Positions 1 through 46,856 of a stretch of 46,856 nucleotides of DNA are shown here, in pieces (the first letter of the stretch is position 1; each line of letters opens with the position of its first letter). The stretch covers positions 1-46,856 of the forward strand of contig JBFFMO010000001.1 of NCBI GenBank assembly GCA_041554035.1, in the 5' to 3' direction. The stretch comes from Microvenator sp. GTDB taxonomy: Bacteria; Myxococcota_A; Bradymonadia; Bradymonadales; Bradymonadaceae. The translations under genes and the position numbers were made by a program. The notes beneath the pieces were generated by a model. The model was not told where the DNA came from, ran no database searches, and worked only from the letters and a program-made list of their open reading frames with translations.

Positions 1-133
1 TAATGGTAAATTAGATATAATGCAACAAAATTCTATTGCAAATAATGCAATCAAATTTTTCTTGTATTCTATTGCGTTTAGGGGATATAGTGATTTTAGA
101 GTTGTAAATATTGCAACAGGGGGTAATGCGAAA
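1..133. promoter_or_regulatory. Divergent promoter/operator region of the lysogeny switch
   Basis: With 46684-46715 this forms a 165-bp AT-rich spacer between divergent HTH genes (46426..46683 minus, 134..373 plus). Two 17-bp imperfect palindromes: ATTGCAA-ATA-ATGCAAT (35-51) and GTTGTAA-ATA-TTGCAAC (101-117). Extra TGCAA/TTGCA half-sites, direct repeat ATTCTATTGC (30-39, 66-75), TATAAT (16-21), TTGTAT-N18-TATAGT (62-91). Confidence 0.5.
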
Positions 134-141
134 ATGTCGAA
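1..141. repeat. Exact 141-bp terminal redundancy (copy 1), most simply the overlap of a circular assembly
   Basis: Bases 1-141 match 46716-46856 base for base. The repeat ends 8 nt into the 134..373 CDS, so it cuts a gene rather than bounding an element. Confidence 0.9.
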
Positions 142-373
142 AAGGGAGCCTGTAGTTGAGGAATCTATACAGTTTGGAGCCAATTTGCGGCACCTAAGAA
201 AGACCATAGGTTTGACGCAGCGCGAACTCGGTAGCCGCACCGGAGTTGTATATTCCTCTATATGCCTGTATGAAGCGGGTAAGATGAACCCGACATTGCG
301 TAACATGGTGCTGCTCTGTAAGTTTTTCAACATCTCATTGTCGCGGATGATCAGTGAAGATTTGTCCAAGTAA
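134..373 (+). CDS. XRE/cI-Cro family helix-turn-helix regulator (79 aa), candidate repressor
   Basis: HTH signature LTQRELGSRTGVVYSSICLYEAGK. ATG at 134 preceded by GGGGG. The ORF-track start at 20 lies inside the operator region and is unlikely. Confidence 0.8.
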   Translation: MSKREPVVEESIQFGANLRHLRKTIGLTQRELGSRTGVVYSSICLYEAGKMNPTLRNMVLLCKFFNISLSRMISEDLSK

Positions 374-602
374 TCCATAACCACCATTGTATTTCGCACC
401 CTCGCTCCCGTCACTTCCCTGAACGGCCCTTAAAGGACCATGATCGAATGAAACGCTTGCCGCACAGCCCACGGAGACACAAAACCCCGTTACTGGGTTT
501 TTGGTACTGGCATCCCGGTAACGGAAAGCCGGTTATCACTTGCCCCAGTCGCCCCACACGGATAGTCTACTCCAATCTTTGCACGCGAAAGGGCGTACAA
601 CA

Positions 603-869
603 GTGGGGCGACAGGTTGATCTCATCCCCTATATCTCGCGCCGCCTACTGCGGTTGCGGCAAGCCAAAGATTGGACGCAAGATCACCTTGCGGAGTATTC
701 CGGTGTCAGCCAGCAATCAATATCGGAATATGAAAGACTTGCCAGACCAGCGCAACTCACTGCAATCCTGCGCATCTGCGACGCTCTTGATATTACGGCT
801 GTTTCGTTGTTTGAAATGGCGACCGAAGATATGGAGCGAGCCAGGGGGGGCACTCTCGGAGAGTCCTAA
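603..869 (+). CDS. Second XRE-family HTH regulator (start uncertain: TTG 540, TTG 579 or GTG 603)
   Basis: WTQDHLAEYSGVSQQSISEYERLARPAQLTAILRICDALDI is a typical XRE HTH. GTG 603 has AAAGGG about 10 nt upstream. Confidence 0.6.
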   Translation: MGRQVDLIPYISRRLLRLRQAKDWTQDHLAEYSGVSQQSISEYERLARPAQLTAILRICDALDITAVSLFEMATEDMERARGGTLGES

Positions 870-979
870 GGTTTCACTGTCCATCACCAACACCAACACA
901 ACAACTCTATGTTTTACTGCGCAAATTGTTCCACTACGAAACACCGCAAGGGCTGTGCCACAAGAAGCCACTGCCCGCG

Positions 980-1038
980 CTATAGGGAATAACCCTATAG
1001 GTGTTACTATTGACGATTACTTTGTTTTCTGTTATCGT
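980..1038 (+). promoter_or_regulatory. 21-bp inverted repeat abutting a sigma70-like promoter
   Basis: CTATAGGG-AATAA-CCCTATAG (980-1000), followed by TTGACG (1010-1015), a 17-nt spacer and TATCGT (1033-1038), upstream of the 1070 gene. Confidence 0.35.
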
Positions 1039-1069
1039 GCGCCACTATTTCACGAAAGGAATTACCCCA

Positions 1070-1372
1070 ATGACTTCAGACAAGTATGAGCCAGTACCAT
1101 GCCCCGAGTGCGGCAACGCCAACAGCACGCACGCCTATATGTGCCCACAGTGCGGGAGACCGCTCAAGGAAGCCGACTCTGCAATTTGGCGCATATTGCA
1201 AATGTTTAACATTCTCGGAATCTGCCTCTGCATTTTCGCAGCCATAGCGTCTGGCGGTGGTGACGCGGTAATTATCTCGTTATTTTGGGCGTTGTTGGCT
1301 CTCAGCGCATCACTCGCCGTTCTTTGCGCGATCAGGAAGCCATTGAAAATATTAAGCAGCCCCAAGCAATAG
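1070..1372 (+). CDS. Zinc-ribbon membrane protein (100 aa)
   Basis: CPECG...CPQCG zinc ribbon followed by two hydrophobic helices (ILGICLCIFAAIA, IISLFWALLALSASLAVLCAI). ATG 1070 preceded by GAAAGGAA. Confidence 0.65.
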   Translation: MTSDKYEPVPCPECGNANSTHAYMCPQCGRPLKEADSAIWRILQMFNILGICLCIFAAIASGGGDAVIISLFWALLALSASLAVLCAIRKPLKILSSPKQ

Positions 1373-1441
1373 CACTGTGGTTGTTTCTCGTACGTCAGCA
1401 TGGGCACAAGGCCCGTCATCAAACTGCCGGGAGTCAAGATA

Positions 1442-2581
1442 ATGGCTAAAGACAAGAACGCTCTACCATCACGCTTCAAAGGTAAGGGGAAGCGCCATGG
1501 CCGTGGCATCATACGGGAAACCACTTGCGGCACCTTTGTGGCTGAATTCTGCTACAAAGGAAAGCAAGTACGAAGAGCATTCAAACGCCGCGAACAGGCA
1601 AAAGAATGGCTCCACCAAGCGGAAATAATGGCCTTGAATAGACTGAGTCCACTGAATGCCGTTGAAGAGTTCGACGCAAAAGAGGCGCTGGCCCTCCTGC
1701 CAGACGGTGTAAAACTGTGCGATGCCGTAAACCACTGGCTGGCCCGCAATCCACAACACGACAAAAGCTTGTTACTTGACGAGGCAATAGACAGGTTCCT
1801 GAAAGACAAACAAGACGCCAACCTGAGCCCGGTGTCGCTTAGAAATTTACGGCAAACACTGAACAACATCGACGCCTTTTTTCCCGATCGTTCGCTGGTC
1901 AGCATTACTGCCGACGACCTGTTGAGATGGATGGACGAGCGAGGTTATCAAGCAACCAACCGCGCCAACCGCCGCAGGATTTTGAGCAACTTTTTCGGCT
2001 GGTGCATAAAACGTGGCTACACGTCTATCAACCCGGTCGACGGGATCACTGTGCCGAGGGTAGAAGAAAAATTGCCCGAGGTGTTTACGGTCGACCAAGT
2101 CCGGGATACTATGAAGGCAGCGCAAGAGGTATCGCCCGAACTGGTGGCCTACTTTGCAATAGGATTTTTTGCAGGTATACGTCCCACAGAATTGACCAGG
2201 CTCGAATGGGAAAGCATAACCGACACACATATCCACGTCGGGGGGAAAGTCGCCAAAATACGCAAACAGCGTTACGTGGAAATTTTGCCCAACCTGAAGG
2301 AGTGGCTGGCTACGTGTAAGTCCAAAAAAGGACGAATCGCTCCCCTGACGCCAACAGAACTACGCAACAGAGTGCGCAAGGTGCGCGATGCGATCGGGCT
2401 TAAGAAGTGGCCCAAAGACATAACGCGCCATTCATTTGCCACGTACCATCTGGCAAAATTCCAAGATGCCCCACGAACATCGCTTGAACTTGGGCACCTG
2501 AAACCGGACACGCTGTACAATCATTATCGGGCTCTCGCCACCAAAAACGACGGGATCGAGTTTTTCCAGATAATTCCATGA
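1442..2581 (+). CDS. int: Tyrosine recombinase / phage integrase
   Basis: Catalytic signature AGIRPTEL, ITRHSFATYH and GHLKPDTLYNHY (R...H-x-x-R...H...Y). Lies directly upstream of the tRNA-like attP core. ATG 1442 has GGGAG upstream; the ORF-track ATG 1400 has no RBS. Confidence 0.9.
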   Translation: MAKDKNALPSRFKGKGKRHGRGIIRETTCGTFVAEFCYKGKQVRRAFKRREQAKEWLHQAEIMALNRLSPLNAVEEFDAKEALALLPDGVKLCDAVNHWLARNPQHDKSLLLDEAIDRFLKDKQDANLSPVSLRNLRQTLNNIDAFFPDRSLVSITADDLLRWMDERGYQATNRANRRRILSNFFGWCIKRGYTSINPVDGITVPRVEEKLPEVFTVDQVRDTMKAAQEVSPELVAYFAIGFFAGIRPTELTRLEWESITDTHIHVGGKVAKIRKQRYVEILPNLKEWLATCKSKKGRIAPLTPTELRNRVRKVRDAIGLKKWPKDITRHSFATYHLAKFQDAPRTSLELGHLKPDTLYNHYRALATKNDGIEFFQIIP

Positions 2582-2641
2582 AATAGCCTGTTTTTAGTAC
2601 ATACGGACATAAGTCTTTTAGAATCAACAATCGCCTAACCT

Positions 2642-2686
2642 CTGATAAGCGTGAGGTCGGTGGTTCGAGTCCACCTAGGCCCACCA
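2642..2686 (+). other. attP core: 3' half of a tRNA-Ile(GAU) gene (not a functional tRNA)
   Basis: Anticodon loop CTGATAA, 3' anticodon stem GCGTG, variable AGGTC, T-arm GGTGG-TTCGAGT-CCACC, acceptor TAGGCCC, then A and CCA. No 5' partner: upstream AACCT cannot pair with GCGTG, and no GGGCCTA occurs within 90 nt. Confidence 0.8.
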
Positions 2687-2704
2687 CTAAAAAAGATTCT
2701 GAAA

Positions 2705-2737
2705 CCCCAACAAAACGCGATTTTGTTGGGGTTTTTT
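2705..2737 (+). terminator. Rho-independent terminator
   Basis: Perfect 11-bp stem CCCCAACAAAA / TTTTGTTGGGG, 5-nt loop CGCGA, then TTTTTT. Confidence 0.8.
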
Positions 2738-2778
2738 CATGTCTTGCGGCTTTTTCTGGCTCTTTCCCGTTTTCCAGT

Positions 2779-2818
2779 TAGTGTTCAGTAGTGTTCAATA
2801 ATGTGCATTAGTGTGTGT
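2779..2818. repeat. Array A: four contiguous 10-bp repeats, consensus TAGTGTTC
   Basis: TAGTGTTCAG / TAGTGTTCAA / TAATGTGCAT / TAGTGTGTGT, exact 10-bp phasing. About 95 bp 3' of the attP core and about 60 bp 5' of the cassette promoter. Confidence 0.8.
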
Positions 2819-2875
2819 TTTTTTAGTACATTCTTAGTACTCCTTTAATTCTTTTAATTTTTTTGATTTTTTATA

Positions 2876-2903
2876 TTGACAAGGCGTTTTTTAGTGGTAT
2901 GCT
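2876..2903 (+). promoter_or_regulatory. Sigma70-like promoter of the accessory cassette
   Basis: TTGACA (2876-2881), 16-nt spacer, TATGCT (2898-2903). T/A-rich tract upstream (CTTTAATTCTTTTAATTTTTTTGATTTTTT). Confidence 0.5.
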
Positions 2904-2966
2904 TAAACCCGAGTCGAGGGACAAGAGATTCAACCCCTCGTAAAAACAAAAAGGAGACTCGAAAAA

Positions 2967-3437
2967 ATGACCAGCACAGCAACCAACAAAAAAATCAAAT
3001 CACTCAAGCCGCTTTTAAATACATATCTGGCCACCAGTAAAGAAGCGAAAAAATGGGGCGCAATTATTCGGGCGTTTACTGTCGCGGAATTAAATCGTGT
3101 CGAGTATATGCTCTCGGAAGAATGGGCGGACGACGAAAGGCTTGCAAAACGCATAACTGACCCGAAACTCACATATCTCATGAGTGAAACCGATATAGAG
3201 TTATTCTCTGCGGAACAGCGCGCATACGTTGAAACATTGGGGCTCGAATGGTTGCCGGAAGGGAATTGCCCTGCTTTGTACACTGAAAACGAACAAAGAA
3301 AAGCGGCCCGCGCTATGCTTATCGCGACTGGCAAGGCCTTGGGACTCGACCTTTCGCCCGAAAGCGTTATGATTCTCGGGCCGGAAAAATATCAAGAAAC
3401 CATCGCTTCGGTCGTTGGGTTGATTCAAAACGCATAA
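2967..3437 (+). CDS. Hypothetical protein, accessory cassette gene 1 (156 aa)
   Basis: AAGGAG RBS 10 nt upstream of the ATG. No motif recognised. Confidence 0.7.
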   Translation: MTSTATNKKIKSLKPLLNTYLATSKEAKKWGAIIRAFTVAELNRVEYMLSEEWADDERLAKRITDPKLTYLMSETDIELFSAEQRAYVETLGLEWLPEGNCPALYTENEQRKAARAMLIATGKALGLDLSPESVMILGPEKYQETIASVVGLIQNA

Positions 3438-3454
3438 ATGGGGCAAGACCACCG

Positions 3455-3472
3455 GGGCGGCTTCGGTCGCCC
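3455..3472 (+). terminator. UUCG-tetraloop hairpin between cassette genes 1 and 2 (attenuator or stabiliser; weak U-tract)
   Basis: GGGCGGC-TTCG-GTCGCCC (7-bp stem with one G-T pair), followed by TCTAATATCT. Confidence 0.3.
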
Positions 3473-3501
3473 TCTAATATCTCACAAAAAGGAGAGTAAA
3501 A

Positions 3502-3834
3502 ATGATCAACTACAGAGGCAACGAAAACGGTAGAATCAGAATCGAAGCAGACAGCGTGCAAGAGTTTGTCGAACGCTATCAGCCGGACGGATGCACCACC
3601 TGCAACTACGACGAAGAAACCGGCTTCATCGCATTCGAAAACGAGCACGTCAAAATCTACCCCGTGCGCGTTGGTGCAAGCGGACTCGGACCCGGAACAA
3701 TAAGATGGCAATGGTTCGACGAACGCAGACCCGATTGCTCCGAATCTGCCGACCCAAAAGCCAGACGCGCACGCAAAGGCTTCACGCAAGCGACCGCGCA
3801 AAAAGCATGGGATTTCGCACGGGGGAATAAATAA
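3502..3834 (+). CDS. Hypothetical protein, accessory cassette gene 2 (110 aa)
   Basis: Strong RBS AAAGGAGAG upstream. Basic C-terminal tail. No family recognised. Confidence 0.7.
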   Translation: MINYRGNENGRIRIEADSVQEFVERYQPDGCTTCNYDEETGFIAFENEHVKIYPVRVGASGLGPGTIRWQWFDERRPDCSESADPKARRARKGFTQATAQKAWDFARGNK

Positions 3835-3835
3835 A

Positions 3836-4030
3836 ATGGCTAAAGCAGGACGACCAAAAGCAGAGACCAAAAAGACCTTCAAGACAATCGGGGTGACCAG
3901 CGAACTGCTCGACAAGTTCGACCGCATAAGTGTCCAGGTACAGGCCAAGCGGGGGCAGATATACAAACGCCCGGAACTACTGGAACTCGCGCTGGATGCT
4001 TTGGCGGAGAGGGAGGGGGTTGAGTTATGA
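3836..4030 (+). CDS. Putative ribbon-helix-helix (CopG/Arc/omega-like) DNA-binding protein (64 aa)
   Basis: Basic N-tail (AGRPKAETKK), predicted beta-strand KTIGVT, then two helices (SELLDKFDRIS, RPELLELALDALAERE). Starts 1 nt after the gene-2 stop and overlaps gene 4 by ATGA. Confidence 0.55.
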   Translation: MAKAGRPKAETKKTFKTIGVTSELLDKFDRISVQVQAKRGQIYKRPELLELALDALAEREGVEL

Positions 4031-4440
4031 AGACACCAGGGAGCAGCACCATAGAAGGGCTTCGCTCACCCATCTCTGTCATGGAGTTTGTGGGCAGGAA
4101 TATCTATAAAAATGGGTCGTGGCGCATGACCGACATTGAAGAGGTTCTTGATGTCATTGAGAAAATGGTACACGACTTCTTTCATAAAGCAGGGCCACCC
4201 ATTAAACGAGACCGGCTGTGCATAATCACGTCGCCCAGCATGTGGGAGTTGATTAAAGTCAAAGCCGTAGATAGTAATGGAAGGCCAATTTGTCTACAAC
4301 ATGATGAATCATTCAGGGGGATTGCCGTAATTTGTGACAAACGATTCATAGTCCCCGGCGGCGGGCGATTGTCGTTGGTGCTTTGCGAAAAAAAAGGTCA
4401 CGACTTCTTGTTAGAGAATTCCGCCGGGGTTCTTTACTGA
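4027..4440 (+). CDS. Hypothetical protein, accessory cassette gene 4 (137 aa); possible HK97-fold capsid-like fragment
   Basis: ATGA-coupled to the RHH gene. IITSPSMWELIKVKAVDSNGRP...FRGIAVICDKRFIVPGG recalls the nP-x-x-W...kD-x-x-Gr...l-G-x-PV pattern of HK97-family capsid C-termini (from memory, not searched). Confidence 0.6.
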   Translation: MKTPGSSTIEGLRSPISVMEFVGRNIYKNGSWRMTDIEEVLDVIEKMVHDFFHKAGPPIKRDRLCIITSPSMWELIKVKAVDSNGRPICLQHDESFRGIAVICDKRFIVPGGGRLSLVLCEKKGHDFLLENSAGVLY

Positions 4441-4910
4441 GGCCAGCACAGCCGCCCAGACCTAAGCGTTTCCGCAATACGCCCGGCACGTTCGGGCGTT
4501 TGCTCTTTCGCCCACCGGCTGTCAAGTGCCTCGGTCGCCGCCTCTGACCAGTTCCGAGCGTCCACCGCTGCGCACATCCTCCGGAAACCCGCCACGCCCC
4601 CCCGCCCGAGTTGAAAGATCATCGAGAGCAGAGCGATCCGGCGCGGGATGTTGATCCCGTCCGGGGAGAACAACAGCCGGAAGTCCTGCTTGATTTGCGC
4701 GATCTCGGTTTCGTGGACGGCGTAGATGCGAAGCAGGGGCCACTGGTCGCCAACCTGGTACTTCTCGCACTCCGCCTTGCTCAAGAGGTGGCCGATCCCG
4801 ACCGTGGGAAACTCAAGCGAATCGAGATAAACCCGCTCCCGCAGCCCCTCTTCGGCCAGTAGATGCGCCCGCAGGTTCCCTTCAAAAACACCTTCTGACA
4901 TCTCGCTCAT
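4434..4910 (-). CDS. Endolysin, GH24 (T4-type) lysozyme
   Basis: AEEGLRERVYLDSLEFPTVGIGH has the T4-lysozyme catalytic spacing E-9-D-6-T. No N-terminal hydrophobic segment. ATGA-coupled to the upstream lipoprotein gene. Confidence 0.85.
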   Translation of the reverse strand: MSEMSEGVFEGNLRAHLLAEEGLRERVYLDSLEFPTVGIGHLLSKAECEKYQVGDQWPLLRIYAVHETEIAQIKQDFRLLFSPDGINIPRRIALLSMIFQLGRGGVAGFRRMCAAVDARNWSEAATEALDSRWAKEQTPERAGRIAETLRSGRLCWPQ

Positions 4911-5203
4911 GGTTGTATCCCCTTTCCTTGAGCAGCCAAGCGGGCGATCAGAGCCACCAGGTCGGCTTGCGCCTTAGCGTTCTCTTCGGTCGACCGGGTG
5001 ACTTTCAGGCGGTTCAGGGTGTTGGTTCCTTCGTCGAGCCACTCGTATTCGATATCGAAGCCGCTCTCGCGTGAGACAAAAGCCGCCCCGCGCTCGTGTA
5101 TCCGTCCGGCAACTGTACCGTCAGGGCGCAGGGCCTCGGCTGTAAAGGATGTGCAGCCGCTCGCGGCGAGGGCCAGCAGGACTATCGAGATGGCTTTTCG
5201 CAT
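4907..5203 (-). CDS. Lipoprotein (98 aa)
   Basis: MRKAISIVLLALAASGC is a signal peptide with lipobox LAASG-C. AGGA RBS. The ORF-track N-terminal extension to 5464 is Arg/Pro-rich out-of-context sequence. Confidence 0.65.
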   Translation of the reverse strand: MRKAISIVLLALAASGCTSFTAEALRPDGTVAGRIHERGAAFVSRESGFDIEYEWLDEGTNTLNRLKVTRSTEENAKAQADLVALIARLAAQGKGIQP

Positions 5204-5502
5204 TGATTGTTTTCCTGTCCGTAGTGAGACGCTCCGAAGATGCGGACGGCGCGATAGTATGCTCTGGCCCGCCACCAGGCGCGGATGCGTCCGATCCCGC
5301 CTTCGCGCAGGGTTTGGTAGAGGTGCTTGCGAAAGTCGATGTCGGCCTGTTTGCGGGAGATGCGAGCCTCGGCGTAGTTGCGGTCGTGGAAGTAGCAGCA
5401 TTGGCCGATATAAACACCACAGAGGCTGTCGGGTACGACGCAGGAAAATCCTTTTCCGCCGCACCAGTCGACCCTGGTATCAAAGGGAGGGAATGTCGTC
5501 AT
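5182..5502 (-). CDS. DUF1353-like protein with a CC-x2-HD-x2-Y motif (106 aa)
   Basis: CCYFHDRNY...SRKQADIDF...AYYRAVRIFG matches the HD-x2-Y...R-x2-AD-x2-F...AVR-x-FG pattern recalled for DUF1353. AAAGGAG RBS. Confidence 0.6.
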   Translation of the reverse strand: MTTFPPFDTRVDWCGGKGFSCVVPDSLCGVYIGQCCYFHDRNYAEARISRKQADIDFRKHLYQTLREGGIGRIRAWWRARAYYRAVRIFGASHYGQENNQCEKPSR

Positions 5503-5516
5503 GGCTGCGCTCCTTT

Positions 5517-8500
5517 CTACAGCAGGCTCGGGCCTTCGGCGTAGCCGGTTGCGCCGTTCTGGGGTAGTTCCGGGCCGTCGTTCAGGCTGGCCTCGTCAAT
5601 CTGAACGTGGACGGCACCGAGGTTGATGCCGGAATAAGAAAGGAAGGCGATGGAATAATCGAAAACAAGGCTGCTGTCGATAATGAGGCCGTTGCTGTCT
5701 GTGTCGGCTGTGCCGGAAAACGACAGAAGCCACGAGTCGAAGACATCCTGAAGGCTCACGCTTGTTGGATTGTCAATGCCTGGCCCCAGGGTTCCAATGG
5801 CGTACTCTGCGCCCTCGTGCAAATGATCCAACAAATATTTGATTATCTCTGTGACGTCTACCGTCCCGCGATAGGAGTAAACGCCTGTCGTGATTTCCAC
5901 CTTAGTCAGGCCACTGGTTGGCACGGCCACCGACACGGGGGTGTAGCCGGTGACATCGCCATACTCATCGCGAGACACCTCAAACATGACCGTGTGCAGG
6001 GCGATGTAGTCCAGCGTGGAAGGTGTTGACCATTCTGCCGATCCGCCCGTGCGGTCTACATGCCCCGACTCTTCATAGATAGTTGCGCTCGTCAATTCGA
6101 GTTCTACCCATGCAAGAGCAATGTTGCTTGAGGCGAACCGGCGCAGATTACTTGGAAGGCCGAAGCCTACCAAGCCAGTCGAGGCCGAAAGAGTGATGCC
6201 GCCTTCGTCCGCAATTTGGCCGATGCCAATGCTGCCACCGCCAGAGCCATTCGGGAGACATCCGGACGAATCCCAAGGCACGGGAGGGGAGGTTAAAGCA
6301 TAGTTTGCCTTGGTAAGGCTAACGCCGGTCGCGCTGGATGCCCCCGCGTTGAGGTCATAGCCAAACACCGTGTAGTTCTGACTGTCGATAACCGCAGTAA
6401 ATGTCACGCCCCCGATCCCGCTCCCGGCATAGGGAGCCCCGGCATTGAACCAGCCAACGACGACCGCCGTGGTGAGGCAGCGATCCAGCGCGAGCATGTT
6501 CTCGACCGGGTGATTGGTGCGGGTGTCGTAGACGGTCATTTCGGCGTAGAGATTGTACTCGCCAGAGATCCACGCGCTCGCGTTGATGTAGAAAATGCCG
6601 TCCACCGGGTCATAGATGAAATCGTTCTCGCTGACGGCAGTGGCCACGCCGCCGGTCACGCGCTTCAGGGTCGGGGCGTAGCCGGTCGCGGTCCCTTCGT
6701 AGTCAATGGCCGGGGGGCTGATAGCGGAGTGCATCACGCTTGCGAGGGTCACGCCGGTGCCGTCGATGTCGCCAAGATTCTGGAACAGTTGGCCGTTGCG
6801 CCCTTCCAGCGAGCAGATCACCACGTCGCGCTTGTTGTAGTTCGCCCGGGTGAAGTCGGGAATACCGGTGGCGTGAACGGTGGGGGCGATCGCGCTGGTG
6901 TCCGCCGCCCCTGCGTAGGCTTTGGCCGCGAGTACTTGCAGGGCCACGCCATCGATGCCGGTGAAGGTCAGGACGTCGCCGGGGTAGACCTTGGCCTGCC
7001 GGTCGCCGATGCGGGTGCGCGAGACCTTCCAGTTGGTAATCTCGTGTGCGATATCCGGGGCGACCACATTCCCCGCGAAGTGGCAGTATTGCGTCTTGCG
7101 TTCATATTCTGTCCCGTTGAATTCGTCGTAAATCAACTGCACTTGCTGCGGCGCGAACTCCAACTGAATAAGACCGGGGCCGATCAGGGTCGCGGTGGCC
7201 ACCGTGCCAACGACGCTCTTGGTCTGGCGCGTCTTCGGCTCGAAAACGGTCTCGTCGAACCGGGGCACTTGCCACTTGATCGTATAGAGCCACGGCGTGC
7301 CAGGCGAAGCAACGGGGGCCATCTCCTGAGTGGCGTCGTAAACGGTCAGGCTCGTGCGCTCATCGTTGAGCAATAGCGTGCCGTCTCCCGGCAGGTCGAA
7401 CTTGCGCGAGGCAAAGGTCTTGTTGACTGGCACCTGATGCATGTAGTCGCCCTGCCCGTCCAGAGAGGGCTTCAGGCTTCTCGGCATCACTCCTTGAATC
7501 CGGCGCGGCAGGCCAGCCTCGTGGGAGTAGCCAGGAGTGCGGTCGGCATCATCCACCAAAGCGCGGCTGGCGGACGTGGCCCCCGCTGGATCGGTTTTGA
7601 CGTTGCTCTGCGCAATGGCGTCGAGGATGCCGACCGCGTCGCTTTCGGGCTGGCTGTTGACCCGAAACTTTTGCTGGTACTCGCGGAAGTTCAGGAACTC
7701 GTCGTACCCATCGACAACGTCCTGCGTCCGGTAGCGCAGATAACCCTCACCCCAGAAATCTTTGTACAGCCCTTGACCTGTTGAGATTTCATAAAGCCCC
7801 TCGGGATAATAGCCAACCGGAAGGCCGAGCAACATCCACAGGCCCGTGAAGTCTTCGCGCCCGACGCGCCAGAAAAGATGCTCGAACAATGCGGATTCCG
7901 GGGCGGGCAATGGGTTCTTGCCGATCTGTCGCAGGTAGAGCCCCCGCGCCAAGAAAAACAGGCTGTAGTGCGCCGGGGCCGGGTAGTAGGGATCGTACGC
8001 CTCGTACAGCGGGCAGGCGGTGTTGTTGCACCGTTCCTTGTATTCCGAAAGGTCTACCGTGGGCTGATCCAGTTTGCCGCAATGGAACTGGCCATCTATG
8101 CCCGCCGATGCGGGGGCGGTCGGGTAGGCGGCTTTGTACGACGGGAACAGGTTGCCTTCCCGCTCGACAGAGAACTTGCACGGCAGGGGCGACGGGACTT
8201 CACTTGGAGAGAGCGACAGCGCGACGAAAGGAACTGAGGCAGGCTGTACCTGCTCGCGTAGCAGATACAACTTGTCTTCGCGGGTCGGGTCTAAAGGGCG
8301 GGAAAGGGTGAGAACTGCTCCGTGGGTTCCGCCGCTCTCTCCAAGAAAAGTCACGTCCAACACTTGTGCGGTGCCGTACTGCCCCCACCGGTCAGCGCGT
8401 ACCACGTCGCCCGGCATGATGCTCGTGGGGTTGCCGCCGTTGATGCTGCGATCCAGCGCACGGGGGTCGCCTATCACGAGGCTGTAGGTGCATTCGCAGC

Positions 8501-9191
8501 CTGTGCCGTAGGCGGTTTCGACGGCGGTCACGAGGTTTTGCAAGGTCGCGCTCAGCGTTCCTCCGATGGTTACCGGAATATTGCCTTCAGCGTAGTTGCT
8601 GTCACTGTCGAACTCAAACGCCTTCACGTCCGGAATAACATCGTCGTTTTCGTCTAACGTTTTCCATGTCACCACGACCGCGAAGCCGTCCGCTGGTTGC
8701 TCGAAAAAGGTTTCTGACCAGGTGTGGTCGCCGTTGTCGAAATCGGCGTTGAACACATATTGGTTGTTCGGCCAGGTGATCGTCACTTCTTCCGGGTTGG
8801 TCATGGCGATAGCAGGGAACTGGAACACATGGCAGTAGTTCGGATATGCGCCGAGACTTTCCTCCCCGTTGTAGCGGCTGCCATCCATCCACCCTTGCGG
8901 GCCGATCAGCAGGTAGTTCAGTTGCATCAGCCGCCGCCATGCGAGATAAACGAGTTGGCGCGTCGCGTCTGTGTTGCCTTTCTCAACCGCCGCATAGTCC
9001 GCCGACGATCCGGCGGGGTGTCTCCACGAGACCTGTCGCAGGCGCAGTTCTTCCGGGATGGCTCCGCCGTTGAAGTAGTTCTTCACCGTGGTTAGGCCAG
9101 TTGGTGCTGGCATGCCGTCCACAGGATCAATAGGCGGGGATGCGGGAGTCGTTGCGGGGATGTTCCAGATTTTCGCCTCACTCATCACCAT
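5517..9191 (-). CDS. Very large distal tail / host-specificity protein (1224 aa); function assigned by size and position only
   Basis: Start ATG 9191 (MVMSEAKIW) overlaps the stop of the upstream gene (ATGGTGA). The ORF-track extension to 9578 overlaps that gene. Confidence 0.7.
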   Translation of the reverse strand: MVMSEAKIWNIPATTPASPPIDPVDGMPAPTGLTTVKNYFNGGAIPEELRLRQVSWRHPAGSSADYAAVEKGNTDATRQLVYLAWRRLMQLNYLLIGPQGWMDGSRYNGEESLGAYPNYCHVFQFPAIAMTNPEEVTITWPNNQYVFNADFDNGDHTWSETFFEQPADGFAVVVTWKTLDENDDVIPDVKAFEFDSDSNYAEGNIPVTIGGTLSATLQNLVTAVETAYGTGCECTYSLVIGDPRALDRSINGGNPTSIMPGDVVRADRWGQYGTAQVLDVTFLGESGGTHGAVLTLSRPLDPTREDKLYLLREQVQPASVPFVALSLSPSEVPSPLPCKFSVEREGNLFPSYKAAYPTAPASAGIDGQFHCGKLDQPTVDLSEYKERCNNTACPLYEAYDPYYPAPAHYSLFFLARGLYLRQIGKNPLPAPESALFEHLFWRVGREDFTGLWMLLGLPVGYYPEGLYEISTGQGLYKDFWGEGYLRYRTQDVVDGYDEFLNFREYQQKFRVNSQPESDAVGILDAIAQSNVKTDPAGATSASRALVDDADRTPGYSHEAGLPRRIQGVMPRSLKPSLDGQGDYMHQVPVNKTFASRKFDLPGDGTLLLNDERTSLTVYDATQEMAPVASPGTPWLYTIKWQVPRFDETVFEPKTRQTKSVVGTVATATLIGPGLIQLEFAPQQVQLIYDEFNGTEYERKTQYCHFAGNVVAPDIAHEITNWKVSRTRIGDRQAKVYPGDVLTFTGIDGVALQVLAAKAYAGAADTSAIAPTVHATGIPDFTRANYNKRDVVICSLEGRNGQLFQNLGDIDGTGVTLASVMHSAISPPAIDYEGTATGYAPTLKRVTGGVATAVSENDFIYDPVDGIFYINASAWISGEYNLYAEMTVYDTRTNHPVENMLALDRCLTTAVVVGWFNAGAPYAGSGIGGVTFTAVIDSQNYTVFGYDLNAGASSATGVSLTKANYALTSPPVPWDSSGCLPNGSGGGSIGIGQIADEGGITLSASTGLVGFGLPSNLRRFASSNIALAWVELELTSATIYEESGHVDRTGGSAEWSTPSTLDYIALHTVMFEVSRDEYGDVTGYTPVSVAVPTSGLTKVEITTGVYSYRGTVDVTEIIKYLLDHLHEGAEYAIGTLGPGIDNPTSVSLQDVFDSWLLSFSGTADTDSNGLIIDSSLVFDYSIAFLSYSGINLGAVHVQIDEASLNDGPELPQNGATGYAEGPSLL

Positions 9192-11377
9192 TCCCCCTCG
9201 AAGTACACCAGACGGCTGCTGCTGCCACTTCCGCCTTTTTTCTTCGGAGTGCGGTCGGGCAGGTTGCCGGTGCGGGCCTGAAGTTTTGCAATGTCTCCGC
9301 GCATCGCCTTTATCTCTTTGGCCACCGCGCGCGGCCCACTCATGCCGGGGAACTCGACCAGCCCCGCCAGTTGCGCCACATCTATTTCGAGGTAGCCAGT
9401 CTGGATCGTGGTGGTCTGGCTCCGATGCTGGAAGTTCCAACTCTTGTGCGTGACGACCGTCCCGATTGAATGGCTCTCGCTCGATTGCAACACGCGGCGG
9501 ATATAAGTGCCGATGGGTGCGCTCCCGCCGATTCCCTTCACTGTCAGGTTCAAGGTCTGGCGTTTCTGCCCATACCACGCCATCGCCAGTGCGGCCACCT
9601 GTCGCAGGATCGGCGAGTCATCCCGCACGACTCCGCCCGCGTGATGCAGCAATGCGCCGTCCTTCACGCCGGTGACGGTTTGCGGGACGACGTACTGCGC
9701 CAGCGCATCCTCGACCGGGATCACGAGCGTCTCGGTCGGTGCGCCTGTTTGCGGGCGGCCCAGACTCGCCACCACGCGCAAGGTTTCGTCGCTCTCGAAA
9801 GATACGGTTGCCAGAAGGTTCTCATAGTCCACCACCGCCTCGGTGTCGCTCTGAACCATTGCGGGATCTGTGTCGAAATGGTTCAGGCCCAGAACATGGT
9901 TGATGTCGGCTGCGGTCTCGATGGCAAACTCCGTGTCTGTCATGCGCACCTGTGCCGTGCCGGTCTCTCCGGTTTCGATCTGCCGGTATGTCGTGCCCTC
10001 TTTCACCAGAACAAGCGGCTCCTGATACTCCGGGTCGGCCCCGGTCACGCTCGCTGGTTTCTTGAACGGGATCGTGCGCAGAAACGCCTTGCCATTAAAC
10101 AGCGAGTTGGCGGCGGCGGCAGTGTCCAGCGTGCCGTCGTCTTTCACCGTGGGCACCACGAGCCGCTTGGTCGATCCGAACGTCCCGTCGCCCGCCTTGA
10201 AGTTCCAGTCGCGCGGAACGCGGTGGTGCTGATAAACGCGCGGAAGGCGTGCCTGGCGTTCCTGATCGTTCAGCGCGGCGTCGGTCGTGTTCGCCATGTC
10301 GCCGAGGCTGTTGTAGAGCGTTTCCTCGGCAGCCGTCCACCCGCGCTCCAGTGTCCCTTCGGCGTAGGACAGCGAGCAGCACACCTGCACCGGCTGGCCA
10401 TGCACCTCGATGCGGTCGACCTGCTTCGCGCTCGATTCCTCAAAGGTCGCACTCTCGATGTTGCGATTGTCGGCCACGGGGATGCTGTCGATAATTCGCG
10501 AGTTGCCTGGCAGTGAAACGTTCAGGATGTTCAGCCCGTCGCCAAGCAGAGAAAAAACGTGGACATACACCGCGCCCGAGCCGCTCGTCTCCAGATTCCA
10601 CCCCATACCAAACTGGCGGGGGATAAGGTGGTCGAGGGCTTGCGCCAGCGTCAAACCGCGCAGCCGGTGCACGTCGGTAATGTTGGCCAGCATCTCGTAT
10701 TCGCCCGACAGCCCGCAGTACATCCCCTCGGGGGCGTGATAAACGAGGAGGTTTTCCACCACCTGCTGGTTGTTCCACACCTCATCGCCGCCGAAGACGT
10801 AGGCTTCCTCGACCTGCCCGGTGATCTCTACTTCCACGCCGACCTTGGCCGCTGACCGGTTGCCCACCAAACGCGGGCCGCCGTGACCGCCAGCCGTGTT
10901 GAAGTCCGGCATTCGGTTGATGCGGTCGGCTGGCCCCGATGCCGGGACAATGTAGGAGTGATTCAATGCCACGCGGTCAAAAATCTTGATCAGCCCCCAG
11001 GCGCGAATAGTCTGCATGCCGCTAACTCGTGCCGCGTCACTGCCGTCGACAGACTGGCCGCTGGTGGATATTTGCCCGTGCCACAGCGTTTCAGTTGGAC
11101 TCCCCGGCGTATGGCTGCGGATTTGCACGAACATCCTGTCGAGGTTCAGAGGAGTGTAAACGCCTTCGCGGGTTTCGCCCGGCTGCACAATGGCGCCGTA
11201 GCGGTAGAGGAACTCTGCGCTCCCGGCGAACGAACCGGCTGACCCATTGGCCGACTGCGGTTCGAGGTAGGAAAGCAGCGTCCACTCGTCGAACCACCGG
11301 GCTTTCACCCACGCAGTGACATACGCCTCTTGCAGGGCGGCGTCGGTTTCGGGCGGTGCGATCTGGAAAAGAGTCAT
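9185..11377 (-). CDS. Large tail structural protein (730 aa)
   Basis: Long ORF, ATGA-coupled on its 5' side. Position within the tail operon. No motif recognised. Confidence 0.7.
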   Translation of the reverse strand: MTLFQIAPPETDAALQEAYVTAWVKARWFDEWTLLSYLEPQSANGSAGSFAGSAEFLYRYGAIVQPGETREGVYTPLNLDRMFVQIRSHTPGSPTETLWHGQISTSGQSVDGSDAARVSGMQTIRAWGLIKIFDRVALNHSYIVPASGPADRINRMPDFNTAGGHGGPRLVGNRSAAKVGVEVEITGQVEEAYVFGGDEVWNNQQVVENLLVYHAPEGMYCGLSGEYEMLANITDVHRLRGLTLAQALDHLIPRQFGMGWNLETSGSGAVYVHVFSLLGDGLNILNVSLPGNSRIIDSIPVADNRNIESATFEESSAKQVDRIEVHGQPVQVCCSLSYAEGTLERGWTAAEETLYNSLGDMANTTDAALNDQERQARLPRVYQHHRVPRDWNFKAGDGTFGSTKRLVVPTVKDDGTLDTAAAANSLFNGKAFLRTIPFKKPASVTGADPEYQEPLVLVKEGTTYRQIETGETGTAQVRMTDTEFAIETAADINHVLGLNHFDTDPAMVQSDTEAVVDYENLLATVSFESDETLRVVASLGRPQTGAPTETLVIPVEDALAQYVVPQTVTGVKDGALLHHAGGVVRDDSPILRQVAALAMAWYGQKRQTLNLTVKGIGGSAPIGTYIRRVLQSSESHSIGTVVTHKSWNFQHRSQTTTIQTGYLEIDVAQLAGLVEFPGMSGPRAVAKEIKAMRGDIAKLQARTGNLPDRTPKKKGGSGSSSRLVYFEGEW

Positions 11378-11658
11378 TGCAGAATACCTTTCACATCGCG
11401 CTGGATTTCAGCGATCCAACCTTCGTGTCCCTTGCATCGTTCTTCGATTGCCGCGAAATGTGCATCATGCCGCTGTATGGCGGCTTCGTGTTCGTCCTGC
11501 TTTATGCCGCTGGTCAAAACTGCTGCTTTCAAGGCGTTGAACTCCCCGAACAGTTTCCCTAATGTAAAAATCAGGCATGCAACACTGGCGATGTTGGCAA
11601 AAGTAAAAACAAGTAGGGCAATCACTGCCTCAAGATGATCGGCGATCCATTGAAGCAT
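11374..11658 (-). CDS. Small membrane-anchored coiled-coil protein (94 aa)
   Basis: One N-terminal hydrophobic helix (AVIALLVFTFANIASVACLIFTLGKLF) and a charged helical C-terminus. TAATG and ATGA coupling to both neighbours. Confidence 0.65.
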   Translation of the reverse strand: MLQWIADHLEAVIALLVFTFANIASVACLIFTLGKLFGEFNALKAAVLTSGIKQDEHEAAIQRHDAHFAAIEERCKGHEGWIAEIQRDVKGILQ

Positions 11659-13574
11659 TACAAAACCCCCTGAATAATATTGCGCACCTTAAGCGCCGCC
11701 GTACTCGGGTGCGTCCCGGCCAGAGCCATCGCCACGTTGCCGCGTGCGCCGGTGAAGAGTGTTGCGTCCTCGTCGAAATTCCACCGGATACCCCGCTCGC
11801 CGTCGCTCCACGGGAACGTTGCATCGACCAGCCACGAGGCCACCCGCAGGTTCCCGCTCGCGTCGATCTCCATAGCCCGCCTGCGACTGCCCACTGGACC
11901 CACGGCGAAGGCGATCCGGTCACCGACCAGTTCCACCTCGCGGTTCTGCGGCTCGTCCACGAACGACCAGTCCTGCACGGTGCCAGCCAGCAACAGTTCC
12001 AGATTTGCATTGACCGCCGCGACCAGTTGGCCGTTGTTCCAGAAGCGCAGCACATTGCTGCCCGCTTGCGTGTCAATCCATGTATCGCCATTCGCTCGCC
12101 ACAGGTCGAACCACTCACCAGACTGTGCCCCGGTGGCGTAACAACAAGCCGCCTCGGGCGTGGTGGCGGTGCTGCCGATCTGCGCGGTGGTGTCGTAAAT
12201 ATCGCTGTTGCCAGACTCCACCCACGGGACGCTTGTCGTATTGCGCATGCCCACAAACACGCTGACGGGCGTGCCGTGCGGATAGGGGCCAAGGTCGATG
12301 TCGAGCAACGCGACGGGCTTGCTGGTGTCCACTGCGACCAGCAGCGTGCCAAACTCGCCCGGCTCTGCGCTCCCGCCATCGGTGCGAACGTTCATAGAGA
12401 AATGCGTGGCGACGTTCTCGTCGCGTTGCCAGTCGTACTCCGCCCGCAGGCGCACACCGCCATAGCCGTCTGGCACAAGTGTGATGTTCTCGGGAGCAAT
12501 TGGCGGCAGGGCTTTTGATTCGCCGCTGTCGCCAACCTGCACCGACCAGGTCGCGATGTTCTGCGACTCCAGCCCCCAACGGTTCTGCCGACGCAAGGCG
12601 AACTGATAGGTGTGGCCCGTGTCCTGGGCGGGAGTGGTGAAGGGGGGCTCTTCGCTGTAGGTCTGGTACGGGGTCGAAAAGTCCGGCGGGCCGTCCACGC
12701 CACGATAGAGGTGGTAGCGTTCGACGTAGTCCCGGCTGATCGCAAACGTCCCTGCCACTTCGCCCGCCACGTCGGTCTGGTCGTCAATGTCATACTGCCA
12801 CTTGATCGCGTGCAAACTTTCTGGCGTGGGCGGCGGCAGATAGCCCACCTGAAGCCCGACCCAGATACCAACCGAAGCCCCCGCAGCCAGCGTACCGATC
12901 TGCAACCCGGTCGCCGGTGTCTGCCCGGTGTACTGACCTGCGGCGTAGGCAGCGGGCCAGTCGTCAGTGACCGGCACATCGCCAAGCGGGGACAGGTCGG
13001 TCATGCGCCCATCGACCAGAGCCTCTTGTGCCAGCGCGATTACCATGTTGTCGGTGTCGCCCTCGTTCCACAGCACCAGATTAGTGATGTCGTAGGCGGA
13101 CTCGTTCTTGAGAATGATCGCCCGAAACCGGGTGGTGTAGCCAGGCTCGTGTTCGTCCGGGCCGCTCGCGACCGTGTTCCGGCACTGCGTCAAAACAACC
13201 GTAGACGATCCGACCAGCGCGGTATTGCTCGTGCGTGTCACACGCAGGTATTTTTCTGGATCACCACCGGGCAGCAGCACTGTGGTGTTGGGAGAAAGAG
13301 TGGTTGGGCTCCCTTGCGTCCCGCCCGGTGGTGTCCAAGCCAAAGTGTTACTTGTTAAAACATCCCGCGACCCGATCCCCTCACCATTGGCCGGGGCTGC
13401 GAAGTCAATCTCCACGCCAGCGATGGCACTGCGCACCCGCACGCCGAGACCGTTCGCCTCGCTCGCCGACCGGTAGCCGCCCAGAGAGAGACAGTGAGCC
13501 GACTGATCGCCGCCGTCGCTCTCCGCGCCAGTGAGATAACATCCAAGGGCATCGTGGGCCGCCGTCACGTCCAT
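11658..13574 (-). CDS. Large tail structural protein (638 aa)
   Basis: Long ORF in the tail operon, tightly packed. Confidence 0.7.
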   Translation of the reverse strand: MDVTAAHDALGCYLTGAESDGGDQSAHCLSLGGYRSASEANGLGVRVRSAIAGVEIDFAAPANGEGIGSRDVLTSNTLAWTPPGGTQGSPTTLSPNTTVLLPGGDPEKYLRVTRTSNTALVGSSTVVLTQCRNTVASGPDEHEPGYTTRFRAIILKNESAYDITNLVLWNEGDTDNMVIALAQEALVDGRMTDLSPLGDVPVTDDWPAAYAAGQYTGQTPATGLQIGTLAAGASVGIWVGLQVGYLPPPTPESLHAIKWQYDIDDQTDVAGEVAGTFAISRDYVERYHLYRGVDGPPDFSTPYQTYSEEPPFTTPAQDTGHTYQFALRRQNRWGLESQNIATWSVQVGDSGESKALPPIAPENITLVPDGYGGVRLRAEYDWQRDENVATHFSMNVRTDGGSAEPGEFGTLLVAVDTSKPVALLDIDLGPYPHGTPVSVFVGMRNTTSVPWVESGNSDIYDTTAQIGSTATTPEAACCYATGAQSGEWFDLWRANGDTWIDTQAGSNVLRFWNNGQLVAAVNANLELLLAGTVQDWSFVDEPQNREVELVGDRIAFAVGPVGSRRRAMEIDASGNLRVASWLVDATFPWSDGERGIRWNFDEDATLFTGARGNVAMALAGTHPSTAALKVRNIIQGVL

Positions 13575-13577
13575 TGC

Positions 13578-13874
13578 TTACGCCCTCCCGTCGGCGAGCA
13601 CTTCGCCCACATGAAGGTTGACAATATTCTTGCCGCCGCTCCAATCGCCAAGCGTATAGAAGGGCTGGAGTTGATACGTTCCGACCTCGTCCAAATCGCC
13701 AGCCTGAACCGTGTATTCCATCGTGTTAGCGTCGACGATCTCAAGAGTTTCCCAAGCCACCACGGCTCCTGACTGCTTCTGAACACGCACATATTGATCC
13801 GTGGCGTTGGTAATATCTTCAGAGAAGGTGAAGGCGATCACAGTCCCAATGTCATTTTTTCGCGCGTGCGGCAT
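13578..13874 (-). CDS. Hypothetical virion-module protein (98 aa)
   Basis: ATG 13874 lies 2 nt after the upstream stop. Sequence looks beta-rich. Confidence 0.6.
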   Translation of the reverse strand: MPHARKNDIGTVIAFTFSEDITNATDQYVRVQKQSGAVVAWETLEIVDANTMEYTVQAGDLDEVGTYQLQPFYTLGDWSGGKNIVNLHVGEVLADGRA

Positions 13875-13876
13875 TA

Positions 13877-14098
13877 TCAGTTTCCTCCCACAAATTCAAT
13901 TCGTTCTGGTGTTGGTTCCATGTTGAAAGACGCGGTGCGAGAGTTGCCAACCGACAAGGCAACCCGTTTGCTGGACGTATCTACAGGCAGGGCCACCCGA
14001 ACGGCTGGTTCATTGCCGGTGGCATCCAAAAAAAAGCCAAACGATCCAGCAGTGTAGCCAGTGGCGGAAGGAAAGAAACCGTAGACGCTTTGGATCAC
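13877..14098 (-). CDS. Hypothetical virion-module protein (73 aa, GTG start)
   Basis: GTGA overlap with the upstream stop. Confidence 0.5.
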   Translation of the reverse strand: MIQSVYGFFPSATGYTAGSFGFFLDATGNEPAVRVALPVDTSSKRVALSVGNSRTASFNMEPTPERIEFVGGN

Positions 14099-14691
14099 AG
14101 CGGCAGCCTTTCCGTCTCAGAGAGGGTGAACGATTTCAAAACCGTCGTTCCATTCTCTTTGTAGATGTTGAATGTTGAGCCGATGATTTTAAACCGGCCA
14201 GCCGCCATTGCCAGTATCATTTCGAGACACTCCCCGAGGGAGAGCGACACGTCACCGGTCGGATTCGCGGCAAGCAACCCGGCTACTATTTCGCCAACGT
14301 TCGGAAGCGCTCCAACCTCTACCGACGTGGCAACAGCCGACACATCCGCCTTGCTTGCATCTCTGCTCGCGCTGTCCGTTGTCACCTCGTCGACAGCGTT
14401 GTCGAACGTCGAACGCGTAGAAACTGCCGCGTCCAGGTTGGCGTCGTCAGGCGTGATTTGGAGAACCTTATACCGGTCGCCGTCGCTCATTGTTCCATCG
14501 CCGGAGTTGACCCGGCAGGCAACCGCCACGCTTGGCGAAGCGTCGAAGGCGTAGAACCCTCCTGACAACTCCGCGACCGTGGGAGCCGTCCCGGCGCTCG
14601 TCCCGTCGCTCACCTTGGCGTAAACATCCACAGTGGGTGTGAGTCCGGTTTTAGGCGTTCCGCCGTCTGAAAAATAGACCAGGTATCTCAT
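14095..14691 (-). CDS. Hypothetical tail-module protein (198 aa)
   Basis: ATG 14691 (MRYLVYFSDGG) overlaps the upstream stop by ATGA. The ORF-track start at 14790 overlaps the upstream gene. Confidence 0.6.
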   Translation of the reverse strand: MRYLVYFSDGGTPKTGLTPTVDVYAKVSDGTSAGTAPTVAELSGGFYAFDASPSVAVACRVNSGDGTMSDGDRYKVLQITPDDANLDAAVSTRSTFDNAVDEVTTDSASRDASKADVSAVATSVEVGALPNVGEIVAGLLAANPTGDVSLSLGECLEMILAMAAGRFKIIGSTFNIYKENGTTVLKSFTLSETERLPL

Positions 14692-15824
14692 GCAATCACT
14701 CCTTTGGTTCCTACTGGAAACAAGCTCATATTTACGCTCACAGTAGAGGCTCCACCAGTGGAGGACGGCGCGTAAAGCCGCGCCCTCCAACTACGCGGTA
14801 CGGACATATCTACTTTCGTCAAAATGAGCGTCACAAATCCGGTTTTGCTAATAGTTATTGTGTGCGGAGAATACAGCGTCTCGGTCTCGCTTGTTCCCAA
14901 CTGATCAACGTACTGCACAATCTGTTCAGCAATGTCGCCGTTCGCGTCTGTAGTGGTGGAAAAAACCTGCGTAGCATGCTGGTCATGGCATACAACAGTA
15001 GCGCCATCAACCGCAGCGTCAACAGCGTCCACTATCTGCAGATTCAGTGGATGGCGCTCGCGTAATTCATTATTCGCATTGGCAAGCAATGTCCGCGTCC
15101 TGTTGTAAAAGCAATCAATTAAAGTAATAATGTCTCCAGAGAATGGGACATAAATATCGCGCAATACAGTGCTTGTGACTCTGGCATTAGAGACCGTTGC
15201 CGTTGCGGACGTGATACCGCTTTCCGCCCTGTGAGTATGGACATTCTCAAAAAGCGCAGGAGTTGCCTGAAGGTTCACGCCGCATTCGGAAAGGAACACC
15301 CCGGATAGTGTTGTATTGGGTGAACGCAAAACAAGCGCATTGCCAGCCGCTTGGATTCTGCTGTCTCGGATTTCAACCGTGCAGGATGTGTTGTAACAGG
15401 CAATCCACCAGTTGTTTTCTTGGATCAGCGTCGAGCCGAACATTTTAAACGACCCGGCACCAGTAGCCGTGACGAAAAAATGTGCGGTAGTTTTGAGCCG
15501 CCACGTTGAACCATTCACCCCGTACCCGCCGTACAGTTCGCCAAGTTGAAGCGTAGCGTTACCATACACCTCAAACTGCACCCCATCGTCAAAGATTACC
15601 AACTCGTTCAAAGACTTGAAATAGGAAGCCGTAGCCCCGTCTCCGAATCTTATTTTCGTAGCCCCAGAAGAAATAAAGTACGCAATACCTGCGACAATCT
15701 CAGATACAATTCCCCACCCGCCAGCAACATCAGCGGCATATATGTCAGCCATCGTCGCGGGGACGGATTCCGTCCCGCCTGTGACAATAATTTCTGAACC
15801 GGGTTTGGTCACTGAAATCGGCAT
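14688..15824 (-). CDS. Putative tailspike-like protein: beta-helix-like N-part plus carboxypeptidase-regulatory-like C-domain (378 aa)
   Basis: Repetitive beta-strand pattern. C-terminal LNLQIVDAVDAAVDGATVVC...TTTDANGDIAEQIV...TISKTGF resembles a CarboxypepD_reg fold. Markedly AT-richer than its neighbours. Confidence 0.55.
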   Translation of the reverse strand: MPISVTKPGSEIIVTGGTESVPATMADIYAADVAGGWGIVSEIVAGIAYFISSGATKIRFGDGATASYFKSLNELVIFDDGVQFEVYGNATLQLGELYGGYGVNGSTWRLKTTAHFFVTATGAGSFKMFGSTLIQENNWWIACYNTSCTVEIRDSRIQAAGNALVLRSPNTTLSGVFLSECGVNLQATPALFENVHTHRAESGITSATATVSNARVTSTVLRDIYVPFSGDIITLIDCFYNRTRTLLANANNELRERHPLNLQIVDAVDAAVDGATVVCHDQHATQVFSTTTDANGDIAEQIVQYVDQLGTSETETLYSPHTITISKTGFVTLILTKVDMSVPRSWRARLYAPSSTGGASTVSVNMSLFPVGTKGVIA

Positions 15825-15827
15825 GGG

Positions 15828-16103
15828 TTACTCTCCCGGTTTCCAGTATAGGAATTCAGAATGGCTTGCCGTAACGCTGTCCACTACGCCGTCAACGACC
15901 GCCTGCAAGGCTGCGATCTGGTCCTTGATCACTTGATCAACTCCAGCGAATGCGGGGGTAGCCACGATGCGGGCCACCTCGCCCTGGGTGTCCAGAGCAG
16001 TATCGGCGAGGGCTTGCAACTTCGCACGCACCGCGAAAGCAGCGTCTTTGGCTTGCCCCTCTGTCCATGTGTTGTTTAACGTTTCGGTGATGCTCATAGT
16101 CAT
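15828..16103 (-). CDS. Hypothetical small helical protein (91 aa)
   Basis: ATG 16103 overlaps the upstream stop (ATGA). Confidence 0.55.
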   Translation of the reverse strand: MTMSITETLNNTWTEGQAKDAAFAVRAKLQALADTALDTQGEVARIVATPAFAGVDQVIKDQIAALQAVVDGVVDSVTASHSEFLYWKPGE

Positions 16104-17902
16104 TTCCCCTCCAGTACCGTCACGCGAGCCACAAGTTCGTCGATAAGTTCCTGCTGTTCCCGGTTGATCTCCCACAGGACGGGGATAATCTCCATCGGGC
16201 GCACGGTCTTGAAAGTATTCTCGATCACGGCTGTGCTGCCGTCGGTGAGAGTGACCGTCTGTCGCGGTTTTTGTTCACCCACCGCTGCCGGGTAGTAGGG
16301 TTCAAGGTCTTGAGCGATAAAGCCGGTGCGCAGGGGTTCTTTTTCAATGCCAAGGTCAAGATGGAACGTCTTACCGTTGAAAGTCATGCTCGGCCCGTCG
16401 GATAGCGACAGCGTTTGCGTCGTGCCGAGTGGATCAAGCACCTCGTATTCGGCACCATCCAGCGGGACGGTGAGAAACGTTTTGTCTCCCTGCACCGTGA
16501 CATAAAACGACGAGGGCGGTTTCGTGCCGGGGTAGCGATACCCGTCCAGGATCATCACCGGGCAACCAGCGGCCAGTTCTACAGCGAAAGAGTGCGTGGT
16601 TCCATCGTCGGAGGTTAGGGTGTAGGTGACACCGTCGTCTACCGGGATTTTTACCGTCCCGAGTCCCGGCTTGTACCGCCAGTCTTTCATTGGGACAGCG
16701 CGAAGCAGTGCAATGCCGTCCAGCGTTGTCGTGGTTTCGTCTTCTTTCAGCCTACGGTCTGACGTGTTGTTGAACGCAATCGCCCCGGTGCCGTTGGACT
16801 CGATGTTCCCGACTTGTGTCCCGTCGCCATCCTGAAACGAAATGAACGTGGTGCCCGCTCCGTTTGCATCGTTTCCCGCCTTGATGATCATGCCATTCGT
16901 GGCAATGGACGAGCCATCGCCGTTGTGAATCGTTGCGGCATATCCGTTATAAAGATCAACGTCAACGGAGACCATGCCGTCAGTGTCCACCCGCACATGC
17001 TTTTGCAAGACGGCGGCGTTCGGCACCTCGTTGCGCTGGAGAGACAACGCCTTGATTTCGTCGGCTGACAAGGCGCGATTGTAGGTGCGAAAATCATCAA
17101 CAAAGCCAGTGTACGGAGAAGTGCCGTCAGAAGATTTCCCGACAAAGAGATCATATCCTGTGTTCGTGATAGATCCATAACCAGTCAAGTCTAAAGCCGT
17201 GGCGTTCTCGGCTCCATTAACGTACAGCCTCAAAAAGTTGCCGTCCCTGACAGCGGTTACAAAATACCACCCCCCGCCAGAGATATTGGTTGTACCAGCC
17301 ATGTTTTTACGGGTGACATTGTCATCAATCTGGAGAATAACTACTCCGTTTACGATGCCAAGCATCCACTCTACTGCCGTGGCACCCCTACTGCCTTTTT
17401 GCGCGATGATCTTCACAGTTGAGGCCGAATAAGTTGTGGACAGCCAGCACGACACGGTGAAATCATTTGCCCCGAAATCAAGGCTCGAATCCCTCCCGCA
17501 GTTTATGAAATCGTCGACGCCATCAAAATAATATTTGCCGCTCCCATTGAACCCACCGTTCACCGTCCACGCAGCGCCGCTCACTGTCGCGTGGTTGCCA
17601 TAGGCCGAAGAATCCAGCACGGTCGTCCCGTCGATGCTCTCGGTATTAAAGTTCATCCCGAGTACCAGCCCGGTGTTGGATACCTGCGCACCGGTGGCCG
17701 CTTCGCCAAGGTCGGTCAGGTACGCACCGCTCCCGCGAAAAGCCGTCGCCGTCATATCCCCCGGAACTACCAGATCGCCGTTGGTGTCCACCTTGAGGTA
17801 CTGCGACACCTGCTGCCCGCCGTAGTACACCTCATCCGCCGTGGCGATCGCGCCGATGCACAGGGCGAAAAGAATTACAAAAATGCTGATAAACGCTTTC
17901 AT
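16100..17902 (-). CDS. LamG (concanavalin-like) domain tail-fibre protein with C-terminal S74-type intramolecular chaperone domain (600 aa)
   Basis: Laminin_G_3-like block (FDGVDDFINCG...FTVSCWL...WYFVTAVRDG...LYVNG). NNTSDRRLKED...GFIAQDLEPYYPAAV is the S74 chaperone signature. N-terminus MKAFISIFVILFALCIGAIATA looks like a signal peptide. AAGGAG RBS. Confidence 0.75.
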   Translation of the reverse strand: MKAFISIFVILFALCIGAIATADEVYYGGQQVSQYLKVDTNGDLVVPGDMTATAFRGSGAYLTDLGEAATGAQVSNTGLVLGMNFNTESIDGTTVLDSSAYGNHATVSGAAWTVNGGFNGSGKYYFDGVDDFINCGRDSSLDFGANDFTVSCWLSTTYSASTVKIIAQKGSRGATAVEWMLGIVNGVVILQIDDNVTRKNMAGTTNISGGGWYFVTAVRDGNFLRLYVNGAENATALDLTGYGSITNTGYDLFVGKSSDGTSPYTGFVDDFRTYNRALSADEIKALSLQRNEVPNAAVLQKHVRVDTDGMVSVDVDLYNGYAATIHNGDGSSIATNGMIIKAGNDANGAGTTFISFQDGDGTQVGNIESNGTGAIAFNNTSDRRLKEDETTTTLDGIALLRAVPMKDWRYKPGLGTVKIPVDDGVTYTLTSDDGTTHSFAVELAAGCPVMILDGYRYPGTKPPSSFYVTVQGDKTFLTVPLDGAEYEVLDPLGTTQTLSLSDGPSMTFNGKTFHLDLGIEKEPLRTGFIAQDLEPYYPAAVGEQKPRQTVTLTDGSTAVIENTFKTVRPMEIIPVLWEINREQQELIDELVARVTVLEGK

Positions 17903-17942
17903 GTCAGTTGCTCCTTGTTTTGAAATCTTGATACTTTCTCGC

Positions 17943-18839
17943 TTAAAGAGTCTCGATAATGATTTCGAGTTCCCACGCGAGAGAGTCGGTGTTTGTCCAC
18001 GTCAGCGTCGCTTGAGTGTCCGCCGAGATGTAGATCGGCTGCTCAAAGCGGGCCACCAGATTCGTCACCACTGCGGTGTTGTCAGGCTGCTGCACAGGCG
18101 GAGCCCACAGCACAGTGTCTTTGCTGTAGCCTGTCGCTGGCGTGCGAACCAGTTGCATGCCGCTTACGTCCTTTGCACTCGCCAGCGTGAAACGGATTTC
18201 CTTGATCTGATATGATTCCGGGTTGACCAGATCAAAATCGACGTTCCCTGTGCCGCTACTTCTCAATGATTTAATCAGTTGCATATCCTCGCTCCCTTCG
18301 GTTGTTGTTTCGTTTATGTTGATCGTGACGACCCGCGTCGCCTCGTCGTATGAATACTCTGCATCCGGTGCGTCCGGGTGGCGGATCATCATCACCGGCA
18401 GTTCGAGAGCCACGCCCCCCACGCCGTTACTGTCCACCGGCACCACGCGAAAGAGATGCTCTTGCCCGTCTTCAAGCGTGCGCGTCAACCAATCGAAATA
18501 AGTCCGCCCCTCTGCCTGAACGATGGCCCGCTCGATCCAACTCGTGCCGATCCGTTCCTCGATGCGGTATGACACCGCGTTGTCAACCCCAAGCCAACAC
18601 AGATACGGTCTGGCGGGATAAACCGCCGTCGGCACGTCCGCTGCATCGTCCAGCACCTCCACCAGTGGCAACGCCGCCGGGTCCACCGGGATCGTGATCG
18701 AGGTCGCGGCGGTGACGGCGTAGAGAAGCCCGTCAAGGTAGACGTGGTACAACGTCCAGCCCAGAGTAGCGTCCCACGACAACACGACGTTGCGCCGGTC
18801 ACTGGCCCACTTGGCGGAGATGTTGGCTACATCACTCAT
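17943..18839 (-). CDS. Tail protein with FN3-like repeats (298 aa)
   Basis: ATG 18839 overlaps the upstream stop (ATGA). VVLSWDA...YHVYLDG and YRIEERIG...FRVVPVDSNG resemble fibronectin type III modules. Confidence 0.6.
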   Translation of the reverse strand: MSDVANISAKWASDRRNVVLSWDATLGWTLYHVYLDGLLYAVTAATSITIPVDPAALPLVEVLDDAADVPTAVYPARPYLCWLGVDNAVSYRIEERIGTSWIERAIVQAEGRTYFDWLTRTLEDGQEHLFRVVPVDSNGVGGVALELPVMMIRHPDAPDAEYSYDEATRVVTININETTTEGSEDMQLIKSLRSSGTGNVDFDLVNPESYQIKEIRFTLASAKDVSGMQLVRTPATGYSKDTVLWAPPVQQPDNTAVVTNLVARFEQPIYISADTQATLTWTNTDSLAWELEIIIETL

Positions 18840-19207
18840 GCGATCACCTGCACAGTCCACTCGGCCTCTATGCGCCAGGAACCGCCCGTTGTAGAGATGG
18901 CGAGTTTCTTTACCCGCGTCACGTTCACGCCCGTGATCATCACCGTCCAGACATCTTCGTTCTCATCGCGCATCTGCACGATTTTGCCCTTGGCGGCGTA
19001 GTATCCGGTCTTGGCAGCGAGAACGGTCTCTTGTGATATGTAGTGCGCCACGCTTGAGAGGCGGGAGTCTTCGGCCCGCTTTCCGACGTTGATAAAGCCG
19101 GTGCCGTCCACGCCGGAGCGTTCAAAGGGTTCGATCTTGATGGCTGCGGGGTTGACGGTTCCGCGCAGGTTGGTGAAACTGTATGCGCTAATGTAGGGGT
19201 AGGCCAT
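18836..19207 (-). CDS. Minor tail protein (gpM-like by size and position, 123 aa)
   Basis: Immediately follows the tape measure gene (TAATG overlap). Confidence 0.5.
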   Translation of the reverse strand: MAYPYISAYSFTNLRGTVNPAAIKIEPFERSGVDGTGFINVGKRAEDSRLSSVAHYISQETVLAAKTGYYAAKGKIVQMRDENEDVWTVMITGVNVTRVKKLAISTTGGSWRIEAEWTVQVIA

Positions 19208-20766
19208 TAGTGGATTCCCCCGCTCATGCTGGTCTGGGGGTGTGCCGCCGCTTCAGATTTAAGCACTGCGGTGTTTTGCGCGGTATTTATCTTGATCAGC
19301 ACATCCAACATATTGGAAAGGATTTCCGCCTGTTTTTCCTCTCGTGCAGTCGGCTCCCTTCGCTCGTATGAAGGTAAAACAGCCATAGAATCCATGCCGA
19401 CGCTGTGACCGCCACTCGTTGTGGTTGGATTCTGTAGTTTTTGAATCTCTTCTTGGATCAGACTTTTTGCGACATCATAGGCGTCACTGTCTCCAGCGAA
19501 AGTTTTGCCCTCAAAAAGAAGCGAGTTGATCTTCGCCTCCAAGCCAGGCACACCAGCGGCTTTCATTGTTTTCTGTAAGCCCTCGCGGTGAGTGGCGACA
19601 ACCGCATCATCGTTTGACGTTTGCAATTGTCCTGTTGCTGAATCATACGCACGCTTTGTGGCAGCGACTTTTTCCAATGGATCGACAGTGCGGTTGCTGA
19701 TCGCCTGCTGCCCCAGATTTTTCAGTTCTTCGCCCTTTGGTATTTTTTTAAGCATTGATTCATATTTGCTATACACGTCTTGCCCGCTAAGCAATTGCTC
19801 CATAGGAGCGAGAAACTGCTTTTCAATGCTTGCGCCCTCAAGGAATTCGTCTCTCAGTTTCTTGTTTTTAACAAGGGCGCGGATGCGCTGCGTCATTGTT
19901 TGGCCGGGCCGGTCCAGTTTTTTGTCCTTAAAGAACCCGCGCAATTGCTCAGCCAGGGATATGCCAGCAGTGCCCGACGATGCGCCCATAACATCTTTTC
20001 CGGCATTTGAGAGAGTCGCAAAAAGAGCCGCAGCACCCTCGGCTGTGGCATCCATGCCTTGAATTCCAACAAGGGCCTTGGGAATATTGACAGCCTGCTG
20101 TCTTGCATCTTTTACGCGAGAAAGACCACCAACAGCAGATACTAATCCAAGGTTGATGTCTGCATCAGTTGTTTTTGTAACGTCTGAGACATCGAGAAGC
20201 GACCCTGCGAAATCCGCGATCTCTTCCGGTTTATCAGCGAGGAACTGCGCCGCCTTGCGTACGGCCTTAAGCGAAGCATCAACATTGCCACCACTGGAGG
20301 ACAAAGCCGAAGCCATTGCCGAAGCCAGATACTTCTCATCGATATTTTCTTCTTTCGCCATTGCGGCAACGGACTTGAAAACAGAGCCTAAAGACTCTCT
20401 GGATGCCCCAGACATGTTGCGGTTGATGTCCATGCGCGCACTATTTAGTGTGATCTGCTTAGACTCGGCCTCTTTCTGTATCTCACGCTGGCGCTCCATC
20501 TCACTCGTAATAAGTTTGACCGTGCCGAGCAATATGCCCGCGCCGCCGCCAACAAGCCCAATACTGGTAGCCAACGACATTGCCGCTGTCTTCGCTGTTT
20601 TGAATCCCTTTGTTATCCCGTCACCGTCCTTGGCGACCTGCTTGGACGTGCGGCTGGTTTTCTTCAACTCGGCAATGACTTCGCCTTGCTTCCGAACTAT
20701 CTTCTGTAGTTCAGAAATGCTCTTGGAAGCATCGGCATCGACCTGTAGAACGACCTTGTTTGCCAT
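19207..20766 (-). CDS. Tail tape measure protein (519 aa)
   Basis: Long helical Ala/Lys/Glu-rich protein with a Gly-rich hydrophobic segment (AAMSLATSIGLVGGGAGILLGTV). Lies upstream of the distal tail genes. Confidence 0.6.
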   Translation of the reverse strand: MANKVVLQVDADASKSISELQKIVRKQGEVIAELKKTSRTSKQVAKDGDGITKGFKTAKTAAMSLATSIGLVGGGAGILLGTVKLITSEMERQREIQKEAESKQITLNSARMDINRNMSGASRESLGSVFKSVAAMAKEENIDEKYLASAMASALSSSGGNVDASLKAVRKAAQFLADKPEEIADFAGSLLDVSDVTKTTDADINLGLVSAVGGLSRVKDARQQAVNIPKALVGIQGMDATAEGAAALFATLSNAGKDVMGASSGTAGISLAEQLRGFFKDKKLDRPGQTMTQRIRALVKNKKLRDEFLEGASIEKQFLAPMEQLLSGQDVYSKYESMLKKIPKGEELKNLGQQAISNRTVDPLEKVAATKRAYDSATGQLQTSNDDAVVATHREGLQKTMKAAGVPGLEAKINSLLFEGKTFAGDSDAYDVAKSLIQEEIQKLQNPTTTSGGHSVGMDSMAVLPSYERREPTAREEKQAEILSNMLDVLIKINTAQNTAVLKSEAAAHPQTSMSGGIH

Positions 20767-20768
20767 TA

Positions 20769-21332
20769 TTAACCTACCTTGCGCACTGGGCGCGGCTTCG
20801 GCTTGTTCATCTCGTCAATCACTATGTGCTGGACCTCTTGGGCGACCGCCGTCTCTTCCTCGGGGTGCGTTTTGCTCAAGGCCCGCTCGAAAATGCTGCG
20901 GATTCTTGCGCCATATCCCGCGCTGCGATAAGCCAACGCCTGCGCTTTTTCGTAAGAGATGCGCTTCTCTTTCATCAAAACAAAGATGCGCTTTTCCATC
21001 GCCTGGGGAGAATACTGGTCAGGACGACCGAACTTCAAATGCAACGCGGCCCGCTTCGACGTTCCCTTCACGTCGTTCAACCGCTTGTAGGCCGTGATAC
21101 GCTTGCGCAGAGAGCCACTCTCCACCAATGGCGCACCGTTGCCCTTTTTCTTCTTGAGTTCCAAGTACGCCCCGCCATATCGTTCGCGGGAGCCCTTTTG
21201 GAAGTGCAGCGGGGAATAACTCTTGTGGAGAAGAACAACGCCGCGAATCAAGCCAGTTTTCATAGCCCGAGCCGTTGGCTTGCGCCCGATGATTTCCGCG
21301 ACATCGCCCTGAATTCTAAATGTTTGAATCAC
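20769..21332 (-). CDS. Virion morphogenesis-like / tail assembly protein (187 aa)
   Basis: Position. Loose resemblance to the phage virion morphogenesis (Mu tail-S-like) family (HFQKGSRERYGGAYLELKKKKG...LVESGSLRKRI). Confidence 0.45.
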   Translation of the reverse strand: MIQTFRIQGDVAEIIGRKPTARAMKTGLIRGVVLLHKSYSPLHFQKGSRERYGGAYLELKKKKGNGAPLVESGSLRKRITAYKRLNDVKGTSKRAALHLKFGRPDQYSPQAMEKRIFVLMKEKRISYEKAQALAYRSAGYGARIRSIFERALSKTHPEEETAVAQEVQHIVIDEMNKPKPRPVRKVG

Positions 21333-21413
21333 GATTAAGCACCTCGTCCAGTCGAGCCAAGTCCCACCAGGTGGGACGATACTTCGGCAGCATTCCTGCC
21401 GCCCACATTCGTG

Positions 21414-22091
21414 CTATTCTTTTTTTTTACGCTCTGCGGCGGGCGGAAGGTTCGGCCCGTCAATCAAGGCCATCAACACACGCGCCAGATTATCGCCCTT
21501 CAACAAGCGCAGCACAGTCAACTCCCAAAGCGTCACGCGGTAATTGACCGCCAACGCCTGAACAGCAATGCGGCGTTGCTCGTCTTCACGGACCGCTTCC
21601 TCGGGCACCTCCCCGTCACGCAAAGCAATTGCCTCGTTGAAAACCAACTCCGCCGACTTCGACAACTCTTCATACTCCGGTTCGATGATCTCTCCGCCAT
21701 TGCCGTCTTTATCAAGGCCGTAGTACGTCGGGAAAACCTTCGCCGTCGGGCACTGCCACGCCTGTTTCCCAAACGCCGTTTGCATGGTCGCCACATACCC
21801 GTCGAGCATGTTCCCGCGCTCCAGATCGGCGGGCTGCGGAGGGTTGGCCGTCTCGAAACCAATCCAGAAACCCTTGCACTCGCGCCAAGTCTGCTGGCCA
21901 GCGTAGAAGCCCAAGCGAGGCATGGAGCCGCCCACTTGCGGGAATACAAACACCACGCCCCCACGCCCGCTCTTGTCCGGGCCTGCGGTGGCCTGAATGG
22001 TCTCGGGGCTGCCGTGGTTGATCCCAAGCGCATCCAGATCGCTCGTGGTCACAGTTGGCTTGCCGGGGATGTAGTAGAGAAAGCCGGACAT
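21414..22091 (-). CDS. Hypothetical tail-module protein (225 aa)
   Basis: ORF packed between the putative tube gene and the morphogenesis-like gene. Confidence 0.6.
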   Translation of the reverse strand: MSGFLYYIPGKPTVTTSDLDALGINHGSPETIQATAGPDKSGRGGVVFVFPQVGGSMPRLGFYAGQQTWRECKGFWIGFETANPPQPADLERGNMLDGYVATMQTAFGKQAWQCPTAKVFPTYYGLDKDGNGGEIIEPEYEELSKSAELVFNEAIALRDGEVPEEAVREDEQRRIAVQALAVNYRVTLWELTVLRLLKGDNLARVLMALIDGPNLPPAAERKKKE

Positions 22092-22092
22092 A

Positions 22093-22992
22093 TTACGCCC
22101 CCGTGGTGTATGCGAGATTGATCGCGATAGGCGCGTTGGTGTCGTCGCCTGCCGCCTTGATAACCAAAGCGGGAGCCTTGGAGCCGTTCGCGTCTTCGAT
22201 CTGCGTAACCATCAAGCGGCCAGAACTCATTGTGAGTTCGATGTAACTGTTCAAACGCCCCGTGGAAGTATCCGGGTCGCTGGCTTGCAAATAGAATTTC
22301 GCATCGCTGGTCAGGTCTTTACCGACCATCCCCTCGGATGTGAACAGATCCATTTCCTTTGTGGTGAAAGCAATCGAGGCACCCTGCAACTCTTCGATGT
22401 CGGCATAAGACACGAAGGGGTCGGCCCCCTCTGTCTCCATGCTCTCCTTTATGCCGGTGTCGACCATGAGCGATTGCAGGCCAACCAACGTGACGCCCTC
22501 GACAACCGCGTGAGACAGGTAATAGCCGCGCTCTGTGGTCGCGGGATAAGCGGCCAGCGCGGTACTCCCAACAATCAACGGAAGATTCACGCCATCCTTG
22601 AAGCCGAACACATCAAAGGAAAGTGTTGCTTTTTGTCCCTTGGTCGCCTGAATCTGCCGGGGGATAGCCACGCCCTTTGCGATTGTGAGCGACTTGTGTC
22701 CGGTGGTGTCGTTTCCGGCATACGCCTTGCGCTTTTTCAGCCAGGCAACAAATGGGTTTGCATCAATCTGAAGCATCCCCAAGCCCATTGCCGTAAGAGC
22801 AGCACTGAGGGCAGGGGTTTGAACGCTAATTTTCGGGACGTATTTCACCACGTCGATTGATTCAGGAATCAGGCGACCGCTACCCATTTCGGCGATTTCC
22901 TCGACCTCTGGCGACAAGTCCCAATTTGAAACAGGATCGATGTCAACGAGGCCCAGTTTAGCCATGTGCATTCTGTATTGTTCTAAAGCCAT
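22093..22992 (-). CDS. Putative major tail (tube) protein, by position only (299 aa)
   Basis: Follows the head-tail connector genes. No sheath-sized gene is present. Confidence 0.4.
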   Translation of the reverse strand: MALEQYRMHMAKLGLVDIDPVSNWDLSPEVEEIAEMGSGRLIPESIDVVKYVPKISVQTPALSAALTAMGLGMLQIDANPFVAWLKKRKAYAGNDTTGHKSLTIAKGVAIPRQIQATKGQKATLSFDVFGFKDGVNLPLIVGSTALAAYPATTERGYYLSHAVVEGVTLVGLQSLMVDTGIKESMETEGADPFVSYADIEELQGASIAFTTKEMDLFTSEGMVGKDLTSDAKFYLQASDPDTSTGRLNSYIELTMSSGRLMVTQIEDANGSKAPALVIKAAGDDTNAPIAINLAYTTGA

Positions 22993-23005
22993 TTTCGTCG
23001 CTCCC

Positions 23006-23455
23006 TTACCACGTTATAGTCAGAACCGTTTGCACATGATCCTGCGCCGAATCCGGTTCGATCTCTTCCTCTTCCAGGCTGGCACGAGTGGAAACCCCGA
23101 GAGTGATTTTCCGGGCATCCATGTAGCCAGGCACACCAGCAAGTGCCTGCATCTCTTCCACAATCTTTCCAATGATTACGTCTTGCGCTAAAATCGCTGC
23201 CTCTGCATCGCCCACCGGTTCGCCCCAAATGCCGACAAACAGGCTTCCCTCGTCGTAAAAACCACGCTCGCTCGTCTCTATGTCGAGCCGGTCAACCACC
23301 GCGTAGGGCTTCGGGGTGTCCGGGGATGTGCCAACAACAAAGATGCTCTCCAGAGCCTCTTCCTCGCTGGCTGCCCCGCACCAGTTCTGGAACGTCTCAG
23401 AACCTGCCAGCGTGCGGCGTGCGACGGCGTAGAGGTTGGTAATGGGGTCACTCAT
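23006..23455 (-). CDS. Head-tail connector / tail completion protein (149 aa)
   Basis: Position after the capsid gene. ATGA overlap with the upstream gene. Confidence 0.5.
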   Translation of the reverse strand: MSDPITNLYAVARRTLAGSETFQNWCGAASEEEALESIFVVGTSPDTPKPYAVVDRLDIETSERGFYDEGSLFVGIWGEPVGDAEAAILAQDVIIGKIVEEMQALAGVPGYMDARKITLGVSTRASLEEEEIEPDSAQDHVQTVLTITW

Positions 23456-23814
23456 GGCCGCACCCTCCTGTGGTTCTGCACTGCCTTATTCACCGGGTCG
23501 TATCGCTTCACGTCGAACTTGACCCAACCGTCCGGGCCTGCGGGGTTGTGGGGCTGAACGCGCCACCGTAGGCCGTCGATCTCAAAAATGCCGCCGGTGG
23601 GAGGGTTCAACACAACAACCGGCACCCGGAGCCTGTAGGTTTTGCTCTCGCCATCTCCATCGTCGTTGAAGGCGAACTCTACCGGCTCACGGTTCACGAA
23701 CGCCCGCAAAGTCTGGGGGGTGCCGTCGGGGTCATAAATGACCGCTTCGGCAAGCCCCCCAGACGAGAGGGCTTGTGTGTCGCGCTTGGCTTGTTCAGCA
23801 AATGTGCGCAACAT
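23452..23814 (-). CDS. Head-tail joining protein (120 aa)
   Basis: First gene after the major capsid gene. Confidence 0.5.
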   Translation of the reverse strand: MLRTFAEQAKRDTQALSSGGLAEAVIYDPDGTPQTLRAFVNREPVEFAFNDDGDGESKTYRLRVPVVVLNPPTGGIFEIDGLRWRVQPHNPAGPDGWVKFDVKRYDPVNKAVQNHRRVRP

Positions 23815-23824
23815 GGTTCACCTC

Positions 23825-24904
23825 TTAGGCAACGACCTTCTGGATGCGGATAACCTGAATGTTCTGGATGATCGGAACAGGACAGGAAGCCACCAGCATT
23901 TTGATGGCGGGCGGGTCATGCTCGCCCCACATCTTGCTGTAGAGTTGGGTCTTGATGAGGCGCATGGACTCGGGGCGACCGGAACCGTCAACCGATTCAA
24001 AAATCGCGCCGTAGTGAATGCCGATGCCAGCCATGCGGCCGTCAGCGGGAACCATTGCAATCTTGGTCGGGTCCCAGATTTCCGTCAGCGTGTTGCTGTT
24101 CGACGGGAAGGCTGCGCCGTCGTACTCGAACAGGTCGAAGCCGAACAGCGTGCCGATGAACTCGCCTTCCTGCATGGAGGTCAAGAGGCCGTTCGCCATC
24201 TTGCGGTTGTCGAGTTTGCCGGAAACAACAGTGTTGTTGCGCAGAGCGTCGGCAGCCTGATAGCCAAGCAGGACGTTGAGTTTGCCCTTGTACCCGCTGT
24301 GGCGGCGGATTTGACGCTTCAGCGCGTTCAACTGCGCCTGGATGTCGGAAGCGTCAGCCGTCCACAGGTCATCACCCGTAAGGGCGGGCTGAATGATCTT
24401 GGTGTCGCCAGCGCCGGACGTGAAGTTGTAGTCCACTTTGTAGCGGGCCACGCCCTTGGCATCCTTCATGGTAGCCTTGCCTGTCGCCAGCACCTCTCCA
24501 GCCCATCCTTCGATGGTGCTTTCGATGCTGTCCAGCATGTTCTGGCCCTCAAGCAGGATGCGGCTGTTAAGAGCCGCGTTGGGGTCGGTGTTCATGCCGT
24601 CGAACGTGGGCGCACCAGCCATCGGCACAGCCGCGACCTGCTCATCGATCGGGTTGACGATGCGGATGCGCGGGGGCGTGATCGACTGAAGCGTGCCGTC
24701 GGCATGGCCCACCGGGGTGGCTGCTTCACCAACGCCAACAACCGGAAGCATGCGGGCGCGGATGGTCGTGTCACCCAGGGAAATGGCCTGCGTCGAGTGC
24801 GTTTCGCGATAGCCGAAAAGCGTCTCGCCCAGAAACGTGGTGCTTTTGAGTTTGCGCAGAAAGTTCAAGATGGTCTGCGGCGTGTAACCGTTAATCGGGA
24901 ACAT
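23825..24904 (-). CDS. Major capsid protein, lambda gpE family (359 aa)
   Basis: Size, position after the gpD-like gene, and gpE-like N- and C-terminal patterns (ending ...HDPPAIKMLVASCPVPII...). Confidence 0.8.
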   Translation of the reverse strand: MFPINGYTPQTILNFLRKLKSTTFLGETLFGYRETHSTQAISLGDTTIRARMLPVVGVGEAATPVGHADGTLQSITPPRIRIVNPIDEQVAAVPMAGAPTFDGMNTDPNAALNSRILLEGQNMLDSIESTIEGWAGEVLATGKATMKDAKGVARYKVDYNFTSGAGDTKIIQPALTGDDLWTADASDIQAQLNALKRQIRRHSGYKGKLNVLLGYQAADALRNNTVVSGKLDNRKMANGLLTSMQEGEFIGTLFGFDLFEYDGAAFPSNSNTLTEIWDPTKIAMVPADGRMAGIGIHYGAIFESVDGSGRPESMRLIKTQLYSKMWGEHDPPAIKMLVASCPVPIIQNIQVIRIQKVVA

Positions 24905-24964
24905 TTTTTCTTTCCTCCTGTTTTCAATTCGTCGTTATTTTTGTGTTCTCACCGGGCGAAATGC

Positions 24965-25666
24965 CTACGGGAGGATGACTGTTGCGCTTTCGATGGCGGG
25001 CAGCAAGGCAGCCACGACAGACGCGTCGGACTCGTCCGCCAGCGTCTCGGCAAGGATGTCGCTGCCAAGCAGGGCGGCCTCGATGTCGGTGTCGGCCTGT
25101 GCGGTGGCATCCAAGGCGGCAAGGTTCACCGTGCCAGCAACGATGCAGGTGCAGGCGGTGTCTTCAGCCAGGGTGTCGGTGTCGGGATCGTTGTAAATGG
25201 CGTACTCGCCGCTTGCGCTGTACGCGGTGAAGTCCACCCAATTTTCGGCGGTGGCGTCGTACTGCAACACCTGGCCCACGGTGGGCGTGGCGGCAGCATC
25301 GACAAGAAGGCTCTTGGTTTCGCACGGGCCGAGTTCCAAAGAACCAGCGGCCACGTCAAACAACAGGGCGGCGAAGTTGATCTCGCCTGCGATGATGCAC
25401 GTTGCGGTGGTGTCTGCCGTCAGGGCAACACCATCGTCGTCGTGCAGGATCGGTTCGGCGAAGATCGCCAGTTTCTGGTTGCGGCCAGGATCAAACCCGG
25501 CGAAGTGCTTCCACGCGCCGAGAACTTTGTCGAACTCCAGCACGCGACCGATTTTCGGAATTACGCCCGCTGCGACCGTCAGGGCCAACTTGCGGACGAA
25601 ACCGGCCTCAAGGTTTTTCAGAGTGGCGATGGTAGCCGCCGTGAGTCCCAAACTCGTTTCACTCAT
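24965..25666 (-). CDS. Head decoration protein with two tandem gpD-like repeats (233 aa)
   Basis: Internal duplication: PKIGRVLEFD...TATCIIAGEINFAAL and PTVGQVLQYD...ACTCIVAGTVNLAAL. Lies between the protease/scaffold and capsid genes, as lambda D does. Confidence 0.55.
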   Translation of the reverse strand: MSETSLGLTAATIATLKNLEAGFVRKLALTVAAGVIPKIGRVLEFDKVLGAWKHFAGFDPGRNQKLAIFAEPILHDDDGVALTADTTATCIIAGEINFAALLFDVAAGSLELGPCETKSLLVDAAATPTVGQVLQYDATAENWVDFTAYSASGEYAIYNDPDTDTLAEDTACTCIVAGTVNLAALDATAQADTDIEAALLGSDILAETLADESDASVVAALLPAIESATVILP

Positions 25667-25707
25667 TTTATTATGTCTCCGTTTCTAAAGTCTTTTTTGC
25701 GGGCGTG

Positions 25708-26172
25708 TTACTCGATGCCCAAATCTTTTGCGGCGGCAGCCAGACCAGCGGCGGCGGTTTTCTCCGCATCCTCGACGGACACTGCCGTCTCTTTCGCCTT
25801 GTCCACATTCGCGAGAGCCTTGTTGGTCTCGGCCATGTGAGCCACGACAGCGTTCAGGGCGGCCTTGGTGGTCACTCCCTCAACGCCCACGATGGCGGCG
25901 TACTGCGTGGCCGAAAGACCAGCCTTGTCGCACGCCTCAAGGACTGCGGCGGTGTCCAGAGCCTCGGGCTCCGGGGTGGTGTCTTCGGCCTTCTCTTTCG
26001 TGCCGGTGATGGCGGCCAGCAATTGAGCCATGAGCCCGCCTTCCTCTTTCTTGGCGGTCGCTTCCTCGGGGGTTTTCCCCGCGTTGGCAGCGATCTTGGC
26101 CTGATTCTCGGGGGTCACCTGGTCGGCTTTCCCCTCATGCATCAGAGCCAGCGCATCTTCATACGTCTGCAT
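25708..26172 (-). CDS. Candidate nested in-frame scaffold ORF (Nu3-like, 154 aa)
   Basis: Internal ATG 26172 is in the frame of the protease gene and is preceded by GGAAGGAG 7 nt upstream. Encodes the Ala/Glu/Lys-rich helical C-terminus. Confidence 0.45.
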   Translation of the reverse strand: MQTYEDALALMHEGKADQVTPENQAKIAANAGKTPEEATAKKEEGGLMAQLLAAITGTKEKAEDTTPEPEALDTAAVLEACDKAGLSATQYAAIVGVEGVTTKAALNAVVAHMAETNKALANVDKAKETAVSVEDAEKTAAAGLAAAAKDLGIE

Positions 26173-27078
26173 GGTGTTGCTCCTTCCGCGCGTTTCGCGC
26201 ATTTGGGAATTCCCGCCCCAGGGCGAGTTTGAATCCGTTTCTTTCGCAGCCAGTTCACGAGCCATATCAATCGCGTCAGCCAGTTCGCCGATGCGGTCAA
26301 TCATTCCGATTTCAAGAGCCTTCTTGGCCCCGTATATCCGCGCCTCACCGCTCATCTTGGAAACGGCTTGCGCGGTCGTGTCTCGGTTGCGTGCAATCTT
26401 GTCGATAAGAAGCGCGTCGGCTTCGTTGATCAGTTCTTCAAAGTAGGCAAGGGCCGCCCCCTCAAGCGGGCCAGCGTCGTTACCGGCTGCCTTCAGGGTG
26501 CGCGAAGTGACAAACTTGTATTCCACACCGGCGCGTTCGTTCGCTTTGCTCCGGTTCGTGTGGCGCATAATCACGCCGATGGAACCGACGCGGGCGGTCT
26601 CGTTCGCGACGATCTGATCCGCTGCGCTGCCAACCAGATAGGCGGCACTGGCCAGCGTGCCATTCCCGAATGCGACAACCGGTTTTTCCTGCCGCGCCTG
26701 AAATACCAAGTCCGCCAGCGTGACCGCGCCGTCAACCATTCCACCGGGCGAGTCGATGTCGAGAACGATGGCGGAAACGTTGGGGTCTTTTACTGCCTCC
26801 TGAATCGCCTTGCCGGTTAGTTCGGTGGACACGCCACCGGAAATCTGCATGAACATGTTGGCGCGTTTTGCCATCGTGCCAACCATCGGGATAACGCGCA
26901 CCGCTCCGGCGTCCCACGGTTCGGGCGGCGAGAACTTGAAGTCGCCAGCGGCTGCGGAAACGTCGAGCCCTTCCATGCGCGGGTCGAGAATGTCAGAGAT
27001 GATTCCCATGTATTCAGGCGTAATTGCCCAAGGATTAGAGAACGCAACATCGCCGATGCGGGGGTACTTATTTGTCAT
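25708..27078 (-). CDS. Head maturation protease (S49/SppA, lambda gpC-like) fused to a scaffold domain (456 aa)
   Basis: NGTLASAAYLVGSAADQIVANETARVGSIGVI is the S49 serine-protease signature. Overlaps the portal gene by 11 nt. Confidence 0.85.
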   Translation of the reverse strand: MTNKYPRIGDVAFSNPWAITPEYMGIISDILDPRMEGLDVSAAAGDFKFSPPEPWDAGAVRVIPMVGTMAKRANMFMQISGGVSTELTGKAIQEAVKDPNVSAIVLDIDSPGGMVDGAVTLADLVFQARQEKPVVAFGNGTLASAAYLVGSAADQIVANETARVGSIGVIMRHTNRSKANERAGVEYKFVTSRTLKAAGNDAGPLEGAALAYFEELINEADALLIDKIARNRDTTAQAVSKMSGEARIYGAKKALEIGMIDRIGELADAIDMARELAAKETDSNSPWGGNSQMRETRGRSNTMQTYEDALALMHEGKADQVTPENQAKIAANAGKTPEEATAKKEEGGLMAQLLAAITGTKEKAEDTTPEPEALDTAAVLEACDKAGLSATQYAAIVGVEGVTTKAALNAVVAHMAETNKALANVDKAKETAVSVEDAEKTAAAGLAAAAKDLGIE

Positions 27079-28546
27079 CTTTCGCGTCCTTTTCTGATTC
27101 GATAATCACTGTGGTGGGAGACTGCGCGGGGGTGAGTTTCAACTCCGCCATGTAGTCTTCTTCTTCTTTGCGCTCGTCCATCAGGTCGAAGAAGTTCTGC
27201 CCCTTTTCACGCGCAATCTGCTGGCGCGAAGTGGAGCCATTTTCCAAAGCCAACTTGTAGGAGGTTTCCTGTTTGGTCGGGTCAAGCTCTCGGGGGATCG
27301 GGTGGGAAATCTGGACGGCGTAGGGGTCAACAACGCCCGCAGGAACGGGACGCTTGCGCAGGATGAAATAAACGTGATCGACGAATTTGCGCCAGATCGG
27401 TTCAATCAACTCTTCATCCATCTCGCGGGAGAGGTCGGCGAAAAACAGACGATCCTCGTTGTCCGCCTGACGACCGCCCGAGTAGGACACGCCGGTCAGG
27501 TTCCGAGTCAGCAAGAGATACGAAATGCCCAGACCAGCGGCGATTGCGTGGTGAATCACGCTCGTGAACTCCGCAAGGTTCTGCGGCGGGGAGGTGGCGG
27601 CGACCATTTTCACGTCGGTGTTTTTGTCGAGGTTGTAGATTGTCCCGTAGGAAAGCGGCGTGCCGTGCAGGGTCTGGTTGCTCATTGTGCCGTCAACATT
27701 TTTATCTGACACTTCAGAACCGACCCCTGGGCTCCAGTCATGTTTTGTGAGTTCGGGATCGCGGCTGCTGATGAAGGCGGTCATGCAAGCCTGCACCCAG
27801 GCTTTCGTTATTGTCGCGTTGCGGAATTCGTCGTCGTCGGCCAGCAGCAAAACAGCGGGGGTCAGGAACGGGATGCCGCGCGGGTTCCCGTATCGGGAAC
27901 TGTTCGACCAGTGAAAGACACGCGAGGCAGGGACGCGGGTCAGTTTGCGATTAACCGCACCCGCGAACATATCTTTCCCGTCATCGTAAAAGTGATAGGC
28001 AACGATTCGCCCTGCGGGGTTTGTCTCAATCCCCATGTTGACTTTGTTACCCTCGGGCACGCCTTCGGCGAGTTGGGCGTCCTCGGGCAACTGGTCGCCT
28101 TCGACGATCTGAAAGCGCAAACTGAAAGGCAGGTCTTTGTGGTTGGAATCAACAACGAAAACTTCACCGTCGCGGAAATACGTCCGCGCCAGCATCTTAA
28201 AAAACCGGTGGCCCTTATCGCCCTTGACCGAGATGTCCCAGCAAAATTCTTTGAAGAGCGCACGCAACGCCAGGTTCTCGTCGCGAAGCCGCCCCTTTTC
28301 CGCGTTGGTCAACTGCGGCTGGAAATCCAAGCCCGCGCCAACCGTGCGGCGCACCATCGCTTCAATTGCACCATGAGCAATCAGGTTGTTGTTGTACAGG
28401 TCACGGCACCGGGCTCGAACAACGCCCAACACGCCGCAACGCAGTTCTTTCTCGGCGGCCTCGCTCCAGGAGCGCAGATTGCTCGTGAACCGGTTAAAAC
28501 CACCGGCGCGAAAAATAGGCTGTCCGTATTGATCAAGAATGGTCAT
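27068..28546 (-). CDS. Portal protein, lambda family (492 aa)
   Basis: Size and position between the gpW-like and S49 protease genes. Confidence 0.8.
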   Translation of the reverse strand: MTILDQYGQPIFRAGGFNRFTSNLRSWSEAAEKELRCGVLGVVRARCRDLYNNNLIAHGAIEAMVRRTVGAGLDFQPQLTNAEKGRLRDENLALRALFKEFCWDISVKGDKGHRFFKMLARTYFRDGEVFVVDSNHKDLPFSLRFQIVEGDQLPEDAQLAEGVPEGNKVNMGIETNPAGRIVAYHFYDDGKDMFAGAVNRKLTRVPASRVFHWSNSSRYGNPRGIPFLTPAVLLLADDDEFRNATITKAWVQACMTAFISSRDPELTKHDWSPGVGSEVSDKNVDGTMSNQTLHGTPLSYGTIYNLDKNTDVKMVAATSPPQNLAEFTSVIHHAIAAGLGISYLLLTRNLTGVSYSGGRQADNEDRLFFADLSREMDEELIEPIWRKFVDHVYFILRKRPVPAGVVDPYAVQISHPIPRELDPTKQETSYKLALENGSTSRQQIAREKGQNFFDLMDERKEEEDYMAELKLTPAQSPTTVIIESEKDAKDDK

Positions 28547-28770
28547 TAGCGGGGCGACCTTATGGCGAGAATGCGAGCCGCGCCGGACGCTGCTTCAAGT
28601 CGGCGTATCGTGGATCGCTTCTCGTCAACCATCTTCTGGAGTTCTGAAAAGGGGATGCGGCGGGCGAAGTTACCATCGGAGCGATACTCTTCGATTCCCT
28701 CTGCATAGGAGTCGAGCATCTCTTCGAGACGGGCTAAATCGGCTTTGAGTTGGTCAAGGTAGACGGACAC
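28546..28770 (-). CDS. Head-to-tail joining protein gpW-like (74 aa)
   Basis: Lambda-W-like pattern (L..L...L..G....SDGNFARR..FSELQKMVDEKRSTIRRLE) and position before the portal gene. Confidence 0.65.
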   Translation of the reverse strand: MSVYLDQLKADLARLEEMLDSYAEGIEEYRSDGNFARRIPFSELQKMVDEKRSTIRRLEAASGAARILAIRSPR

Positions 28771-28827
28771 GGCGCGCCCCTTTCTGGTTCAATCAGACCA
28801 GACGGAGCAGCATGGCGCAAGAAGGTC

Positions 28828-28845
28828 ATTTACAGATCTGTAAAT
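28828..28845. repeat. Perfect 18-bp palindrome ATTTACAGATCTGTAAAT
   Basis: Read directly. Lies in the 155-bp non-coding gap between the Zn-ribbon ORF and the gpW-like gene. Confidence 0.85.
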
Positions 28846-28859
28846 ACCGTTTTAATATT

Positions 28860-28909
28860 TAGTGTTCCGTAATGTTCCGTAGTGTTCGGTAGTGTTCGGT
28901 AGCGTTTGC
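28860..28909. repeat. Array B: five contiguous 10-bp repeats, consensus TAGTGTTC
   Basis: TAGTGTTCCG / TAATGTTCCG / TAGTGTTCGG / TAGTGTTCGG / TAGCGTTTGC. Same motif, phasing and orientation as array A (2779-2818). Confidence 0.85.
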
Positions 28910-28925
28910 GAGGCTTTTTTGTGGG

Positions 28926-29141
28926 TCAGGAAAAACGACCGCTGGCAATCCGGGTCGCGTTATTTATGCCACAAGAGGGGAGGTCGTCAGTCGTCTTTGC
29001 TGTTGCACCGCAAGCGGGGCATTTCCAATAGCGGGTGCGGATGCGCGTCCCGTCGCCGTTCACTTCAACCGGAGCAGAGACGACACGCATCCGCTGGCCA
29101 CAGCAATAGGCTACTTCTTCCGGCATAATGATTGGCGGCAT
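28926..29141 (-). CDS. Small zinc-ribbon protein (71 aa)
   Basis: CCGQ...CPACG Cys pairs. Start overlaps the terminase stop (TAATG). Confidence 0.5.
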   Translation of the reverse strand: MPPIIMPEEVAYCCGQRMRVVSAPVEVNGDGTRIRTRYWKCPACGATAKTTDDLPSCGINNATRIASGRFS

Positions 29142-31015
29142 TATCTCCCCCTCCGTGCGGCGTAGGCGGCTGCCGGGTTGTCTTGCATGCCCGACCCGCG
29201 CAGTGCAGCCTCTTTGGCTTGGCGTTTCGCCTCGCTGGCTTGCGTGTCTCTCTCAAGTGGCTGCAACTTCCAAAGCCCCTTGAACTCAGCCATTGCGAGC
29301 GCACCAACTGCGCAGTCGAACCAATGGTTGTCCGCGCCCTGATATTTCGGTTCCCAGACTTCTTTCCCTTTTTTGACAATTTTATGCTCTGCCGCCCACT
29401 GCTTCAGCAACGCTTGATCGGCACTCTTGCACAACTCGATTCTATTCCTGTCCTGATTCTCTTCTCGCTCGCGCTCAACGGGATCAAGCAAGCGTGCGAA
29501 AATGTCCTTGTAGTGCATCGTGTCGACGTGCAAACCCTTGAAACCACGAGCCAGTTTGTGTCGGGCCGCGTCAATCGTGAACGGCTTGACGGCCAGGGTC
29601 ATGCTTTGCTGGCCCTTGGTCGGGATGCAGTACGGCTGGCGCGAATGGCAGAACTGATAAACCTCGCTCACACGCTCACCCCAACCAGAGTCAACGCCAA
29701 TCGTCGGAGCGAACCGTCGCCCCCCTTGCTCAAAAATCCGGACAAGTTGTTGATCAATATCCGCGATTGAAAACTCTTGTCCGTAGTCAATAAGCCAGCC
29801 GCGATACCCATACCCCCACGCCCACAGGTTCCAGTAGAGCCCCTTGCGCTCGCCATGCCAGTCGATAAAGCCGGTCAGTATTTGCGTTTCTTCCGGCAGC
29901 GTCCCGCGCTCCAGAGTTGCCTCGGTCAGCAGCGGCGACAACTTCGCTGTTTCCAGCCCGGATACCTTCTCCTGGAACGGCTCCGCCAGCCACGAGTTGG
30001 TGAAGTTCTGGAGTTTCTCCCGATTGCCCTGCGATGCCAAAAACTCGTGAACCACCAGAGAGAATGAAACCCACGGAGAATAGATGGCGCTCATGTGAAA
30101 GCCCACATGGGACGCGTCGCCCGCCTCCTGTTCCCCCTCACGAAACCACTCGCCCTTTGCCAGCATGGCGGGCTTGTCGCGGTCTGTGATCCGTTCGCCG
30201 CAGTGAGAGCACTCGTACCAAGCCAGATTGCCGGACAACACCCGCTCTGGATCGCGCTCTCCCTCGGGGAACTTGATCTGCGACCATTCGAGCGTCTGGA
30301 AAATCCCGCAGTGCGGGCAAGGGACGTGATACTTGTGCTGGACGGACCGGTCCCACTCCTGCATGATCAAGTCATCCGGGACGGTTGGAGTCGAGGTGCA
30401 AATGATTTTCGAGCGCCCCGGAAACGTCATGGTCCGCTGCCGGGCCAGCGAAACAGGGTCCGCCTCCTTGCGCACCGACATGGGGAACTTACCGACCTCG
30501 TCCAGAAAGACGTAGCAGATCGGCATACTGGCCAGCGAAGACGGCGACCCGGCCCACGCGAACAGGAGCAGACTGTTGTCGAGTTTGTAGCGGAGTTTTT
30601 GCTTGTCGCGGGGCCGCTCGGTCAGGTGCGCCTTGAGCGCCTCGCACGAGTCAAACATGGTCAAGATGCGGTCCTCCGAAAACTTCCGCGCCACGTCCCG
30701 ATCCGGCAGGACGTAAAGCATCGGCCCCGGTTTGTTGCATACCGTCCACGCCAGCAGGTTCTTGGCGATTTGCGTCTTGCCTACCTGCGTCGCACACAGG
30801 AGCGTTATCTTTCGGACATGTGGGGACGCGTAAGCCTCCATGATGGCGCGGGCATAGGGCGTGCGCGAAACCCTATACGGCCCCGGCTCGGATGAATCGA
30901 TGCTGGACAGCACGACATTCTCTTCGCACCACTCGGTAATGGTCAGGTTCGCCGGTGGACGTATCGACCGCCCGACGTGCGAGAACTGTTCCGCGAACCG
31001 TGCGCTATTCAACAT
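29141..31015 (-). CDS. Terminase large subunit, lambda gpA family (624 aa)
   Basis: Walker A CATQVGKTQ, Walker B YVFLDEVGKF, zinc-ribbon CPHCG...CSHCG. Size and position. Confidence 0.9.
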   Translation of the reverse strand: MLNSARFAEQFSHVGRSIRPPANLTITEWCEENVVLSSIDSSEPGPYRVSRTPYARAIMEAYASPHVRKITLLCATQVGKTQIAKNLLAWTVCNKPGPMLYVLPDRDVARKFSEDRILTMFDSCEALKAHLTERPRDKQKLRYKLDNSLLLFAWAGSPSSLASMPICYVFLDEVGKFPMSVRKEADPVSLARQRTMTFPGRSKIICTSTPTVPDDLIMQEWDRSVQHKYHVPCPHCGIFQTLEWSQIKFPEGERDPERVLSGNLAWYECSHCGERITDRDKPAMLAKGEWFREGEQEAGDASHVGFHMSAIYSPWVSFSLVVHEFLASQGNREKLQNFTNSWLAEPFQEKVSGLETAKLSPLLTEATLERGTLPEETQILTGFIDWHGERKGLYWNLWAWGYGYRGWLIDYGQEFSIADIDQQLVRIFEQGGRRFAPTIGVDSGWGERVSEVYQFCHSRQPYCIPTKGQQSMTLAVKPFTIDAARHKLARGFKGLHVDTMHYKDIFARLLDPVEREREENQDRNRIELCKSADQALLKQWAAEHKIVKKGKEVWEPKYQGADNHWFDCAVGALAMAEFKGLWKLQPLERDTQASEAKRQAKEAALRGSGMQDNPAAAYAARRGR

Positions 31016-31616
31016 CCTGGCAGAGTTCCCCCAAGCGAGACCGGATTTCGTCGTTGATCGCCTGCTCTATCGTGCTGATTTCCTGGCCGTAAAGCATGGG
31101 AGCCAGTTTCGCTCCCAAGCCGGAAATGGTGTCTTTGAAGAAAACCCCGAGTTCGATCTCGCGGCTTTCCACGTCAGCCAACGGGACCAACTTGCCGAGA
31201 CGCTGCGCCAGTTTGGCCTCTTGCATTTGTGCGTCGGCCCGTTCCTTGCGCTGTTTCCAATTAACGCCGTTTTCATCCCGTGCGCCCTCTTCGTTTGGAG
31301 CCGATCCGATCAACTCTTCCGCCTGCCGGGTCAACTTCCAGTCGAGGTGCCACGCCATCACGTCGCGCAGGCTGTACGTCTTGTCGCGGTTTCGCGGGCA
31401 GCCGTTCCGCTTCACCCAGTCCGTGACTGTCTGCTTATTGACCCCGAATATCTCGGCGACGTCGATCCCGCGCAACGACTGGTCAGCCGCAGCGAACCAC
31501 CCAGCCTCGTGGAATTCTTTGATCATCCACGGGTGCGCGTGGGCCTGTTCTGCCACGGCAAGCACCTTGGCCTTTTGCTCTTTCGTTACGACTTGCTTGG
31601 CCTTCCGTTTCGCCAT
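31005..31616 (-). CDS. Terminase small subunit, Nu1-like HTH (203 aa)
   Basis: IDVAEIFGVNKQTVTDWVKRNGCP is a Nu1-type winged HTH. Overlaps the terminase large subunit gene by 11 nt. Confidence 0.7.
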   Translation of the reverse strand: MAKRKAKQVVTKEQKAKVLAVAEQAHAHPWMIKEFHEAGWFAAADQSLRGIDVAEIFGVNKQTVTDWVKRNGCPRNRDKTYSLRDVMAWHLDWKLTRQAEELIGSAPNEEGARDENGVNWKQRKERADAQMQEAKLAQRLGKLVPLADVESREIELGVFFKDTISGLGAKLAPMLYGQEISTIEQAINDEIRSRLGELCQDVE

Positions 31617-31877
31617 TTAGGCCCCCTCAGTCCGGTAATCAGCAACCCCAAAAAAATCTAAAACTCGTAAAAAGAGCGAACTCGGGGAACTAACCCCGAC
31701 CCCCTCCCCCCGGGGGAGGACCCGCGGCCTCTCTCGCGCCGTCTCGCGCCCCGTGAGGGCTGTTCTCGGTCGCGCCAAGGGTGCGGGGCGGCTAAATGAC
31801 GCGAGGCTGTGACGGGCTTTATTTAAAGCGATAGGGGCAAGTGTTTCCGAAGAACTTTGTGTGTGATTTGATTTTGG

Positions 31878-31932
31878 ATAAAACAAAAGCGGACACTCCT
31901 CGTTGGCTTGAGCAACGAGCGGGAGTGTCCGC
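31878..31932 (-). terminator. Strong rho-independent terminator at the end of the early/replication operon
   Basis: Minus strand: perfect 11-bp stem GCGGACACTCC / GGAGTGTCCGC with an inner 5-bp stem, followed by TTTTGTTTTAT. Lies 53 nt after the rusA stop. Confidence 0.8.
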
Positions 31933-31984
31933 CAAGACAGGGAGAGAATAGCAGCGGAGAACTGAGGCGTCAAGTATAATCTCA

Positions 31985-32431
31985 TTACTTGCTCTCTTCC
32001 GTTGGGTAGCCAGAGCGGGGGAGTTCTCGGAGCATTACCCAGACACCCGGCGTGTCTGCCCAAAACTTCTGGCTTGTTCCGTCGGCGATGTGCGAGTCGT
32101 TGTCCACGAAGCCGAGCCTCTCCAACTCGTCGCACAATGCTTTTGGGATGTTGTCCCAGTCTGGCGTGGTCGTCTTCCAGTCTCCGTTGCGATGCTTGCT
32201 CTTCGGGGAGATCGGCCACAGGAACTTGAGTACGCACTGAAGCGGGGCCTTGAGCGGCTTCTCCGGGATGTGGGCGGCCAGGTGACAGCGGAACTTGATG
32301 CGGGCAGCCTTGAGCGGGTCGCTGTCCCTGATTGTCGTGATCCTGCCACGCTTGCTTGCTTGCTTGGCTTGGGCTGTGACGGTCGGCGGTATCATGGGCA
32401 TGAAGAACTTGAGTTTCCTGTGCTGTGTCAT
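31985..32431 (-). CDS. rusA: RusA-family Holliday junction resolvase
   Basis: KTTTPDWDNIPKALCDELERLGFVDNDSHI is the RusA catalytic Asp motif region. 148 aa. Confidence 0.8.
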   Translation of the reverse strand: MTQHRKLKFFMPMIPPTVTAQAKQASKRGRITTIRDSDPLKAARIKFRCHLAAHIPEKPLKAPLQCVLKFLWPISPKSKHRNGDWKTTTPDWDNIPKALCDELERLGFVDNDSHIADGTSQKFWADTPGVWVMLRELPRSGYPTEESK

Positions 32432-32649
32432 CGCGTGGCGTCCTGTCGTATGACATCAAGTATTTCCATACGGTGGTGGCGATCCGCTGCCGCCGCAAAC
32501 TTATCCATCCGAGCGCCGGAAACAAACGCAAGGTTTTCCGCATCGAACGTCAAGTAAAGCCGCTTGCCTTCAATTGACACGACATAAACAATTCTGCCAA
32601 TATCCATTTCTGATTTTGTGGCTATTCTTCGATAGATTGCCCACTTCAT
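32428..32649 (-). CDS. Hypothetical protein (73 aa)
   Basis: ATGA-coupled to rusA. Confidence 0.55.
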   Translation of the reverse strand: MKWAIYRRIATKSEMDIGRIVYVVSIEGKRLYLTFDAENLAFVSGARMDKFAAAADRHHRMEILDVIRQDATR

Positions 32650-32743
32650 TTTGTCACCTCTTCCTTTCTCTTCTTTACGCGCACAAGTCCCTGTTCCGGC
32701 GAGGATAAAGGGGGCGGCACTTTAAGCCCCCTTTTCCACGCAA

Positions 32744-32877
32744 GGGACAGGAGGGACAATTCATATATTTATATATGGTTGTCCCTGTCCCTGCTGGGGA
32801 CAGAATCAGGGACAGGACGTCCTGTCTTTGTCCCTGCGGGGGACAGGGACAGGACGTGGTGTCCCGATTCCTGTCCC
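32744..32877. repeat. Iteron cluster with AT-rich centre: candidate replication origin
   Basis: Eleven copies of GGGACAG / CTGTCCC (variants GGGACAA, TTGTCCC, GTGTCCC): six forward and five reverse. Inverted pairs flank TTCATATATTTATATATGG (32760-32778). 16-bp palindrome GACAGGACGTCCTGTC (32811-32826). Confidence 0.6.
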
Positions 32878-32898
32878 TGAGTGCTTTTAGGTGGCGCG

Positions 32899-34221
32899 TC
32901 ATTCTGTCTCATTTTTGCTATCCTTCCGTAATACAAGCCCCTTGGAAACGACCATTTCGGGGTGCTTGATCAAGTATCTCCTGACCGTCTTCTCTGCTAC
33001 CCCCATCGTCTCCGCAAGGTCTTCCGTGGTCACTGCTGGCCCTTCCGAGAGGCATGCTTTGTACGCCTCGCTCAGTGCCTCGTTCTGTTCCTTTTGGCGT
33101 TCCTTGACGCTCTTCTTCGGCTTAGCATTCTTCTGCCACGGAGCCTCTTCGCCCTCCGCCTTGGCATCCTTCAGAAGCGAATATCGGTCATCGGAGTGGA
33201 TGGGGTAGCGGAAGAATATCGACTTCGGCGGCATGGTTGGGAACTCGCGCAGAGTGGTCTCCACGCGCCAGCCTGACGCCAGTGTCGCCGCTTCCCGGAT
33301 GATGGGCCGATATTGCCTGACAGCGTCCGCAAGGCCATTCATCTCCGCCCAGGCTATAAGGTCGCGAGAAACGACCGTGTTGTCCTGTGGGCAGGTGTCG
33401 CGCCAATTTGGGCTAACGTGGTCGAAGGCATTGCTCAGTCCGTGGCATTCCCACGAGTTGACAATCTGGTATCGGCGGGCATCGTCGATGTTGAGTTCGA
33501 TCAGGTCCACGATGGCGTCGGGGTCGCGGGAGAACACGCCAGAGCCAGAGGAGCGGTCTCGACTGCTCTTTTGCCCCTGCGTACCTTTCGAATGGTGGTG
33601 GCAGTAGATGGTCGCTGCCCCGAGTTCCTTGCAAATCCGGTCGAATTGATTGCAGAACTTCGCCATCTGCTCCGCGCTGTTCTCGTCACCGGTCAGGACT
33701 TTGTATATGGGGTCAATGACCACGGCGGCATAACGCTTTTGCAGGGCTCTGCGGATGAGTTTAGGCGCGAGCCTGTCCATGCTGGTCGCATTGCCCCGGA
33801 GATTCCACACGTCCAACATGCCGGGGGTTCGCTTTATTCGCAGGGCCTCGTATATCTTCCAGAATCGGTGCCGACAGGATCGCTCGTCGAGTTCGAGGTT
33901 GACATACAGGACGCGGCCCTGCTTGACCGGCCACCCGAGCCACGTCCCGCCTTCCGCAAGGGCTACGCACAACTGCATAAGGGCAAATGATTTCCCGGCC
34001 TTGCTTGGCCCGGATAGTAGCATCTTGTGCCCTTCGCGGAGTAGGCCGTCAATCAGGCACGGCGCCAGTTCTGGCTCTTTTTCGTCGATGCTCAACTCTT
34101 CGATGTCCGGGAGATCGTCGTTCAGGTCTTCAACCCAATCATGCCATTCTTTCCAGGATGACTTGCCAACGTTGGTGCCGATCAGGTATTGCCGGTTGCC
34201 CCCCCGTACGATGCCAGGCAT
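32899..34221 (-). CDS. RepA/DnaB-like replicative ATPase (AAA_25-like) with C-terminal HTH (440 aa)
   Basis: Walker A LLSGPSKAGKSF, Walker B AAVVIDPIYK, RecA-like core. C-terminal TTEDLAETMGVAEKTVRRYL HTH. Confidence 0.7.
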   Translation of the reverse strand: MPGIVRGGNRQYLIGTNVGKSSWKEWHDWVEDLNDDLPDIEELSIDEKEPELAPCLIDGLLREGHKMLLSGPSKAGKSFALMQLCVALAEGGTWLGWPVKQGRVLYVNLELDERSCRHRFWKIYEALRIKRTPGMLDVWNLRGNATSMDRLAPKLIRRALQKRYAAVVIDPIYKVLTGDENSAEQMAKFCNQFDRICKELGAATIYCHHHSKGTQGQKSSRDRSSGSGVFSRDPDAIVDLIELNIDDARRYQIVNSWECHGLSNAFDHVSPNWRDTCPQDNTVVSRDLIAWAEMNGLADAVRQYRPIIREAATLASGWRVETTLREFPTMPPKSIFFRYPIHSDDRYSLLKDAKAEGEEAPWQKNAKPKKSVKERQKEQNEALSEAYKACLSEGPAVTTEDLAETMGVAEKTVRRYLIKHPEMVVSKGLVLRKDSKNETE

Positions 34222-34272
34222 GCGCGATAGGCGTGAGGGGTTTCGGTTCTGCCTGTCGAGGATTAGGCCGTT

Positions 34273-35121
34273 TCAGGTGCAAACGTCCCACAGAAAATCA
34301 ACGCGCTTTCGGTACTCCTCGATTGTATCCGCGTCAATTTTGACGATTGCGTGGATTGATTTTCCACCGGAGTGCACGATTGCAGCGCACGGCAGTTCCA
34401 GTTCGCGGATAATGGCGTACTGCTTCGGCATTGGAATTTCGTCACTTTCGACCAAGGCATATCGGTGAGAAGTGACGTTATCGTCGCGGACTCCGGTGCC
34501 GTTCATGGGATTGAATCTGATCCATGCACCAGCCTTGGGATCGGCATCGCCAATCACGCGCCCCACATTTCCGCCACATTTGCCAAGTTGCTCGATAAGT
34601 TGCCCGGCTGTCCGGTCATAGGCACCCATTCCCTTTGGAAGGTATTTGCCTTTTGCTTCATTTAGCCAGGATTCAACGTTGTACGAAACTTTTTCATCTG
34701 ATTGAAATAGCGTTGACAGGTAAGACATGAGGTCTTTAACCGGGTTCCAACTCGGGCCAGGGTCGGGGATTTCGGAATCTTGCAACCAATCGGCGTCAAT
34801 GATGCGGAGGTCTTTGCCGGACACACACACATCCTCATTCCATCCAAGCGAACGGCCTTCTTCTCTGGGCGGCTTCCATCCTTGGGCCATTGCCATCTTT
34901 GCCAGTGATGCCACGGTGATTGGCTGCGCCGATCCGTGGAAGGATTGCCATTTCTGGTGGCAATCTCCCTCCCGGTATCTGGCCGGGTCGCGTCGGCTCC
35001 ATGCGTCCCACTGATCGGGGGATAGGCCTGCGTCCTTCAGCGCCATCCCGGCATAGAGCCACTCCTCGTACTGGAGTTGGCTTGGGTCTATGTGATTGAG
35101 CATTTCGAGTGCTTCAGACAT
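34273..35121 (-). CDS. Archaeo-eukaryotic-type primase-polymerase with N-terminal PriCT-2-like domain (282 aa)
   Basis: N-terminal W..AGMALKDAG...WDAWSRRDPARY....C..KW.SF (PriCT-2 pattern). YALVESDE (acidic motif) and HSGGKSIHA (sG-x-G-x-H AEP motif). Confidence 0.6.
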   Translation of the reverse strand: MSEALEMLNHIDPSQLQYEEWLYAGMALKDAGLSPDQWDAWSRRDPARYREGDCHQKWQSFHGSAQPITVASLAKMAMAQGWKPPREEGRSLGWNEDVCVSGKDLRIIDADWLQDSEIPDPGPSWNPVKDLMSYLSTLFQSDEKVSYNVESWLNEAKGKYLPKGMGAYDRTAGQLIEQLGKCGGNVGRVIGDADPKAGAWIRFNPMNGTGVRDDNVTSHRYALVESDEIPMPKQYAIIRELELPCAAIVHSGGKSIHAIVKIDADTIEEYRKRVDFLWDVCT

Positions 35122-35165
35122 CTGCGTTCCCTTCTTTTTTAAACATCGCGCACAGCAAAGGAAAG

Positions 35166-35552
35166 TTATGCCGGCGAGATGTTGTGTTTCTCGATATACT
35201 TCCTGACGGTAGACGGCGGCATTTCGAGCCCGACAGCCAGGTGTTCCACGTCATAGTCAAAGCGCGGGAGCCACTTGCGAATGAGGCGTACGGTCTCGGC
35301 CTCGTCGGCTTGCTGCTCGGCAGTCTTGCGAGAGCCACCACGGGCGAGAGCGTAACCAGCGGCCTTTGCCATCGTGGTCATGGTTCGCCGGGTGAGGCCG
35401 TGCCGTTGCGCGATTGTGGCCCGCTCCCCGATGGACTCGGCATAGGCTCGGATCGCATCGGCGGCTTGTTCGGCTGTGCGCCATGCTTTGGGCTGCCGGA
35501 ACGTTGCGTCTCCGATGTGGAGGGTTCCGTATTTGATTGATATTTTGTTCAT
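35166..35552 (-). CDS. HTH DNA-binding protein (128 aa)
   Basis: Two HTH-like segments (ATIAQRHGLTRRTMTTMAK; LAVGLEMPPSTVRKYIEKH). Confidence 0.6.
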   Translation of the reverse strand: MNKISIKYGTLHIGDATFRQPKAWRTAEQAADAIRAYAESIGERATIAQRHGLTRRTMTTMAKAAGYALARGGSRKTAEQQADEAETVRLIRKWLPRFDYDVEHLAVGLEMPPSTVRKYIEKHNISPA

Positions 35553-35579
35553 GCTTTTCTCCGCGTTCTTGATAGCCGA

Positions 35580-35936
35580 TCAGGATGTTTTTGCTTCCGG
35601 CATTGGTCGCCAACCGATCACGCGGCCAGGTGTCATTCGTGTTTGCGTGTTACGCAAAAAGCACCACCCTGTATCCTTTCGACGGTATCCCTCGCCTACT
35701 GTATTAGCCTCTCCGGGGCCATATCCAATTAGAAGCAAAAGAGGTTCCATCATAGGAGCATCATCGTCCCTCCACCGTGTTTCCTCTCGCAGCGCGGCTA
35801 TTTCACACCACGCGGTCTGCGCCTCATGTCTAGATTGATAATCTCCACTCTCCGCTCCACATATAACGCAGTTACAATACCATTTCCCTGGCCGTCTTCT
35901 GACAGCCTCAACGTGTTCTTCTCCACAAAAAAACAT
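35580..35936 (-). CDS. Lar-like zinc-ribbon plus DUF551-like protein (118 aa)
   Basis: CNCVICG...EAQTAW (Lar-like) and C-terminal GRVIGWRPMPE (DUF551-like W-x-P-x-P ending). Confidence 0.55.
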   Translation of the reverse strand: MFFCGEEHVEAVRRRPGKWYCNCVICGAESGDYQSRHEAQTAWCEIAALREETRWRDDDAPMMEPLLLLIGYGPGEANTVGEGYRRKDTGWCFLRNTQTRMTPGRVIGWRPMPEAKTS

Positions 35937-35974
35937 TTCATCGCTTCACTCCTCCACCTTCGTTCGATGCGCCG

Positions 35975-35991
35975 CCTGACTACATATCAGG
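35975..35991. repeat. CCTGA-N7-TCAGG intergenic inverted repeat (copy 1)
   Basis: CCTGActacataTCAGG. TCA is the TGA stop of the upstream gene. 38 nt before the next start codon. Confidence 0.8.
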
Positions 35992-36436
35992 TGCGTTTGA
36001 TCCGTGGTCTAAAGTGGGTTACATCCTCAACACACTTCCATTCTTCATCCAGTGGGCACCATGTTTTCCACCCAGCGGTAAGGAAATATGTTTCGTACTC
36101 CTCGTCGTATTCAAACACTTCACCGCCACCGTACTTGATATCGTTTTCCGCTTCAGAATAATCCCCCGATTCGTAGAACGGATCATATGTCTTTTCCGGA
36201 ATAAAAAGTGCGGGCATCACGCGCCAGTCGTTTCTGTCGATCTTGACCATGTATTCCGGTCCACCAATGTCGCAGTATTCTTCTGGTTGTTCTTTTTCCA
36301 CGTCGCGCCAGCGCGACTGCTCACGCAACATATCCAGTTCTTTTTGCAGCGTTTTATAATCGCAATCTACCTGAAGAAGCCTATCGTATTCTGTTTGGTT
36401 AATAGCAATCATTTTGGGTGGGTATGTAAAAGTCAT
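35987..36436 (-). CDS. DUF551-like protein (149 aa)
   Basis: ATG 36436 (MTFTYPP) with AGGAA RBS. RWRDVEKEQPEE and VTHFRP motifs. Confidence 0.55.
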   Translation of the reverse strand: MTFTYPPKMIAINQTEYDRLLQVDCDYKTLQKELDMLREQSRWRDVEKEQPEEYCDIGGPEYMVKIDRNDWRVMPALFIPEKTYDPFYESGDYSEAENDIKYGGGEVFEYDEEYETYFLTAGWKTWCPLDEEWKCVEDVTHFRPRIKRT

Positions 36437-36456
36437 GTTCCTATATTTCCTGTGTC

Positions 36457-36473
36457 CCTGATGTGTAATCAGG
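36457..36473. repeat. CCTGA-N7-TCAGG intergenic inverted repeat (copy 2)
   Basis: CCTGAtgtgtaaTCAGG. Contains the upstream stop. 20 nt before the next start. Confidence 0.8.
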
Positions 36474-36753
36474 TGTTGGGTTTTTCCAACCGTGGCTGGC
36501 CACATTTGCAAAACTCAGCGTCTTCTCCGCACCAACATCCTCTTCCAAATGTGCCTGGTGTAGGTAGTTCTTCGTCGTGCAAATCTGCTTTCAGCATTGC
36601 GGCATAGCACTCTGGGTGCATTCTCGCGGTAACAGACTCTCCATAGCAAAACCAGGAAGAATAGGGTTGTCCTGTGTCTATGTTCTCCCAGCACCAATCA
36701 CAAGGGTAGTTCTTCCTTGATTTTTTTATATGTCGGGTTTCGCTTACGCTCAT
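36469..36753 (-). CDS. Cys-rich small protein (94 aa)
   Basis: Ten Cys residues (CDWC, C..C..C clusters). GGAGGAA RBS. Confidence 0.6.
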   Translation of the reverse strand: MSVSETRHIKKSRKNYPCDWCWENIDTGQPYSSWFCYGESVTARMHPECYAAMLKADLHDEELPTPGTFGRGCWCGEDAEFCKCGQPRLEKPNT

Positions 36754-36771
36754 TTATTCCTCCTTGGCGTT

Positions 36772-36788
36772 CCTGATTCTTCATCAGG
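36772..36788. repeat. CCTGA-N7-TCAGG intergenic inverted repeat (copy 3)
   Basis: CCTGAttcttcaTCAGG. 18 nt before the start at 36753. Confidence 0.8.
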
Positions 36789-36910
36789 TGGTAGTTTCCT
36801 TAAAAAAATCCTGGGCCCCAACGCATCTTCTTTAAAATCAAACGTTTGTAAAAGTGCTAACAGTTTATAGTTTTACTTGGGCCCAACTTCCCAACATGAG
36901 CGCCTGATAA

Positions 36911-37144
36911 TCAGTCAAGCGGTGTAAACGTTGCCAAGCAGCGGCGTATCTCCATGTGCTGGCCGGGTAACCATTTTCCGGTTGTGCCTTTGCATGAGCG
37001 TGGTTTGCCTTGCAACAAAAGCCCCCTAACCCATTCATCATCAAAGGATTTCACCTGAAAAACGAACCGCCCTTTTCGACAATGCCAGACGCTATAGACA
37101 GCCCCCACCACCACGCTCTCAACAGGTTGTTTCGTTGTAGCCAT
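36911..37144 (-). CDS. Hypothetical protein (77 aa)
   Basis: ATG 37144 (MATTKQP) with AAAGGAA RBS. The ORF-track start at 37255 overlaps the upstream gene. Confidence 0.5.
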   Translation of the reverse strand: MATTKQPVESVVVGAVYSVWHCRKGRFVFQVKSFDDEWVRGLLLQGKPRSCKGTTGKWLPGQHMEIRRCLATFTPLD

Positions 37145-37188
37145 TTTTGCATTCCTTTCTGCCGGGTGTCCGAATTCTTGACAATCGA

Positions 37189-37428
37189 TCAAGTATTCAC
37201 TTTGCTTTCCAGCAAGGTGGTATATTTTGCTTGTAGCAGTAATATTTGATCCCATACCTTCTGATGCTCATTCTCTACAACCTGAAGATGTGTTGATGAT
37301 AAACCCTCTTCATGTATTGCCCTTGCTGCTCTCTTCGCTGCTATCAGGCTACTGTTTGCTTGACACATTATTTGAATGAAACCCATCTCGTTTAGATCTT
37401 TTGCTTTTGGCTGCGTTTCCAGCATCAT
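37189..37428 (-). CDS. Hypothetical helical protein (79 aa)
   Basis: AAGGAG RBS. Confidence 0.55.
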   Translation of the reverse strand: MMLETQPKAKDLNEMGFIQIMCQANSSLIAAKRAARAIHEEGLSSTHLQVVENEHQKVWDQILLLQAKYTTLLESKVNT

Positions 37429-37449
37429 ATATCTCTCCTTCCATGGCTT

Positions 37450-37466
37450 CCTGACTGTTGATCAGG
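37450..37466. repeat. CCTGA-N7-TCAGG intergenic inverted repeat (copy 4)
   Basis: CCTGActgttgaTCAGG. 21 nt before the start at 37428. Confidence 0.8.
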
Positions 37467-37471
37467 GCTGT

Positions 37472-37714
37472 TTAAAATTTCCATATCGCCCGGCTACCTC
37501 CGGAACTTTTCACGATCTTTGAGAAAAGTTCCCCTCCCATAGCCTTTGATAATATCTGGTTGTCTAACCGGAATGGATCTGTATTATTCAGCATGAAGCA
37601 TATGCGTTTGGCTCCGCTCAATAACCAAAGGCCATCGCGACACTCAGGCTTCTCTTTGTCGGAGACCACCGTTACAGCCCGTCCGTGCTTTCTGGAGTCT
37701 TTCACAATAATCAT
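37472..37714 (-). CDS. Hypothetical protein (80 aa)
   Basis: ATG 37714 (MIIVKDS) with GAGAGGA RBS. Confidence 0.55.
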   Translation of the reverse strand: MIIVKDSRKHGRAVTVVSDKEKPECRDGLWLLSGAKRICFMLNNTDPFRLDNQILSKAMGGELFSKIVKSSGGSRAIWKF

Positions 37715-37731
37715 TTTTAAATCCTCTCGCG

Positions 37732-37748
37732 CCTGACAGTCCATCAGG
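37732..37748. repeat. CCTGA-N7-TCAGG intergenic inverted repeat (copy 5)
   Basis: GCGCCTGAcagtccaTCAGGCG (extended stem). Contains the upstream stop. 17 nt before the next start. Confidence 0.8.
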
Positions 37749-37929
37749 CGTTCACTTCTTTGTAGAAATCGGCCTCATCCCATTCTGGGCAAGTATCCTG
37801 TGGCTCTATGTGGTGCGTGTATTTCTTTGAAGACTCGTTGCCGCAGCGTCCTATTTGCTTGTTCCCAACAAAATCAAGTTTAGGCCATTGGCAAAAAAGG
37901 CAGTGCGGTGGAAGTGGTGGCTTTCCCAT
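37744..37929 (-). CDS. Cys-rich small protein (61 aa)
   Basis: CLFC...C...C Cys clusters. AAGGGGGA RBS. Confidence 0.55.
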   Translation of the reverse strand: MGKPPLPPHCLFCQWPKLDFVGNKQIGRCGNESSKKYTHHIEPQDTCPEWDEADFYKEVNA

Positions 37930-37949
37930 TGTTTCCCCCTTTCAGCCAT

Positions 37950-37966
37950 CCTGATACATAGTCAGG
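37950..37966. repeat. CCTGA-N7-TCAGG intergenic inverted repeat (copy 6)
   Basis: CCTGAtacatagTCAGG. 20 nt before the start at 37929. Confidence 0.8.
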
Positions 37967-37971
37967 CCCGC

Positions 37972-38379
37972 TCACTTCCGAATTTTGTACATCGCAGCCA
38001 AACACTTTTTCGCCAGCCGGTCCTGTGCCTCCGTGAAAAACAACTGGTCAACGCCAGCCGCGTTTTTCGTAATCTTCACTATGTCGATGTCCTGCAACGC
38101 AGCACATCCGTACCCGTCGAAAGTGATGGTCACTCGGTGGGCGAGTACCGAACTCCTGAAACCTTCCGGCCAGGAGGGAGTAGAGACAACCCACGCGCCC
38201 GCCCAACCTGCCTTCGTGTCGCCGAGCAACTGACACAGGCTGCGTTTTGCGTCTGTGATTATTTCAACCAGGTCGGGCATACGCTCAAAGCAGCAATCCA
38301 GATCGTAGGACATGATTGTCTCTTGCAGGATTTCGTCGATTTCTAATTCGTTCGCCCTGTTTATTGCGATGGTTTTCAT
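37972..38379 (-). CDS. Hypothetical protein (135 aa)
   Basis: ATG 38379 (MKTIAINR) overlaps the upstream stop by ATGA. Confidence 0.55.
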   Translation of the reverse strand: MKTIAINRANELEIDEILQETIMSYDLDCCFERMPDLVEIITDAKRSLCQLLGDTKAGWAGAWVVSTPSWPEGFRSSVLAHRVTITFDGYGCAALQDIDIVKITKNAAGVDQLFFTEAQDRLAKKCLAAMYKIRK

Positions 38380-38702
38380 TGGCATTGTTCGAGTTCCTCC
38401 ATTGTTATCCACCCGCCAACAGACAGCACAGGAAGGCCGTTACTAATCGCAAGGGCAATCTCTGCGCGTGCGCCAAGACTATTTTTAAACCCACTTAAAA
38501 CAGCGACCCCATCGGAAGCGCGAACCATTGCGAGATCAATATCGAGATACTGCGCCCGCGTCAGTCCGTCCGGGTTTTTTGCCGGATTCAGTACCACATA
38601 GCCAGCAGCCTGAAGTTCTTTCTCTGCCTCAAAAAACGCTGGGCGGTTGTGATCCGGAAGGCCCGCCATCGGGCCGGAAATGTAAAGCACCTTCTCGTTC
38701 AT
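38376..38702 (-). CDS. DUF4406 / nucleoside 2-deoxyribosyltransferase-like protein (108 aa)
   Basis: VLYISGPMAGLPDHNRPAFFEAEKELQAAGYVVLNP matches the recalled DUF4406 N-terminal pattern. Confidence 0.55.
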   Translation of the reverse strand: MNEKVLYISGPMAGLPDHNRPAFFEAEKELQAAGYVVLNPAKNPDGLTRAQYLDIDLAMVRASDGVAVLSGFKNSLGARAEIALAISNGLPVLSVGGWITMEELEQCQ

Positions 38703-38717
38703 TTTATTTTTCTCCGT

Positions 38718-40304
38718 TTATCGTGTTGGTTGGTATTCTTTGGCGTTGACCCCGTGCGGCGGTCTCCAGTTGTTCGCGGCAATGCGCGAGATCATGTTGT
38801 TCGCCCCTTCAAAAGTCCACGCCCCGACGTGCTGAAAATTCATTTTTTCTAGCAGCCTGATTTGCTTGGCTGTAGCAAGGCCACTGTCCCTGCGCTTTTC
38901 TATGCTCTTGATGATCAACTCCGCTTCGCCCGCGCTTTTGATTTCGTCCGGGAATATTCCCGCGCCTTCCAGCGACTTTTTCTGCTGGTCAGTCGGTGCG
39001 GCTTGCTCCCACCCGAACGCTGGCTCATAGTTGGTCAAGTCCTGCGACTGGATCGACATTGCGTATTGCAGCGGGTCCACAAGATTGCGCTTGCGCTTCT
39101 TCATCTTCTCCAGTTGTTTAGCCAGGGCCTCTTCACGCTCGGCCACGCAATCGCTTTCGCCTTGCACCATCTCCTCTTCAAGATCAACCGCACAACCGGC
39201 CTCAGCAATGTTCTCGGTCATCTTAGCCGCGACCTCTTCGGAGTCGGCTATCAGGTGCGCCGGTCGGCTCAACTCGTGGCGATCCGTGTGCCACAAGAAA
39301 TCGAGCAGCAGCAAGTGAGTCTTTCCCGTTTCAGGAGAAAGGCGCGTCCCTCGTCCAATCATCTGGCAGTAGAGGCTCCGCACCTTCGTCGGTCGCAGCG
39401 GGATAACGCAATCAACTGCGGGGGAGTCCCACCCCTCGGTGAGTAGCATCGAGTTGCAAAGCACGTTGTATCGCCCGGCCTCAAAGTCGGCCAGAATCTC
39501 CGCGCGATCCTTGCTTTCGCCGTTCACCTCGGCGGCCCGAAAGCCCTTCGCGTTCAGGAAATCGCGCATCTTCTGGCTGGTCGCCACGAGAGGCAAGAAC
39601 ACCACTGTTTTACGATCAGCGCAGTAGTGCGTCATTTCGTCGGCGATCCGTTCGAGATAGGGATCGAGGGCGCTGCCGAGTTCGCCGACCTTGAAGTCGC
39701 CAGAAACGCCGACCCCTGAAATGTCGAGTCTCAGGGGGATAGTTTGCGCTCTGATAGGTGTAAGAAATCCGTCCTTGATAGCCTGGGGCAATGAATAGGA
39801 GTAAGCCAGACTCTCGAAGAAAATCCCAAGTTCGCGCATGTCGCCGCGATCAGGTGTCGCGGTGACGCCAAGCACGTCGGCTCCGCTGAAATGCTCAAAG
39901 ACTTTCTGGTATGAGTTCGCCAGGCAGTGGTGCGCCTCGTCGACGATAATCACGTCGTAAAAGTCCGGTGGAAACTGGCGGAGCCGTTTCTTGCGCATGA
40001 GTGTCTGAACAGAACCGACCGTCACGCGATACCATTCGCCAAGCGCGGACAACTCTGCTTTTTCAACAGCGCAACCAAGCCCCGTTGACTTCTGTAGTTT
40101 GTCGGCTGCCTGGTCGAGCAACTCGCCACGGTGCGCCATTATGAGGCAACGCTTCCCCCGCCGGACAAGTTCTTCGACGAGTTTGCAGAACACAATCGTT
40201 TTGCCCGTCCCGGTGGGTAGCACCAGCAATGTGCGCTGGATGCCTTTATCCCACTCGTTCAGGATGGCGTCTTTGGCTTCTTGTTGGTATGGTCTGAGTT
40301 GCAT
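38718..40304 (-). CDS. Superfamily-2 DEAD/DEAH-box helicase (528 aa)
   Basis: LRPYQ, motif I LPTGTGKT, motif II VDEAHH, motif III TATP, motif VI QMIGRGTR. Confidence 0.85.
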   Translation of the reverse strand: MQLRPYQQEAKDAILNEWDKGIQRTLLVLPTGTGKTIVFCKLVEELVRRGKRCLIMAHRGELLDQAADKLQKSTGLGCAVEKAELSALGEWYRVTVGSVQTLMRKKRLRQFPPDFYDVIIVDEAHHCLANSYQKVFEHFSGADVLGVTATPDRGDMRELGIFFESLAYSYSLPQAIKDGFLTPIRAQTIPLRLDISGVGVSGDFKVGELGSALDPYLERIADEMTHYCADRKTVVFLPLVATSQKMRDFLNAKGFRAAEVNGESKDRAEILADFEAGRYNVLCNSMLLTEGWDSPAVDCVIPLRPTKVRSLYCQMIGRGTRLSPETGKTHLLLLDFLWHTDRHELSRPAHLIADSEEVAAKMTENIAEAGCAVDLEEEMVQGESDCVAEREEALAKQLEKMKKRKRNLVDPLQYAMSIQSQDLTNYEPAFGWEQAAPTDQQKKSLEGAGIFPDEIKSAGEAELIIKSIEKRRDSGLATAKQIRLLEKMNFQHVGAWTFEGANNMISRIAANNWRPPHGVNAKEYQPTR

Positions 40305-40516
40305 AATTTGTACAGGCTCCGTAAATCTGCTTGTATTGCTCCCGTCCTTGCTCGTGGCCCGCGTGATCCTTGCGCGGCATCTATTTTTATGCGCTCAAGG
40401 AATTTTGAGGGGCCGCCATTCTTTGGGCCTTCGATCACAATTCCTGGGTGCAGCGTGAACGGGAAAGGCGGGAGGTCCTCGTCCGTCAACGTCTGCACCC
40501 AGTCGCGCAGCCTCAT
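40259..40516 (-). CDS. Hypothetical protein (85 aa) overlapping the helicase start by 46 nt
   Basis: TAATG coupling to the SSB-like gene. The 3' end overlaps 40259-40304. Confidence 0.4.
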   Translation of the reverse strand: MRLRDWVQTLTDEDLPPFPFTLHPGIVIEGPKNGGPSKFLERIKIDAAQGSRGPRARTGAIQADLRSLYKLCNSDHTNKKPKTPS

Positions 40517-41094
40517 TAGAACGGCAATTCATCGTCAGTAGCGGGGGCAGCCTGTTGCTGCGGTTGTGGTGCGTACTGCGGTGGAGGTGCATATTGCGTC
40601 GGTTGCGGTTGTGCGTATTGTTGCTGCTGCGGCGGAGGTGGTGCCGTCTGCCCTTGTTGGGGCGGGAGGAACTCTTCGACGCGGTTGAACATCTTGCCTG
40701 GGTTTTTGTTGCTTTCCTGCTGGCCGATTCGCACCATGCCGCGCCGTCCCACCGCGCTTTCAAAAAACCCGAGATTAAACTTCGTCGCGTCTGGGGCAAT
40801 CAATCCGGTGGAGACAAAGAACTCCCGAACAAACCCAGAGCAGCGGCTGTGGCACAGAATCTGGTGTTCCTTGATGTTCAGGGTTCCTTCTGCCCCGCCG
40901 TCAACTTCCAAATCCAACAGGGCCTTGTTGCAGCCCTCTTTGATTTTTCCGTTAGGTGTCGGAGAGAACCACCCGCGCTTGAAAAACTTAACTTCAAACG
41001 GATAGTTTCCGGGCGGCAGTAGCGTAAAACCTCCACTGCCATCGTCTTCTACATCGTCGTTCCAATCGAGAGGTCTACCTTGGTCGTTCGTCAT
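40516..41094 (-). CDS. DUF669-like single-stranded DNA-binding protein with SSB-type acidic tip (192 aa)
   Basis: LLPPGNYPFEV... core, Pro/Gln-rich linker, C-terminal DDELPF. Confidence 0.55.
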   Translation of the reverse strand: MTNDQGRPLDWNDDVEDDGSGGFTLLPPGNYPFEVKFFKRGWFSPTPNGKIKEGCNKALLDLEVDGGAEGTLNIKEHQILCHSRCSGFVREFFVSTGLIAPDATKFNLGFFESAVGRRGMVRIGQQESNKNPGKMFNRVEEFLPPQQGQTAPPPPQQQQYAQPQPTQYAPPPQYAPQPQQQAAPATDDELPF

Positions 41095-42233
41095 GCTGTT
41101 GCTCCCTTCAGTGTGTTAATGCGTTTGACCACGGTGGGCCAGTTCGCTATGAGTTTCCCCTGGACAAAATCAGGGGCATAGTTCCGTATTGGTGCGTCCA
41201 CGGGGTAGTACTTGGGCGACACGGCCATTCGCAATTCCGCACCAGTCACGCCGCTTTGCTGCATAAGGTCGGCCAGTGCTTGCGGCACTCCGCCGTCGAG
41301 TTCAGGGTTTGCAGGCGGCACCATTGCTGGCTGTGCTGGTGCCGCCTGCGGGGCGGGGGCTGGTGGTGTCTCGGGAGCAGGAGCGGGAGCAGGAGCGGGC
41401 TTTTGCGCTTCGTAAGGAAACTGGTCTGCGGGTGCTGGTGCTGGTGCTGTCTGCTGAATGGGCTGCGGTGCGGGTGCTGGAGTTGATCCTTCAGGCCAGC
41501 GTGTGCGGGAGAATGCGTGTGCTTCATCTTCGATGCGTGTATCATCAAGCGTCATTTTTGCGGGCCAGCCGAAACGATTCTTTGCCAGCCAGGCGGGGCG
41601 ATACTCGGCGTACATAACGCGGTTATGACCTTGCGCTTTTGTCTTGTTGCTTCCATCAATCGCGACCGTGTGCGTTTCATAACTCGCGAATATAATATTT
41701 TCAGCCCAATCAGCCGCTTTTTCCGCGCATGAATTATTACTCAATGCCAACATCCATCTGTCATAGGCTGTCCCGAGTTCTTCAGGTATGTCGTATTTCT
41801 TGACAGTCCCGTGCGAGACCAGAACGACGTGATACCCTCGCTCCACAACCTCTGTCAGTTTGTCGAGGAACTTTCCCCATTCAAGGTAAAGCGCACTATA
41901 TGTTGCGCCCCAATCATTCGCACCACCAAGATTCTTGATATTTCGTATGGCGCAAATATGCTCTATGCAAAGGCGTTCAGCCCAATCAAGAGTGTCAATA
42001 ACCAGCGTCAAATGCCCGTCCGGGTTACGCAAAAACTCGTTGATCTGCTCCAGTAGCATCATCCAACTGGAGGGCTTGCTTTCTCGCGACACGTTGATCC
42101 GCCATGTGCTGCCCTCAATGTCGAGGAATAGGGGCTTCGGGAATTTGCTTGCCTTGGTGCTTTTCCCCACTCCCTGTATGCCATAGAAAATCATTTTCAT
42201 TGCTGCTAAGATTAATCCGCTGCTTCTTGTCAT
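41091..42233 (-). CDS. Sak4-like (AAA_24) RecA-fold recombination ATPase with Pro/Ala-rich linker and extra C-terminal domain (380 aa)
   Basis: Walker A YGIQGVGKST, Walker B LVIDTLD. AGGAAGG RBS before ATG 42233. Confidence 0.6.
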   Translation of the reverse strand: MTRSSGLILAAMKMIFYGIQGVGKSTKASKFPKPLFLDIEGSTWRINVSRESKPSSWMMLLEQINEFLRNPDGHLTLVIDTLDWAERLCIEHICAIRNIKNLGGANDWGATYSALYLEWGKFLDKLTEVVERGYHVVLVSHGTVKKYDIPEELGTAYDRWMLALSNNSCAEKAADWAENIIFASYETHTVAIDGSNKTKAQGHNRVMYAEYRPAWLAKNRFGWPAKMTLDDTRIEDEAHAFSRTRWPEGSTPAPAPQPIQQTAPAPAPADQFPYEAQKPAPAPAPAPETPPAPAPQAAPAQPAMVPPANPELDGGVPQALADLMQQSGVTGAELRMAVSPKYYPVDAPIRNYAPDFVQGKLIANWPTVVKRINTLKGATA

Positions 42234-42250
42234 TGTTCTGCCTTCCTGTT

Positions 42251-43522
42251 TTAGATTTCGATGTCGTCAGTTGCCGACACAAGTTCGCCGTATCCGTCTT
42301 CGATGATGACCGAGCATTCGCCCCCGGTAGAAACTCGCGTGGCGATCACCTGGAGCCCTTCGGACTCTACCCACGCGCCGAACTCCTGAAGGGTCTGCAT
42401 GTCCATCTGTTCGAGTTTGTCCACAAGAACAAAGCCGCACTCGGGGTTCAGGCGTCGGACGATTGCCGTGGCAACGCGCAATTGCTCGGAGCCACTCATG
42501 CAGTCCCACCTCTGGCCGTTGTAAACGAGTTCGCCGTCTTCGATTGACAGGTTGGGAAGCGGGAGGTTCGCCCCGTTCAGGAGGGCCATTTTCTTGGCGC
42601 GGGCCTCATCTATCCTGTTTGTCAGCGTGTCGTATTGTGCGGAGTATTTTGCGGCCTCTTCCTGAGCGTGTGCCTTGTCGAGATTGGCGCGAATCTTGGT
42701 ATTGAGTTCGTCGATTGCGGCAAGGTCGGCTTCAATCGCAGCGGTTGACTCGTCTGTCAATTGCTCGGCGGTTTTCTGCGCGGTCGAGAAGTCGTTCAGG
42801 ATGCGGGTTTGTTCGACTTGTGCTTGCGCCAACTGCTCGGCCAGCGACTGAACCTTTGCGTTTATGGCGGTCACTTCTGTTTGCAGTTGGGCCACCCGGT
42901 TGCGCTTCATTTGGTTCTCACCGTTGCGGGCAAGTATGGCTTGCTGCCGATGGATCAGTTCGGTGGCGGTGACCGGGGCTTCCTGCTCAACGTCCGGGAA
43001 ATCGCGCATCTCGTCCGCGTACTTCTTTTTCTGGTCGGCGATCTGCCCCTGCGTGTGGCGTTCGTTGTAGAGTCGTTTTTCTTCGGCTTCCAGTTCGGCG
43101 AGTTGCTGCCCTACCCCGATGATTTGCAAGAGGGTCTGGGCTTTTTCCTTGTCCGTGGAGTTCATGAACTTCGGAAGATCAAGAGCGAACACCGGAATAA
43201 ACTCGTTGAGCAAAGCCTGGCCCGCTTTGTTCCCTGCGGGGTCGGTAACCTTCAGCGTCGAGTTGGTGCCTTTGCGCTCGACCACGATGCCGTTCGAGAG
43301 CGTCAGTTTGATTTCTGGGTTGCACTGCGACCCCTCGCGCTTGATCTGCGATGGTTTGTATTTCTCACCGCCCAGAGCGTACACGATGGCATCAAGCACA
43401 GTGGTCTTGCCCTGCCCGTTTCTGCCACCGATGACCGTCAAGCCGTCTGGGGTGCAAATCATTTTGACGGCCTTAATCCGCTTGGTGTTTTCGATTTCGA
43501 GTGTGTTGATTTTGACTGACAT
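42251..43522 (-). CDS. SMC/RecF-like AAA ATPase with coiled coil (423 aa)
   Basis: Walker A GRNGQGKTT, long Gln/Ala/Glu coiled-coil middle, signature-like SGSEQL, Walker B FVLVDKLEQMD. Confidence 0.7.
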   Translation of the reverse strand: MSVKINTLEIENTKRIKAVKMICTPDGLTVIGGRNGQGKTTVLDAIVYALGGEKYKPSQIKREGSQCNPEIKLTLSNGIVVERKGTNSTLKVTDPAGNKAGQALLNEFIPVFALDLPKFMNSTDKEKAQTLLQIIGVGQQLAELEAEEKRLYNERHTQGQIADQKKKYADEMRDFPDVEQEAPVTATELIHRQQAILARNGENQMKRNRVAQLQTEVTAINAKVQSLAEQLAQAQVEQTRILNDFSTAQKTAEQLTDESTAAIEADLAAIDELNTKIRANLDKAHAQEEAAKYSAQYDTLTNRIDEARAKKMALLNGANLPLPNLSIEDGELVYNGQRWDCMSGSEQLRVATAIVRRLNPECGFVLVDKLEQMDMQTLQEFGAWVESEGLQVIATRVSTGGECSVIIEDGYGELVSATDDIEI

Positions 43523-43557
43523 TCTTTTTCTCTCTCCTATTCTCTCCGCCGTGGCGG

Positions 43558-43995
43558 TTATTCTGGTAGCCGCTCAACGGCTTTTTTCTTTAGTGTGATG
43601 GTTGCCTCGTACAGTTCGCCGGGCTCCACGGCGTCGGGGAGGATGTCCTCAAATAATTCGCTGTCCGGGAAGTGTTCGTGGAACTCCCAATTAAAGAAAC
43701 GTCCGTTGTCAAAAATGAGTGGCACGAGTCTGGAGACAACAAAACACTCCCCGTCTTCATGCGCCCCGATCTGCACCTCGATTGTTTTCTCGCTCACTGT
43801 CTTGTGTCCTTTCTTCTCGTGTTTGAATGGGCGGGCGGCGGCCTTGGCGACCTGGCGCATGATGAGGAGTAATGCGCGAAGGAAACCGCCGCCCGCATGG
43901 CGGCAAGGTATAAGTGAGGAGTTGCGACTTGCCTTTGCCCTTGGGTTAGAGGGACTTTTGCCGCCGGGGAAGTTTCTGTGGGATGCGTCAAGCAT
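43558..43995 (-). CDS. Hypothetical protein (145 aa; start uncertain)
   Basis: ATG 43995 overlaps the upstream stop (ATGCTTGA). An internal Met (MRQVAK) is an alternative start. Confidence 0.45.
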   Translation of the reverse strand: MLDASHRNFPGGKSPSNPRAKASRNSSLIPCRHAGGGFLRALLLIMRQVAKAAARPFKHEKKGHKTVSEKTIEVQIGAHEDGECFVVSRLVPLIFDNGRFFNWEFHEHFPDSELFEDILPDAVEPGELYEATITLKKKAVERLPE

Positions 43996-44224
43996 GATCG
44001 ACCACCTCCACTGCTGTGTTGATTCCGAACTGGAGAGAAGCAACCCGTTTGGCCTCGCTCGTGTCCGGGTCAAAGTAGTATGTCTCGTTGATCTTGGTAA
44101 AAACTGTAATTCCCTGAGGAAGCCTGAACCGCTGGCATGCTTTAACCTCGTGAATGAATTTGACTCGTGGTTCTCGCGTCGTGAGCATGGTTCTCTCCCG
44201 TCCGTTTTGAGTGTTGTTTTTCAA
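43988..44224 (-). CDS. Hypothetical protein (78 aa)
   Basis: ORF in the early operon. Confidence 0.5.
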   Translation of the reverse strand: MKNNTQNGRERTMLTTREPRVKFIHEVKACQRFRLPQGITVFTKINETYYFDPDTSEAKRVASLQFGINTAVEVVDHA

Positions 44225-44295
44225 AACGCTGTAAAATAAGTGTTATGTTTTGGTGCTATTCTTCGGCGGGTGTCTTGGCGGACTTCCCGCTGTTG

Positions 44296-44373
44296 TTACA
44301 TACGTTTTAGGTCAATCATGGCCCCTACTGCGAAAAATATGCATGCGGCTATTAGCCAGAGTTGCGTTGTCAT
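44296..44373 (-). CDS. Candidate 25-aa hydrophobic micropeptide
   Basis: MTTQLWLIAACIFFAVGAMIDLKRM. The ATG overlaps the stop of the upstream gene (ATGA). Below the ORF-track size cut-off. Confidence 0.3.
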   Translation of the reverse strand: MTTQLWLIAACIFFAVGAMIDLKRM

Positions 44374-44810
44374 AGCCCCGCCCTTCGGTACAGTTCCGAG
44401 ACCGTGATCCCGAGCGCGTTAGCCAGTGCGGTGATATGCTCGCGGTTCAGTGGCTTCTCGCCCCGAATCAGTTTGTAGTAGTACGACTCGCCGATCCCGA
44501 TCAGACTGGCCAGTTGGGCCTTGGTTCTGATCCCTGCCTCAATGCGCAGTTTGTCGATCACGTCGAACAGGAAGAAATTCTGGCGCAGCACGTCCGGGGT
44601 TGTGCCGTCTATCTTCTTGGCTTTCTTTTTGGTCGGCTTCTCGGAGTCTTTCCACCCTGCGCACAGTGCCTCAACTGAGCAATGCGGCCCCACCAGCCGC
44701 CCGCACTCGCACTGTAGGACAAGGTGGTCATTGACCTTGTGCAGCGTCGCGGTTGTCGCGCCGCAGGTGCAGGGGTCGAGGTTCTCGTTTACTCCTGGCT
44801 TGATGTTCAT
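44370..44810 (-). CDS. Lar-like zinc ribbon fused to an XRE-type HTH (146 aa)
   Basis: N-terminal CTCG...CECG...ALCAGW. C-terminal TKAQLASLIGIGESYYYKLIRGEKPLNREHITALANALG HTH. Confidence 0.6.
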   Translation of the reverse strand: MNIKPGVNENLDPCTCGATTATLHKVNDHLVLQCECGRLVGPHCSVEALCAGWKDSEKPTKKKAKKIDGTTPDVLRQNFFLFDVIDKLRIEAGIRTKAQLASLIGIGESYYYKLIRGEKPLNREHITALANALGITVSELYRRAGL

Positions 44811-45595
44811 AGGGTTTTCTCCGCAAGTTCTTTTTTGAAAGCATCCACAGGGCTTTGCTTAAGGCCTTGGTCAACGGCGATCTCGTCAGCCCGTCGCTCT
44901 TTCTCTTTGCAGAGCGGCTTGCCACATGTGCAGCAGATTGGCTCGCCACATGTGCAGGATGCCGGATTCTCCGCAACGGCTTTCGCCAAACAGTCATTCA
45001 TTGTGCGTGCTTCGAGCAACTCTGAAAGGCCTTGCCACTCTTGAGCATTCTCCTTGATTGCGGCCTTGGCTTCCGCTTTAGGCTCTGGCCGCCAATAGCG
45101 ACCGGTGACCTGTGCTTCCGCTACCTCCATTCCTTTTCCCCAAACCGGGCAGCGAGAAGACATCCAGTTCTTTAACCAATTGATTTCTTTAATTGCATTG
45201 CCCAGGTCAATCGATAGATTTTTGTTCACCTCGACAGCAGCGTGAAACAGTTTGCCTAACCGCTTCAACTCCTTCGACTGCCGCAACTGGAACGCCTCAA
45301 GCGGGTCCCGTAGAATTTCTATTTTCCCCTCAGGCATATCCGGCAGGGGTTCGCCGGGTTTGCGGATTTCGCCAGTAAGCACGAGCGGGCTCGTCAGTTT
45401 CTCCAGTTTGGCTTGTGCGTCCTGCGCGTCGAGGATGGAATGCCAGGCAGCGCGTGCTTCTTTTATAGTGCCGTAACGCCCTGTCCGTGCATAACACTTG
45501 TTGCAGATAACAACCGCCGTGCGATCTTCATTCACTCCGGTGTCCACTCTTCCGCAGCACCCCGGCGTAATGCATCTAAGCTTGGTCTCACTCAT
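44807..45595 (-). CDS. Lar-like zinc-ribbon protein with Cys-rich C-terminus (262 aa)
   Basis: CITPGCCG...CNKC...IKEARAAW (Lar pattern). C-terminal CTCGEPICCTCGKPLC. Confidence 0.55.
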   Translation of the reverse strand: MSETKLRCITPGCCGRVDTGVNEDRTAVVICNKCYARTGRYGTIKEARAAWHSILDAQDAQAKLEKLTSPLVLTGEIRKPGEPLPDMPEGKIEILRDPLEAFQLRQSKELKRLGKLFHAAVEVNKNLSIDLGNAIKEINWLKNWMSSRCPVWGKGMEVAEAQVTGRYWRPEPKAEAKAAIKENAQEWQGLSELLEARTMNDCLAKAVAENPASCTCGEPICCTCGKPLCKEKERRADEIAVDQGLKQSPVDAFKKELAEKTL

Positions 45596-45765
45596 TTCGT
45601 CACCTCTTCTTTCAGAATTAAGTTAATCTCGTTCTTAGCATCCCGCCGCTCGCGTCTGCGGTATCGGCTCTTGATCCTGGACTTCTGGCCCGGTCGCCAA
45701 GCGTAGGGGATCGTAGAGAAAGCATCTTCTTCATCGATGTTTTTTATTTTGGCCCGTCGCCGCAT
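45592..45765 (-). CDS. Candidate 57-aa basic protein (below the ORF-track cut-off)
   Basis: MRRRAKIKNIDEEDAFSTIPYAWRPGQKSRIKSRYRRRERRDAKNEINLILKEEVTK. Starts 5 nt after the upstream stop, and its stop overlaps the next ATG (ATGA). Confidence 0.45.
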   Translation of the reverse strand: MRRRAKIKNIDEEDAFSTIPYAWRPGQKSRIKSRYRRRERRDAKNEINLILKEEVTK

Positions 45766-45769
45766 GGGA

Positions 45770-45973
45770 CTACTTCCCCCGGCAGTTCTTCGGCTGGTTG
45801 CGCTTCCACACGTCCTTGCGCTTTTCGCCGTTGATGGTGGTGCTGTTCTCAGGCTGCGGCGAAAGCATCCGCGTCAATACGTCAATCGCGAAATTGTCAA
45901 TTTCCGACATGCAACGTTTAATTCTCATTTTGCCCGCGTTTGTAGTTCTCGCCGGTTCTGGTGTAGTTCTCAT
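45770..45973 (-). CDS. Hypothetical protein (67 aa)
   Basis: ORF in the early operon, with AAAGGG upstream. Confidence 0.45.
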   Translation of the reverse strand: MRTTPEPARTTNAGKMRIKRCMSEIDNFAIDVLTRMLSPQPENSTTINGEKRKDVWKRNQPKNCRGK

Positions 45974-45978
45974 GGTTT

Positions 45979-46188
45979 CTACCCTTTCGCAGTCTTCCGC
46001 CTGATCGCCCGGCGGGTTGGTTTCGTTTTCTGGAATGCCGCTCTCACACCTTGTCGGACAAGGTCGGCCAGCGCATGCGCATTCTCAAACGCAATTCCGT
46101 CCGGGAACTTGATCACGGGGTATCCGCCGACACACGGGTCAGGCATTACGATCTCAACTCTTCCGGTGAATGGGACGTATCCAGCCAT
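45979..46188 (-). CDS. Hypothetical protein (69 aa)
   Basis: ATG 46188 overlaps the upstream TGA (TGATG). The ORF-track GTG at 46191 is an alternative start. Confidence 0.5.
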   Translation of the reverse strand: MAGYVPFTGRVEIVMPDPCVGGYPVIKFPDGIAFENAHALADLVRQGVRAAFQKTKPTRRAIRRKTAKG

Positions 46189-46379
46189 CACAAAACCCCC
46201 CTGTGCGTCTTCGCGTTAATATAGTTCTCAAGGTCGTTCAACTTGACGCGCCTTTTCCTTGCTGAGAGAATGACCACCGGGAACGCGCCCGCCCGGATCA
46301 GCGAGCGCACCACGCCCTCGGAACATCGCAGTTCCTTGGCGGTATCTCTGATGGTGAGTAGTTGGGCTCTCGGTGTCAT
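46188..46379 (-). CDS. Excisionase/AlpA-like HTH_17 DNA-binding protein (63 aa)
   Basis: LLTIRDTAKELRCSEGVVRSLIRAGAFPVV...VKLNDLENYI. GGGAGAGGGA RBS before ATG 46379. Confidence 0.55.
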   Translation of the reverse strand: MTPRAQLLTIRDTAKELRCSEGVVRSLIRAGAFPVVILSARKRRVKLNDLENYINAKTHRGVL

Positions 46380-46425
46380 TTTGCGTCCCTCTCCCTCTCG
46401 CCCCGTCGCGGGGGCTGGCTCTACT

Positions 46426-46683
46426 TCACACGCCAACAATGTCGGTGTGGTCTTTGCTTTTCATGCCCAACGCTCTTGCGGCCTGTGCCATATCTCGCAA
46501 AGTCCATTTGGTTTCACCCTTCAACAATCGCGTGACGCGGCCTTTTTCCCAACCGGCGCGGCGCGCGAACTCTGTTTGCGTCCACTTGCGCTTGGCTATT
46601 TGTTGTCCAATGAAACGGTTGTAGCGCACTTCTTCGGGCAACAGTTGTTTGCTTTTCGTCACTTTTCGTTCTCCGTTAGTCAT
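46426..46683 (-). CDS. Cro-like HTH regulator, first gene of the early (lytic) operon (85 aa)
   Basis: WTQTEFARRAGWEKGRVTRLLKGE HTH. Divergent from the 134..373 gene across the operator region. Confidence 0.75.
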   Translation of the reverse strand: MTNGERKVTKSKQLLPEEVRYNRFIGQQIAKRKWTQTEFARRAGWEKGRVTRLLKGETKWTLRDMAQAARALGMKSKDHTDIVGV

Positions 46684-46715
46684 TTGTTGTTCTCCGTCAA
46701 TCCTGTTAAAGATAG

Positions 46716-46856
46716 TAATGGTAAATTAGATATAATGCAACAAAATTCTATTGCAAATAATGCAATCAAATTTTTCTTGTATTCTATTGCGTTTAGGGGA
46801 TATAGTGATTTTAGAGTTGTAAATATTGCAACAGGGGGTAATGCGAAAATGTCGAA
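46716..46856. repeat. Exact 141-bp terminal redundancy (copy 2)
   Basis: Identical to 1-141. Ends with the first 8 nt (ATGTCGAA) of the 134..373 CDS. Confidence 0.9.

Follow-up and report, generated by a model that had tools for sequence, protein, structure and literature searches.

The four genes that lie between the attachment site and the lysis genes of this phage are likely to form a moron-type accessory operon, located at the att-proximal end of a temperate phage and transcribed by the host RNA polymerase. In the arrangement that we propose, the cassette would occupy a non-essential slot, bounded on one side by attP and on the other by the end of the late and lysis genes. It would be read by the host sigma-70 RNA polymerase from its own near-consensus promoter, and its transcript would share the strand of the repressor and integrase module, all lytic genes being read the other way. 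Two sub-modules may be distinguished, a stand-alone g1 and a translationally coupled g2-g3-g4, and the cassette is probably related to conflict, be it exclusion, defence or counter-defence. A sequence-only reading of the same DNA had proposed an accessory unit at the att-proximal prophage end, and this proposal is upheld by a predicted promoter belonging to the cassette, by a predicted terminator upstream of it and by its orientation opposite to the lytic genes. If active, the cassette would add new protein families to the accessory or conflict repertoire of prophages and would provide the g1 family with its first experimental handle; as it stands, it is another case of the orphan cargo that is so common at the ends of prophages, and its main practical value is that of a well-delimited unit with clear signals (2850-4510).

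Organisation, signals and attachment site

Four plus-strand open reading frames are present as previously described, namely g1 (2967-3437, +, 156 aa), g2 (3502-3834, +, 110 aa), g3 (3836-4030, +, 64 aa) and g4 (4027-4440, +, 137 aa). In each of the four the annotated frame has the highest codon-usage log-likelihood among the six frames, and the long antisense ORFs at 2930-3334 and 3367-3966 have negative codon-usage scores. The score of g4 is the lowest among the four genes and barely positive (0.065 bits per codon), its frame being still the best of six. A spacer of 64 nt separates g1 from g2, and the remaining ORF junctions are gaps or overlaps of 1-4 nt: the expected linkage of the last three genes is seen as a 1-nt gap between g2 and g3 followed by a 4-nt ATGA overlap of g3 and g4 (4027-4030). 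At its 3' end g4 runs convergently, over 7 nt, into the lysozyme (endolysin) gene (4434-4910, -), with which the minus-strand block closes and whose assignment is supported by Pfam Phage_lysozyme (7.6e-9) and also by PHROG endolysin or tail lysozyme families. The claim that every gene carries an AAGGAG-type ribosome-binding site is correct for g1 and g2, in which this motif is found 10 nt and 7 nt upstream, respectively, but not for g4, preceded at 10 nt by GGAGG, nor for g3, in which no Shine-Dalgarno core is found. Since it lacks such a core, g3, with a start codon 1 nt past the g2 stop, must depend on coupling to g2.

The cassette is located on the strand of the repressor and int genes, with every recognisable lytic gene on the opposite strand. 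Apart from the lysogeny module, no other plus-strand block exists in the window, by which we mean the whole 46.9-kb stretch of DNA that was analysed, as had been stated; the other plus-strand ORFs with positive scores are all contained within minus-strand genes that score much higher. Its description as AT-richer is valid in comparison with the late genes (49.5% versus 57.9% GC) but not with the lysogeny module (49.9%), and because the GC content of the cassette equals that of this adjacent module, composition gives no mark of separate acquisition.

A sigma-70-type promoter, TTGACA-N16-(TG)TATGCT, is predicted by consensus match only at 2876-2903 (+), and its -10 element is of the extended type, with a TG preceding TATGCT (TGgTATGCT). 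This is the near-consensus promoter noted in the sequence-only reading, and it is indeed the best in the window, on both strands of which only three sites match 10 or more of the 12 positions; among these three, a perfect -35 plus the TG is seen only at 2876-2903, which is also the only one in an intergenic position ahead of a same-strand gene. The A/T tract reported 5' of the promoter was found at about 2846-2875, and the GC content of 2690-2966 is 35%.

Further upstream, a hairpin terminator is predicted at 2702-2739 (+), in which a perfect 14-bp stem (AAACCCCAACAAAA/TTTTGTTGGGGTTT) is followed by a T run. The arms (inverted repeat I2) are 100% complementary, and none of 200 shuffles folded equally well (-24.3 kcal/mol, z = -3.4). 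This predicted terminator is positioned such that it would shield the cassette against read-through from int or from the tRNA: it would block transcription coming from int and, once the phage is integrated, would also lie 3' of the rebuilt tRNA-Ile gene. At the other end, the cassette transcript probably terminates at a terminator-like hairpin that falls within the 3'-terminal part of the lysozyme gene (4479-4509, +; 8 bp, 6 G-C, T-rich tail), an assignment that is tentative because the fold z-score is only -1.3. Between g1 and g2 there is a GC-rich hairpin (3454-3473, +) with an 8-bp stem and a UUCG loop, without a T run and by itself not significant (z = -1.8), which could mark the boundary of the two sub-modules and serve as an RNA stabiliser or processing site. 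An Rfam scan of 2400-4700 returned one sub-threshold chance match on the terminator hairpin and nothing else. Transcription of the late lytic genes would pass antisense through the cassette, an arrangement that would favour its expression when these genes are off, that is, in the lysogen or just after infection.

The core of attP (2642-2690, +) corresponds to the 3' half of a tRNA-Ile(GAU) gene and reaches from the anticodon loop as far as the CCA, as deduced from blastn matches to tRNA-Ile genes; no whole tRNA was detected by ARAGORN. The 45-mer 2642-2686 has exact matches in bacterial genome DNA (95 stretches), as tRNA-Ile 3' halves, this core being identical across many phyla, and no related prophage was found adjoining the tRNA genes that share it. 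The cassette follows directly 3' of attP, which comprises this tRNA-Ile half and a set of arm repeats. In the P' arm, three to four copies of a TAGTGTTCAG-like direct repeat, spaced by 10 nt (repeat family D1; 2779-2814, +), are probably binding sites for a recombination protein. Another motif, TTTTTAGT (2888-2895, +), sits in the promoter spacer, and its other copies (2591, 2686 on the minus strand, and 2820) are all within attP, the four copies of the whole window being thus confined to 2591-2895. The copy in the spacer could act as an arm-type site through which the promoter is coupled to occupancy by Int or Xis.

The g1 family

Three of the four products had been regarded as matching nothing recognisable, and this is the case for g2 and g4, but not for g1, the only cassette gene for which relatives were found when 1.84 billion representative proteins were scanned exhaustively with HMMER. 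The 54 relatives (E 6e-16 to 8e-4) are uncharacterised metagenomic proteins, most of them about 160-200 aa long (range 142-268 aa), which are 26-42% identical to g1 over almost the full length, the similarity covering residues 11-153. The family is defined by the motifs ERITDPK..YLM and G.CPAL.AE (CPALxAE), and L42, C101 and P102 are invariant in its alignment. The AlphaFold2 model of g1 is all-helical and confident (pLDDT 96.8, pTM 0.85), with the invariant Cys-Pro motif at the start of a helix. No match to this predicted fold was found in the PDB, structurally solved anti-defence proteins included. A single match was obtained in BFVD (E 9e-3, TM 0.61/0.71), to the uncharacterised Siphoviridae sp. 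ctqPo10 protein A0A8S5SVW2; g1 has the ERITDPK and CPALxAE motifs in common with its family and the predicted fold in common with A0A8S5SVW2. No matches were obtained for 37 members of the family against Pfam, PHROGs and NCBIfam, nor for the g1 profile against PDB sequences; scans of IMG/VR and of GTDB genomes with g1 found none, and a word-indexed search returned the query alone. The family comprises at least 54 members on phage-like contigs, with a confident predicted fold and no PDB match.

The genomic context of g1 was assessed on the contigs of nine relatives, and in all nine the gene belongs to a same-strand array of small genes on a phage-like contig. Several of the nine adjoin repressor-type HTH genes. 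One relative, on a 93-kb contig, comes after a Dam methylase gene, a second is the first gene facing a divergent HTH gene, a third is part of a divergent operon, and upstream of a fourth lie an HTH_3 gene and a small P22-like gene. A conserved partner gene next to the relatives was sought and none was found, their neighbours being variable; relatives of g2-g4 were seen near none of the nine, and neither was an integrase or att site seen beside any of them. In the phage studied here, g1 instead heads a cassette that adjoins attP, whereas its nine relatives reside in small-gene arrays devoid of g2-g4.

The location of these relatives, away from att sites, weakens the reading of the cassette as lysogen-expressed, and their setting appears to fit an accessory role at the infection stage as much as one in the lysogen. 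Accordingly, a possible though somewhat unlikely alternative is that the cassette is not lysogen-expressed but an early-infection accessory operon devoted to host takeover or counter-defence, in which a strong constitutive promoter would fire by means of the host RNA polymerase upon DNA entry, and g1 and the orphan proteins would act against host functions or defences. In addition to the arrays of the nine relatives, none of which lies beside an integrase, such an alternative is favoured by a predicted promoter that requires no phage factor. It is opposed by the strand that the cassette shares with the repressor and int, all recognisable lytic genes being on the other one, and by the absence of a match between any of the products and a structurally solved anti-defence protein; furthermore, an early function and expression from the prophage are mutually compatible.

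The orphan genes g2, g3 and g4

For none of the four proteins was a significant match obtained in Pfam, PHROGs, NCBIfam, PADLOC or the PDB. The cassette had been suggested to be a toxin-antitoxin, superinfection-immunity or abortive-infection module, and no support for this was obtained from these searches: PADLOC (PADLOC-DB v2), a check named beforehand, assigned no family to g1, g2, g3 or g4 with an E-value limit of 1. Clear homology to virion or replication genes, which had been named beforehand as evidence against a lysogen-expressed system, did not turn up for g1-g4 either; defence, toxin-antitoxin, virion and replication homologies were all looked for and none was found. In PDB sequence searches with each protein, matches to RecA fusion chains were returned in which no stretch passed alone. 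Likewise, no significant match was obtained by tblastn against GenBank phages, megablast of 24 kb gave no match, and the terminase shares no more than about 35% identity with that of any GenBank phage.

The g2, g3 and g4 proteins are true orphans. The g2 protein is very hydrophilic (GRAVY -0.96); it contains a CxxC motif (residues 31-34), and its C-terminal tail is basic. Only g2 itself was recovered in two exhaustive searches, and its top Pfam match, DUF6882, which is mentioned in a single paper on an unrelated subject, is sub-threshold (E 0.008, 16.4 bits against a 23.9-bit cut-off). The g3 protein is basic (pI 9.45) and displays a pattern like that of ribbon-helix-helix DNA-binding proteins; no relatives were found at E up to 1e-3 among the 1.84 billion representative proteins. 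The g4 protein (pI 8.4, four Cys) has no relatives among about 15 billion proteins, nor at E up to 1e-3 among the 1.84 billion representatives, and no match in Pfam, NCBIfam, PADLOC, PHROGs or the PDB. Word-indexed searches with g2 and g4 returned the query alone. The single-sequence AlphaFold2 model of g4 is unusable (pLDDT 46.9), and for this reason g4 was left out of the fold search.

With regard to the assignment of g3 as a ribbon-helix-helix protein, an hhalign comparison with 12 reference ribbon-helix-helix domains placed g3 in the expected strand-helix-helix register with marginal significance (P = 0.039), but insertions of four and two residues were needed, no HMM or PDB match was obtained, and no ribbon-helix-helix family was among the Pfam matches at E up to 1. 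The g3 sequence appears, then, to be weakly compatible with such a fold, as a pattern only. Within the proposed operon, g3 would most likely be a small basic DNA-binding autoregulator, with g2 and g4 as the effectors.

In an alternative explanation that we regard as unlikely, g3 and g4, possibly together with g2, form a type II toxin-antitoxin or abortive-infection pair, in which g3, acting as a ribbon-helix-helix antitoxin and autorepressor, would neutralise g4, and g4 would be the first toxin of its family; the pair would stabilise the prophage or kill superinfected cells. The order of the genes is similar to that of type II modules with ribbon-helix-helix antitoxins (ParD/ParE, CopG-family/RelE, FitA/FitB), in which a small basic putative DNA-binding protein precedes a protein of about 140 aa, and the 4-nt ATGA overlap between g3 and the 137-aa g4, as well as the register of the g3 alignment, agree with this. 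Nevertheless, overlapping starts and stops are the norm among phage genes, which makes the ATGA unspecific, and no HMM gives a significant ribbon-helix-helix match for g3. Without any relative among the 15 billion proteins, g4 belongs to no known toxin family, and none of g2, g3 and g4 matches a toxin family of Pfam, NCBIfam or PADLOC. Toxin-antitoxin families are typically widespread and mobile, whereas the g3-g4 pair is found nowhere else among these proteins and is unique to this genome; being conserved nowhere, it offers no co-occurrence evidence for the toxin-antitoxin-like pairing put forward in the sequence-only reading.

It is more improbable that some of the ORFs, chiefly g4, are non-functional, as decaying remnants or chance ORFs in non-essential spacer. 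The lack of relatives of g2-g4 anywhere, the barely positive codon score of g4 and its disordered model would be in line with this, but orphan status is common in genuine phage accessory genes, and the annotated frames that are the best of six in 4/4 genes, the correctly spaced Shine-Dalgarno sites or coupled starts, and the tiling of the region by the ORFs, with a single 64-nt interruption, all argue for functional genes. Finally, the idea that g4 is a C-terminal fragment of an HK97-type major capsid protein, kept as a decoy or recombination relic, is hardly credible: a weak PHROG match (phrog_10, major head protein, E 0.5) and a resemblance by eye of residues 66-88 (IITSPSMWELIK..DSNGRPI) to the NPxDW...GRY motif of HK97 gp5 are opposed by an alignment confined to 23 residues, by the lack of a BLASTP match to HK97 gp5 or to the lambda-E-type capsid protein of the phage itself, and by a profile of 15 diverse HK97-type capsid proteins against which g4 scored -1.3 bits, with 71 of 2000 shuffled g4 sequences scoring as well or better, a result that effectively refutes g4 as a member of this capsid family (PF05065).

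Morons and the lambda b region

The moron-type accessory operon favoured here resembles several known arrangements. Morons, a concept of Juhala and Hendrix, are found in lambdoid and other temperate phages, for instance as lom and bor of lambda and as gp15 of HK97. Like them, the cassette is self-contained, with its own predicted promoter and with predicted terminators on its flanks, and it is placed in a non-essential slot near the prophage end, with the late genes running in the opposite direction. In base composition it also departs from the structural genes, yet it equals the neighbouring lysogeny module in GC, and it has four genes where morons usually have one or two. No phage or prophage related to this one turned up in which the flanking genes could be compared. 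A bolder version, which we consider a long shot, would make the cassette a prophage conflict system, serving superinfection exclusion, abortive infection or counter-defence and composed wholly of proteins without known relatives or folds, with g3 as a divergent ribbon-helix-helix regulator of the effectors g2 and g4, and with g1 as the first member of a phage accessory family in a tractable setting.

In lambda, the DNA that separates attP from the tail-fibre genes is the non-essential b region. The cassette takes the same position, from the end of the late genes to attP, and the content of both looks dispensable, although no sequence similarity exists between them. Transcription of the genes in the lambda b region starts mostly at phage promoters, in contrast to the cassette, for which a dedicated promoter of the sigma-70 type is predicted.

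Position and transcription of the cassette

On the plus strand, two XRE-type regulators (20-373 and 540-869), a zinc-ribbon membrane protein (1001-1372) and a tyrosine integrase (1400-2581) are followed by attP and the cassette, and all remaining coding DNA of the window lies on the minus strand. The attP core (2642-2690) is the 3' half of a tRNA-Ile(GAU), identical across several phyla, and ARAGORN detected no whole tRNA at this site. A hairpin terminator predicted by folding, with a perfect 14-bp stem and a T run (2702-2739; -24.3 kcal/mol, equaled by 0 of 200 shuffles), stands between the cassette and the preceding integrase gene and tRNA remnant. In the integrated prophage, one end would consist of the rebuilt tRNA-Ile gene, the terminator, the P' arm and the cassette, in this order, with the cassette reading inward. 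Since the attP layout places the cassette at a prophage end, the positional argument of the sequence-only reading is correct.

The four plus-strand ORFs of that reading, g1 (2967-3437, 156 aa), g2 (3502-3834, 110 aa), g3 (3836-4030, 64 aa) and g4 (4027-4440, 137 aa), are present exactly as delimited, and so are their junctions: a 1-nt gap between g2 and g3, an ATGA overlap between g3 and g4, and a 7-nt overlap between g4 and the convergent lysozyme gene (Pfam Phage_lysozyme, 7.6e-9). Strong AAGGAG-type ribosome-binding sites had been assigned to every gene, which holds only for g1 and g2, whereas g4 has GGAGG and g3 lacks a Shine-Dalgarno core and must consequently be coupled to g2. A GC-rich UUCG hairpin (3454-3473) stands between g1 and the tightly coupled orphan trio g2-g3-g4 downstream. 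The cassette is AT-richer than the late genes (49.5% against 57.9% GC) but not than the adjacent lysogeny module (49.9%).

The near-consensus promoter sequence TTGACA-N16-TATGCT lies at 2876-2903 and includes an extended -10 TG. Matches at 10 or more of 12 promoter positions occur at just three sites in the whole window, both strands included, and this is the only one combining a perfect -35 with the TG and the only one preceding a same-strand gene. Within the lysozyme gene, bases 4479-4499 can form a terminator-like hairpin, though a weak one (z = -1.3). From about 2700 to the lysozyme stop there is no convincing minus-strand terminator, so that late transcription would probably run antisense through the entire cassette.

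Around the attP core a TTTTTAGTACAT repeat is found at 2591 and 2820, and three to four tandem units resembling TAGTGTTCAG, one every 10 nt (one helical turn), lie at 2779-2814, in the part of the P' arm that separates the terminator from the promoter of the cassette. All four copies of the octamer TTTTTAGT in the window fall within 2591-2895 (2591, 2686 on the minus strand, 2820 and 2888), the one at 2888 lying between the -35 and -10 elements of the cassette promoter, and TTAGTAC occurs solely at 2594, 2823 and 2834. The TTTTTAGT and TTAGTAC repeats probably serve a recombination protein as arm-type sites, through which the activity of the promoter may be tied to Int or Xis binding. TAGTGT motifs cluster a second time at 28860-28895 (copies at 28860, 28880 and 28890), between the portal and terminase gene blocks, where they may be related to pac/cos or serve in regulation.

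Judged from its sequence, the cassette probably follows the pattern of a moron, an accessory transcription unit with its own promoter in a prophage. It has a putative host-type promoter of its own, would be insulated by terminators, occupies a position between attP and the late genes that looks dispensable, and runs opposite to the lytic genes. We infer that it is expressed in the lysogen and autoregulated by g3. Prophage ends are well known to carry orphan accessory cargo, and in kind the cassette is a further example.

The g1 family and its genomic contexts

Searches with g1-g4 against Pfam, PHROGs, NCBIfam, PADLOC, PDB sequences and GenBank phages (tblastn) gave no significant match, and each protein is a singleton cluster found solely on this contig. 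The collections searched contained no close relatives of the phage itself. In a word-indexed search of 5.8 billion clusters, g1, g2 and g4 retrieved the query alone. When the four proteins were joined into one query, a full HMMER scan over 1.84 billion cluster representatives returned 54 relatives, all matching the g1 segment, and none of g2, g3 or g4; g1, which the sequence-only reading had listed among the products without a recognized match, therefore does have relatives.

The relatives (E 6e-16 to 8e-4, 26-42% identity) are 142-268 aa long, mostly about 160-200 aa, and share the motifs ERITDPK..YLM and G.CPAL.AE and the invariant residues L42, C101 and P102. They have no match in Pfam, PHROGs or NCBIfam and are nameless or "hypothetical protein" in the source annotation. 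The unnamed family of g1 has a fold that is predicted with confidence: the AlphaFold2 model obtained with the family alignment is all-helical (pLDDT 96.8, pTM 0.85). Foldseek found no PDB match below E = 1 and, in BFVD, just one similar structure, that of an uncharacterised siphovirus protein (E 9e-3, TM 0.61/0.71). This family and its predicted fold are the most interesting concrete by-product of the work.

The contigs of nine g1 relatives were read; all are phage-like, and on each the gene belongs to an array of small genes sharing one strand. One follows a Dam methylase gene on a 93-kb contig (L004), another comes first in its array, opposite an HTH gene that diverges from it (L017), a third lies inside a divergent operon (L016), a fourth has an HTH_3 gene and a small P22-like gene as neighbors (L018), and a fifth is separated by about 1.5 kb from the gene of a cI-like repressor (L007); none of the nine has an integrase beside it. 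Such contexts favor the main alternative, which partly overlaps the moron reading, namely a role for the operon as infection begins, either in host takeover or in counter-defence; we consider this possible, if somewhat unlikely. No relatives of g2-g4 were detected by tblastn at these loci and the immediate neighbors of the g1 relatives are not related to one another, hence the four genes do not constitute a conserved system and g1 is a stand-alone accessory gene. Just downstream of the g1 relative in L012 (764-922) and L018 (4733-4984) a small protein is encoded that by eye resembles a ribbon-helix-helix protein; BLASTP revealed no kinship of either to g3 or to each other.

The g2-g3-g4 trio

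For g2, a sub-threshold match to DUF6882 (E 0.008, 16.4 bits against a cut-off of 23.9) is uninformative on function. The sequence-only reading took g3 for a ribbon-helix-helix protein. With 12 aligned ribbon-helix-helix domains of the classical type as reference, hhalign placed g3 in the expected strand-helix-helix register, but with P = 0.039 and two insertions, and HMM and PDB sequence searches lent no support; the assignment is plausible, albeit unproven. For g4, neither relatives nor any similarity to a toxin family were found. Although the architecture of g3-g4 fits a toxin-antitoxin or abortive-infection module, this proposal failed every homology and co-occurrence test and is unlikely. 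Equally doubtful is a conflict system made wholly of proteins without assigned function; the cassette proteins are new, and no result shows them to act by a new mechanism, though they may.

Non-functional ORFs are a very improbable explanation: by codon-usage log-likelihood, trained on 18 long structural genes from the same window, the annotated frame ranks first among six for each of g1-g4, and the long antisense ORFs 2930-3334 and 3367-3966 score negatively. A weak PHROG match (major head protein, E 0.5) and a motif seen by eye had suggested that g4 is a C-terminal fragment of an HK97-type capsid protein, an idea rejected as scarcely credible, given a score of -1.3 bits (equaled by 71 of 2000 shuffled copies) against a profile of 15 diverse HK97-type capsid proteins and no BLASTP match to HK97 gp5, whose sequence as used is matched at 100% in public contigs, or to the phage's own lambda-E-type capsid protein.

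Genome layout and neighboring genes

The first and last 141 bases (1-141 and 46716-46856) are identical, and this exact terminal repeat indicates that the genome was assembled as a circle of about 46,715 bp, in which the divergent regulators at the two ends, XRE-type (20-373, plus strand) and cro-like (46426-46683, minus strand), adjoin each other. Directly downstream of the cro-like gene, an excisionase-like HTH protein is encoded (46188-46439, minus strand), and a further XRE-type regulator with a Cys-rich N-terminal region is found in the early operon (44370-44810, minus strand).

Within the lysogeny block, between the XRE regulators and the integrase gene, the 123-aa product of 1001-1372 combines a CPxCG...CPxCG zinc ribbon with a hydrophobic C-terminal half and matches solely PHROG families without assigned function; its location is more classical for a lysogen-expressed exclusion protein than that of the cassette. 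Beside the lysis region, a probable tail fibre or spike protein of 1353 aa is encoded (5517-9578, minus strand), with no PHROG match at E up to 1e-3. The GTG start listed for it creates an overlap of about 390 nt with the 730-aa ORF upstream, and the true start is therefore probably further downstream.

Follow-up and report, generated by a model that had tools for sequence, protein, structure and literature searches.

A predicted phospholipase A2 and a lipoprotein encoded beside the endolysin of a temperate phage, a possible route for breaking host membranes

How does a phage with a cytoplasmic endolysin open the membranes of its host if its genome shows no holin or spanin gene? The question is raised by a temperate phage that occupies the whole of the 46,856-nt stretch of DNA analyzed here (the window), which is a complete circular genome with an exact terminal repeat of 141 bp. 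A module of three genes closes its late operon, and the first-pass annotation had described this module as a lysis cassette in which neither a holin nor spanins could be recognized. Since no ordinary holin or spanin was found in the genome, and since a phospholipase A2 (PLA2)-lipoprotein pair like that of the module recurs in unrelated phages, the pair may be an undescribed phage route for breaking host membranes. In the available part of the spanin literature, only one alternative is described for the outer-membrane breach by spanin-less phages (about one in seven), namely the disruptin. A lipid-hydrolyzing enzyme acting with a lipoprotein would, if true, be a second and mechanistically different answer.

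Organization of the module and its endolysin

The three open reading frames lie on the minus strand, at exactly the coordinates and lengths first given for them. The first gene encodes the 106-aa PLA2-superfamily protein (5182..5502), the second a 98-aa lipoprotein (4907..5203, counted from an internal ATG of ORF 4907..5464), and the last a T4-type (GH24) endolysin of 158 aa (4434..4910). They are coupled by overlaps, as had been proposed: the lipoprotein ATG (5203) lies 22 nt inside the PLA2 gene, and the lysozyme ATG and the lipoprotein stop overlap as ATGA (4907-4910). On the 5' side, the TAG stop of a 1225-aa virion/tail gene (5517-5519) is separated from the PLA2 ATG at 5502 by a minus-strand spacer of 14 nt (5503..5516), which contains the Shine-Dalgarno sequence AAAGGAG. 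The spacer has no terminator, so the cassette is read together with the late operon, and its placement at the operon's end stands. No promoter-like site was found before the lipoprotein gene. Judged by the homologues of the PLA2 and the lipoprotein and by the Pfam match of the lysozyme, all three ORFs are real genes. An upstream GTG start for the lipoprotein (5464) was rejected, because it would add 87 residues, rich in Arg and Pro, that come from reading the PLA2 gene out of frame; this start is also contradicted by the homologue in a related viral locus (L014), which begins at the equivalent Met.

The lysozyme matches the Pfam family Phage_lysozyme (PF00959) with 36.4 bits (cut-off 22.3; E 7.6e-9), and its best solved match is T4 lysozyme (E 3e-20), to whose residues E11, D20 and T26 the predicted catalytic residues E21, D30 and T36 align. 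Its N-terminus (MSEMSEGVFEGNLRAH) has no hydrophobic segment, and the Kyte-Doolittle value stays below 1.2 in every 19-residue window. The enzyme would thus be of the cytoplasmic, holin-dependent class and not a SAR or signal-peptide endolysin, which supports the earlier view that it has neither a signal sequence nor a SAR segment and requires a path across the inner membrane. Scans for related loci with the lysozyme returned just unrelated loci at 34% identity, and the contig index has no record of it.

A predicted phospholipase A2, a lipoprotein and the search for holin and spanins

The 106-aa protein, which had been taken for an inert soluble DUF1353-like protein, instead belongs, to judge from its family profile and catalytic residues, to the PLA2 superfamily, and is of the bacterial/fungal group XIV PLA2 / DUF1353 type, with predicted activity. 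It has no signal peptide and a pI of about 9.3. Among 60 of its relatives (n = 177), 27 match Pfam Phospholip_A2_3 (PF09056), 12 match DUF1353 (PF07087) and 3 match PLA2G12. The DUF1353 label therefore holds at the level of the family, but not for the protein itself, which has no PLA2 or DUF1353 match in Pfam at E <= 0.1. The family profile matches the PLA2 structures 4aup (4e-14), 1faz (2e-12), 8k1w (1e-11) and 7ygk (1e-11). The predicted catalytic His/Asp/Asp set is intact (H39, D40, D54) and, like C14, invariant across alignments of 60 and 65 sequences; C36 is the other conserved Cys. An AF2 model (pLDDT 77) has helices at residues 33-45, 50-67 and 72-90, and its top three Foldseek matches are PLA2s (4aup and 8k1w among them), with probabilities of 1.00, 0.99 and 0.91 and TM of about 0.5, but with E-values of only 0.04-0.3. 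Given this superfamily membership, the cassette does carry a candidate membrane-attacking partner. A word-index homology search with the protein returned the query alone, and tblastn with the protein or the family consensus gave no match in 50,697 phage records.

The secreted group XIV PLA2s of Streptomyces violaceoruber (1faz/1lwb) and Tuber borchii (4aup) share the predicted fold and the catalytic residues (profile matches of 4e-14 to 1e-11), but they are secreted with signal or pro-peptides and contain two disulfides; the phage protein lacks an export signal and retains one Cys pair at most. The closest known system is TtaP, through which DUF1353 was shown experimentally in 2024 to be a PLA2, with sn-2 phospholipid hydrolysis demonstrated, and whose authors note prophage DUF1353 homologues (PMC11525133). 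Like the window PLA2, TtaP is small, lacks a signal peptide, has a catalytic His with an adjacent Asp and a further Asp 15 residues downstream (H70/D85, the same spacing as in the 106-aa protein), and is encoded beside a phage-type signal-less muramidase, TtsA of the Salmonella typhoid-toxin islet (PMC11525133). The two also differ. Of the four disulfide cysteines, the window family retains two (C14, C36) and TtaP none; among relatives of the window protein, matches to Phospholip_A2_3 outnumber those to DUF1353; and the window PLA2 adjoins a lipoprotein, whereas the TtaP literature consulted reports no such partner (PMC11525133). TtaP serves toxin biology and not virion release, and has so far shown no phenotype (PMC11525133).

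The lipoprotein has the signal MRKAISIVLLALAASG/C, with lipobox LAASG/C and Thr at +2, and is predicted from these features to be sorted to the outer membrane. It is the sole lipobox ORF of the complete genome. Its mature part (81 aa) is acidic, with 2 Pro and 0 Cys, and the signal peptide is its sole hydrophobic segment. Since a C-terminal TM is absent, the lipoprotein is not a u-spanin, as had been argued; nor is an i-spanin embedded in or adjoining its gene, the neighbors being the PLA2 and lysozyme genes. The further argument against an o-spanin, from the length and low Pro content of the protein, is weak, because T4-type o-spanins, in the accessible part of the literature, are long and not Pro-rich. 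What the lipoprotein does share with o-spanins is the lipoprotein signal, and what is missing is an embedded, overlapping or adjacent i-spanin gene. One homologue was found, P0265 of L014, where the gene order is the same; identity is 66% for the whole protein and 72% for the mature part. Scans with the lipoprotein alignment gave no match in metagenome, viral and genome collections, and the AF2 model has a low pLDDT (49.7).

Holin and spanin families (Pfam, PHROG, NCBIfam) matched none of the small proteins of the genome. Because the window is a complete circular genome, the statement that no conventional holin or spanin gene was found holds genome-wide, within the sensitivity of the hydropathy and lipobox scans and of the family libraries. 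A whole-genome census of membrane proteins gave one lipoprotein, one late-operon single-TM protein and one two-TM Zn-ribbon protein, and no multi-TM protein in the late operon. The first-pass annotation had said that no 2-3-TM protein adjoins the cassette, which is the case. Cassettes without a recognizable spanin are, however, not rare: the available part of a spanin survey reports none in 91 of 677 phages of Gram-negative hosts. ORF 2930..3334(-), with a strong C-terminal hydrophobic segment, was set aside as a low-complexity, Ser-rich frame antisense to a better ORF, 2967..3437(+).

The late operon's sole small TM protein, of 94 aa (11374..11658, minus strand), has one N-terminal TM (about residues 11-33), in agreement with the earlier call, and a helical, charged C-terminal part with one Cys (C74). 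Its gene lies between those of 638-aa and 730-aa virion proteins and is translationally coupled on both sides. It has no family match and no homologue by tblastn in 50,697 phage records, and BLASTP revealed no similarity to lambda Rz or to N-terminal-TM proteins encoded beside PLA2 genes elsewhere. The other protein first called single-TM (1070..1372, beside the integrase on the lysogeny side) has a zinc ribbon followed by two TM segments, and searches of phage records with it returned zinc-ribbon noise alone. The genome thus offers neither a small TM protein adjacent to the cassette nor a holin family match, and by topology alone the choice is between 11374..11658 (1 TM) and 1070..1372 (2 TM). 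By elimination, the 94-aa protein is the best holin candidate; it might alternatively be an i-spanin or an ejection protein.

PLA2-lipoprotein pairs in other phages

L014, the only known relative, has tail gene, PLA2, lipoprotein and lysozyme in the order of the window. It is 32% identical to the window at the tail C-terminus, 72% in the lipoprotein and 44.5% in the GH24 lysozyme, and its PLA2-family protein is recognized by hhalign (97.8%, E 1e-12) at an identity below 30%. Several independent phages have similar layouts. In L007 the order is tailspike, PLA2, lipoprotein, two TM proteins and GH108 endolysin, and in L137 it is lipoprotein, PLA2, TM protein and Hydrolase_2 endolysin. The Mu-like cassette of L194 has GH108, lipoprotein and PLA2 genes that overlap by 4 and 1 nt, and here the pair occupies the slot where Mu has spanins. 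L214 has a two-TM holin-like protein, a 139-aa protein, lipoprotein and PLA2; phage FNU1 has DUF1353, a two-TM holin-like protein and an amidase. Holin-like two-TM genes adjoin the PLA2 gene in L016 as well as in these last two. In L140 and L011 the PLA2 gene lies two to three genes past the endolysin, and in L139 it is the first gene after Mor.

PLA2-lipoprotein pairing and PLA2-endolysin adjacency both occur in unrelated phages far above chance. We surveyed 49 non-redundant viral loci (IMG/VR), spanning about +-5 kb around the PLA2 gene. An adjacent same-strand lipoprotein ORF is present in 10 of the 49, compared with 0.29 expected (35-fold; Poisson 7e-13). All eight matches to a panel of peptidoglycan hydrolases in these loci fall within 600 nt of the PLA2 gene (chance about 1e-7), and such hydrolases make up at least 9-11 of the 94 immediate PLA2 neighbors, versus 3 of the 92 genes one position further out. 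The partner lipoproteins share no homology with one another; most of them are acidic, and most of the PLA2s basic. In nine of the ten PLA2-lipoprotein loci, no i-spanin-like gene lies beside the lipoprotein.

A lipoprotein neighbor is present for only about 20% of phage PLA2 genes, and the genes are not restricted to lysis regions. They follow the tail fibers in the window, L007, L137, L182 and L210, lie between gpG and protease in L009 and, with a lipoprotein, between TerL and adaptor in L015; occurrences in head/tail modules and among early genes (L009, L015, L004, L005) indicate that the family is not dedicated to lysis. Locus L220 is of bacteriocin type, with an ABC exporter, a PLA2 with a double-glycine leader and a lipoprotein, and other relatives carry bacteriocin leaders or form the C-terminus of Rhs-like or giant proteins.

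The TerL of the phage is at most 35% identical to that of any phage record, PHROGs and Pfam have no match for most of its virion proteins, and the 730-aa protein has none in viral and genome collections. We infer a diderm host from just two things, the kinds of relatives and the domain-less T4-type lysozyme. Megablast of positions 2600-12000 returned a tRNA fragment alone. The att fragment corresponds to the 3' part of tRNA-Ile(GAU), which is identical across many phyla.

Proposed role in lysis and competing explanations

The reading that we prefer, with a probability of roughly 45%, is that the lysozyme cuts the wall, and the PLA2 and its lipoprotein partner handle the membrane step normally done by spanins. 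Late in infection, lysozyme and PLA2 would build up in the cytoplasm, where the PLA2 would be harmless, being kept from the periplasmic leaflets and having a conserved Cys pair like the disulfide cysteines of secreted PLA2s. A hole-forming protein, for which the 94-aa protein is the only late-operon candidate, would open the inner membrane and admit both enzymes to the periplasm. There the lysozyme would degrade the murein, and the PLA2 would hydrolyze phospholipids of the outer membrane's inner leaflet and the inner membrane's outer leaflet to lysolipids and fatty acids, which would rupture the outer membrane, the job of spanins in most phages of Gram-negative hosts. The lipoprotein would be the periplasmic partner of the PLA2. 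It might be an immunity-type inhibitor, which would buffer the enzyme or hold it in check, or a tether, which would bring the enzyme to the outer membrane; the inhibitor is somewhat more likely.

In favor of this lysis role are the identities of the three proteins, their coupling in the late operon, the gene order of L014, the independent layouts, the survey and the census of membrane proteins. There is precedent for a third lysis step without spanins in the disruptin and in the lipolytic LysB of mycobacteriophages; spanins are what about 13-15% of phages lack according to the accessible part of the literature, and the authors of the TtaP study favor a role in outer-membrane perturbation (PMC11525133). 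Against it, deletion of TtaP gave no envelope phenotype, TtaP is dispensable for toxin secretion, and 4 h of overexpression in E. coli gave minor growth differences, with lysis not reported (PMC11525133). Also against it are the PLA2-like genes outside lysis modules, the low share of PLA2 genes with a lipoprotein neighbor, and the L220 lipoprotein, which is most simply an immunity protein and fits a toxin-immunity pair at least as well, as is the naming of the holin by elimination. The 72% identity between the window and L014 lipoproteins, set against less than 30% for the PLA2s, is also hard to square with a tight enzyme-partner pair. We are doubtful of the wider proposition that a PLA2 and a cognate outer-membrane lipoprotein form a widespread, previously unrecognized two-gene system for the last lysis step, which would replace spanins enzymatically in some of the spanin-less phages of Gram-negative hosts (roughly 13-15%, a share taken from the same partly available source), and would be the evolutionary source of TtaP-TtsA.

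In the main rival explanation, PLA2 and lipoprotein are a toxin-immunity-type pair outside host lysis. The PLA2 would either be packaged in the virion and loosen membranes during entry, or serve as a weapon once lysis sets it free; the lipoprotein would neutralize it in phage-carrying cells, as superinfection exclusion or protection from lysis from without; and adjacency to the lysozyme would arise solely from the shared end of the late operon. Comparable pairs are T4 Spackle with the gp5 lysozyme and Tli lipoproteins with the Tle phospholipases of T6SS; in these, as in bacteriocins and their immunity proteins, an envelope-degrading enzyme without export signal has a diverse adjacent periplasmic or lipoprotein partner. 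In those systems a secretion machine or a virion brings the enzyme in from outside, whereas the window pair sits in a late lysis context. Acidic, non-homologous lipoproteins facing basic PLA2s are typical of immunity proteins, an optional immunity gene would be expected with only a minority of PLA2 genes, and the 35-fold recurrence with a diverse periplasmic partner, the bacteriocin leaders and Rhs-like contexts, the PLA2 genes in structural modules or after tail fibers, and the tail-protein annotation of PHROG 1158 members all point the same way. Against this, the strong endolysin adjacency persists in Mu-like phages, in which lysis and tail genes are widely separated; the phage PLA2s consist of the catalytic domain alone, without a translocation or virion-attachment domain; a lipoprotein coupled in the late operon is poorly placed for expression in a lysogen, no promoter-like site having been found upstream of its gene; and, in the comparison of the window with L014, conservation of the lipoprotein greatly exceeds that of the PLA2. 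We consider this explanation unlikely. Improbable, too, is an unlinked two-component spanin, with the 94-aa protein as i-spanin, the 98-aa lipoprotein as o-spanin and the PLA2 accessory or unrelated. The genome's only lipoprotein does have the outer-membrane-type +2 residue, and the 94-aa protein combines an N-terminal TM with a C-terminal part that is helical and charged. With C74 the pair would have the periplasmic Cys (at least one) that 507 of 528 spanin pairs possess in the available part of the survey, even though the mature lipoprotein has none and the topology call is weak; a long, Pro-poor o-spanin would have T4-type parallels, as far as that literature is accessible. Between the two genes, however, lie 6 kb and two giant genes, whereas spanin genes in the available survey text are embedded, overlapped or adjacent, with about 700 bp as the largest gap described. 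The charge flanks of the 94-aa TM weakly suggest N-out/C-in, the opposite of an i-spanin, its soluble part is short (about 60 aa), the surveyed PLA2-lipoprotein loci nearly all lack an i-spanin-like gene, and no holin would be left over.

A very improbable variant has the PLA2 in place of the holin, attacking the inner membrane from the cytoplasmic side and releasing the lysozyme, with no dedicated holin. It would account for the absence of a canonical holin from the complete genome and for the position directly after Mor in L139, and the typhoid-toxin islet, for which no holin is known, likewise has a signal-less muramidase and a DUF1353 PLA2. The match of C14/C36 to the disulfide cysteines of secreted PLA2s argues instead for activity outside the reducing cytoplasm, and FNU1, L016 and L214 have holin-like genes beside the PLA2. 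The minor growth differences on TtaP overexpression in E. coli, and its dispensability for TtsA-dependent secretion, also speak against it (PMC11525133). We give the least credence to the lipoprotein being a Cor/Llp-type receptor-masking exclusion protein without a tie to the PLA2, the gene order being coincidental. As the best-conserved gene of its region it would fit binding of a conserved host component, and exclusion lipoproteins are often encoded beside tail or receptor-binding genes, but the window lipoprotein gene begins inside the PLA2 gene, and the two kinds of gene are neighbors in unrelated phages 35 times more often than expected.

The proposed lysis role would parallel, in Gram-negative hosts, that of mycobacteriophage LysB, a signal-less lipolytic enzyme encoded in the lysis cassette beside the endolysin, which attacks the outer lipid layer last. 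LysB is a cutinase-like alpha/beta-hydrolase, an esterase whose target in mycolata is the mycolyl-arabinogalactan link; its fold is unrelated to that of the window PLA2, and it has no lipoprotein partner. Spanins (lambda Rz/Rz1, T4 PseT.3/PseT.2, the u-spanin T1 gp11) resemble the cassette in that an outer-membrane lipoprotein is encoded beside the endolysin. Unlike them, the window lipoprotein has no adjacent or embedded i-spanin, no periplasmic Cys and no C-terminal TM, and the product of its partner gene is a soluble enzyme in place of a membrane-anchored coiled coil. The disruptin (phage phiKT gp28) is likewise a non-spanin factor that disrupts the outer membrane in a spanin-less phage, but is a cationic peptide that acts physically, whereas the candidate here is an enzyme with a lipoprotein (bioRxiv 10.1101/515445). 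If true, the lysis role would also provide a testable hypothesis for TtaP, the sole typhoid-toxin-islet gene without an assigned biological role. For annotators, the recurrent PLA2-lipoprotein pair is a recognizable unit; DUF1353/PLA2 genes in phages are now annotated as 'hypothetical', 'tail assembly chaperone' or 'DNA binding protein'.

Three overlapping genes at the end of the late operon

The cassette consists of three minus-strand genes, whose coordinates are exactly those of the first-pass annotation: 5182..5502 (106 aa, a phospholipase A2 (PLA2)-type protein), 4907..5203 (98 aa, a lipoprotein) and 4434..4910 (158 aa, a lysozyme). The upstream 1225-aa virion gene ends at 5517 and is followed by a 14-nt spacer containing AAAGGAG, with the ATG of the PLA2-type gene at 5502. 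The lipoprotein gene starts 22 nt inside the 106-aa gene, and the lysozyme start overlaps the lipoprotein stop codon (ATGA), so that the coupling by overlaps described earlier holds for all three genes. No terminator-like site was found between the late operon and the cassette. The lysozyme gene also overlaps a convergent plus-strand gene (4027..4440) by 7 nt, and the plus-strand unit's only terminator-like hairpin (4479-4499) lies inside the lysozyme gene's 3' end.

The 158-aa protein passes Pfam Phage_lysozyme, and among solved structures it is closest to T4 lysozyme (E 3e-20), whose catalytic residues E11, D20 and T26 align with E21, D30 and T36 of the phage protein. A hydrophobic N-terminus is absent, so this is a cytoplasmic endolysin that requires an inner-membrane hole, which bears out the original view that it needs a permeabilising partner. 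The lipoprotein has the signal MRKAISIVLLALAASG immediately before the lipobox C, and Thr occupies position +2; after processing it is 81 aa long and acidic, with two Pro, no Cys and no C-terminal transmembrane (TM) segment.

The 106-aa protein is basic (pI 9.3) and lacks a signal peptide. Pfam does not name it directly as a PLA2 and a word-index search returned only the protein itself, while an exhaustive phmmer search found 177 relatives. In an alignment of 60 of these, C14, H39, D40 and D54 are invariant, and Pfam matches are to Phospholip_A2_3 (27/60), DUF1353 (12/60) and PLA2G12 (3/60). The family profile matches solved group XIV PLA2s (4aup, 4e-14; 1faz, 2e-12; 8k1w and 7ygk, ∼1e-11). 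An AlphaFold model (pLDDT 77) has a three-helix core whose three top Foldseek matches are PLA2s, although support at the fold level is weak; membership in the PLA2 superfamily is seen at the levels of family profile and catalytic residues. TtaP, a DUF1353 protein encoded beside the muramidase TtsA in the Salmonella typhoid-toxin islet, was shown in 2024 to be a true PLA2 with catalytic H70, D71 and D85 (PMC11525133), and its His-to-Asp spacing of 15 residues is the same in the phage protein. Two of the four disulfide-forming cysteines of secreted PLA2s have counterparts in C14 and C36, from which we infer that the phage protein folds or works best outside the reducing cytoplasm. The initial description of a soluble DUF1353-like protein was thus correct at the superfamily level, but its PLA2 relatives and catalytic residues make this protein a candidate membrane-attacking enzyme rather than a bystander.

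Membrane-related products of the complete genome

Bases 1-141 of the window recur exactly at its end (46716-46856), which makes the window a complete phage genome, circular or terminally redundant, with a unique length of 46,715 bp, and “missing” lysis genes cannot hide outside it. The junction is flanked by a divergent repressor/Cro-like gene pair (20..373, plus strand; 46426..46683, minus strand). The plus strand carries regulators, a Zn-ribbon membrane protein and an integrase, directly 3' of which is an attP-like site (2642-2739) comprising the last 45 nt of tRNA-Ile(GAU), including CCA, with a strong hairpin terminator behind it (2698-2739). Because many phyla share the tRNA part unchanged, it says nothing about the host; the sole megablast match, to Thermus phage P23-77, is likewise due to it. 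A single long minus-strand transcription unit starts with replication genes, continues with terminase, portal, protease and capsid and leads through many orphan virion proteins to the cassette. The phage is itself an orphan, with a TerL ≤35% identical to any phage record. No family assignment was found for most virion proteins, and the large ones (378, 231, 638, 730 and 1225 aa, in a minus-strand run within 5517-15824) have no PHROGs or Pfam match. In size, the 730-aa and 1225-aa proteins are reminiscent of the internal ejection proteins known from T7-like podophages; nothing resembling a tape-measure protein was recognised. The primase-helicase occupies two minus-strand ORFs 51 nt apart (34273..35121 and 32899..34221), corresponding to the N- and C-terminal parts of phrog_2597 (7-283 and 303-745); the split could be natural or reflect a frameshift or sequencing error.

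When all ORFs of the complete genome are scanned for hydropathy and lipoboxes, five membrane-related products remain, and Pfam, PHROGs and NCBIfam give no holin or spanin family match for any of them. One is the cassette lipoprotein, the only lipobox ORF on either strand with any start codon. The 94-aa protein (11374..11658, minus strand) has one N-terminal TM segment, and its gene is translationally coupled to both neighbours, the 638-aa and 730-aa virion genes; no homologue was detected in phage records, nor any similarity to TM proteins near PLA2 genes elsewhere. A 100-aa protein (1070..1372, plus strand) has an N-terminal zinc ribbon, a basic tail and two TM segments in the hydropathy scan, rather than the single one first assigned. 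Its topology is like that of a class II holin, yet its gene belongs to the lysogeny side, where an XRE-type regulator and the integrase flank it; a role in exclusion or abortive infection is possible. The fourth is a 600-aa fibre-like protein (16100-17902, minus strand) with Laminin_G_3 and a C-terminal Peptidase_S74 chaperone domain; its apparent cleavable Sec-type signal peptide (MKAFISIFVILFALCIGAIATA, followed by DE) is an odd feature in a protein that is built into virions inside the cytoplasm. The last is a very hydrophobic 25-aa mini-ORF, MTTQLWLIAACIFFAVGAMIDLKRM, in the early region (44296-44373, minus strand), which starts on the stop codon of a repressor-like gene (44370..44810; ATGA) and may encode a small membrane peptide.

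Spanin, u-spanin and holin assignments fail on those defining features for which a test was possible. The observation made in the first-pass annotation is confirmed, and its interpretation is partly supported: the scans of the complete genome revealed neither a conventional holin nor a conventional spanin, but the cassette does have a membrane-active candidate, the PLA2-type protein. Genomes lacking spanins are fairly common: a spanin survey counts 91 of 677 as spanin-less, and another estimate for phages is ∼15%. Lysis factors outside the cassette are also known, as with Lcc6 of LambdaSo.

PLA2-type genes beside lipoprotein and endolysin genes

The cassette lipoprotein has a single homologue, on a 1.5-kb contig (L014) where the gene trio is conserved: a tail-protein C-terminus (32% identical) is followed by a PLA2-family protein, the lipoprotein (72%) and a GH24 lysozyme (44.5%). 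The PLA2-family protein is 148 aa long and <30% identical to the 106-aa protein (hhalign 97.8%, E 1e-12).

The association of PLA2-type genes with lipoprotein and endolysin genes is non-random. At 70% identity, 79 IMG/VR loci spanning ±5 kb fall into 49 clusters, of which 10 have a lipoprotein ORF next to the PLA2 gene and in the same orientation, versus 0.29 expected from the seven such ORFs in the remaining 436 kb of these loci (35-fold enrichment; Poisson P ∼7e-13). The partner lipoproteins are mutually non-homologous and mostly acidic. All eight matches to a small panel of peptidoglycan (PG) hydrolases are encoded on the strand of the PLA2 gene and ≤600 nt from it within the ±5 kb loci, a ninth match being an uncharacterised protein. 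By Pfam, the 94 immediate neighbours include GH108 (three), Phage_lysozyme and Amidase_2 (two each), Amidase_3, Hydrolase_2, Peptidase_M15_4/VanY and CHAP (one each) and one holin, versus PG hydrolases in only 3/92 at the next position out. This difference is borderline by Fisher's test (P = 0.05 for 11 hydrolases, 0.13 for 9, the lower count allowing for proteins with matches to two families). Other annotated neighbours are mostly head or tail proteins (Mu protease, gpG, sheath, capsid, adaptor, terminase), so the family is also found in structural modules, and its genes sometimes lie among early genes (loci L004, L005, L009).

Similar arrangements recur in phages unrelated to this one. Marine locus L007 (42 kb) has a tailspike, PLA2, lipoprotein, two TM proteins, a GH108 endolysin and a TM protein; prophage end L137 has a lipoprotein, PLA2, TM protein and Hydrolase_2 endolysin; and Fusobacterium phage FNU1 has DUF1353, a two-TM holin-like protein and an amidase. 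In Vibrio phage 1.097.O, a lipoprotein gene overlaps the gene annotated “phospholipase A2 domain protein”. Mu-like elements L011, L013, L139 and L140 carry the PLA2 gene within the Mor-to-terminase lysis region, and L194 has overlapping GH108, lipoprotein and PLA2 genes in the slot where Mu carries spanins. The bacteriocin-type locus L220 (protein P0048) encodes an ABC exporter, a double-glycine PLA2 and a lipoprotein. The PLA2 domain is a toxin module in this and other relatives (P0007, P0011, P0015, P0021, P0049, P0025, P0054, P0121), some with double-glycine bacteriocin leaders, others as the C-terminus of Rhs-like or giant proteins.

A possible outer-membrane step and its alternatives

We propose, with a probability of about 45% for the scheme as a whole, that the PLA2 and its lipoprotein partner act at the outer-membrane step of lysis. 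Lysozyme and PLA2 would build up in the cytoplasm until a hole-former, for which the 94-aa protein is by elimination the best candidate, admitted them to the periplasm. The lysozyme would then remove the wall, and the PLA2 would break inner-leaflet phospholipids of the outer membrane down to lysolipids and fatty acids, so that this membrane fails. Spanins perform this step elsewhere, and LysB of mycobacteriophages is functionally like the role proposed here. Outer-membrane perturbation is also the role favoured for TtaP by its authors (PMC11525133). The lipoprotein would be the periplasmic partner of the PLA2; as the L220 lipoprotein is most simply an immunity protein, we lean towards a buffering inhibitor rather than a tether. 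Two observations fit every scheme poorly: the lipoprotein is far better conserved than the PLA2 between this phage and the 1.5-kb contig, and a lipoprotein gene adjoins only ∼1/5 of phage PLA2 genes.

Bacteriocin and Rhs relatives, diverse partner lipoproteins and PLA2 genes in structural modules would also suit a toxin-immunity pair, or an entry enzyme with an exclusion protein, unrelated to lysis. We consider this main alternative rather unlikely; it is weakened by the tight adjacency of PLA2 to endolysins in Mu-like phages and the coupling of the cassette to the late operon. An exclusion lipoprotein of Cor/Llp type with no relation to the PLA2 is contradicted by the 35-fold enrichment of adjacency, and this is the most improbable reading. 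Direct replacement of the holin by the PLA2 is nearly as improbable, since TtaP overexpression is tolerated and TtaP is dispensable for TtsA-dependent secretion (PMC11525133).

A two-component spanin split between the 94-aa protein and the lipoprotein is improbable. With one Cys in its soluble part, the 94-aa protein is compatible with the Cys rule that 507/528 spanin pairs follow, but its flanking charges weakly suggest an N-out/C-in orientation, unlike an i-spanin. The lipoprotein had been considered too long and too Pro-poor for an o-spanin; these are weak grounds, as T4-type o-spanins lack a proline-rich region. The stronger argument, also made at first, is that no i-spanin gene is embedded in, overlaps or adjoins the lipoprotein gene.

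DUF1353 proteins have been noted in prophages (PMC11525133), and one Vibrio phage gene (1.097.O) already carries a PLA2 annotation. Neither a phage role for DUF1353/PLA2 proteins, nor the PLA2-lipoprotein pair, nor enrichment beside endolysins was described in the literature that we searched. We thus class the cassette, from its sequence, as a putative lysis cassette with a lipolytic membrane-step enzyme, which is not categorically new. Two PLA2-family entries are misannotated: a gene of Thiohalocapsa phage LS06-2018-MD03 (L016, OP947165, 3980-4399) is called a “DNA binding protein”, and PHROG 1158 is labelled “tail assembly chaperone”.

Follow-up and report, generated by a model that had tools for sequence, protein, structure and literature searches.

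Two helically phased arrays of one motif, at the attachment site and at the terminase-head junction of a phage genome, are candidate targets of a single excisionase-like protein

Why should a phage carry one tandem array of short, helically phased repeats beside its attachment site and a second array of the same word within its head operon? The question is raised by a stretch of 46,856 nucleotides from a Microvenator sp. assembly, referred to here as the window. The first and last 141 bases of the window are identical, and the genome of this temperate phage is therefore circular, with a length of 46,715 bp. Array A (2779-2818, + strand) consists of four head-to-tail 10-bp units, TAGTGTTCAG, TAGTGTTCAA, TAATGTGCAT and TAGTGTGTGT. 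Array B (28860-28909, + strand) consists of five, TAGTGTTCCG, TAATGTTCCG, TAGTGTTCGG, TAGTGTTCGG and TAGCGTTTGC, of which the first four are strong and the fifth is degenerate. A sequence-only reading of this DNA had described the units, their core, their orientation and their 10-bp register in both places, and our analysis reproduces that description. It had also argued that the duplication calls for a dedicated DNA-binding factor with two targets. Here we ask how far the sequence context of the two arrays bears this out, and which protein and which function would fit.

The core 8-mer, TAGTGTTC, occurs exactly five times in the whole genome, always on the + strand (2779, 2789, 28860, 28880 and 28890), and no exact copy was found on the - strand or outside arrays A and B. 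Base composition predicts 0.67 copies on the + strand and 0.40 on the - strand. Since matches to TAGTGTTC with one mismatch are not rare (24 observed vs 22 expected), the signal lies in the clustering and phase of the word, and not in the word alone. We built a weight matrix from all nine array units and scanned both strands of the genome with it. The top eight places were taken by eight array units, the six best scoring 12.6-14.7 bits; the best match outside the arrays reached 10.5 bits, and unit 5 of array B (TAGCGTTTGC) 8.8 bits. The genome-wide motif scan that the earlier reading had suggested thus returns two arrays only, with no third one on either strand. As a tandem repeat, array B ranks second in the window (TRF score 66). 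Of the four best matches outside the arrays, two, TAGCGTTCGA and TATTGTTCCG, lie on the - strand at 3569 and 3693, 124 bp apart, less than 1 kb from array A and inside the ORF at 3502-3834; they may be due to chance.

Comparison of the two arrays indicates what has been kept and what has not. Identity between A and B is 0.82 in core positions 1-8 and 0.17 in spacer positions 9-10, and the G and T at positions 5 and 6 are invariant across the nine units. Conservation of the core without conservation of the spacers points to a binding site that is read once per helical turn, and not to a recent duplication. The resemblance extends into the flanks, where CCGTTTT stands 5-6 nt upstream of both arrays (2767-2773 and 28847-28853) and a run of six or seven Ts lies 0-5 nt downstream (2818-2824 and 28915-28920). 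Given these common flanks, the conserved unit may measure about 70 bp and reach beyond the repeats alone.

A literature search for the 8-mer TAGTGTTC returned only primer sequences. A pattern of three TAGTGTTC units is present in 12 GTDB genomes and 52 metagenome contigs from many phyla, and we considered whether a widespread family of TAGTGTTC-binding proteins could account for it. This was rejected, as no protein family is common to the neighbourhoods and a shuffled control word outnumbers TAGTGTTC in IMG/VR, with 43 matches vs 19. Because the shuffled word gives more, these outside matches represent background 10-bp minisatellites. In an unrelated element, L045, an array of TAGTGTTC and TAATGTTC (808-833; also in L060 and L089) immediately precedes a serine-recombinase-like ORF (MNAIIYTRVSTEEQ), and an HTH_17-like ORF comes next; given the result with the control word, this arrangement may be a coincidence.

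That 10-bp minisatellites are common, as the control word indicates, also lends something to the idea that array B has no function, being either a minisatellite grown by slippage or a stray copy of the att arm in an insertion hot spot. Array B contains two identical units (3 and 4) and two with the same spacer (1 and 2), which suggests local duplication, and the interval between terL and the gpW position, where the array lies, is highly variable and holds inserted accessory genes (morons). However, the chance that two independent minisatellites would share the same 8-mer, register and orientation is about 3e-4. The spacers, moreover, are wholly different between the arrays while the core is kept, and the common CCGTTTT and T-run flanks argue for a maintained module. 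We consider it quite unlikely that array B is functionless.

The genes around the arrays have a recognizable order. The immunity region spans the contig junction, with a cro-like HTH gene (46426-46683, - strand), a CI-like HTH gene (20-373, + strand) and ATTGCA-type operators between the two. The + strand continues with a second XRE-type gene (540-869) and a tyrosine integrase (1400-2581), and beyond this CI-like/XRE/int stretch nearly all remaining genes lie on the - strand. These include early replication genes and a primase-helicase, followed by terS (31005-31616), which encodes a winged-helix protein with weak HTH_17 similarity, and by a large terminase subunit of the lambda gpA type (terL, 29141-31015). 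A 74-aa ORF at the gpW position (28546-28770, - strand; 35% identity to its equivalent in the relative L106) lies directly upstream of the gene for a lambda-family portal (27068-28546, - strand), after which come head, tail and lysis genes. The phage has no close relatives: the best terL and the best Int matches are each 41% identical, and the TAGTGTTC motif is absent from those relatives. A distant blastn search with positions 28000-30000 against the phage GenBank collection gave no match.

The replication genes have features of their own. The primase ORFs at 34273-35121 and 32899-34221 (- strand) match positions 7-283 and 303-745, respectively, of the 747 positions of phrog_2597; because they correspond to its N- and C-terminal parts, either the gene is split or there is a frameshift or sequencing error. 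The segment 32744-32880, immediately downstream of the primase-helicase gene (whose product has a C-terminal HTH), contains 7 of the 13 GGGACAG copies in the genome, in both orientations, followed by an AT-rich block, catatataaatatatgaa. This segment is likely to be the replication origin. We rejected the possibility that arrays A and B are iterons of the P4-alpha-like primase-helicase, forming a pair like P4 ori and crr, since it is the GGGACAG origin that adjoins that gene and TAGTGTTC is absent there.

Array A belongs to the attachment region. The att core is the 3' part of a tRNA-Ile gene, starting from the anticodon loop (2638-2692, + strand). Annotated tRNA-Ile genes of E. coli match positions 2638-2686 at 88-90% identity, no complete tRNA gene was found in the window, and a terminator hairpin follows the core at 2702-2734. 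The region is an attP with the tRNA 3' part as its core. A second word, TTAGTAC, occurs in three copies genome-wide, all on the + strand, with one on the int side of the core and two on the far side, 229 bp away from it. The int-side copy forms a candidate arm-type site, TTTTTAGTACAT (2591-2602, + strand), 10 bp after the int stop codon; the far-side copies form a candidate pair, TTTTTAGTACAT (2820) and TTCTTAGTAC (2831), which are 11 bp apart, extend over 2820-2840 on the + strand and abut array A. From this layout we infer that the TTAGTAC sites are putative integrase arm-type sites. Two integrase relatives, L103 and L105 (40-41% identity), have a like arm plan, again one plus two copies, built from words of their own. 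In L103, ATGTCCAA..CGTCCAAC lies inside the end of int and ATGTCCAAATTATGTCCAAC 231 bp further on, with a tRNA fragment between them, and in L105 copies containing (T)TTGTGCA, 193 bp apart, flank a tRNA fragment.

Array A itself, 40 bp in length, fills the space between the tRNA-Ile core and the far-side TTAGTAC pair, and neither strand on the int side of the core contains TAGTGTTC. Because TAGTGTTC is confined to one arm and TTAGTAC fills the two-arm role, array A is probably not an integrase arm site. The presence of TTAGTAC on both arms and of TAGTGTTC on one upholds the earlier contention that array A is more than a set of such sites.

These data also bear on the integrase as a possible binder of both arrays. 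Its N-terminal arm-binding domain would then recognize TAGTGTTC, array A would be a long P' arm, and array B would act as an Int sink or bridging site. About 115 residues precede the SAM-like domain of the protein, TAGTGT and TAGTAC have TAGT in common, and the reverse complement of the lambda arm consensus, ATAGTGAC, contains TAGTG, all of which can be counted in favour of this arrangement. Nonetheless, TAGTGTTC is missing from the int-side arm and so occupies one arm instead of two, whereas TTAGTAC provides a two-arm set with spacing as in the Int relatives. The two words differ at positions 5 and 6, where the G and T of the array units are invariant, and neither a core-like sequence nor TTAGTAC is present near array B. 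Binding of both arrays by the integrase is, in our judgement, decidedly unlikely.

By analogy, the position of array A would be that of excisionase (RDF) sites. The X1-X1.5-X2 excisionase sites of lambda have the same layout. RdfS likewise occupies 40 bp immediately upstream of an Int arm site (PMC11963761).

A strong sigma-70-like promoter (2876-2903; 10/12 matches, extended -10), some 60 bp past array A, drives three + strand ORFs of no assigned function (2967-3437, 3502-3834 and 4027-4440), two of them with near-identical ribosome-binding regions (2946 and 3484). These ORFs at the prophage end (2967-4440) are probably cargo genes expressed in the lysogen.

For a protein that might occupy such sites, the genome offers one obvious candidate. 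A 63-aa ORF at 46188-46379 (- strand) encodes an excisionase/MerR-like winged helix (Pfam HTH_17, E = 1.2e-8), a small protein of the kind that serves as an RDF. It is the second gene of the early leftward (lytic) operon, after the cro-like gene, and the only Xis-like gene among the ORFs scanned; the relative L103 has an HTH_17 gene in the equivalent early operon. In a search of PDB sequences the second-ranked match was mycobacteriophage Gp37 (4j2n), which we take to be Pukovnik Xis, at a non-significant E of 0.83. A homologue search retrieved only the protein itself, and its single-sequence AlphaFold model (mean pLDDT 59) was too poor for a structure search. The arrays have the form expected of RDF sites, in that four and five direct repeats follow each other at 10 bp, about one helical turn, where at least three adjacent repeats would be looked for, and array A occupies a single att arm from the core to a putative arm-type site. 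Arguing from known RDFs, we infer that arrays A and B may be bound by the 46188-46379 product. A ribbon-helix-helix (RHH) protein had been named earlier as a possible binder; none is present among the ORFs scanned, and the Xis-like HTH_17 protein is the likelier choice. The suggestion of a centromere-like function also loses ground, since the phage has an integrase and an attP, and no ParA, ParM, ParB or ParR family member is present among the roughly 40 ORFs scanned.

A non-coding gap of 155 bp (28771-28925) contains array B, with the gpW-position gene and portal on one side and, on the other, a 71-aa zinc-ribbon ORF (28926-29141, - strand) whose start overlaps the terL stop codon. It had been placed inside the head operon, which is right in substance, the gap being bounded by this terL-coupled ORF and the gpW/portal genes. 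The same gap contains a perfect 16-bp palindrome, TTTACAGATCTGTAAA (28829-28844), 15 bp from array B and unique in the window. Without a single base change, TTTACAGATCTGTAAA recurs in L110 (2958-2973) and L113 (5699-5714), again between a zinc-ribbon ORF and a gpW-like gene; the terL products of these two are 38% and 21% identical, respectively, to that of the window. At least nine further IMG/VR contigs (L027, L181/L212, L187, L192, L194, L221 and L231/L239) have its 14-bp core, TTACAGATCTGTAA, flanked by a gpA-type terL on one side and a lambda-type portal on the other, and the palindrome thus recurs at a matching place on the maps of at least 11 very distant phages. Its start is usually 3-10 nt past the stop codon of a small zinc-ribbon ORF; array B occupies what is normally a tiny gap between that stop codon and the palindrome, as though it had been inserted there. 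The palindrome is the most conserved thing in the array B region.

The zinc-ribbon proteins form a family of 50-90 aa with the pattern CPxC...YRxC(x2-4)C, encoded right after terL across the clade (L106 3783-3998, L110 2452-2661, L109 7897-8133 and others). Three of ten members match Pfam Ogr_Delta below threshold (E ~1e-3; 18-19 bits vs a cut-off of 26.3), a similarity that is to be read as a lead and not as membership. The family may comprise putative late activators.

What transcription might be affected by array B? A weak sigma-70-like match, TTTACA-18-TAATAT (28829-28858, + strand), points into the array, antisense to the late operon, and ends 2 bp before it. The genome has 27 comparable matches, of which this is one, and neither L110 nor L113 has its -10 element. 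A 66-aa gene of L110, located on the antisense strand beside the palindrome, fits outward transcription from that spot. We found no convincing promoter for the gpW-like gene, and on reading the sequence near array B we saw no sigma-54 or P2-type TGT-N12-ACA sites. The region was rejected as an RNA element or small RNA, as its folding z-score of +1.28 indicates no stable structure and no Rfam family matched.

Tandem arrays at this place are not confined to the window. Four of eight genomes have the best 9-12-bp tandem array of their whole locus in the terL-to-gpW interval, each with a motif of its own. That of the window (10 bp x 4.7, TAGTGTTCNG) lies between the zinc-ribbon ORF and the palindrome. 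Those of L113 (5306-5363; 10 bp x 5.8, ATTAAACAGS) and L108 (4074-4121; 11 bp x 4.5, AATGGGAATTT) come right after the terL stop codon, and that of L106 (5995-6032; 11 bp x 3.5, CGCACGGCCCC) comes immediately after an HTH_17 gene and 64 bp ahead of the gpW-like gene. Apart from these arrays the interval varies, and different relatives carry different inserted genes in it. No second copy of the L113 array motif was found elsewhere in its contig. Because the motifs differ among relatives and the L113 array stands without a partner, an att-independent role is conceivable, and arrays at the terL-to-gpW position may do something that needs no partner at att.

The relatives also allow us to weigh binders other than the HTH_17 protein. 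Both arrays could be recognized by the zinc-ribbon protein, by a host regulator of the OmpR/PhoB type, response regulators that bind direct repeats 10-11 bp apart, or by a phage factor that we failed to recognize. The zinc-ribbon ORF abuts array B, the L113 array abuts a homologue of that ORF, and most small ORFs of the window have no family assignment. Co-occurrence is inconsistent, however, as L108 has an array but no zinc-ribbon ORF and L110 has the ORF but no array. A late protein, furthermore, would have no obvious role at att, and we have no evidence for a host factor. We therefore hold a different binder for both arrays to be unlikely.

The recurrence of arrays in the terL-to-gpW interval has another possible meaning, namely that array B is part of a packaging signal. 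The repeats would be cosB-like terS sites, the palindrome would be the cutting site, and the genome ends would lie between terL and gpW. Conservation of the palindrome wherever a gpA-type terminase is present could then be explained by a conserved nuclease, and terS, with its winged helix and weak HTH_17 similarity, would be a suitable binder. The map is hard to reconcile with this proposal. Array B is located about 2.1 kb downstream of the terS stop codon, beyond terL, and not between cos and terS, which disfavours the cosB-like role that was among the functions first suggested for it. Of about 12 palindrome-bearing contigs, 0 end at the palindrome, while four contigs of relatives terminate 0.5-2.6 kb upstream of terL. 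In most relatives the palindrome stands alone, with no array next to it. A cos site with a self-complementary overhang would be out of the ordinary, and array A at att would be left without a reason. Finally, it is the 370 bp upstream of terS, with a promoter, a terminator, GGCGCGA repeats and a symmetric block, that resembles lambda cos. A packaging role for array B thus appears highly improbable.

The stretch upstream of terS is of interest in itself. This non-coding DNA of about 370 bp (31617-31985, - strand) has a late promoter, TTGACG-17-TATTCT, at 31973-31945, a strong terminator-like hairpin, three GGCGCGA repeats and a GC-rich symmetric block, CCTCCCCCGGGGGGAGG, and is a candidate for a lambda-style antitermination region plus cos. 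A 308-aa ORF that overlies it (31617-32543) is probably spurious. The ORF at 31985-32431 is RusA-like by reading of its sequence.

Taken together, the common word, orientation and 10-bp phase, the presence of only two arrays, and the excess of core over spacer identity argue for one factor acting on both arrays. The conserved palindrome 15 bp away, the promoter-like match and the L106 array beside an HTH_17 gene speak for a regulatory setting of array B. A dedicated DNA-binding factor with two targets is thus still the best reading, in part supported: the shared motif, orientation and phase bear it out. Among the functions originally listed for array B, control of late-gene expression fits best. 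We propose, at somewhat short of even confidence, that both arrays bind one cooperative winged-helix protein, probably the HTH_17 product, and that this protein is a dual-purpose RDF with its second target in the late operon. Such a binder would sit head to tail, one monomer per helical turn, in a cooperative manner. At array A, the HTH_17 RDF would coat the 40 bp from core to arm-type site, bend the arm and steer Int to excision. At array B, it would occupy about 50 bp between the zinc-ribbon gene and the palindrome, and its occupancy would set transcription at the terminase-head gene junction; the effect could go in either direction.

One specific version of the array B mechanism invokes the antisense promoter match. 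A + strand promoter would fire against the zinc-ribbon gene and the terL end, in antisense, and the array would extend over its positions +1 to about +45; the excision factor, made early after induction, would silence that promoter and so license late expression. This version is the one we favour, but with low confidence. A point against the dual-purpose RDF as a whole is that known proteins of this kind act at the lysis-lysogeny switch, and in that region of the present phage (46400-46856 and 1-400) the array motif is absent, with no match of at least 9 bits. The arrays of relatives at the terL-to-gpW position, which may work independently of att, weigh against it as well.

A broader and rather unlikely extension is that the terminase-head junction is a dedicated regulatory node in a broad lambda-like clade, with the array acting in this phage as a checkpoint between excision and morphogenesis. 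The parts of such a node would be an Ogr-like zinc-ribbon gene coupled to terL, the near-invariant 14-16-bp palindrome TTACAGATCTGTAA and, in several members, a phage-specific phased array. In this phage the array would use the word of the excision factor, so that one protein would both direct excision and gate the head and packaging genes.

If the dual-purpose RDF reading is true, the principle extends from the lysis-lysogeny switch to the timing of packaging and head genes, and a simple molecular link would exist between the signal for prophage exit and the building of virions. The palindrome, for its part, could be the signature of an element that controls late genes throughout a large group of uncultured lambda-like phages. 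What we least expected among our results is the conservation of this palindrome and the recurrence of arrays at the terminase-head junction.

How does this arrangement compare with known systems? Lambda cosB, with the R sites of gpNu1, resembles array B in offering repeated sites to a packaging-module protein with a winged helix. CosB is flanked by cosN and Nu1, and its R sites are not known to form a tandem or phased series; array B, unlike cosB, is downstream of terL and has a twin at att. A closer likeness is found in lambda Xis, the Xis proteins of L5 and Pukovnik, and RdfS of integrative and conjugative elements (ICEs), which bind as winged-helix monomers, head to tail, at 10-bp spacing on one arm. 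Their sites adjoin an Int arm-type site, as array A adjoins the putative one, and the candidate binder here is in Pfam HTH_17. To our knowledge, none of these systems has a second array of equal quality in a structural operon. RdfS, in addition, has no clear consensus site, whereas the motif described here is sharp.

An effect on late genes does have a parallel in mycobacteriophage D29. Gp36, a MerR-like homologue of L5 Xis, binds to direct repeats where the structural arm begins and reduces the expression of early and late genes downstream (PMC12266134). As predicted here for array B, a protein of the excisionase family acts on direct repeats and affects late genes. D29 differs in being lytic and having no functional att role, and its site consists of two GC-rich repeats 20 bp apart, start to start, and not of a 10-bp array.

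The closest comparison is with the dual-purpose RDFs 186 Apl, P2 Cox and P4 Vis. According to the Apl study, RDF sites consist of direct repeats spaced by one turn of the helix, and binding requires at least three of them side by side (PMC7498355). Apl, the RDFs of P2-like phages and that of P4 also regulate transcription far from att through sites that are alike in sequence and arrangement; in 186, five Apl sites lie at att and seven between pR and pL (PMC7498355). As dual-purpose RDFs have distant regulatory sites, a second array is to be expected for such a protein, and the four and five phased sites of arrays A and B match this pattern. The present system is alike in having a small HTH protein encoded early in the lytic operon, direct repeats about one helical turn apart (in arrays of 5-7 in those phages), and one att array with a distant, here putative, regulatory array (PMC7498355; PMC3936717). 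It differs in that Apl is the first gene of its operon and the candidate here the second, and there is no demonstrated sequence relationship between Apl or Cox and the HTH_17 protein. Above all, the second array of 186, P2 and P4 lies between face-to-face lytic and lysogenic promoters, whereas array B lies in the late operon. The arrangement is best filed as a putative instance of a known one, that of the dual-purpose RDF, with the second array in the late operon as its new aspect.

Follow-up and report, generated by a model that had tools for sequence, protein, structure and literature searches.

The temperate, gut-type phage encoded in the 46,856-nt stretch of DNA analysed here (the window) carries nine copies of a 17-bp dyad-symmetric palindrome, all within about 2.4 kb of its early/replication region (35568-37966), and the element is present at every gene junction of that block. 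The evidence supports a family of selected, sequence-specific cis elements. It is quite possible, and this is the explanation that we tentatively prefer, that they form an operator or roadblock array through which one dimeric sequence-specific regulator would control a block of acquired accessory genes.

Six copies match CCTGA-N7-TCAGG exactly, against 0.03 expected from 100 dinucleotide shuffles of the window, none of which reaches six. The relaxed consensus CYTGAY-N5-RTCARG has nine matches in the window against 0.05 expected from shuffles, and both enrichments exceed 100-fold. At no spacer length from 0 to 12 does a 5-bp arm other than CCTGA form a palindrome six times. The earlier note had described the six exact copies at the positions given in Table 1, had suggested a comparison with shuffled sequence and had seen the motif in this block only; the positions, the enrichment and the confinement were confirmed, a pattern scan of the window yielding no copy outside 35568-37966. 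The exact family of six stands, but the whole family is larger. The degenerate copy that had been reported at 35568-35584 is a member (E9), what had looked like a compressed variant at 36904-36914 makes better sense as a complete 17-mer at 36903-36919 (E5), and a ninth copy at one more junction, 37177-37193 (E4), had been missed.

Table 1. Positions in the window of the elements, the genes around them and other features discussed in the text.
Feature	Position	Strand	Sequence or nature	Setting
g146	37972..38412	minus	orphan; probable start ATG 38385	last gene before first element
E1	37950..37966		CCTGA-TACATAG-TCAGG, exact	5 nt after g146 stop, 20 nt before g61 ATG
Seven-gene block	35580..37929	minus	seven small genes	elements on both sides
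g61	37744-37929	minus
E2	37732..37748		CCTGA-CAGTCCA-TCAGG, exact	arm TGA = g61 stop; 17 nt before g80 ATG
g80	37472-37714	minus
E3	37450..37466		CCTGA-CTGTTGA-TCAGG, exact	5 nt after g80 stop (TAA), 21 nt before g79 ATG
g79	37189-37428	minus
E4	37177..37193		CTTGA-CAATCGA-TCAAG	arm TGA = g79 stop; 32 nt before g77 ATG
g77	36911-37144	minus
E5	36903..36919		CCTGA-TAATCAG-TCAAG; one variant half-site	g77 stop inside spacer
Gap	36789..36902	minus	non-coding, 114 nt	between E5 and E6
E6	36772..36788		CCTGA-TTCTTCA-TCAGG, exact	18 nt before g94 ATG; downstream end of 114-nt non-coding gap
g94	36469-36753	minus
E7	36457..36473		CCTGA-TGTGTAA-TCAGG, exact	arm TGA = g94 stop; 20 nt before g149 ATG
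g149	35987-36436	minus
E8	35975..35991		CCTGA-CTACATA-TCAGG, exact	arm TGA = g149 stop; 38 nt before g118 ATG at 35936, or 33 nt before alternative ATG at 35941
g118	35580-35936	minus
E9	35568..35584		CTTGA-TAGCCGA-TCAGG	arm TGA = g118 stop; 15 nt before g128 ATG
g128	35166..35552	minus	orphan	first gene after last element
Integrase	1442-2581	plus	window's only integrase	lysogeny module
Xre-type switch gene	134-373	plus
Xre-type switch gene	46426-46683	minus

All nine copies lie at junctions of a block whose non-coding share is 17.5%, an arrangement with a chance of about 4e-8 under random placement. On the minus strand the TGA of the arm is the stop codon of the upstream gene in three exact copies, as had been observed before, and also at 37177 and 35568, which brings the count to five of nine. 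Relative to the upstream stop codon all elements lie at -9 to +5 nt, touching it or overlapping it, and the slack gathers on the SD side. The distance of 17-38 nt from the six exact copies to the next start codon, given in the earlier note, was found again; it is 15-38 nt for the eight copies that have a gene directly next to them. An SD-like sequence is present before all seven block genes, and the element is upstream of it and separate from it, at a distance that varies from about 3 to 20 nt. With distances to SD and ATG both variable, the element has no fixed relation to the ribosome site. The intervals between elements measure 114-465 bp and are protein-coding with an SD, except for the 114-nt non-coding gap, which is what adjoins E5 in place of a gene. 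The 157-nt interval between g77 and g94 holds two copies, the first where g77 ends and the second just before g94. Its gap holds two GGGCCC-centred palindromes around an AT-rich centre followed by T7 on the minus strand, an organization that looks like a terminator.

The block genes, whose strand is corrected here with respect to the earlier note, are all on the minus strand and co-directional. They form a low-GC island (42-48% vs 55-60% in the flanks) of genes that are mutually unrelated, and no direct repeat longer than the element joins them. The seven proteins have no significant match in Pfam, NCBIfam or PADLOC and just two marginal matches in PHROGs (E 0.002-0.005), while g149, together with the neighbouring g146 and g128, is a singleton in billion-protein libraries. 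The sole gene with homologues is g94 (six, 56-69% identity); it is conserved exactly between its two elements, with a C-terminal tail that is not conserved and reaches into the arm. The block probably represents horizontally acquired accessory genes. No copy of the element was detected near either Xre-type switch gene or in the immunity switch region (46684-46856), which carries a different repeat (TAATGCAAC / ATTGCA-N5-TGCAAT); identity of the element with the immunity operators was rejected. Two more HTH proteins are encoded on the minus strand at 44370-44810 and 46188-46379.

Relatives identified through primase, helicase and TerL in IMG/VR, GTDB genomes and metagenomes have 21-63% identity at most, and in them there is no element, no homologue of the block and no analogous recurring palindrome. 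A blastn search of INPHARED matched the helicase and primase genes only, at about 65%. The pattern search that had been suggested earlier thus gives enrichment in the window but no occurrence in phage relatives. The element is also absent from the contigs of the g94 homologues, showing that it belongs to the regulatory system of this phage and is not borne by the gene. Scans of IMG/VR and GTDB with element-pair patterns revealed no other genome with the element. Their multi-copy matches were discarded as tRNA anticodon arms, coding tandem repeats and CRISPR-like or other repeats, and one further match as a coding coincidence beside a distant helicase homologue. The geometry and arm sequence of the element match many tRNA anticodon arms, which accounts for the noise in such collection scans. 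In an anticodon arm a 5-bp stem closes a 7-nt loop in which residue 33 is U and residue 37 a purine; mimicry of it was rejected because loop position 2 is U in just 3/9 copies and a purine occupies position 6 in just 3/9, and ARAGORN found no tRNA in the window. A literature search on the element sequence returned nothing informative.

Four of the five arm pairs are invariant across the nine copies, and the fifth is CG in six, UA in one, UG in one and a non-pair in one. The variant half-site CTTGA accounts for all four departures among the 18 half-sites, always by the same transition, which in E4 occurs on both arms and preserves the dyad. The spacer is 7 nt long in every copy and its sequence is free, apart from its symmetric ends, which are Y6 and R12 in 9/9 irrespective of pairing. 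Only 10-12 bases are conserved per element and no conservation extends beyond it; in E2 the flanks lengthen the dyad (GCGCCTGA...TCAGGCG). Arms and spacer length that stay intact amid randomised spacers and flanks are a mark of purifying selection. Covariation of the arms is not significant, as it does not rise above shuffles (121/500), and folding of the nine elements has no strand asymmetry. The conservation of arms that do not covary, the constant spacer and this lack of asymmetry argue for sequence-specific recognition and not for a purely structural hairpin. The two 6-bp half-sites CYTGAY are centred 11 bp apart, about one helical turn, a spacing that would fit a dimeric helix-turn-helix protein on DNA. 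The earlier note had left the choice between a dimeric protein site and an RNA hairpin; the core common to both, a sequence-specific cis element, is retained, and the evidence leans to the protein site.

In the operator or roadblock array that we favour, the nine elements would be recognition sites of one dyad-symmetric dimeric protein. A single regulator would occupy the whole block and block or throttle transcription, as a roadblock or silencing array, with a working principle like that of the phiC31 CIRs and the L5 stoperators but as a member of neither family. The ligand would be a protein dimer acting on DNA, and the outcome would be repression. The regulator may be encoded by the phage or by the host. 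The nearest phage candidate is the adjacent g128, whose single-sequence model features a long helix and a helix-turn-helix at the C-terminus (pLDDT 82-90, residues 80-125). Its Pfam match to HTH_23 is weak (E 0.09), and its fold matches the dimeric NtrC4/Fis DNA-binding domains locally (local TM 0.65, prob 0.99, E 0.68). The modelled fold suggests g128 as candidate cognate binder of the element. Intergenic repeated repressor sites that stop elongation have a precedent (PMC9283540). Several points weigh against an operator. No copy is in or near a recognisable promoter; with none at the immunity switch, the usual operator-promoter link is missing. A single roadblock would already stop an operon, and the presence of nine calls for some additional explanation. 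The polarity of the elements relative to stop codons is not required of a pure DNA site, and action at the level of DNA or mRNA is indistinguishable by sequence alone.

That polarity is a first argument for a less probable explanation: that the elements are intercistronic mRNA hairpins with stems of 5-6 bp and loops of 5-7 nt, each placed directly behind a stop codon with 15-38 nt left to the following start. Their stems could be read by a sequence-specific RNA-binding protein or endoribonuclease, or the hairpins could govern stability and processing at 3'/5' ends and so make the expression of each cistron independent. Eight of the nine are predicted to form in the mRNA (P = 0.69-0.99, 137-nt context) vs 6-7/9 in antisense, folding is favoured more by the natural flanks than by shuffled ones (p about 0.03), and 7/9 copies could add a U-A or U.G pair as the sixth in the mRNA sense vs 5/9 in antisense. 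The variant half-site of E5 keeps its pairing, as G.U, in the mRNA sense only, and the long g77-g94 junction has a copy at each end. However, relative to shuffled flanks, hairpin probability rises equally on the non-transcribed strand (7.1 vs 5.0 and 6.6 vs 4.9 for the two strands), and what is conserved, with no significant covariation, is the arm sequence and not just its complementarity. The free loop sequence also counts against it, the loop being usually the main determinant of RNA recognition, as does E9, whose single variant half-site creates a C.A mismatch that prevents folding in the mRNA (P = 0.02). Stem energies with 4-nt flanks range from -1.4 to -12.8 kcal/mol, or from -4.3 to -12.8 kcal/mol when the non-folding E9 is left aside; the stems are short, below the needs of RNase III, and U-tracts are absent. 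Rfam gave 0 matches at gathering threshold in the window and 0 even at E <= 1 in 35400-38100. The variable distance to the SD means that its occlusion would not be uniform. A role of the elements as promoters or as intrinsic terminators, which have a G+C-rich stem and then a U-tract, was rejected, since a scan of 34500-39500 gave no minus-strand terminator, no element has a promoter-like or terminator-like site on that strand and no T-run follows any of them there.

It is unlikely that both levels are used: in an accessory, possibly anti-defence, island a single orphan helix-turn-helix protein (candidate g128) would read the dyad ahead of every cistron, as DNA and as mRNA hairpin. Were this dual reading true, it would carry the dual control known for Aca2/Aca1, which there concerns one promoter or 5' UTR, over to an array with a site for every gene and provide gene-by-gene shut-off of a whole acquired module.

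Very unlikely is a role of the elements as cassette boundaries, short recombination or linker sequences for gene swapping in the manner of T4-type PeSLs or integron attC. The orphan block is hypervariable and low in GC, with element copies bounding each of its genes; g94 fits between two of them, the copies that flank g94 (E6 and E7) share extra flank similarity (29 nt, 72%), the outermost exact copies (E1 and E8) have the spacer hexamer TACATA in common and the phage encodes a Sak4-type recombination module. Yet neither homologous nor site-specific recombination could work with as few as ten conserved bases, and all spacers differ, which blocks exchange by a tyrosine recombinase. The block has no recombinase gene next to it; the integrase is about 12 kb away around the circle and on the opposite strand. 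The homologues of g94 in other phages lack the element, no other genome scanned has it, and the elements have no PeSL-type promoter or terminator (PMC2839356). Identity with three families of repeats was rejected as well. Integron attC sites span 57-141 bp, carry R''/L''-L'/R' boxes and have an integron integrase beside them; the element has 17 bp and no extended conservation, and the sole integrase is in the lysogeny module. CRISPR repeats measure 23-47 bp with short non-coding spacers and REP/MITE sequences are conserved beyond the stem, features that do not agree with 10-12 conserved bases and mostly coding intervals of 114-465 bp. That the elements are a chance cluster, or remnants without function of a junction duplicated in tandem, would suit the slight extra flank or spacer similarity of a few copy pairs but is highly improbable given the more than 100-fold enrichment reached by 0/100 shuffles, the intact arms and spacer length amid randomised spacers and flanks, and bounded genes that are unrelated and share no direct repeat longer than the element.

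If the elements are operators or roadblocks, they provide compact one-switch control of a horizontally acquired block of genes without assigned function. To our knowledge, no such multi-site system has been described in its lineage, one of Clostridia-type gut phages, the known cases being actinophages. If the hairpin reading is true, they would be a rare sequence-specific, per-cistron RNA signal in a phage operon. The element marks the exact boundaries of the accessory island. Its nine natural versions, some of them altered in one half-site or in both, make the 17-bp site a simple and clean experimental handle for finding the cognate regulator and for telling recognition of DNA from that of RNA.

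Several known phage systems invite comparison. T4-type PeSLs combine a strong sigma-70 promoter with a terminator stem-loop and are long enough to recombine (PMC2839356). The elements are similarly short, repeated and intergenic between small ORFan genes of a hyperplastic region, but have neither promoter nor terminator and only 10-12 conserved bases. The SAS of cluster K phages is a 13-bp asymmetric sequence that includes the SD, at 3-7 bp from the start codon, and the associated ESAS are inverted repeats with 17-bp arms and a variable 4-13 bp spacer for which RNA pairing is unsupported (PMC3203893). As with SAS/ESAS, the repeats are confined to the non-structural half of the genome just upstream of starts, sometimes overlap the upstream stop and lie beside unrelated gene families (PMC3203893); the arms here are 5-6 bp, in contrast, the spacer is constantly 7 nt and the element is separate from the SD.

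Aca1 and Aca2 are anti-CRISPR-associated helix-turn-helix regulators that use DNA inverted repeats and 5'-UTR RNA hairpins, and one Aca dimer can read a repeat as DNA or as RNA stem (PMC13551039). The resemblance would lie in small accessory genes followed in one operon by a helix-turn-helix gene (here the modelled candidate, g128) and in a repeat about 20 nt before the start codon. Aca sites, in contrast, occur in 1-2 copies at the operon promoter or 5' UTR, whereas here a copy stands before every cistron and no promoter was found; nor are the block genes known Acr proteins as in acr-aca operons.

Stoperators of cluster A phages (L5, TipsytheTRex) are 13-bp asymmetric sites in one orientation relative to transcription, about 26 of them genome-wide plus the operator of the early lytic promoter, and their immunity repressor, a monomer with two DNA-binding domains, halts elongating RNA polymerase (PMC9283540). 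Many copies of one short site in intergenic junctions within an operon are a common trait, and halting of elongation is what is proposed here. The term stoperator-like, used in the earlier note, is kept as an analogy only: the 13-bp asymmetric site, its genome-wide spread and the immunity promoter have no counterpart in nine 17-bp, dyad-symmetric copies confined to one block with none at the switch.

The conserved inverted repeats (CIRs) of Streptomyces phage phiC31 are reported to be repressor operators (Ingham et al. 1994, Wilson et al. 1995). They are said to be 17-bp inverted repeats found many times between genes of the early region, for the most part at a distance from recognisable promoters, and to include an operator at the repressor gene's own promoter (autoregulation). 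Unlike them, the copies described here are confined to one 2.4-kb block and absent from the switch region, have an unrelated sequence and come from a phage whose host belongs to a different phylum. Like them, they are 17-bp dyads in multiple intergenic copies among early co-directional genes of a temperate phage.

Both ends of the window carry the same 141 bp as an exact direct repeat (1-141 is identical to 46716-46856), which makes the window a complete genome, circular or terminally redundant, of 46,715 bp. The phage is temperate and codes for a tyrosine integrase, an excisionase-like protein and two divergent Xre-type helix-turn-helix (HTH) proteins. A single long minus-strand direction carries in its first part an SbcC-like ATPase, a Sak4-like protein, an SNF2-type helicase, a DUF4406 protein and the ~2.4-kb block under study (35568-37966), followed by the split primase/helicase, TerS, TerL and the virion genes. 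The two primase ORFs are separated by ~50 nt; the metagenomic relatives show this split as well, with a gap of ~57 nt. The closest described phages infect Flavonifractor, Faecalibacterium, Paenibacillus and Streptococcus, and the likeness to them is limited to helicase and primase (~65% nucleotide identity).

Coordinates of features of the phage genome
Feature	Position	Strand	Remark
Xre-type HTH gene	134-373	plus	diverges from its minus-strand partner across the genome ends
Tyrosine integrase	1442-2581	plus	
Primase/helicase ORF	32899-34221	minus	C-terminal part of PHROG family 2597 (profile positions 303-745)
Primase/helicase ORF	34273-35121	minus	N-terminal part of PHROG family 2597 (profile positions 7-283)
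Non-coding gap	36789-36902	minus	114 nt, mid-block
DUF4406 protein	38376-38702	minus	
SNF2-type helicase	38718-40304	minus	
Excisionase-like gene	46188-46379		
Xre-type HTH gene	46426-46683	minus	diverges from its plus-strand partner across the genome ends
Immunity switch region	46684-46856		between the divergent Xre-type HTH genes; last 141 bp repeat 1-141

The block harbours a genuine and internally well-defined family of palindromes whose occurrence is strongly non-random. Six exact copies of CCTGA-N7-TCAGG, reported in an earlier note, are all found where it placed them, and the comparison with shuffled sequences that it proposed reveals a clear excess (0.03 copies expected; no shuffle reached six). 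Allowing two mismatches adds three copies, all within the block, and gives no convincing copy elsewhere in the window. All nine fit the relaxed pattern CYTGAY-N5-RTCARG (9 matches versus 0.05 expected). CCTGA is the only 5-bp arm recurring six times as a palindrome when spacer lengths from 0 to 12 are scanned.

The genes of the block all lie on the minus strand. In that sense, every junction between the end of g146, the last gene before the first element, and the start of g128, the first gene after the last one, holds an element; elements also flank both ends of the sole long non-coding interval. Five upstream genes (g61, g79, g94, g149 and g118) have their stop codon in the 5' arm, as its TGA; that of g77 lies inside the spacer, and those of g146 and g80 precede the element by 5 nt. 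The next ATG follows at 15-38 nt, with a Shine-Dalgarno (SD)-like sequence in between at variable distance. Only 17.5% of the block is non-coding, and random placement would put all nine copies at junctions with a chance of ~4e-8. The rest of the genome is ~6% non-coding and its junction hairpins are few, none belonging to the CCTGA-N7-TCAGG family.

Two pairs of copies show additional similarity. The elements flanking g94 (36454-36482 and 36769-36797) share 72% of 29 nt, flanks included (p ~0.03), while the outermost exact copies (35974-35991 and 37950-37967) have the spacer hexamer TACATA in common and are 89% complementary over 18 nt (p ~0.03). These coincidences, each marginally unlikely, may be traces of copy spread.

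When the nine copies are aligned without gaps, conservation is confined to the arms, and both the flanks and the five central bases are free. Four of the five arm pairs are invariant; the remaining one (positions 2 and 16, mRNA sense) is C-G six times and U-A, U.G and C.A once each. Half-sites depart from the consensus in 4 of 18 cases, every time from CCTGA to CTTGA. All copies have a pyrimidine at position 6 and a purine at position 12, regardless of pairing ability (U.G four times, U-A three times, C.A twice, C-G never), and the spacer invariably measures 7 nt. Since spacers and flanks are randomised while arm sequence and spacing are kept, the alignment points to selection for sequence and geometry, and not merely for a stem; the probable cause is recognition by a trans-acting factor. 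With the pyrimidine and purine positions included, the site consists of two 6-bp half-sites whose centres are 11 bp apart, the arrangement classically seen when a helix-turn-helix dimer binds one face of B-DNA.

We tentatively favour, from these sequence features, a DNA-level array in which the elements would be dyad operators of one dimeric regulator controlling transcription through the acquired block. The regulator would occupy every junction of this accessory segment and, once bound, would block or tune transcription through it. The orphan g128, directly downstream of the last and weakest copy, codes for a candidate ligand. In the AlphaFold model built from its sequence alone, only the last 45 residues are confident (pLDDT 82-90); they are predicted as a long helix followed by a helix-turn-helix. 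Foldseek aligns this part locally to the dimeric DNA-binding domains of NtrC4, NtrC1 and Fis (target TM ~0.65 and probabilities as high as 0.99, yet E ~0.7), and Pfam yields sub-threshold matches only (HTH_23, E 0.09). The putative element-binding role of g128 is a lead, not a finding.

The probable true immunity operators lie in the immunity switch region: four 11-mers resembling TAATGCAAC, an inverted repeat of 14 nt and the palindrome ATTGCA-N5-TGCAAT. They bear no relation to the CCTGA element, which is rejected as immunity operator because the repeat at the switch is a different one.

The earlier note left the choice between a DNA-binding site and an RNA hairpin; the conserved, non-covarying arms favour the former and weaken the latter. 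Elements acting as mRNA hairpins have a precedent in the HTH proteins Aca1 and Aca2, whose 5'-UTR hairpin target ends ~20 nt upstream of the start codon (PMC13551039). Such hairpins are also supported by how closely the elements adjoin upstream stop codons and by the good predicted folding of the sense strand, where eight of the nine form in a 137-nt context (P = 0.69-0.99). However, the ninth copy does not fold (E9, P = 0.02), the loop sequence is free, the distance to the SD varies, and covariation is absent, the arm score being no higher than that of shuffles (121/500). Strand asymmetry is also missing: six or seven of nine hairpins are predicted on the antisense strand, and natural flanks surpass shuffled ones equally on both strands (summed probability 7.1 versus 5.0 and 6.6 versus 4.9; p ~0.03 each), which reflects a few extended palindromes and not a strand-specific signal. 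An array of mRNA hairpins is the main rival reading, somewhat less likely than the operator array. Stem stability is low: the elements with 4-nt flanks range from -1.4 to -12.8 kcal/mol, and from -4.3 to -12.8 once E9 is set aside. No U-tract follows the elements, a scan gave no promoter-like or terminator-like site on the minus strand at them, and Rfam returned no match even at E <= 1.

With its stem and loop the element matches the geometry of a tRNA anticodon arm, whose stem often reads CCUGA/UCAGG. Mimicry of this arm is rejected, the loops being without U33 and R37; a tRNA search of the window gave none.

The GC content drops to 42-48% in the element-bearing region, against 55-60% on either side. 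The nine proteins encoded in or beside the block have no significant match in Pfam, NCBIfam or PADLOC, and only marginal ones in PHROGs (g61, g94 and g128; E 0.002-0.006). Those of g149, g146 and g128 have zero relatives in libraries of 5.8 and 1.8 billion proteins. Low GC, lack of annotated matches and orphan proteins make the block look like a horizontally acquired accessory island.

Its non-coding gap carries GGGCCC-centred palindromes, TTGGGCCCAA and TTGGGGCCCAGG, around an AT-rich centre, then T7, and a weak -35/-10 candidate seen by eye only. Possible readings of this gap are an unusual long-loop terminator, a pair of regulator sites and an origin-like region. For g118 there are two candidate starts (35931-35945): the ATG at 35941 is better spaced from the SD but opens a 47-aa frame, the one at 35936 a frame of 118 aa. 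The T7 homopolymer between them (ATGAAATGTTTTTTTGTGG) makes a sequencing frameshift or slippage possible.

Relatives sought through primase, helicase and TerL in IMG/VR, GTDB genomes and metagenomes (21-63% identity) lack the element, share none of the block genes and show no analogous recurring junction palindrome. The phage is a singleton lineage, limiting what sequence analysis can add. Only g94 has homologues elsewhere (56-69% identity), on contigs where genes are tightly packed and the element is absent. The homology spans residue 1 to a CxC motif, and a non-conserved tail extends into the element arm; the element thus belongs to the phage scaffold and not to the gene. Cassette boundaries, as in PeSLs (PMC2839356) or attC, are unlikely, as the copies share just ~10 bases, their spacers all differ and the element does not travel with g94.

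Scans for two elements 240-270 nt apart found only tRNA arrays, coding tandem repeats, other repeat families and coding coincidences. The anticodon-like geometry and stem sequence let tRNA arrays dominate these collection scans (L023, L031, L034, L020, L027 and many GTDB loci). Two unrelated viral contigs (L016, 1000-10221; L017, 2155-2700) have their own repeats around GAT-CCTGAA-N5-TTCAGG-ATGAC(A) with conserved flanks, likewise scan noise. Two relatives bear three or four copies of AAAAG-N6-CTTTT directly downstream of the helicase gene (L038, 11322-11435; L041, 11322-11392), which may be origin iterons and have no counterpart in the window. TGCCG-N5-CGGCA occurs three times at matching positions in the related metagenomic loci L048, L056 and L061 (~16.2-19.4 kb), possibly as terminators or another repeated site.

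The nine natural variants of the element lend themselves to simple discriminating experiments. The CIRs of phage phiC31 include the repressor's own operator. L5-type stoperators are asymmetric 13-bp sites found genome-wide and also at the promoter (PMC9283540). The proposed operator array would share the working principle of both, but its element is dyadic, confined to 2.4 kb and not in the switch region, and on the features tested the array belongs to neither family. The nearest unexplained parallel is the ESAS of Cluster K phages (PMC3203893), from which the element differs in arm length, spacer and SD linkage. It seems best classed under the multi-copy intergenic operator theme of temperate phages, as a new variant.
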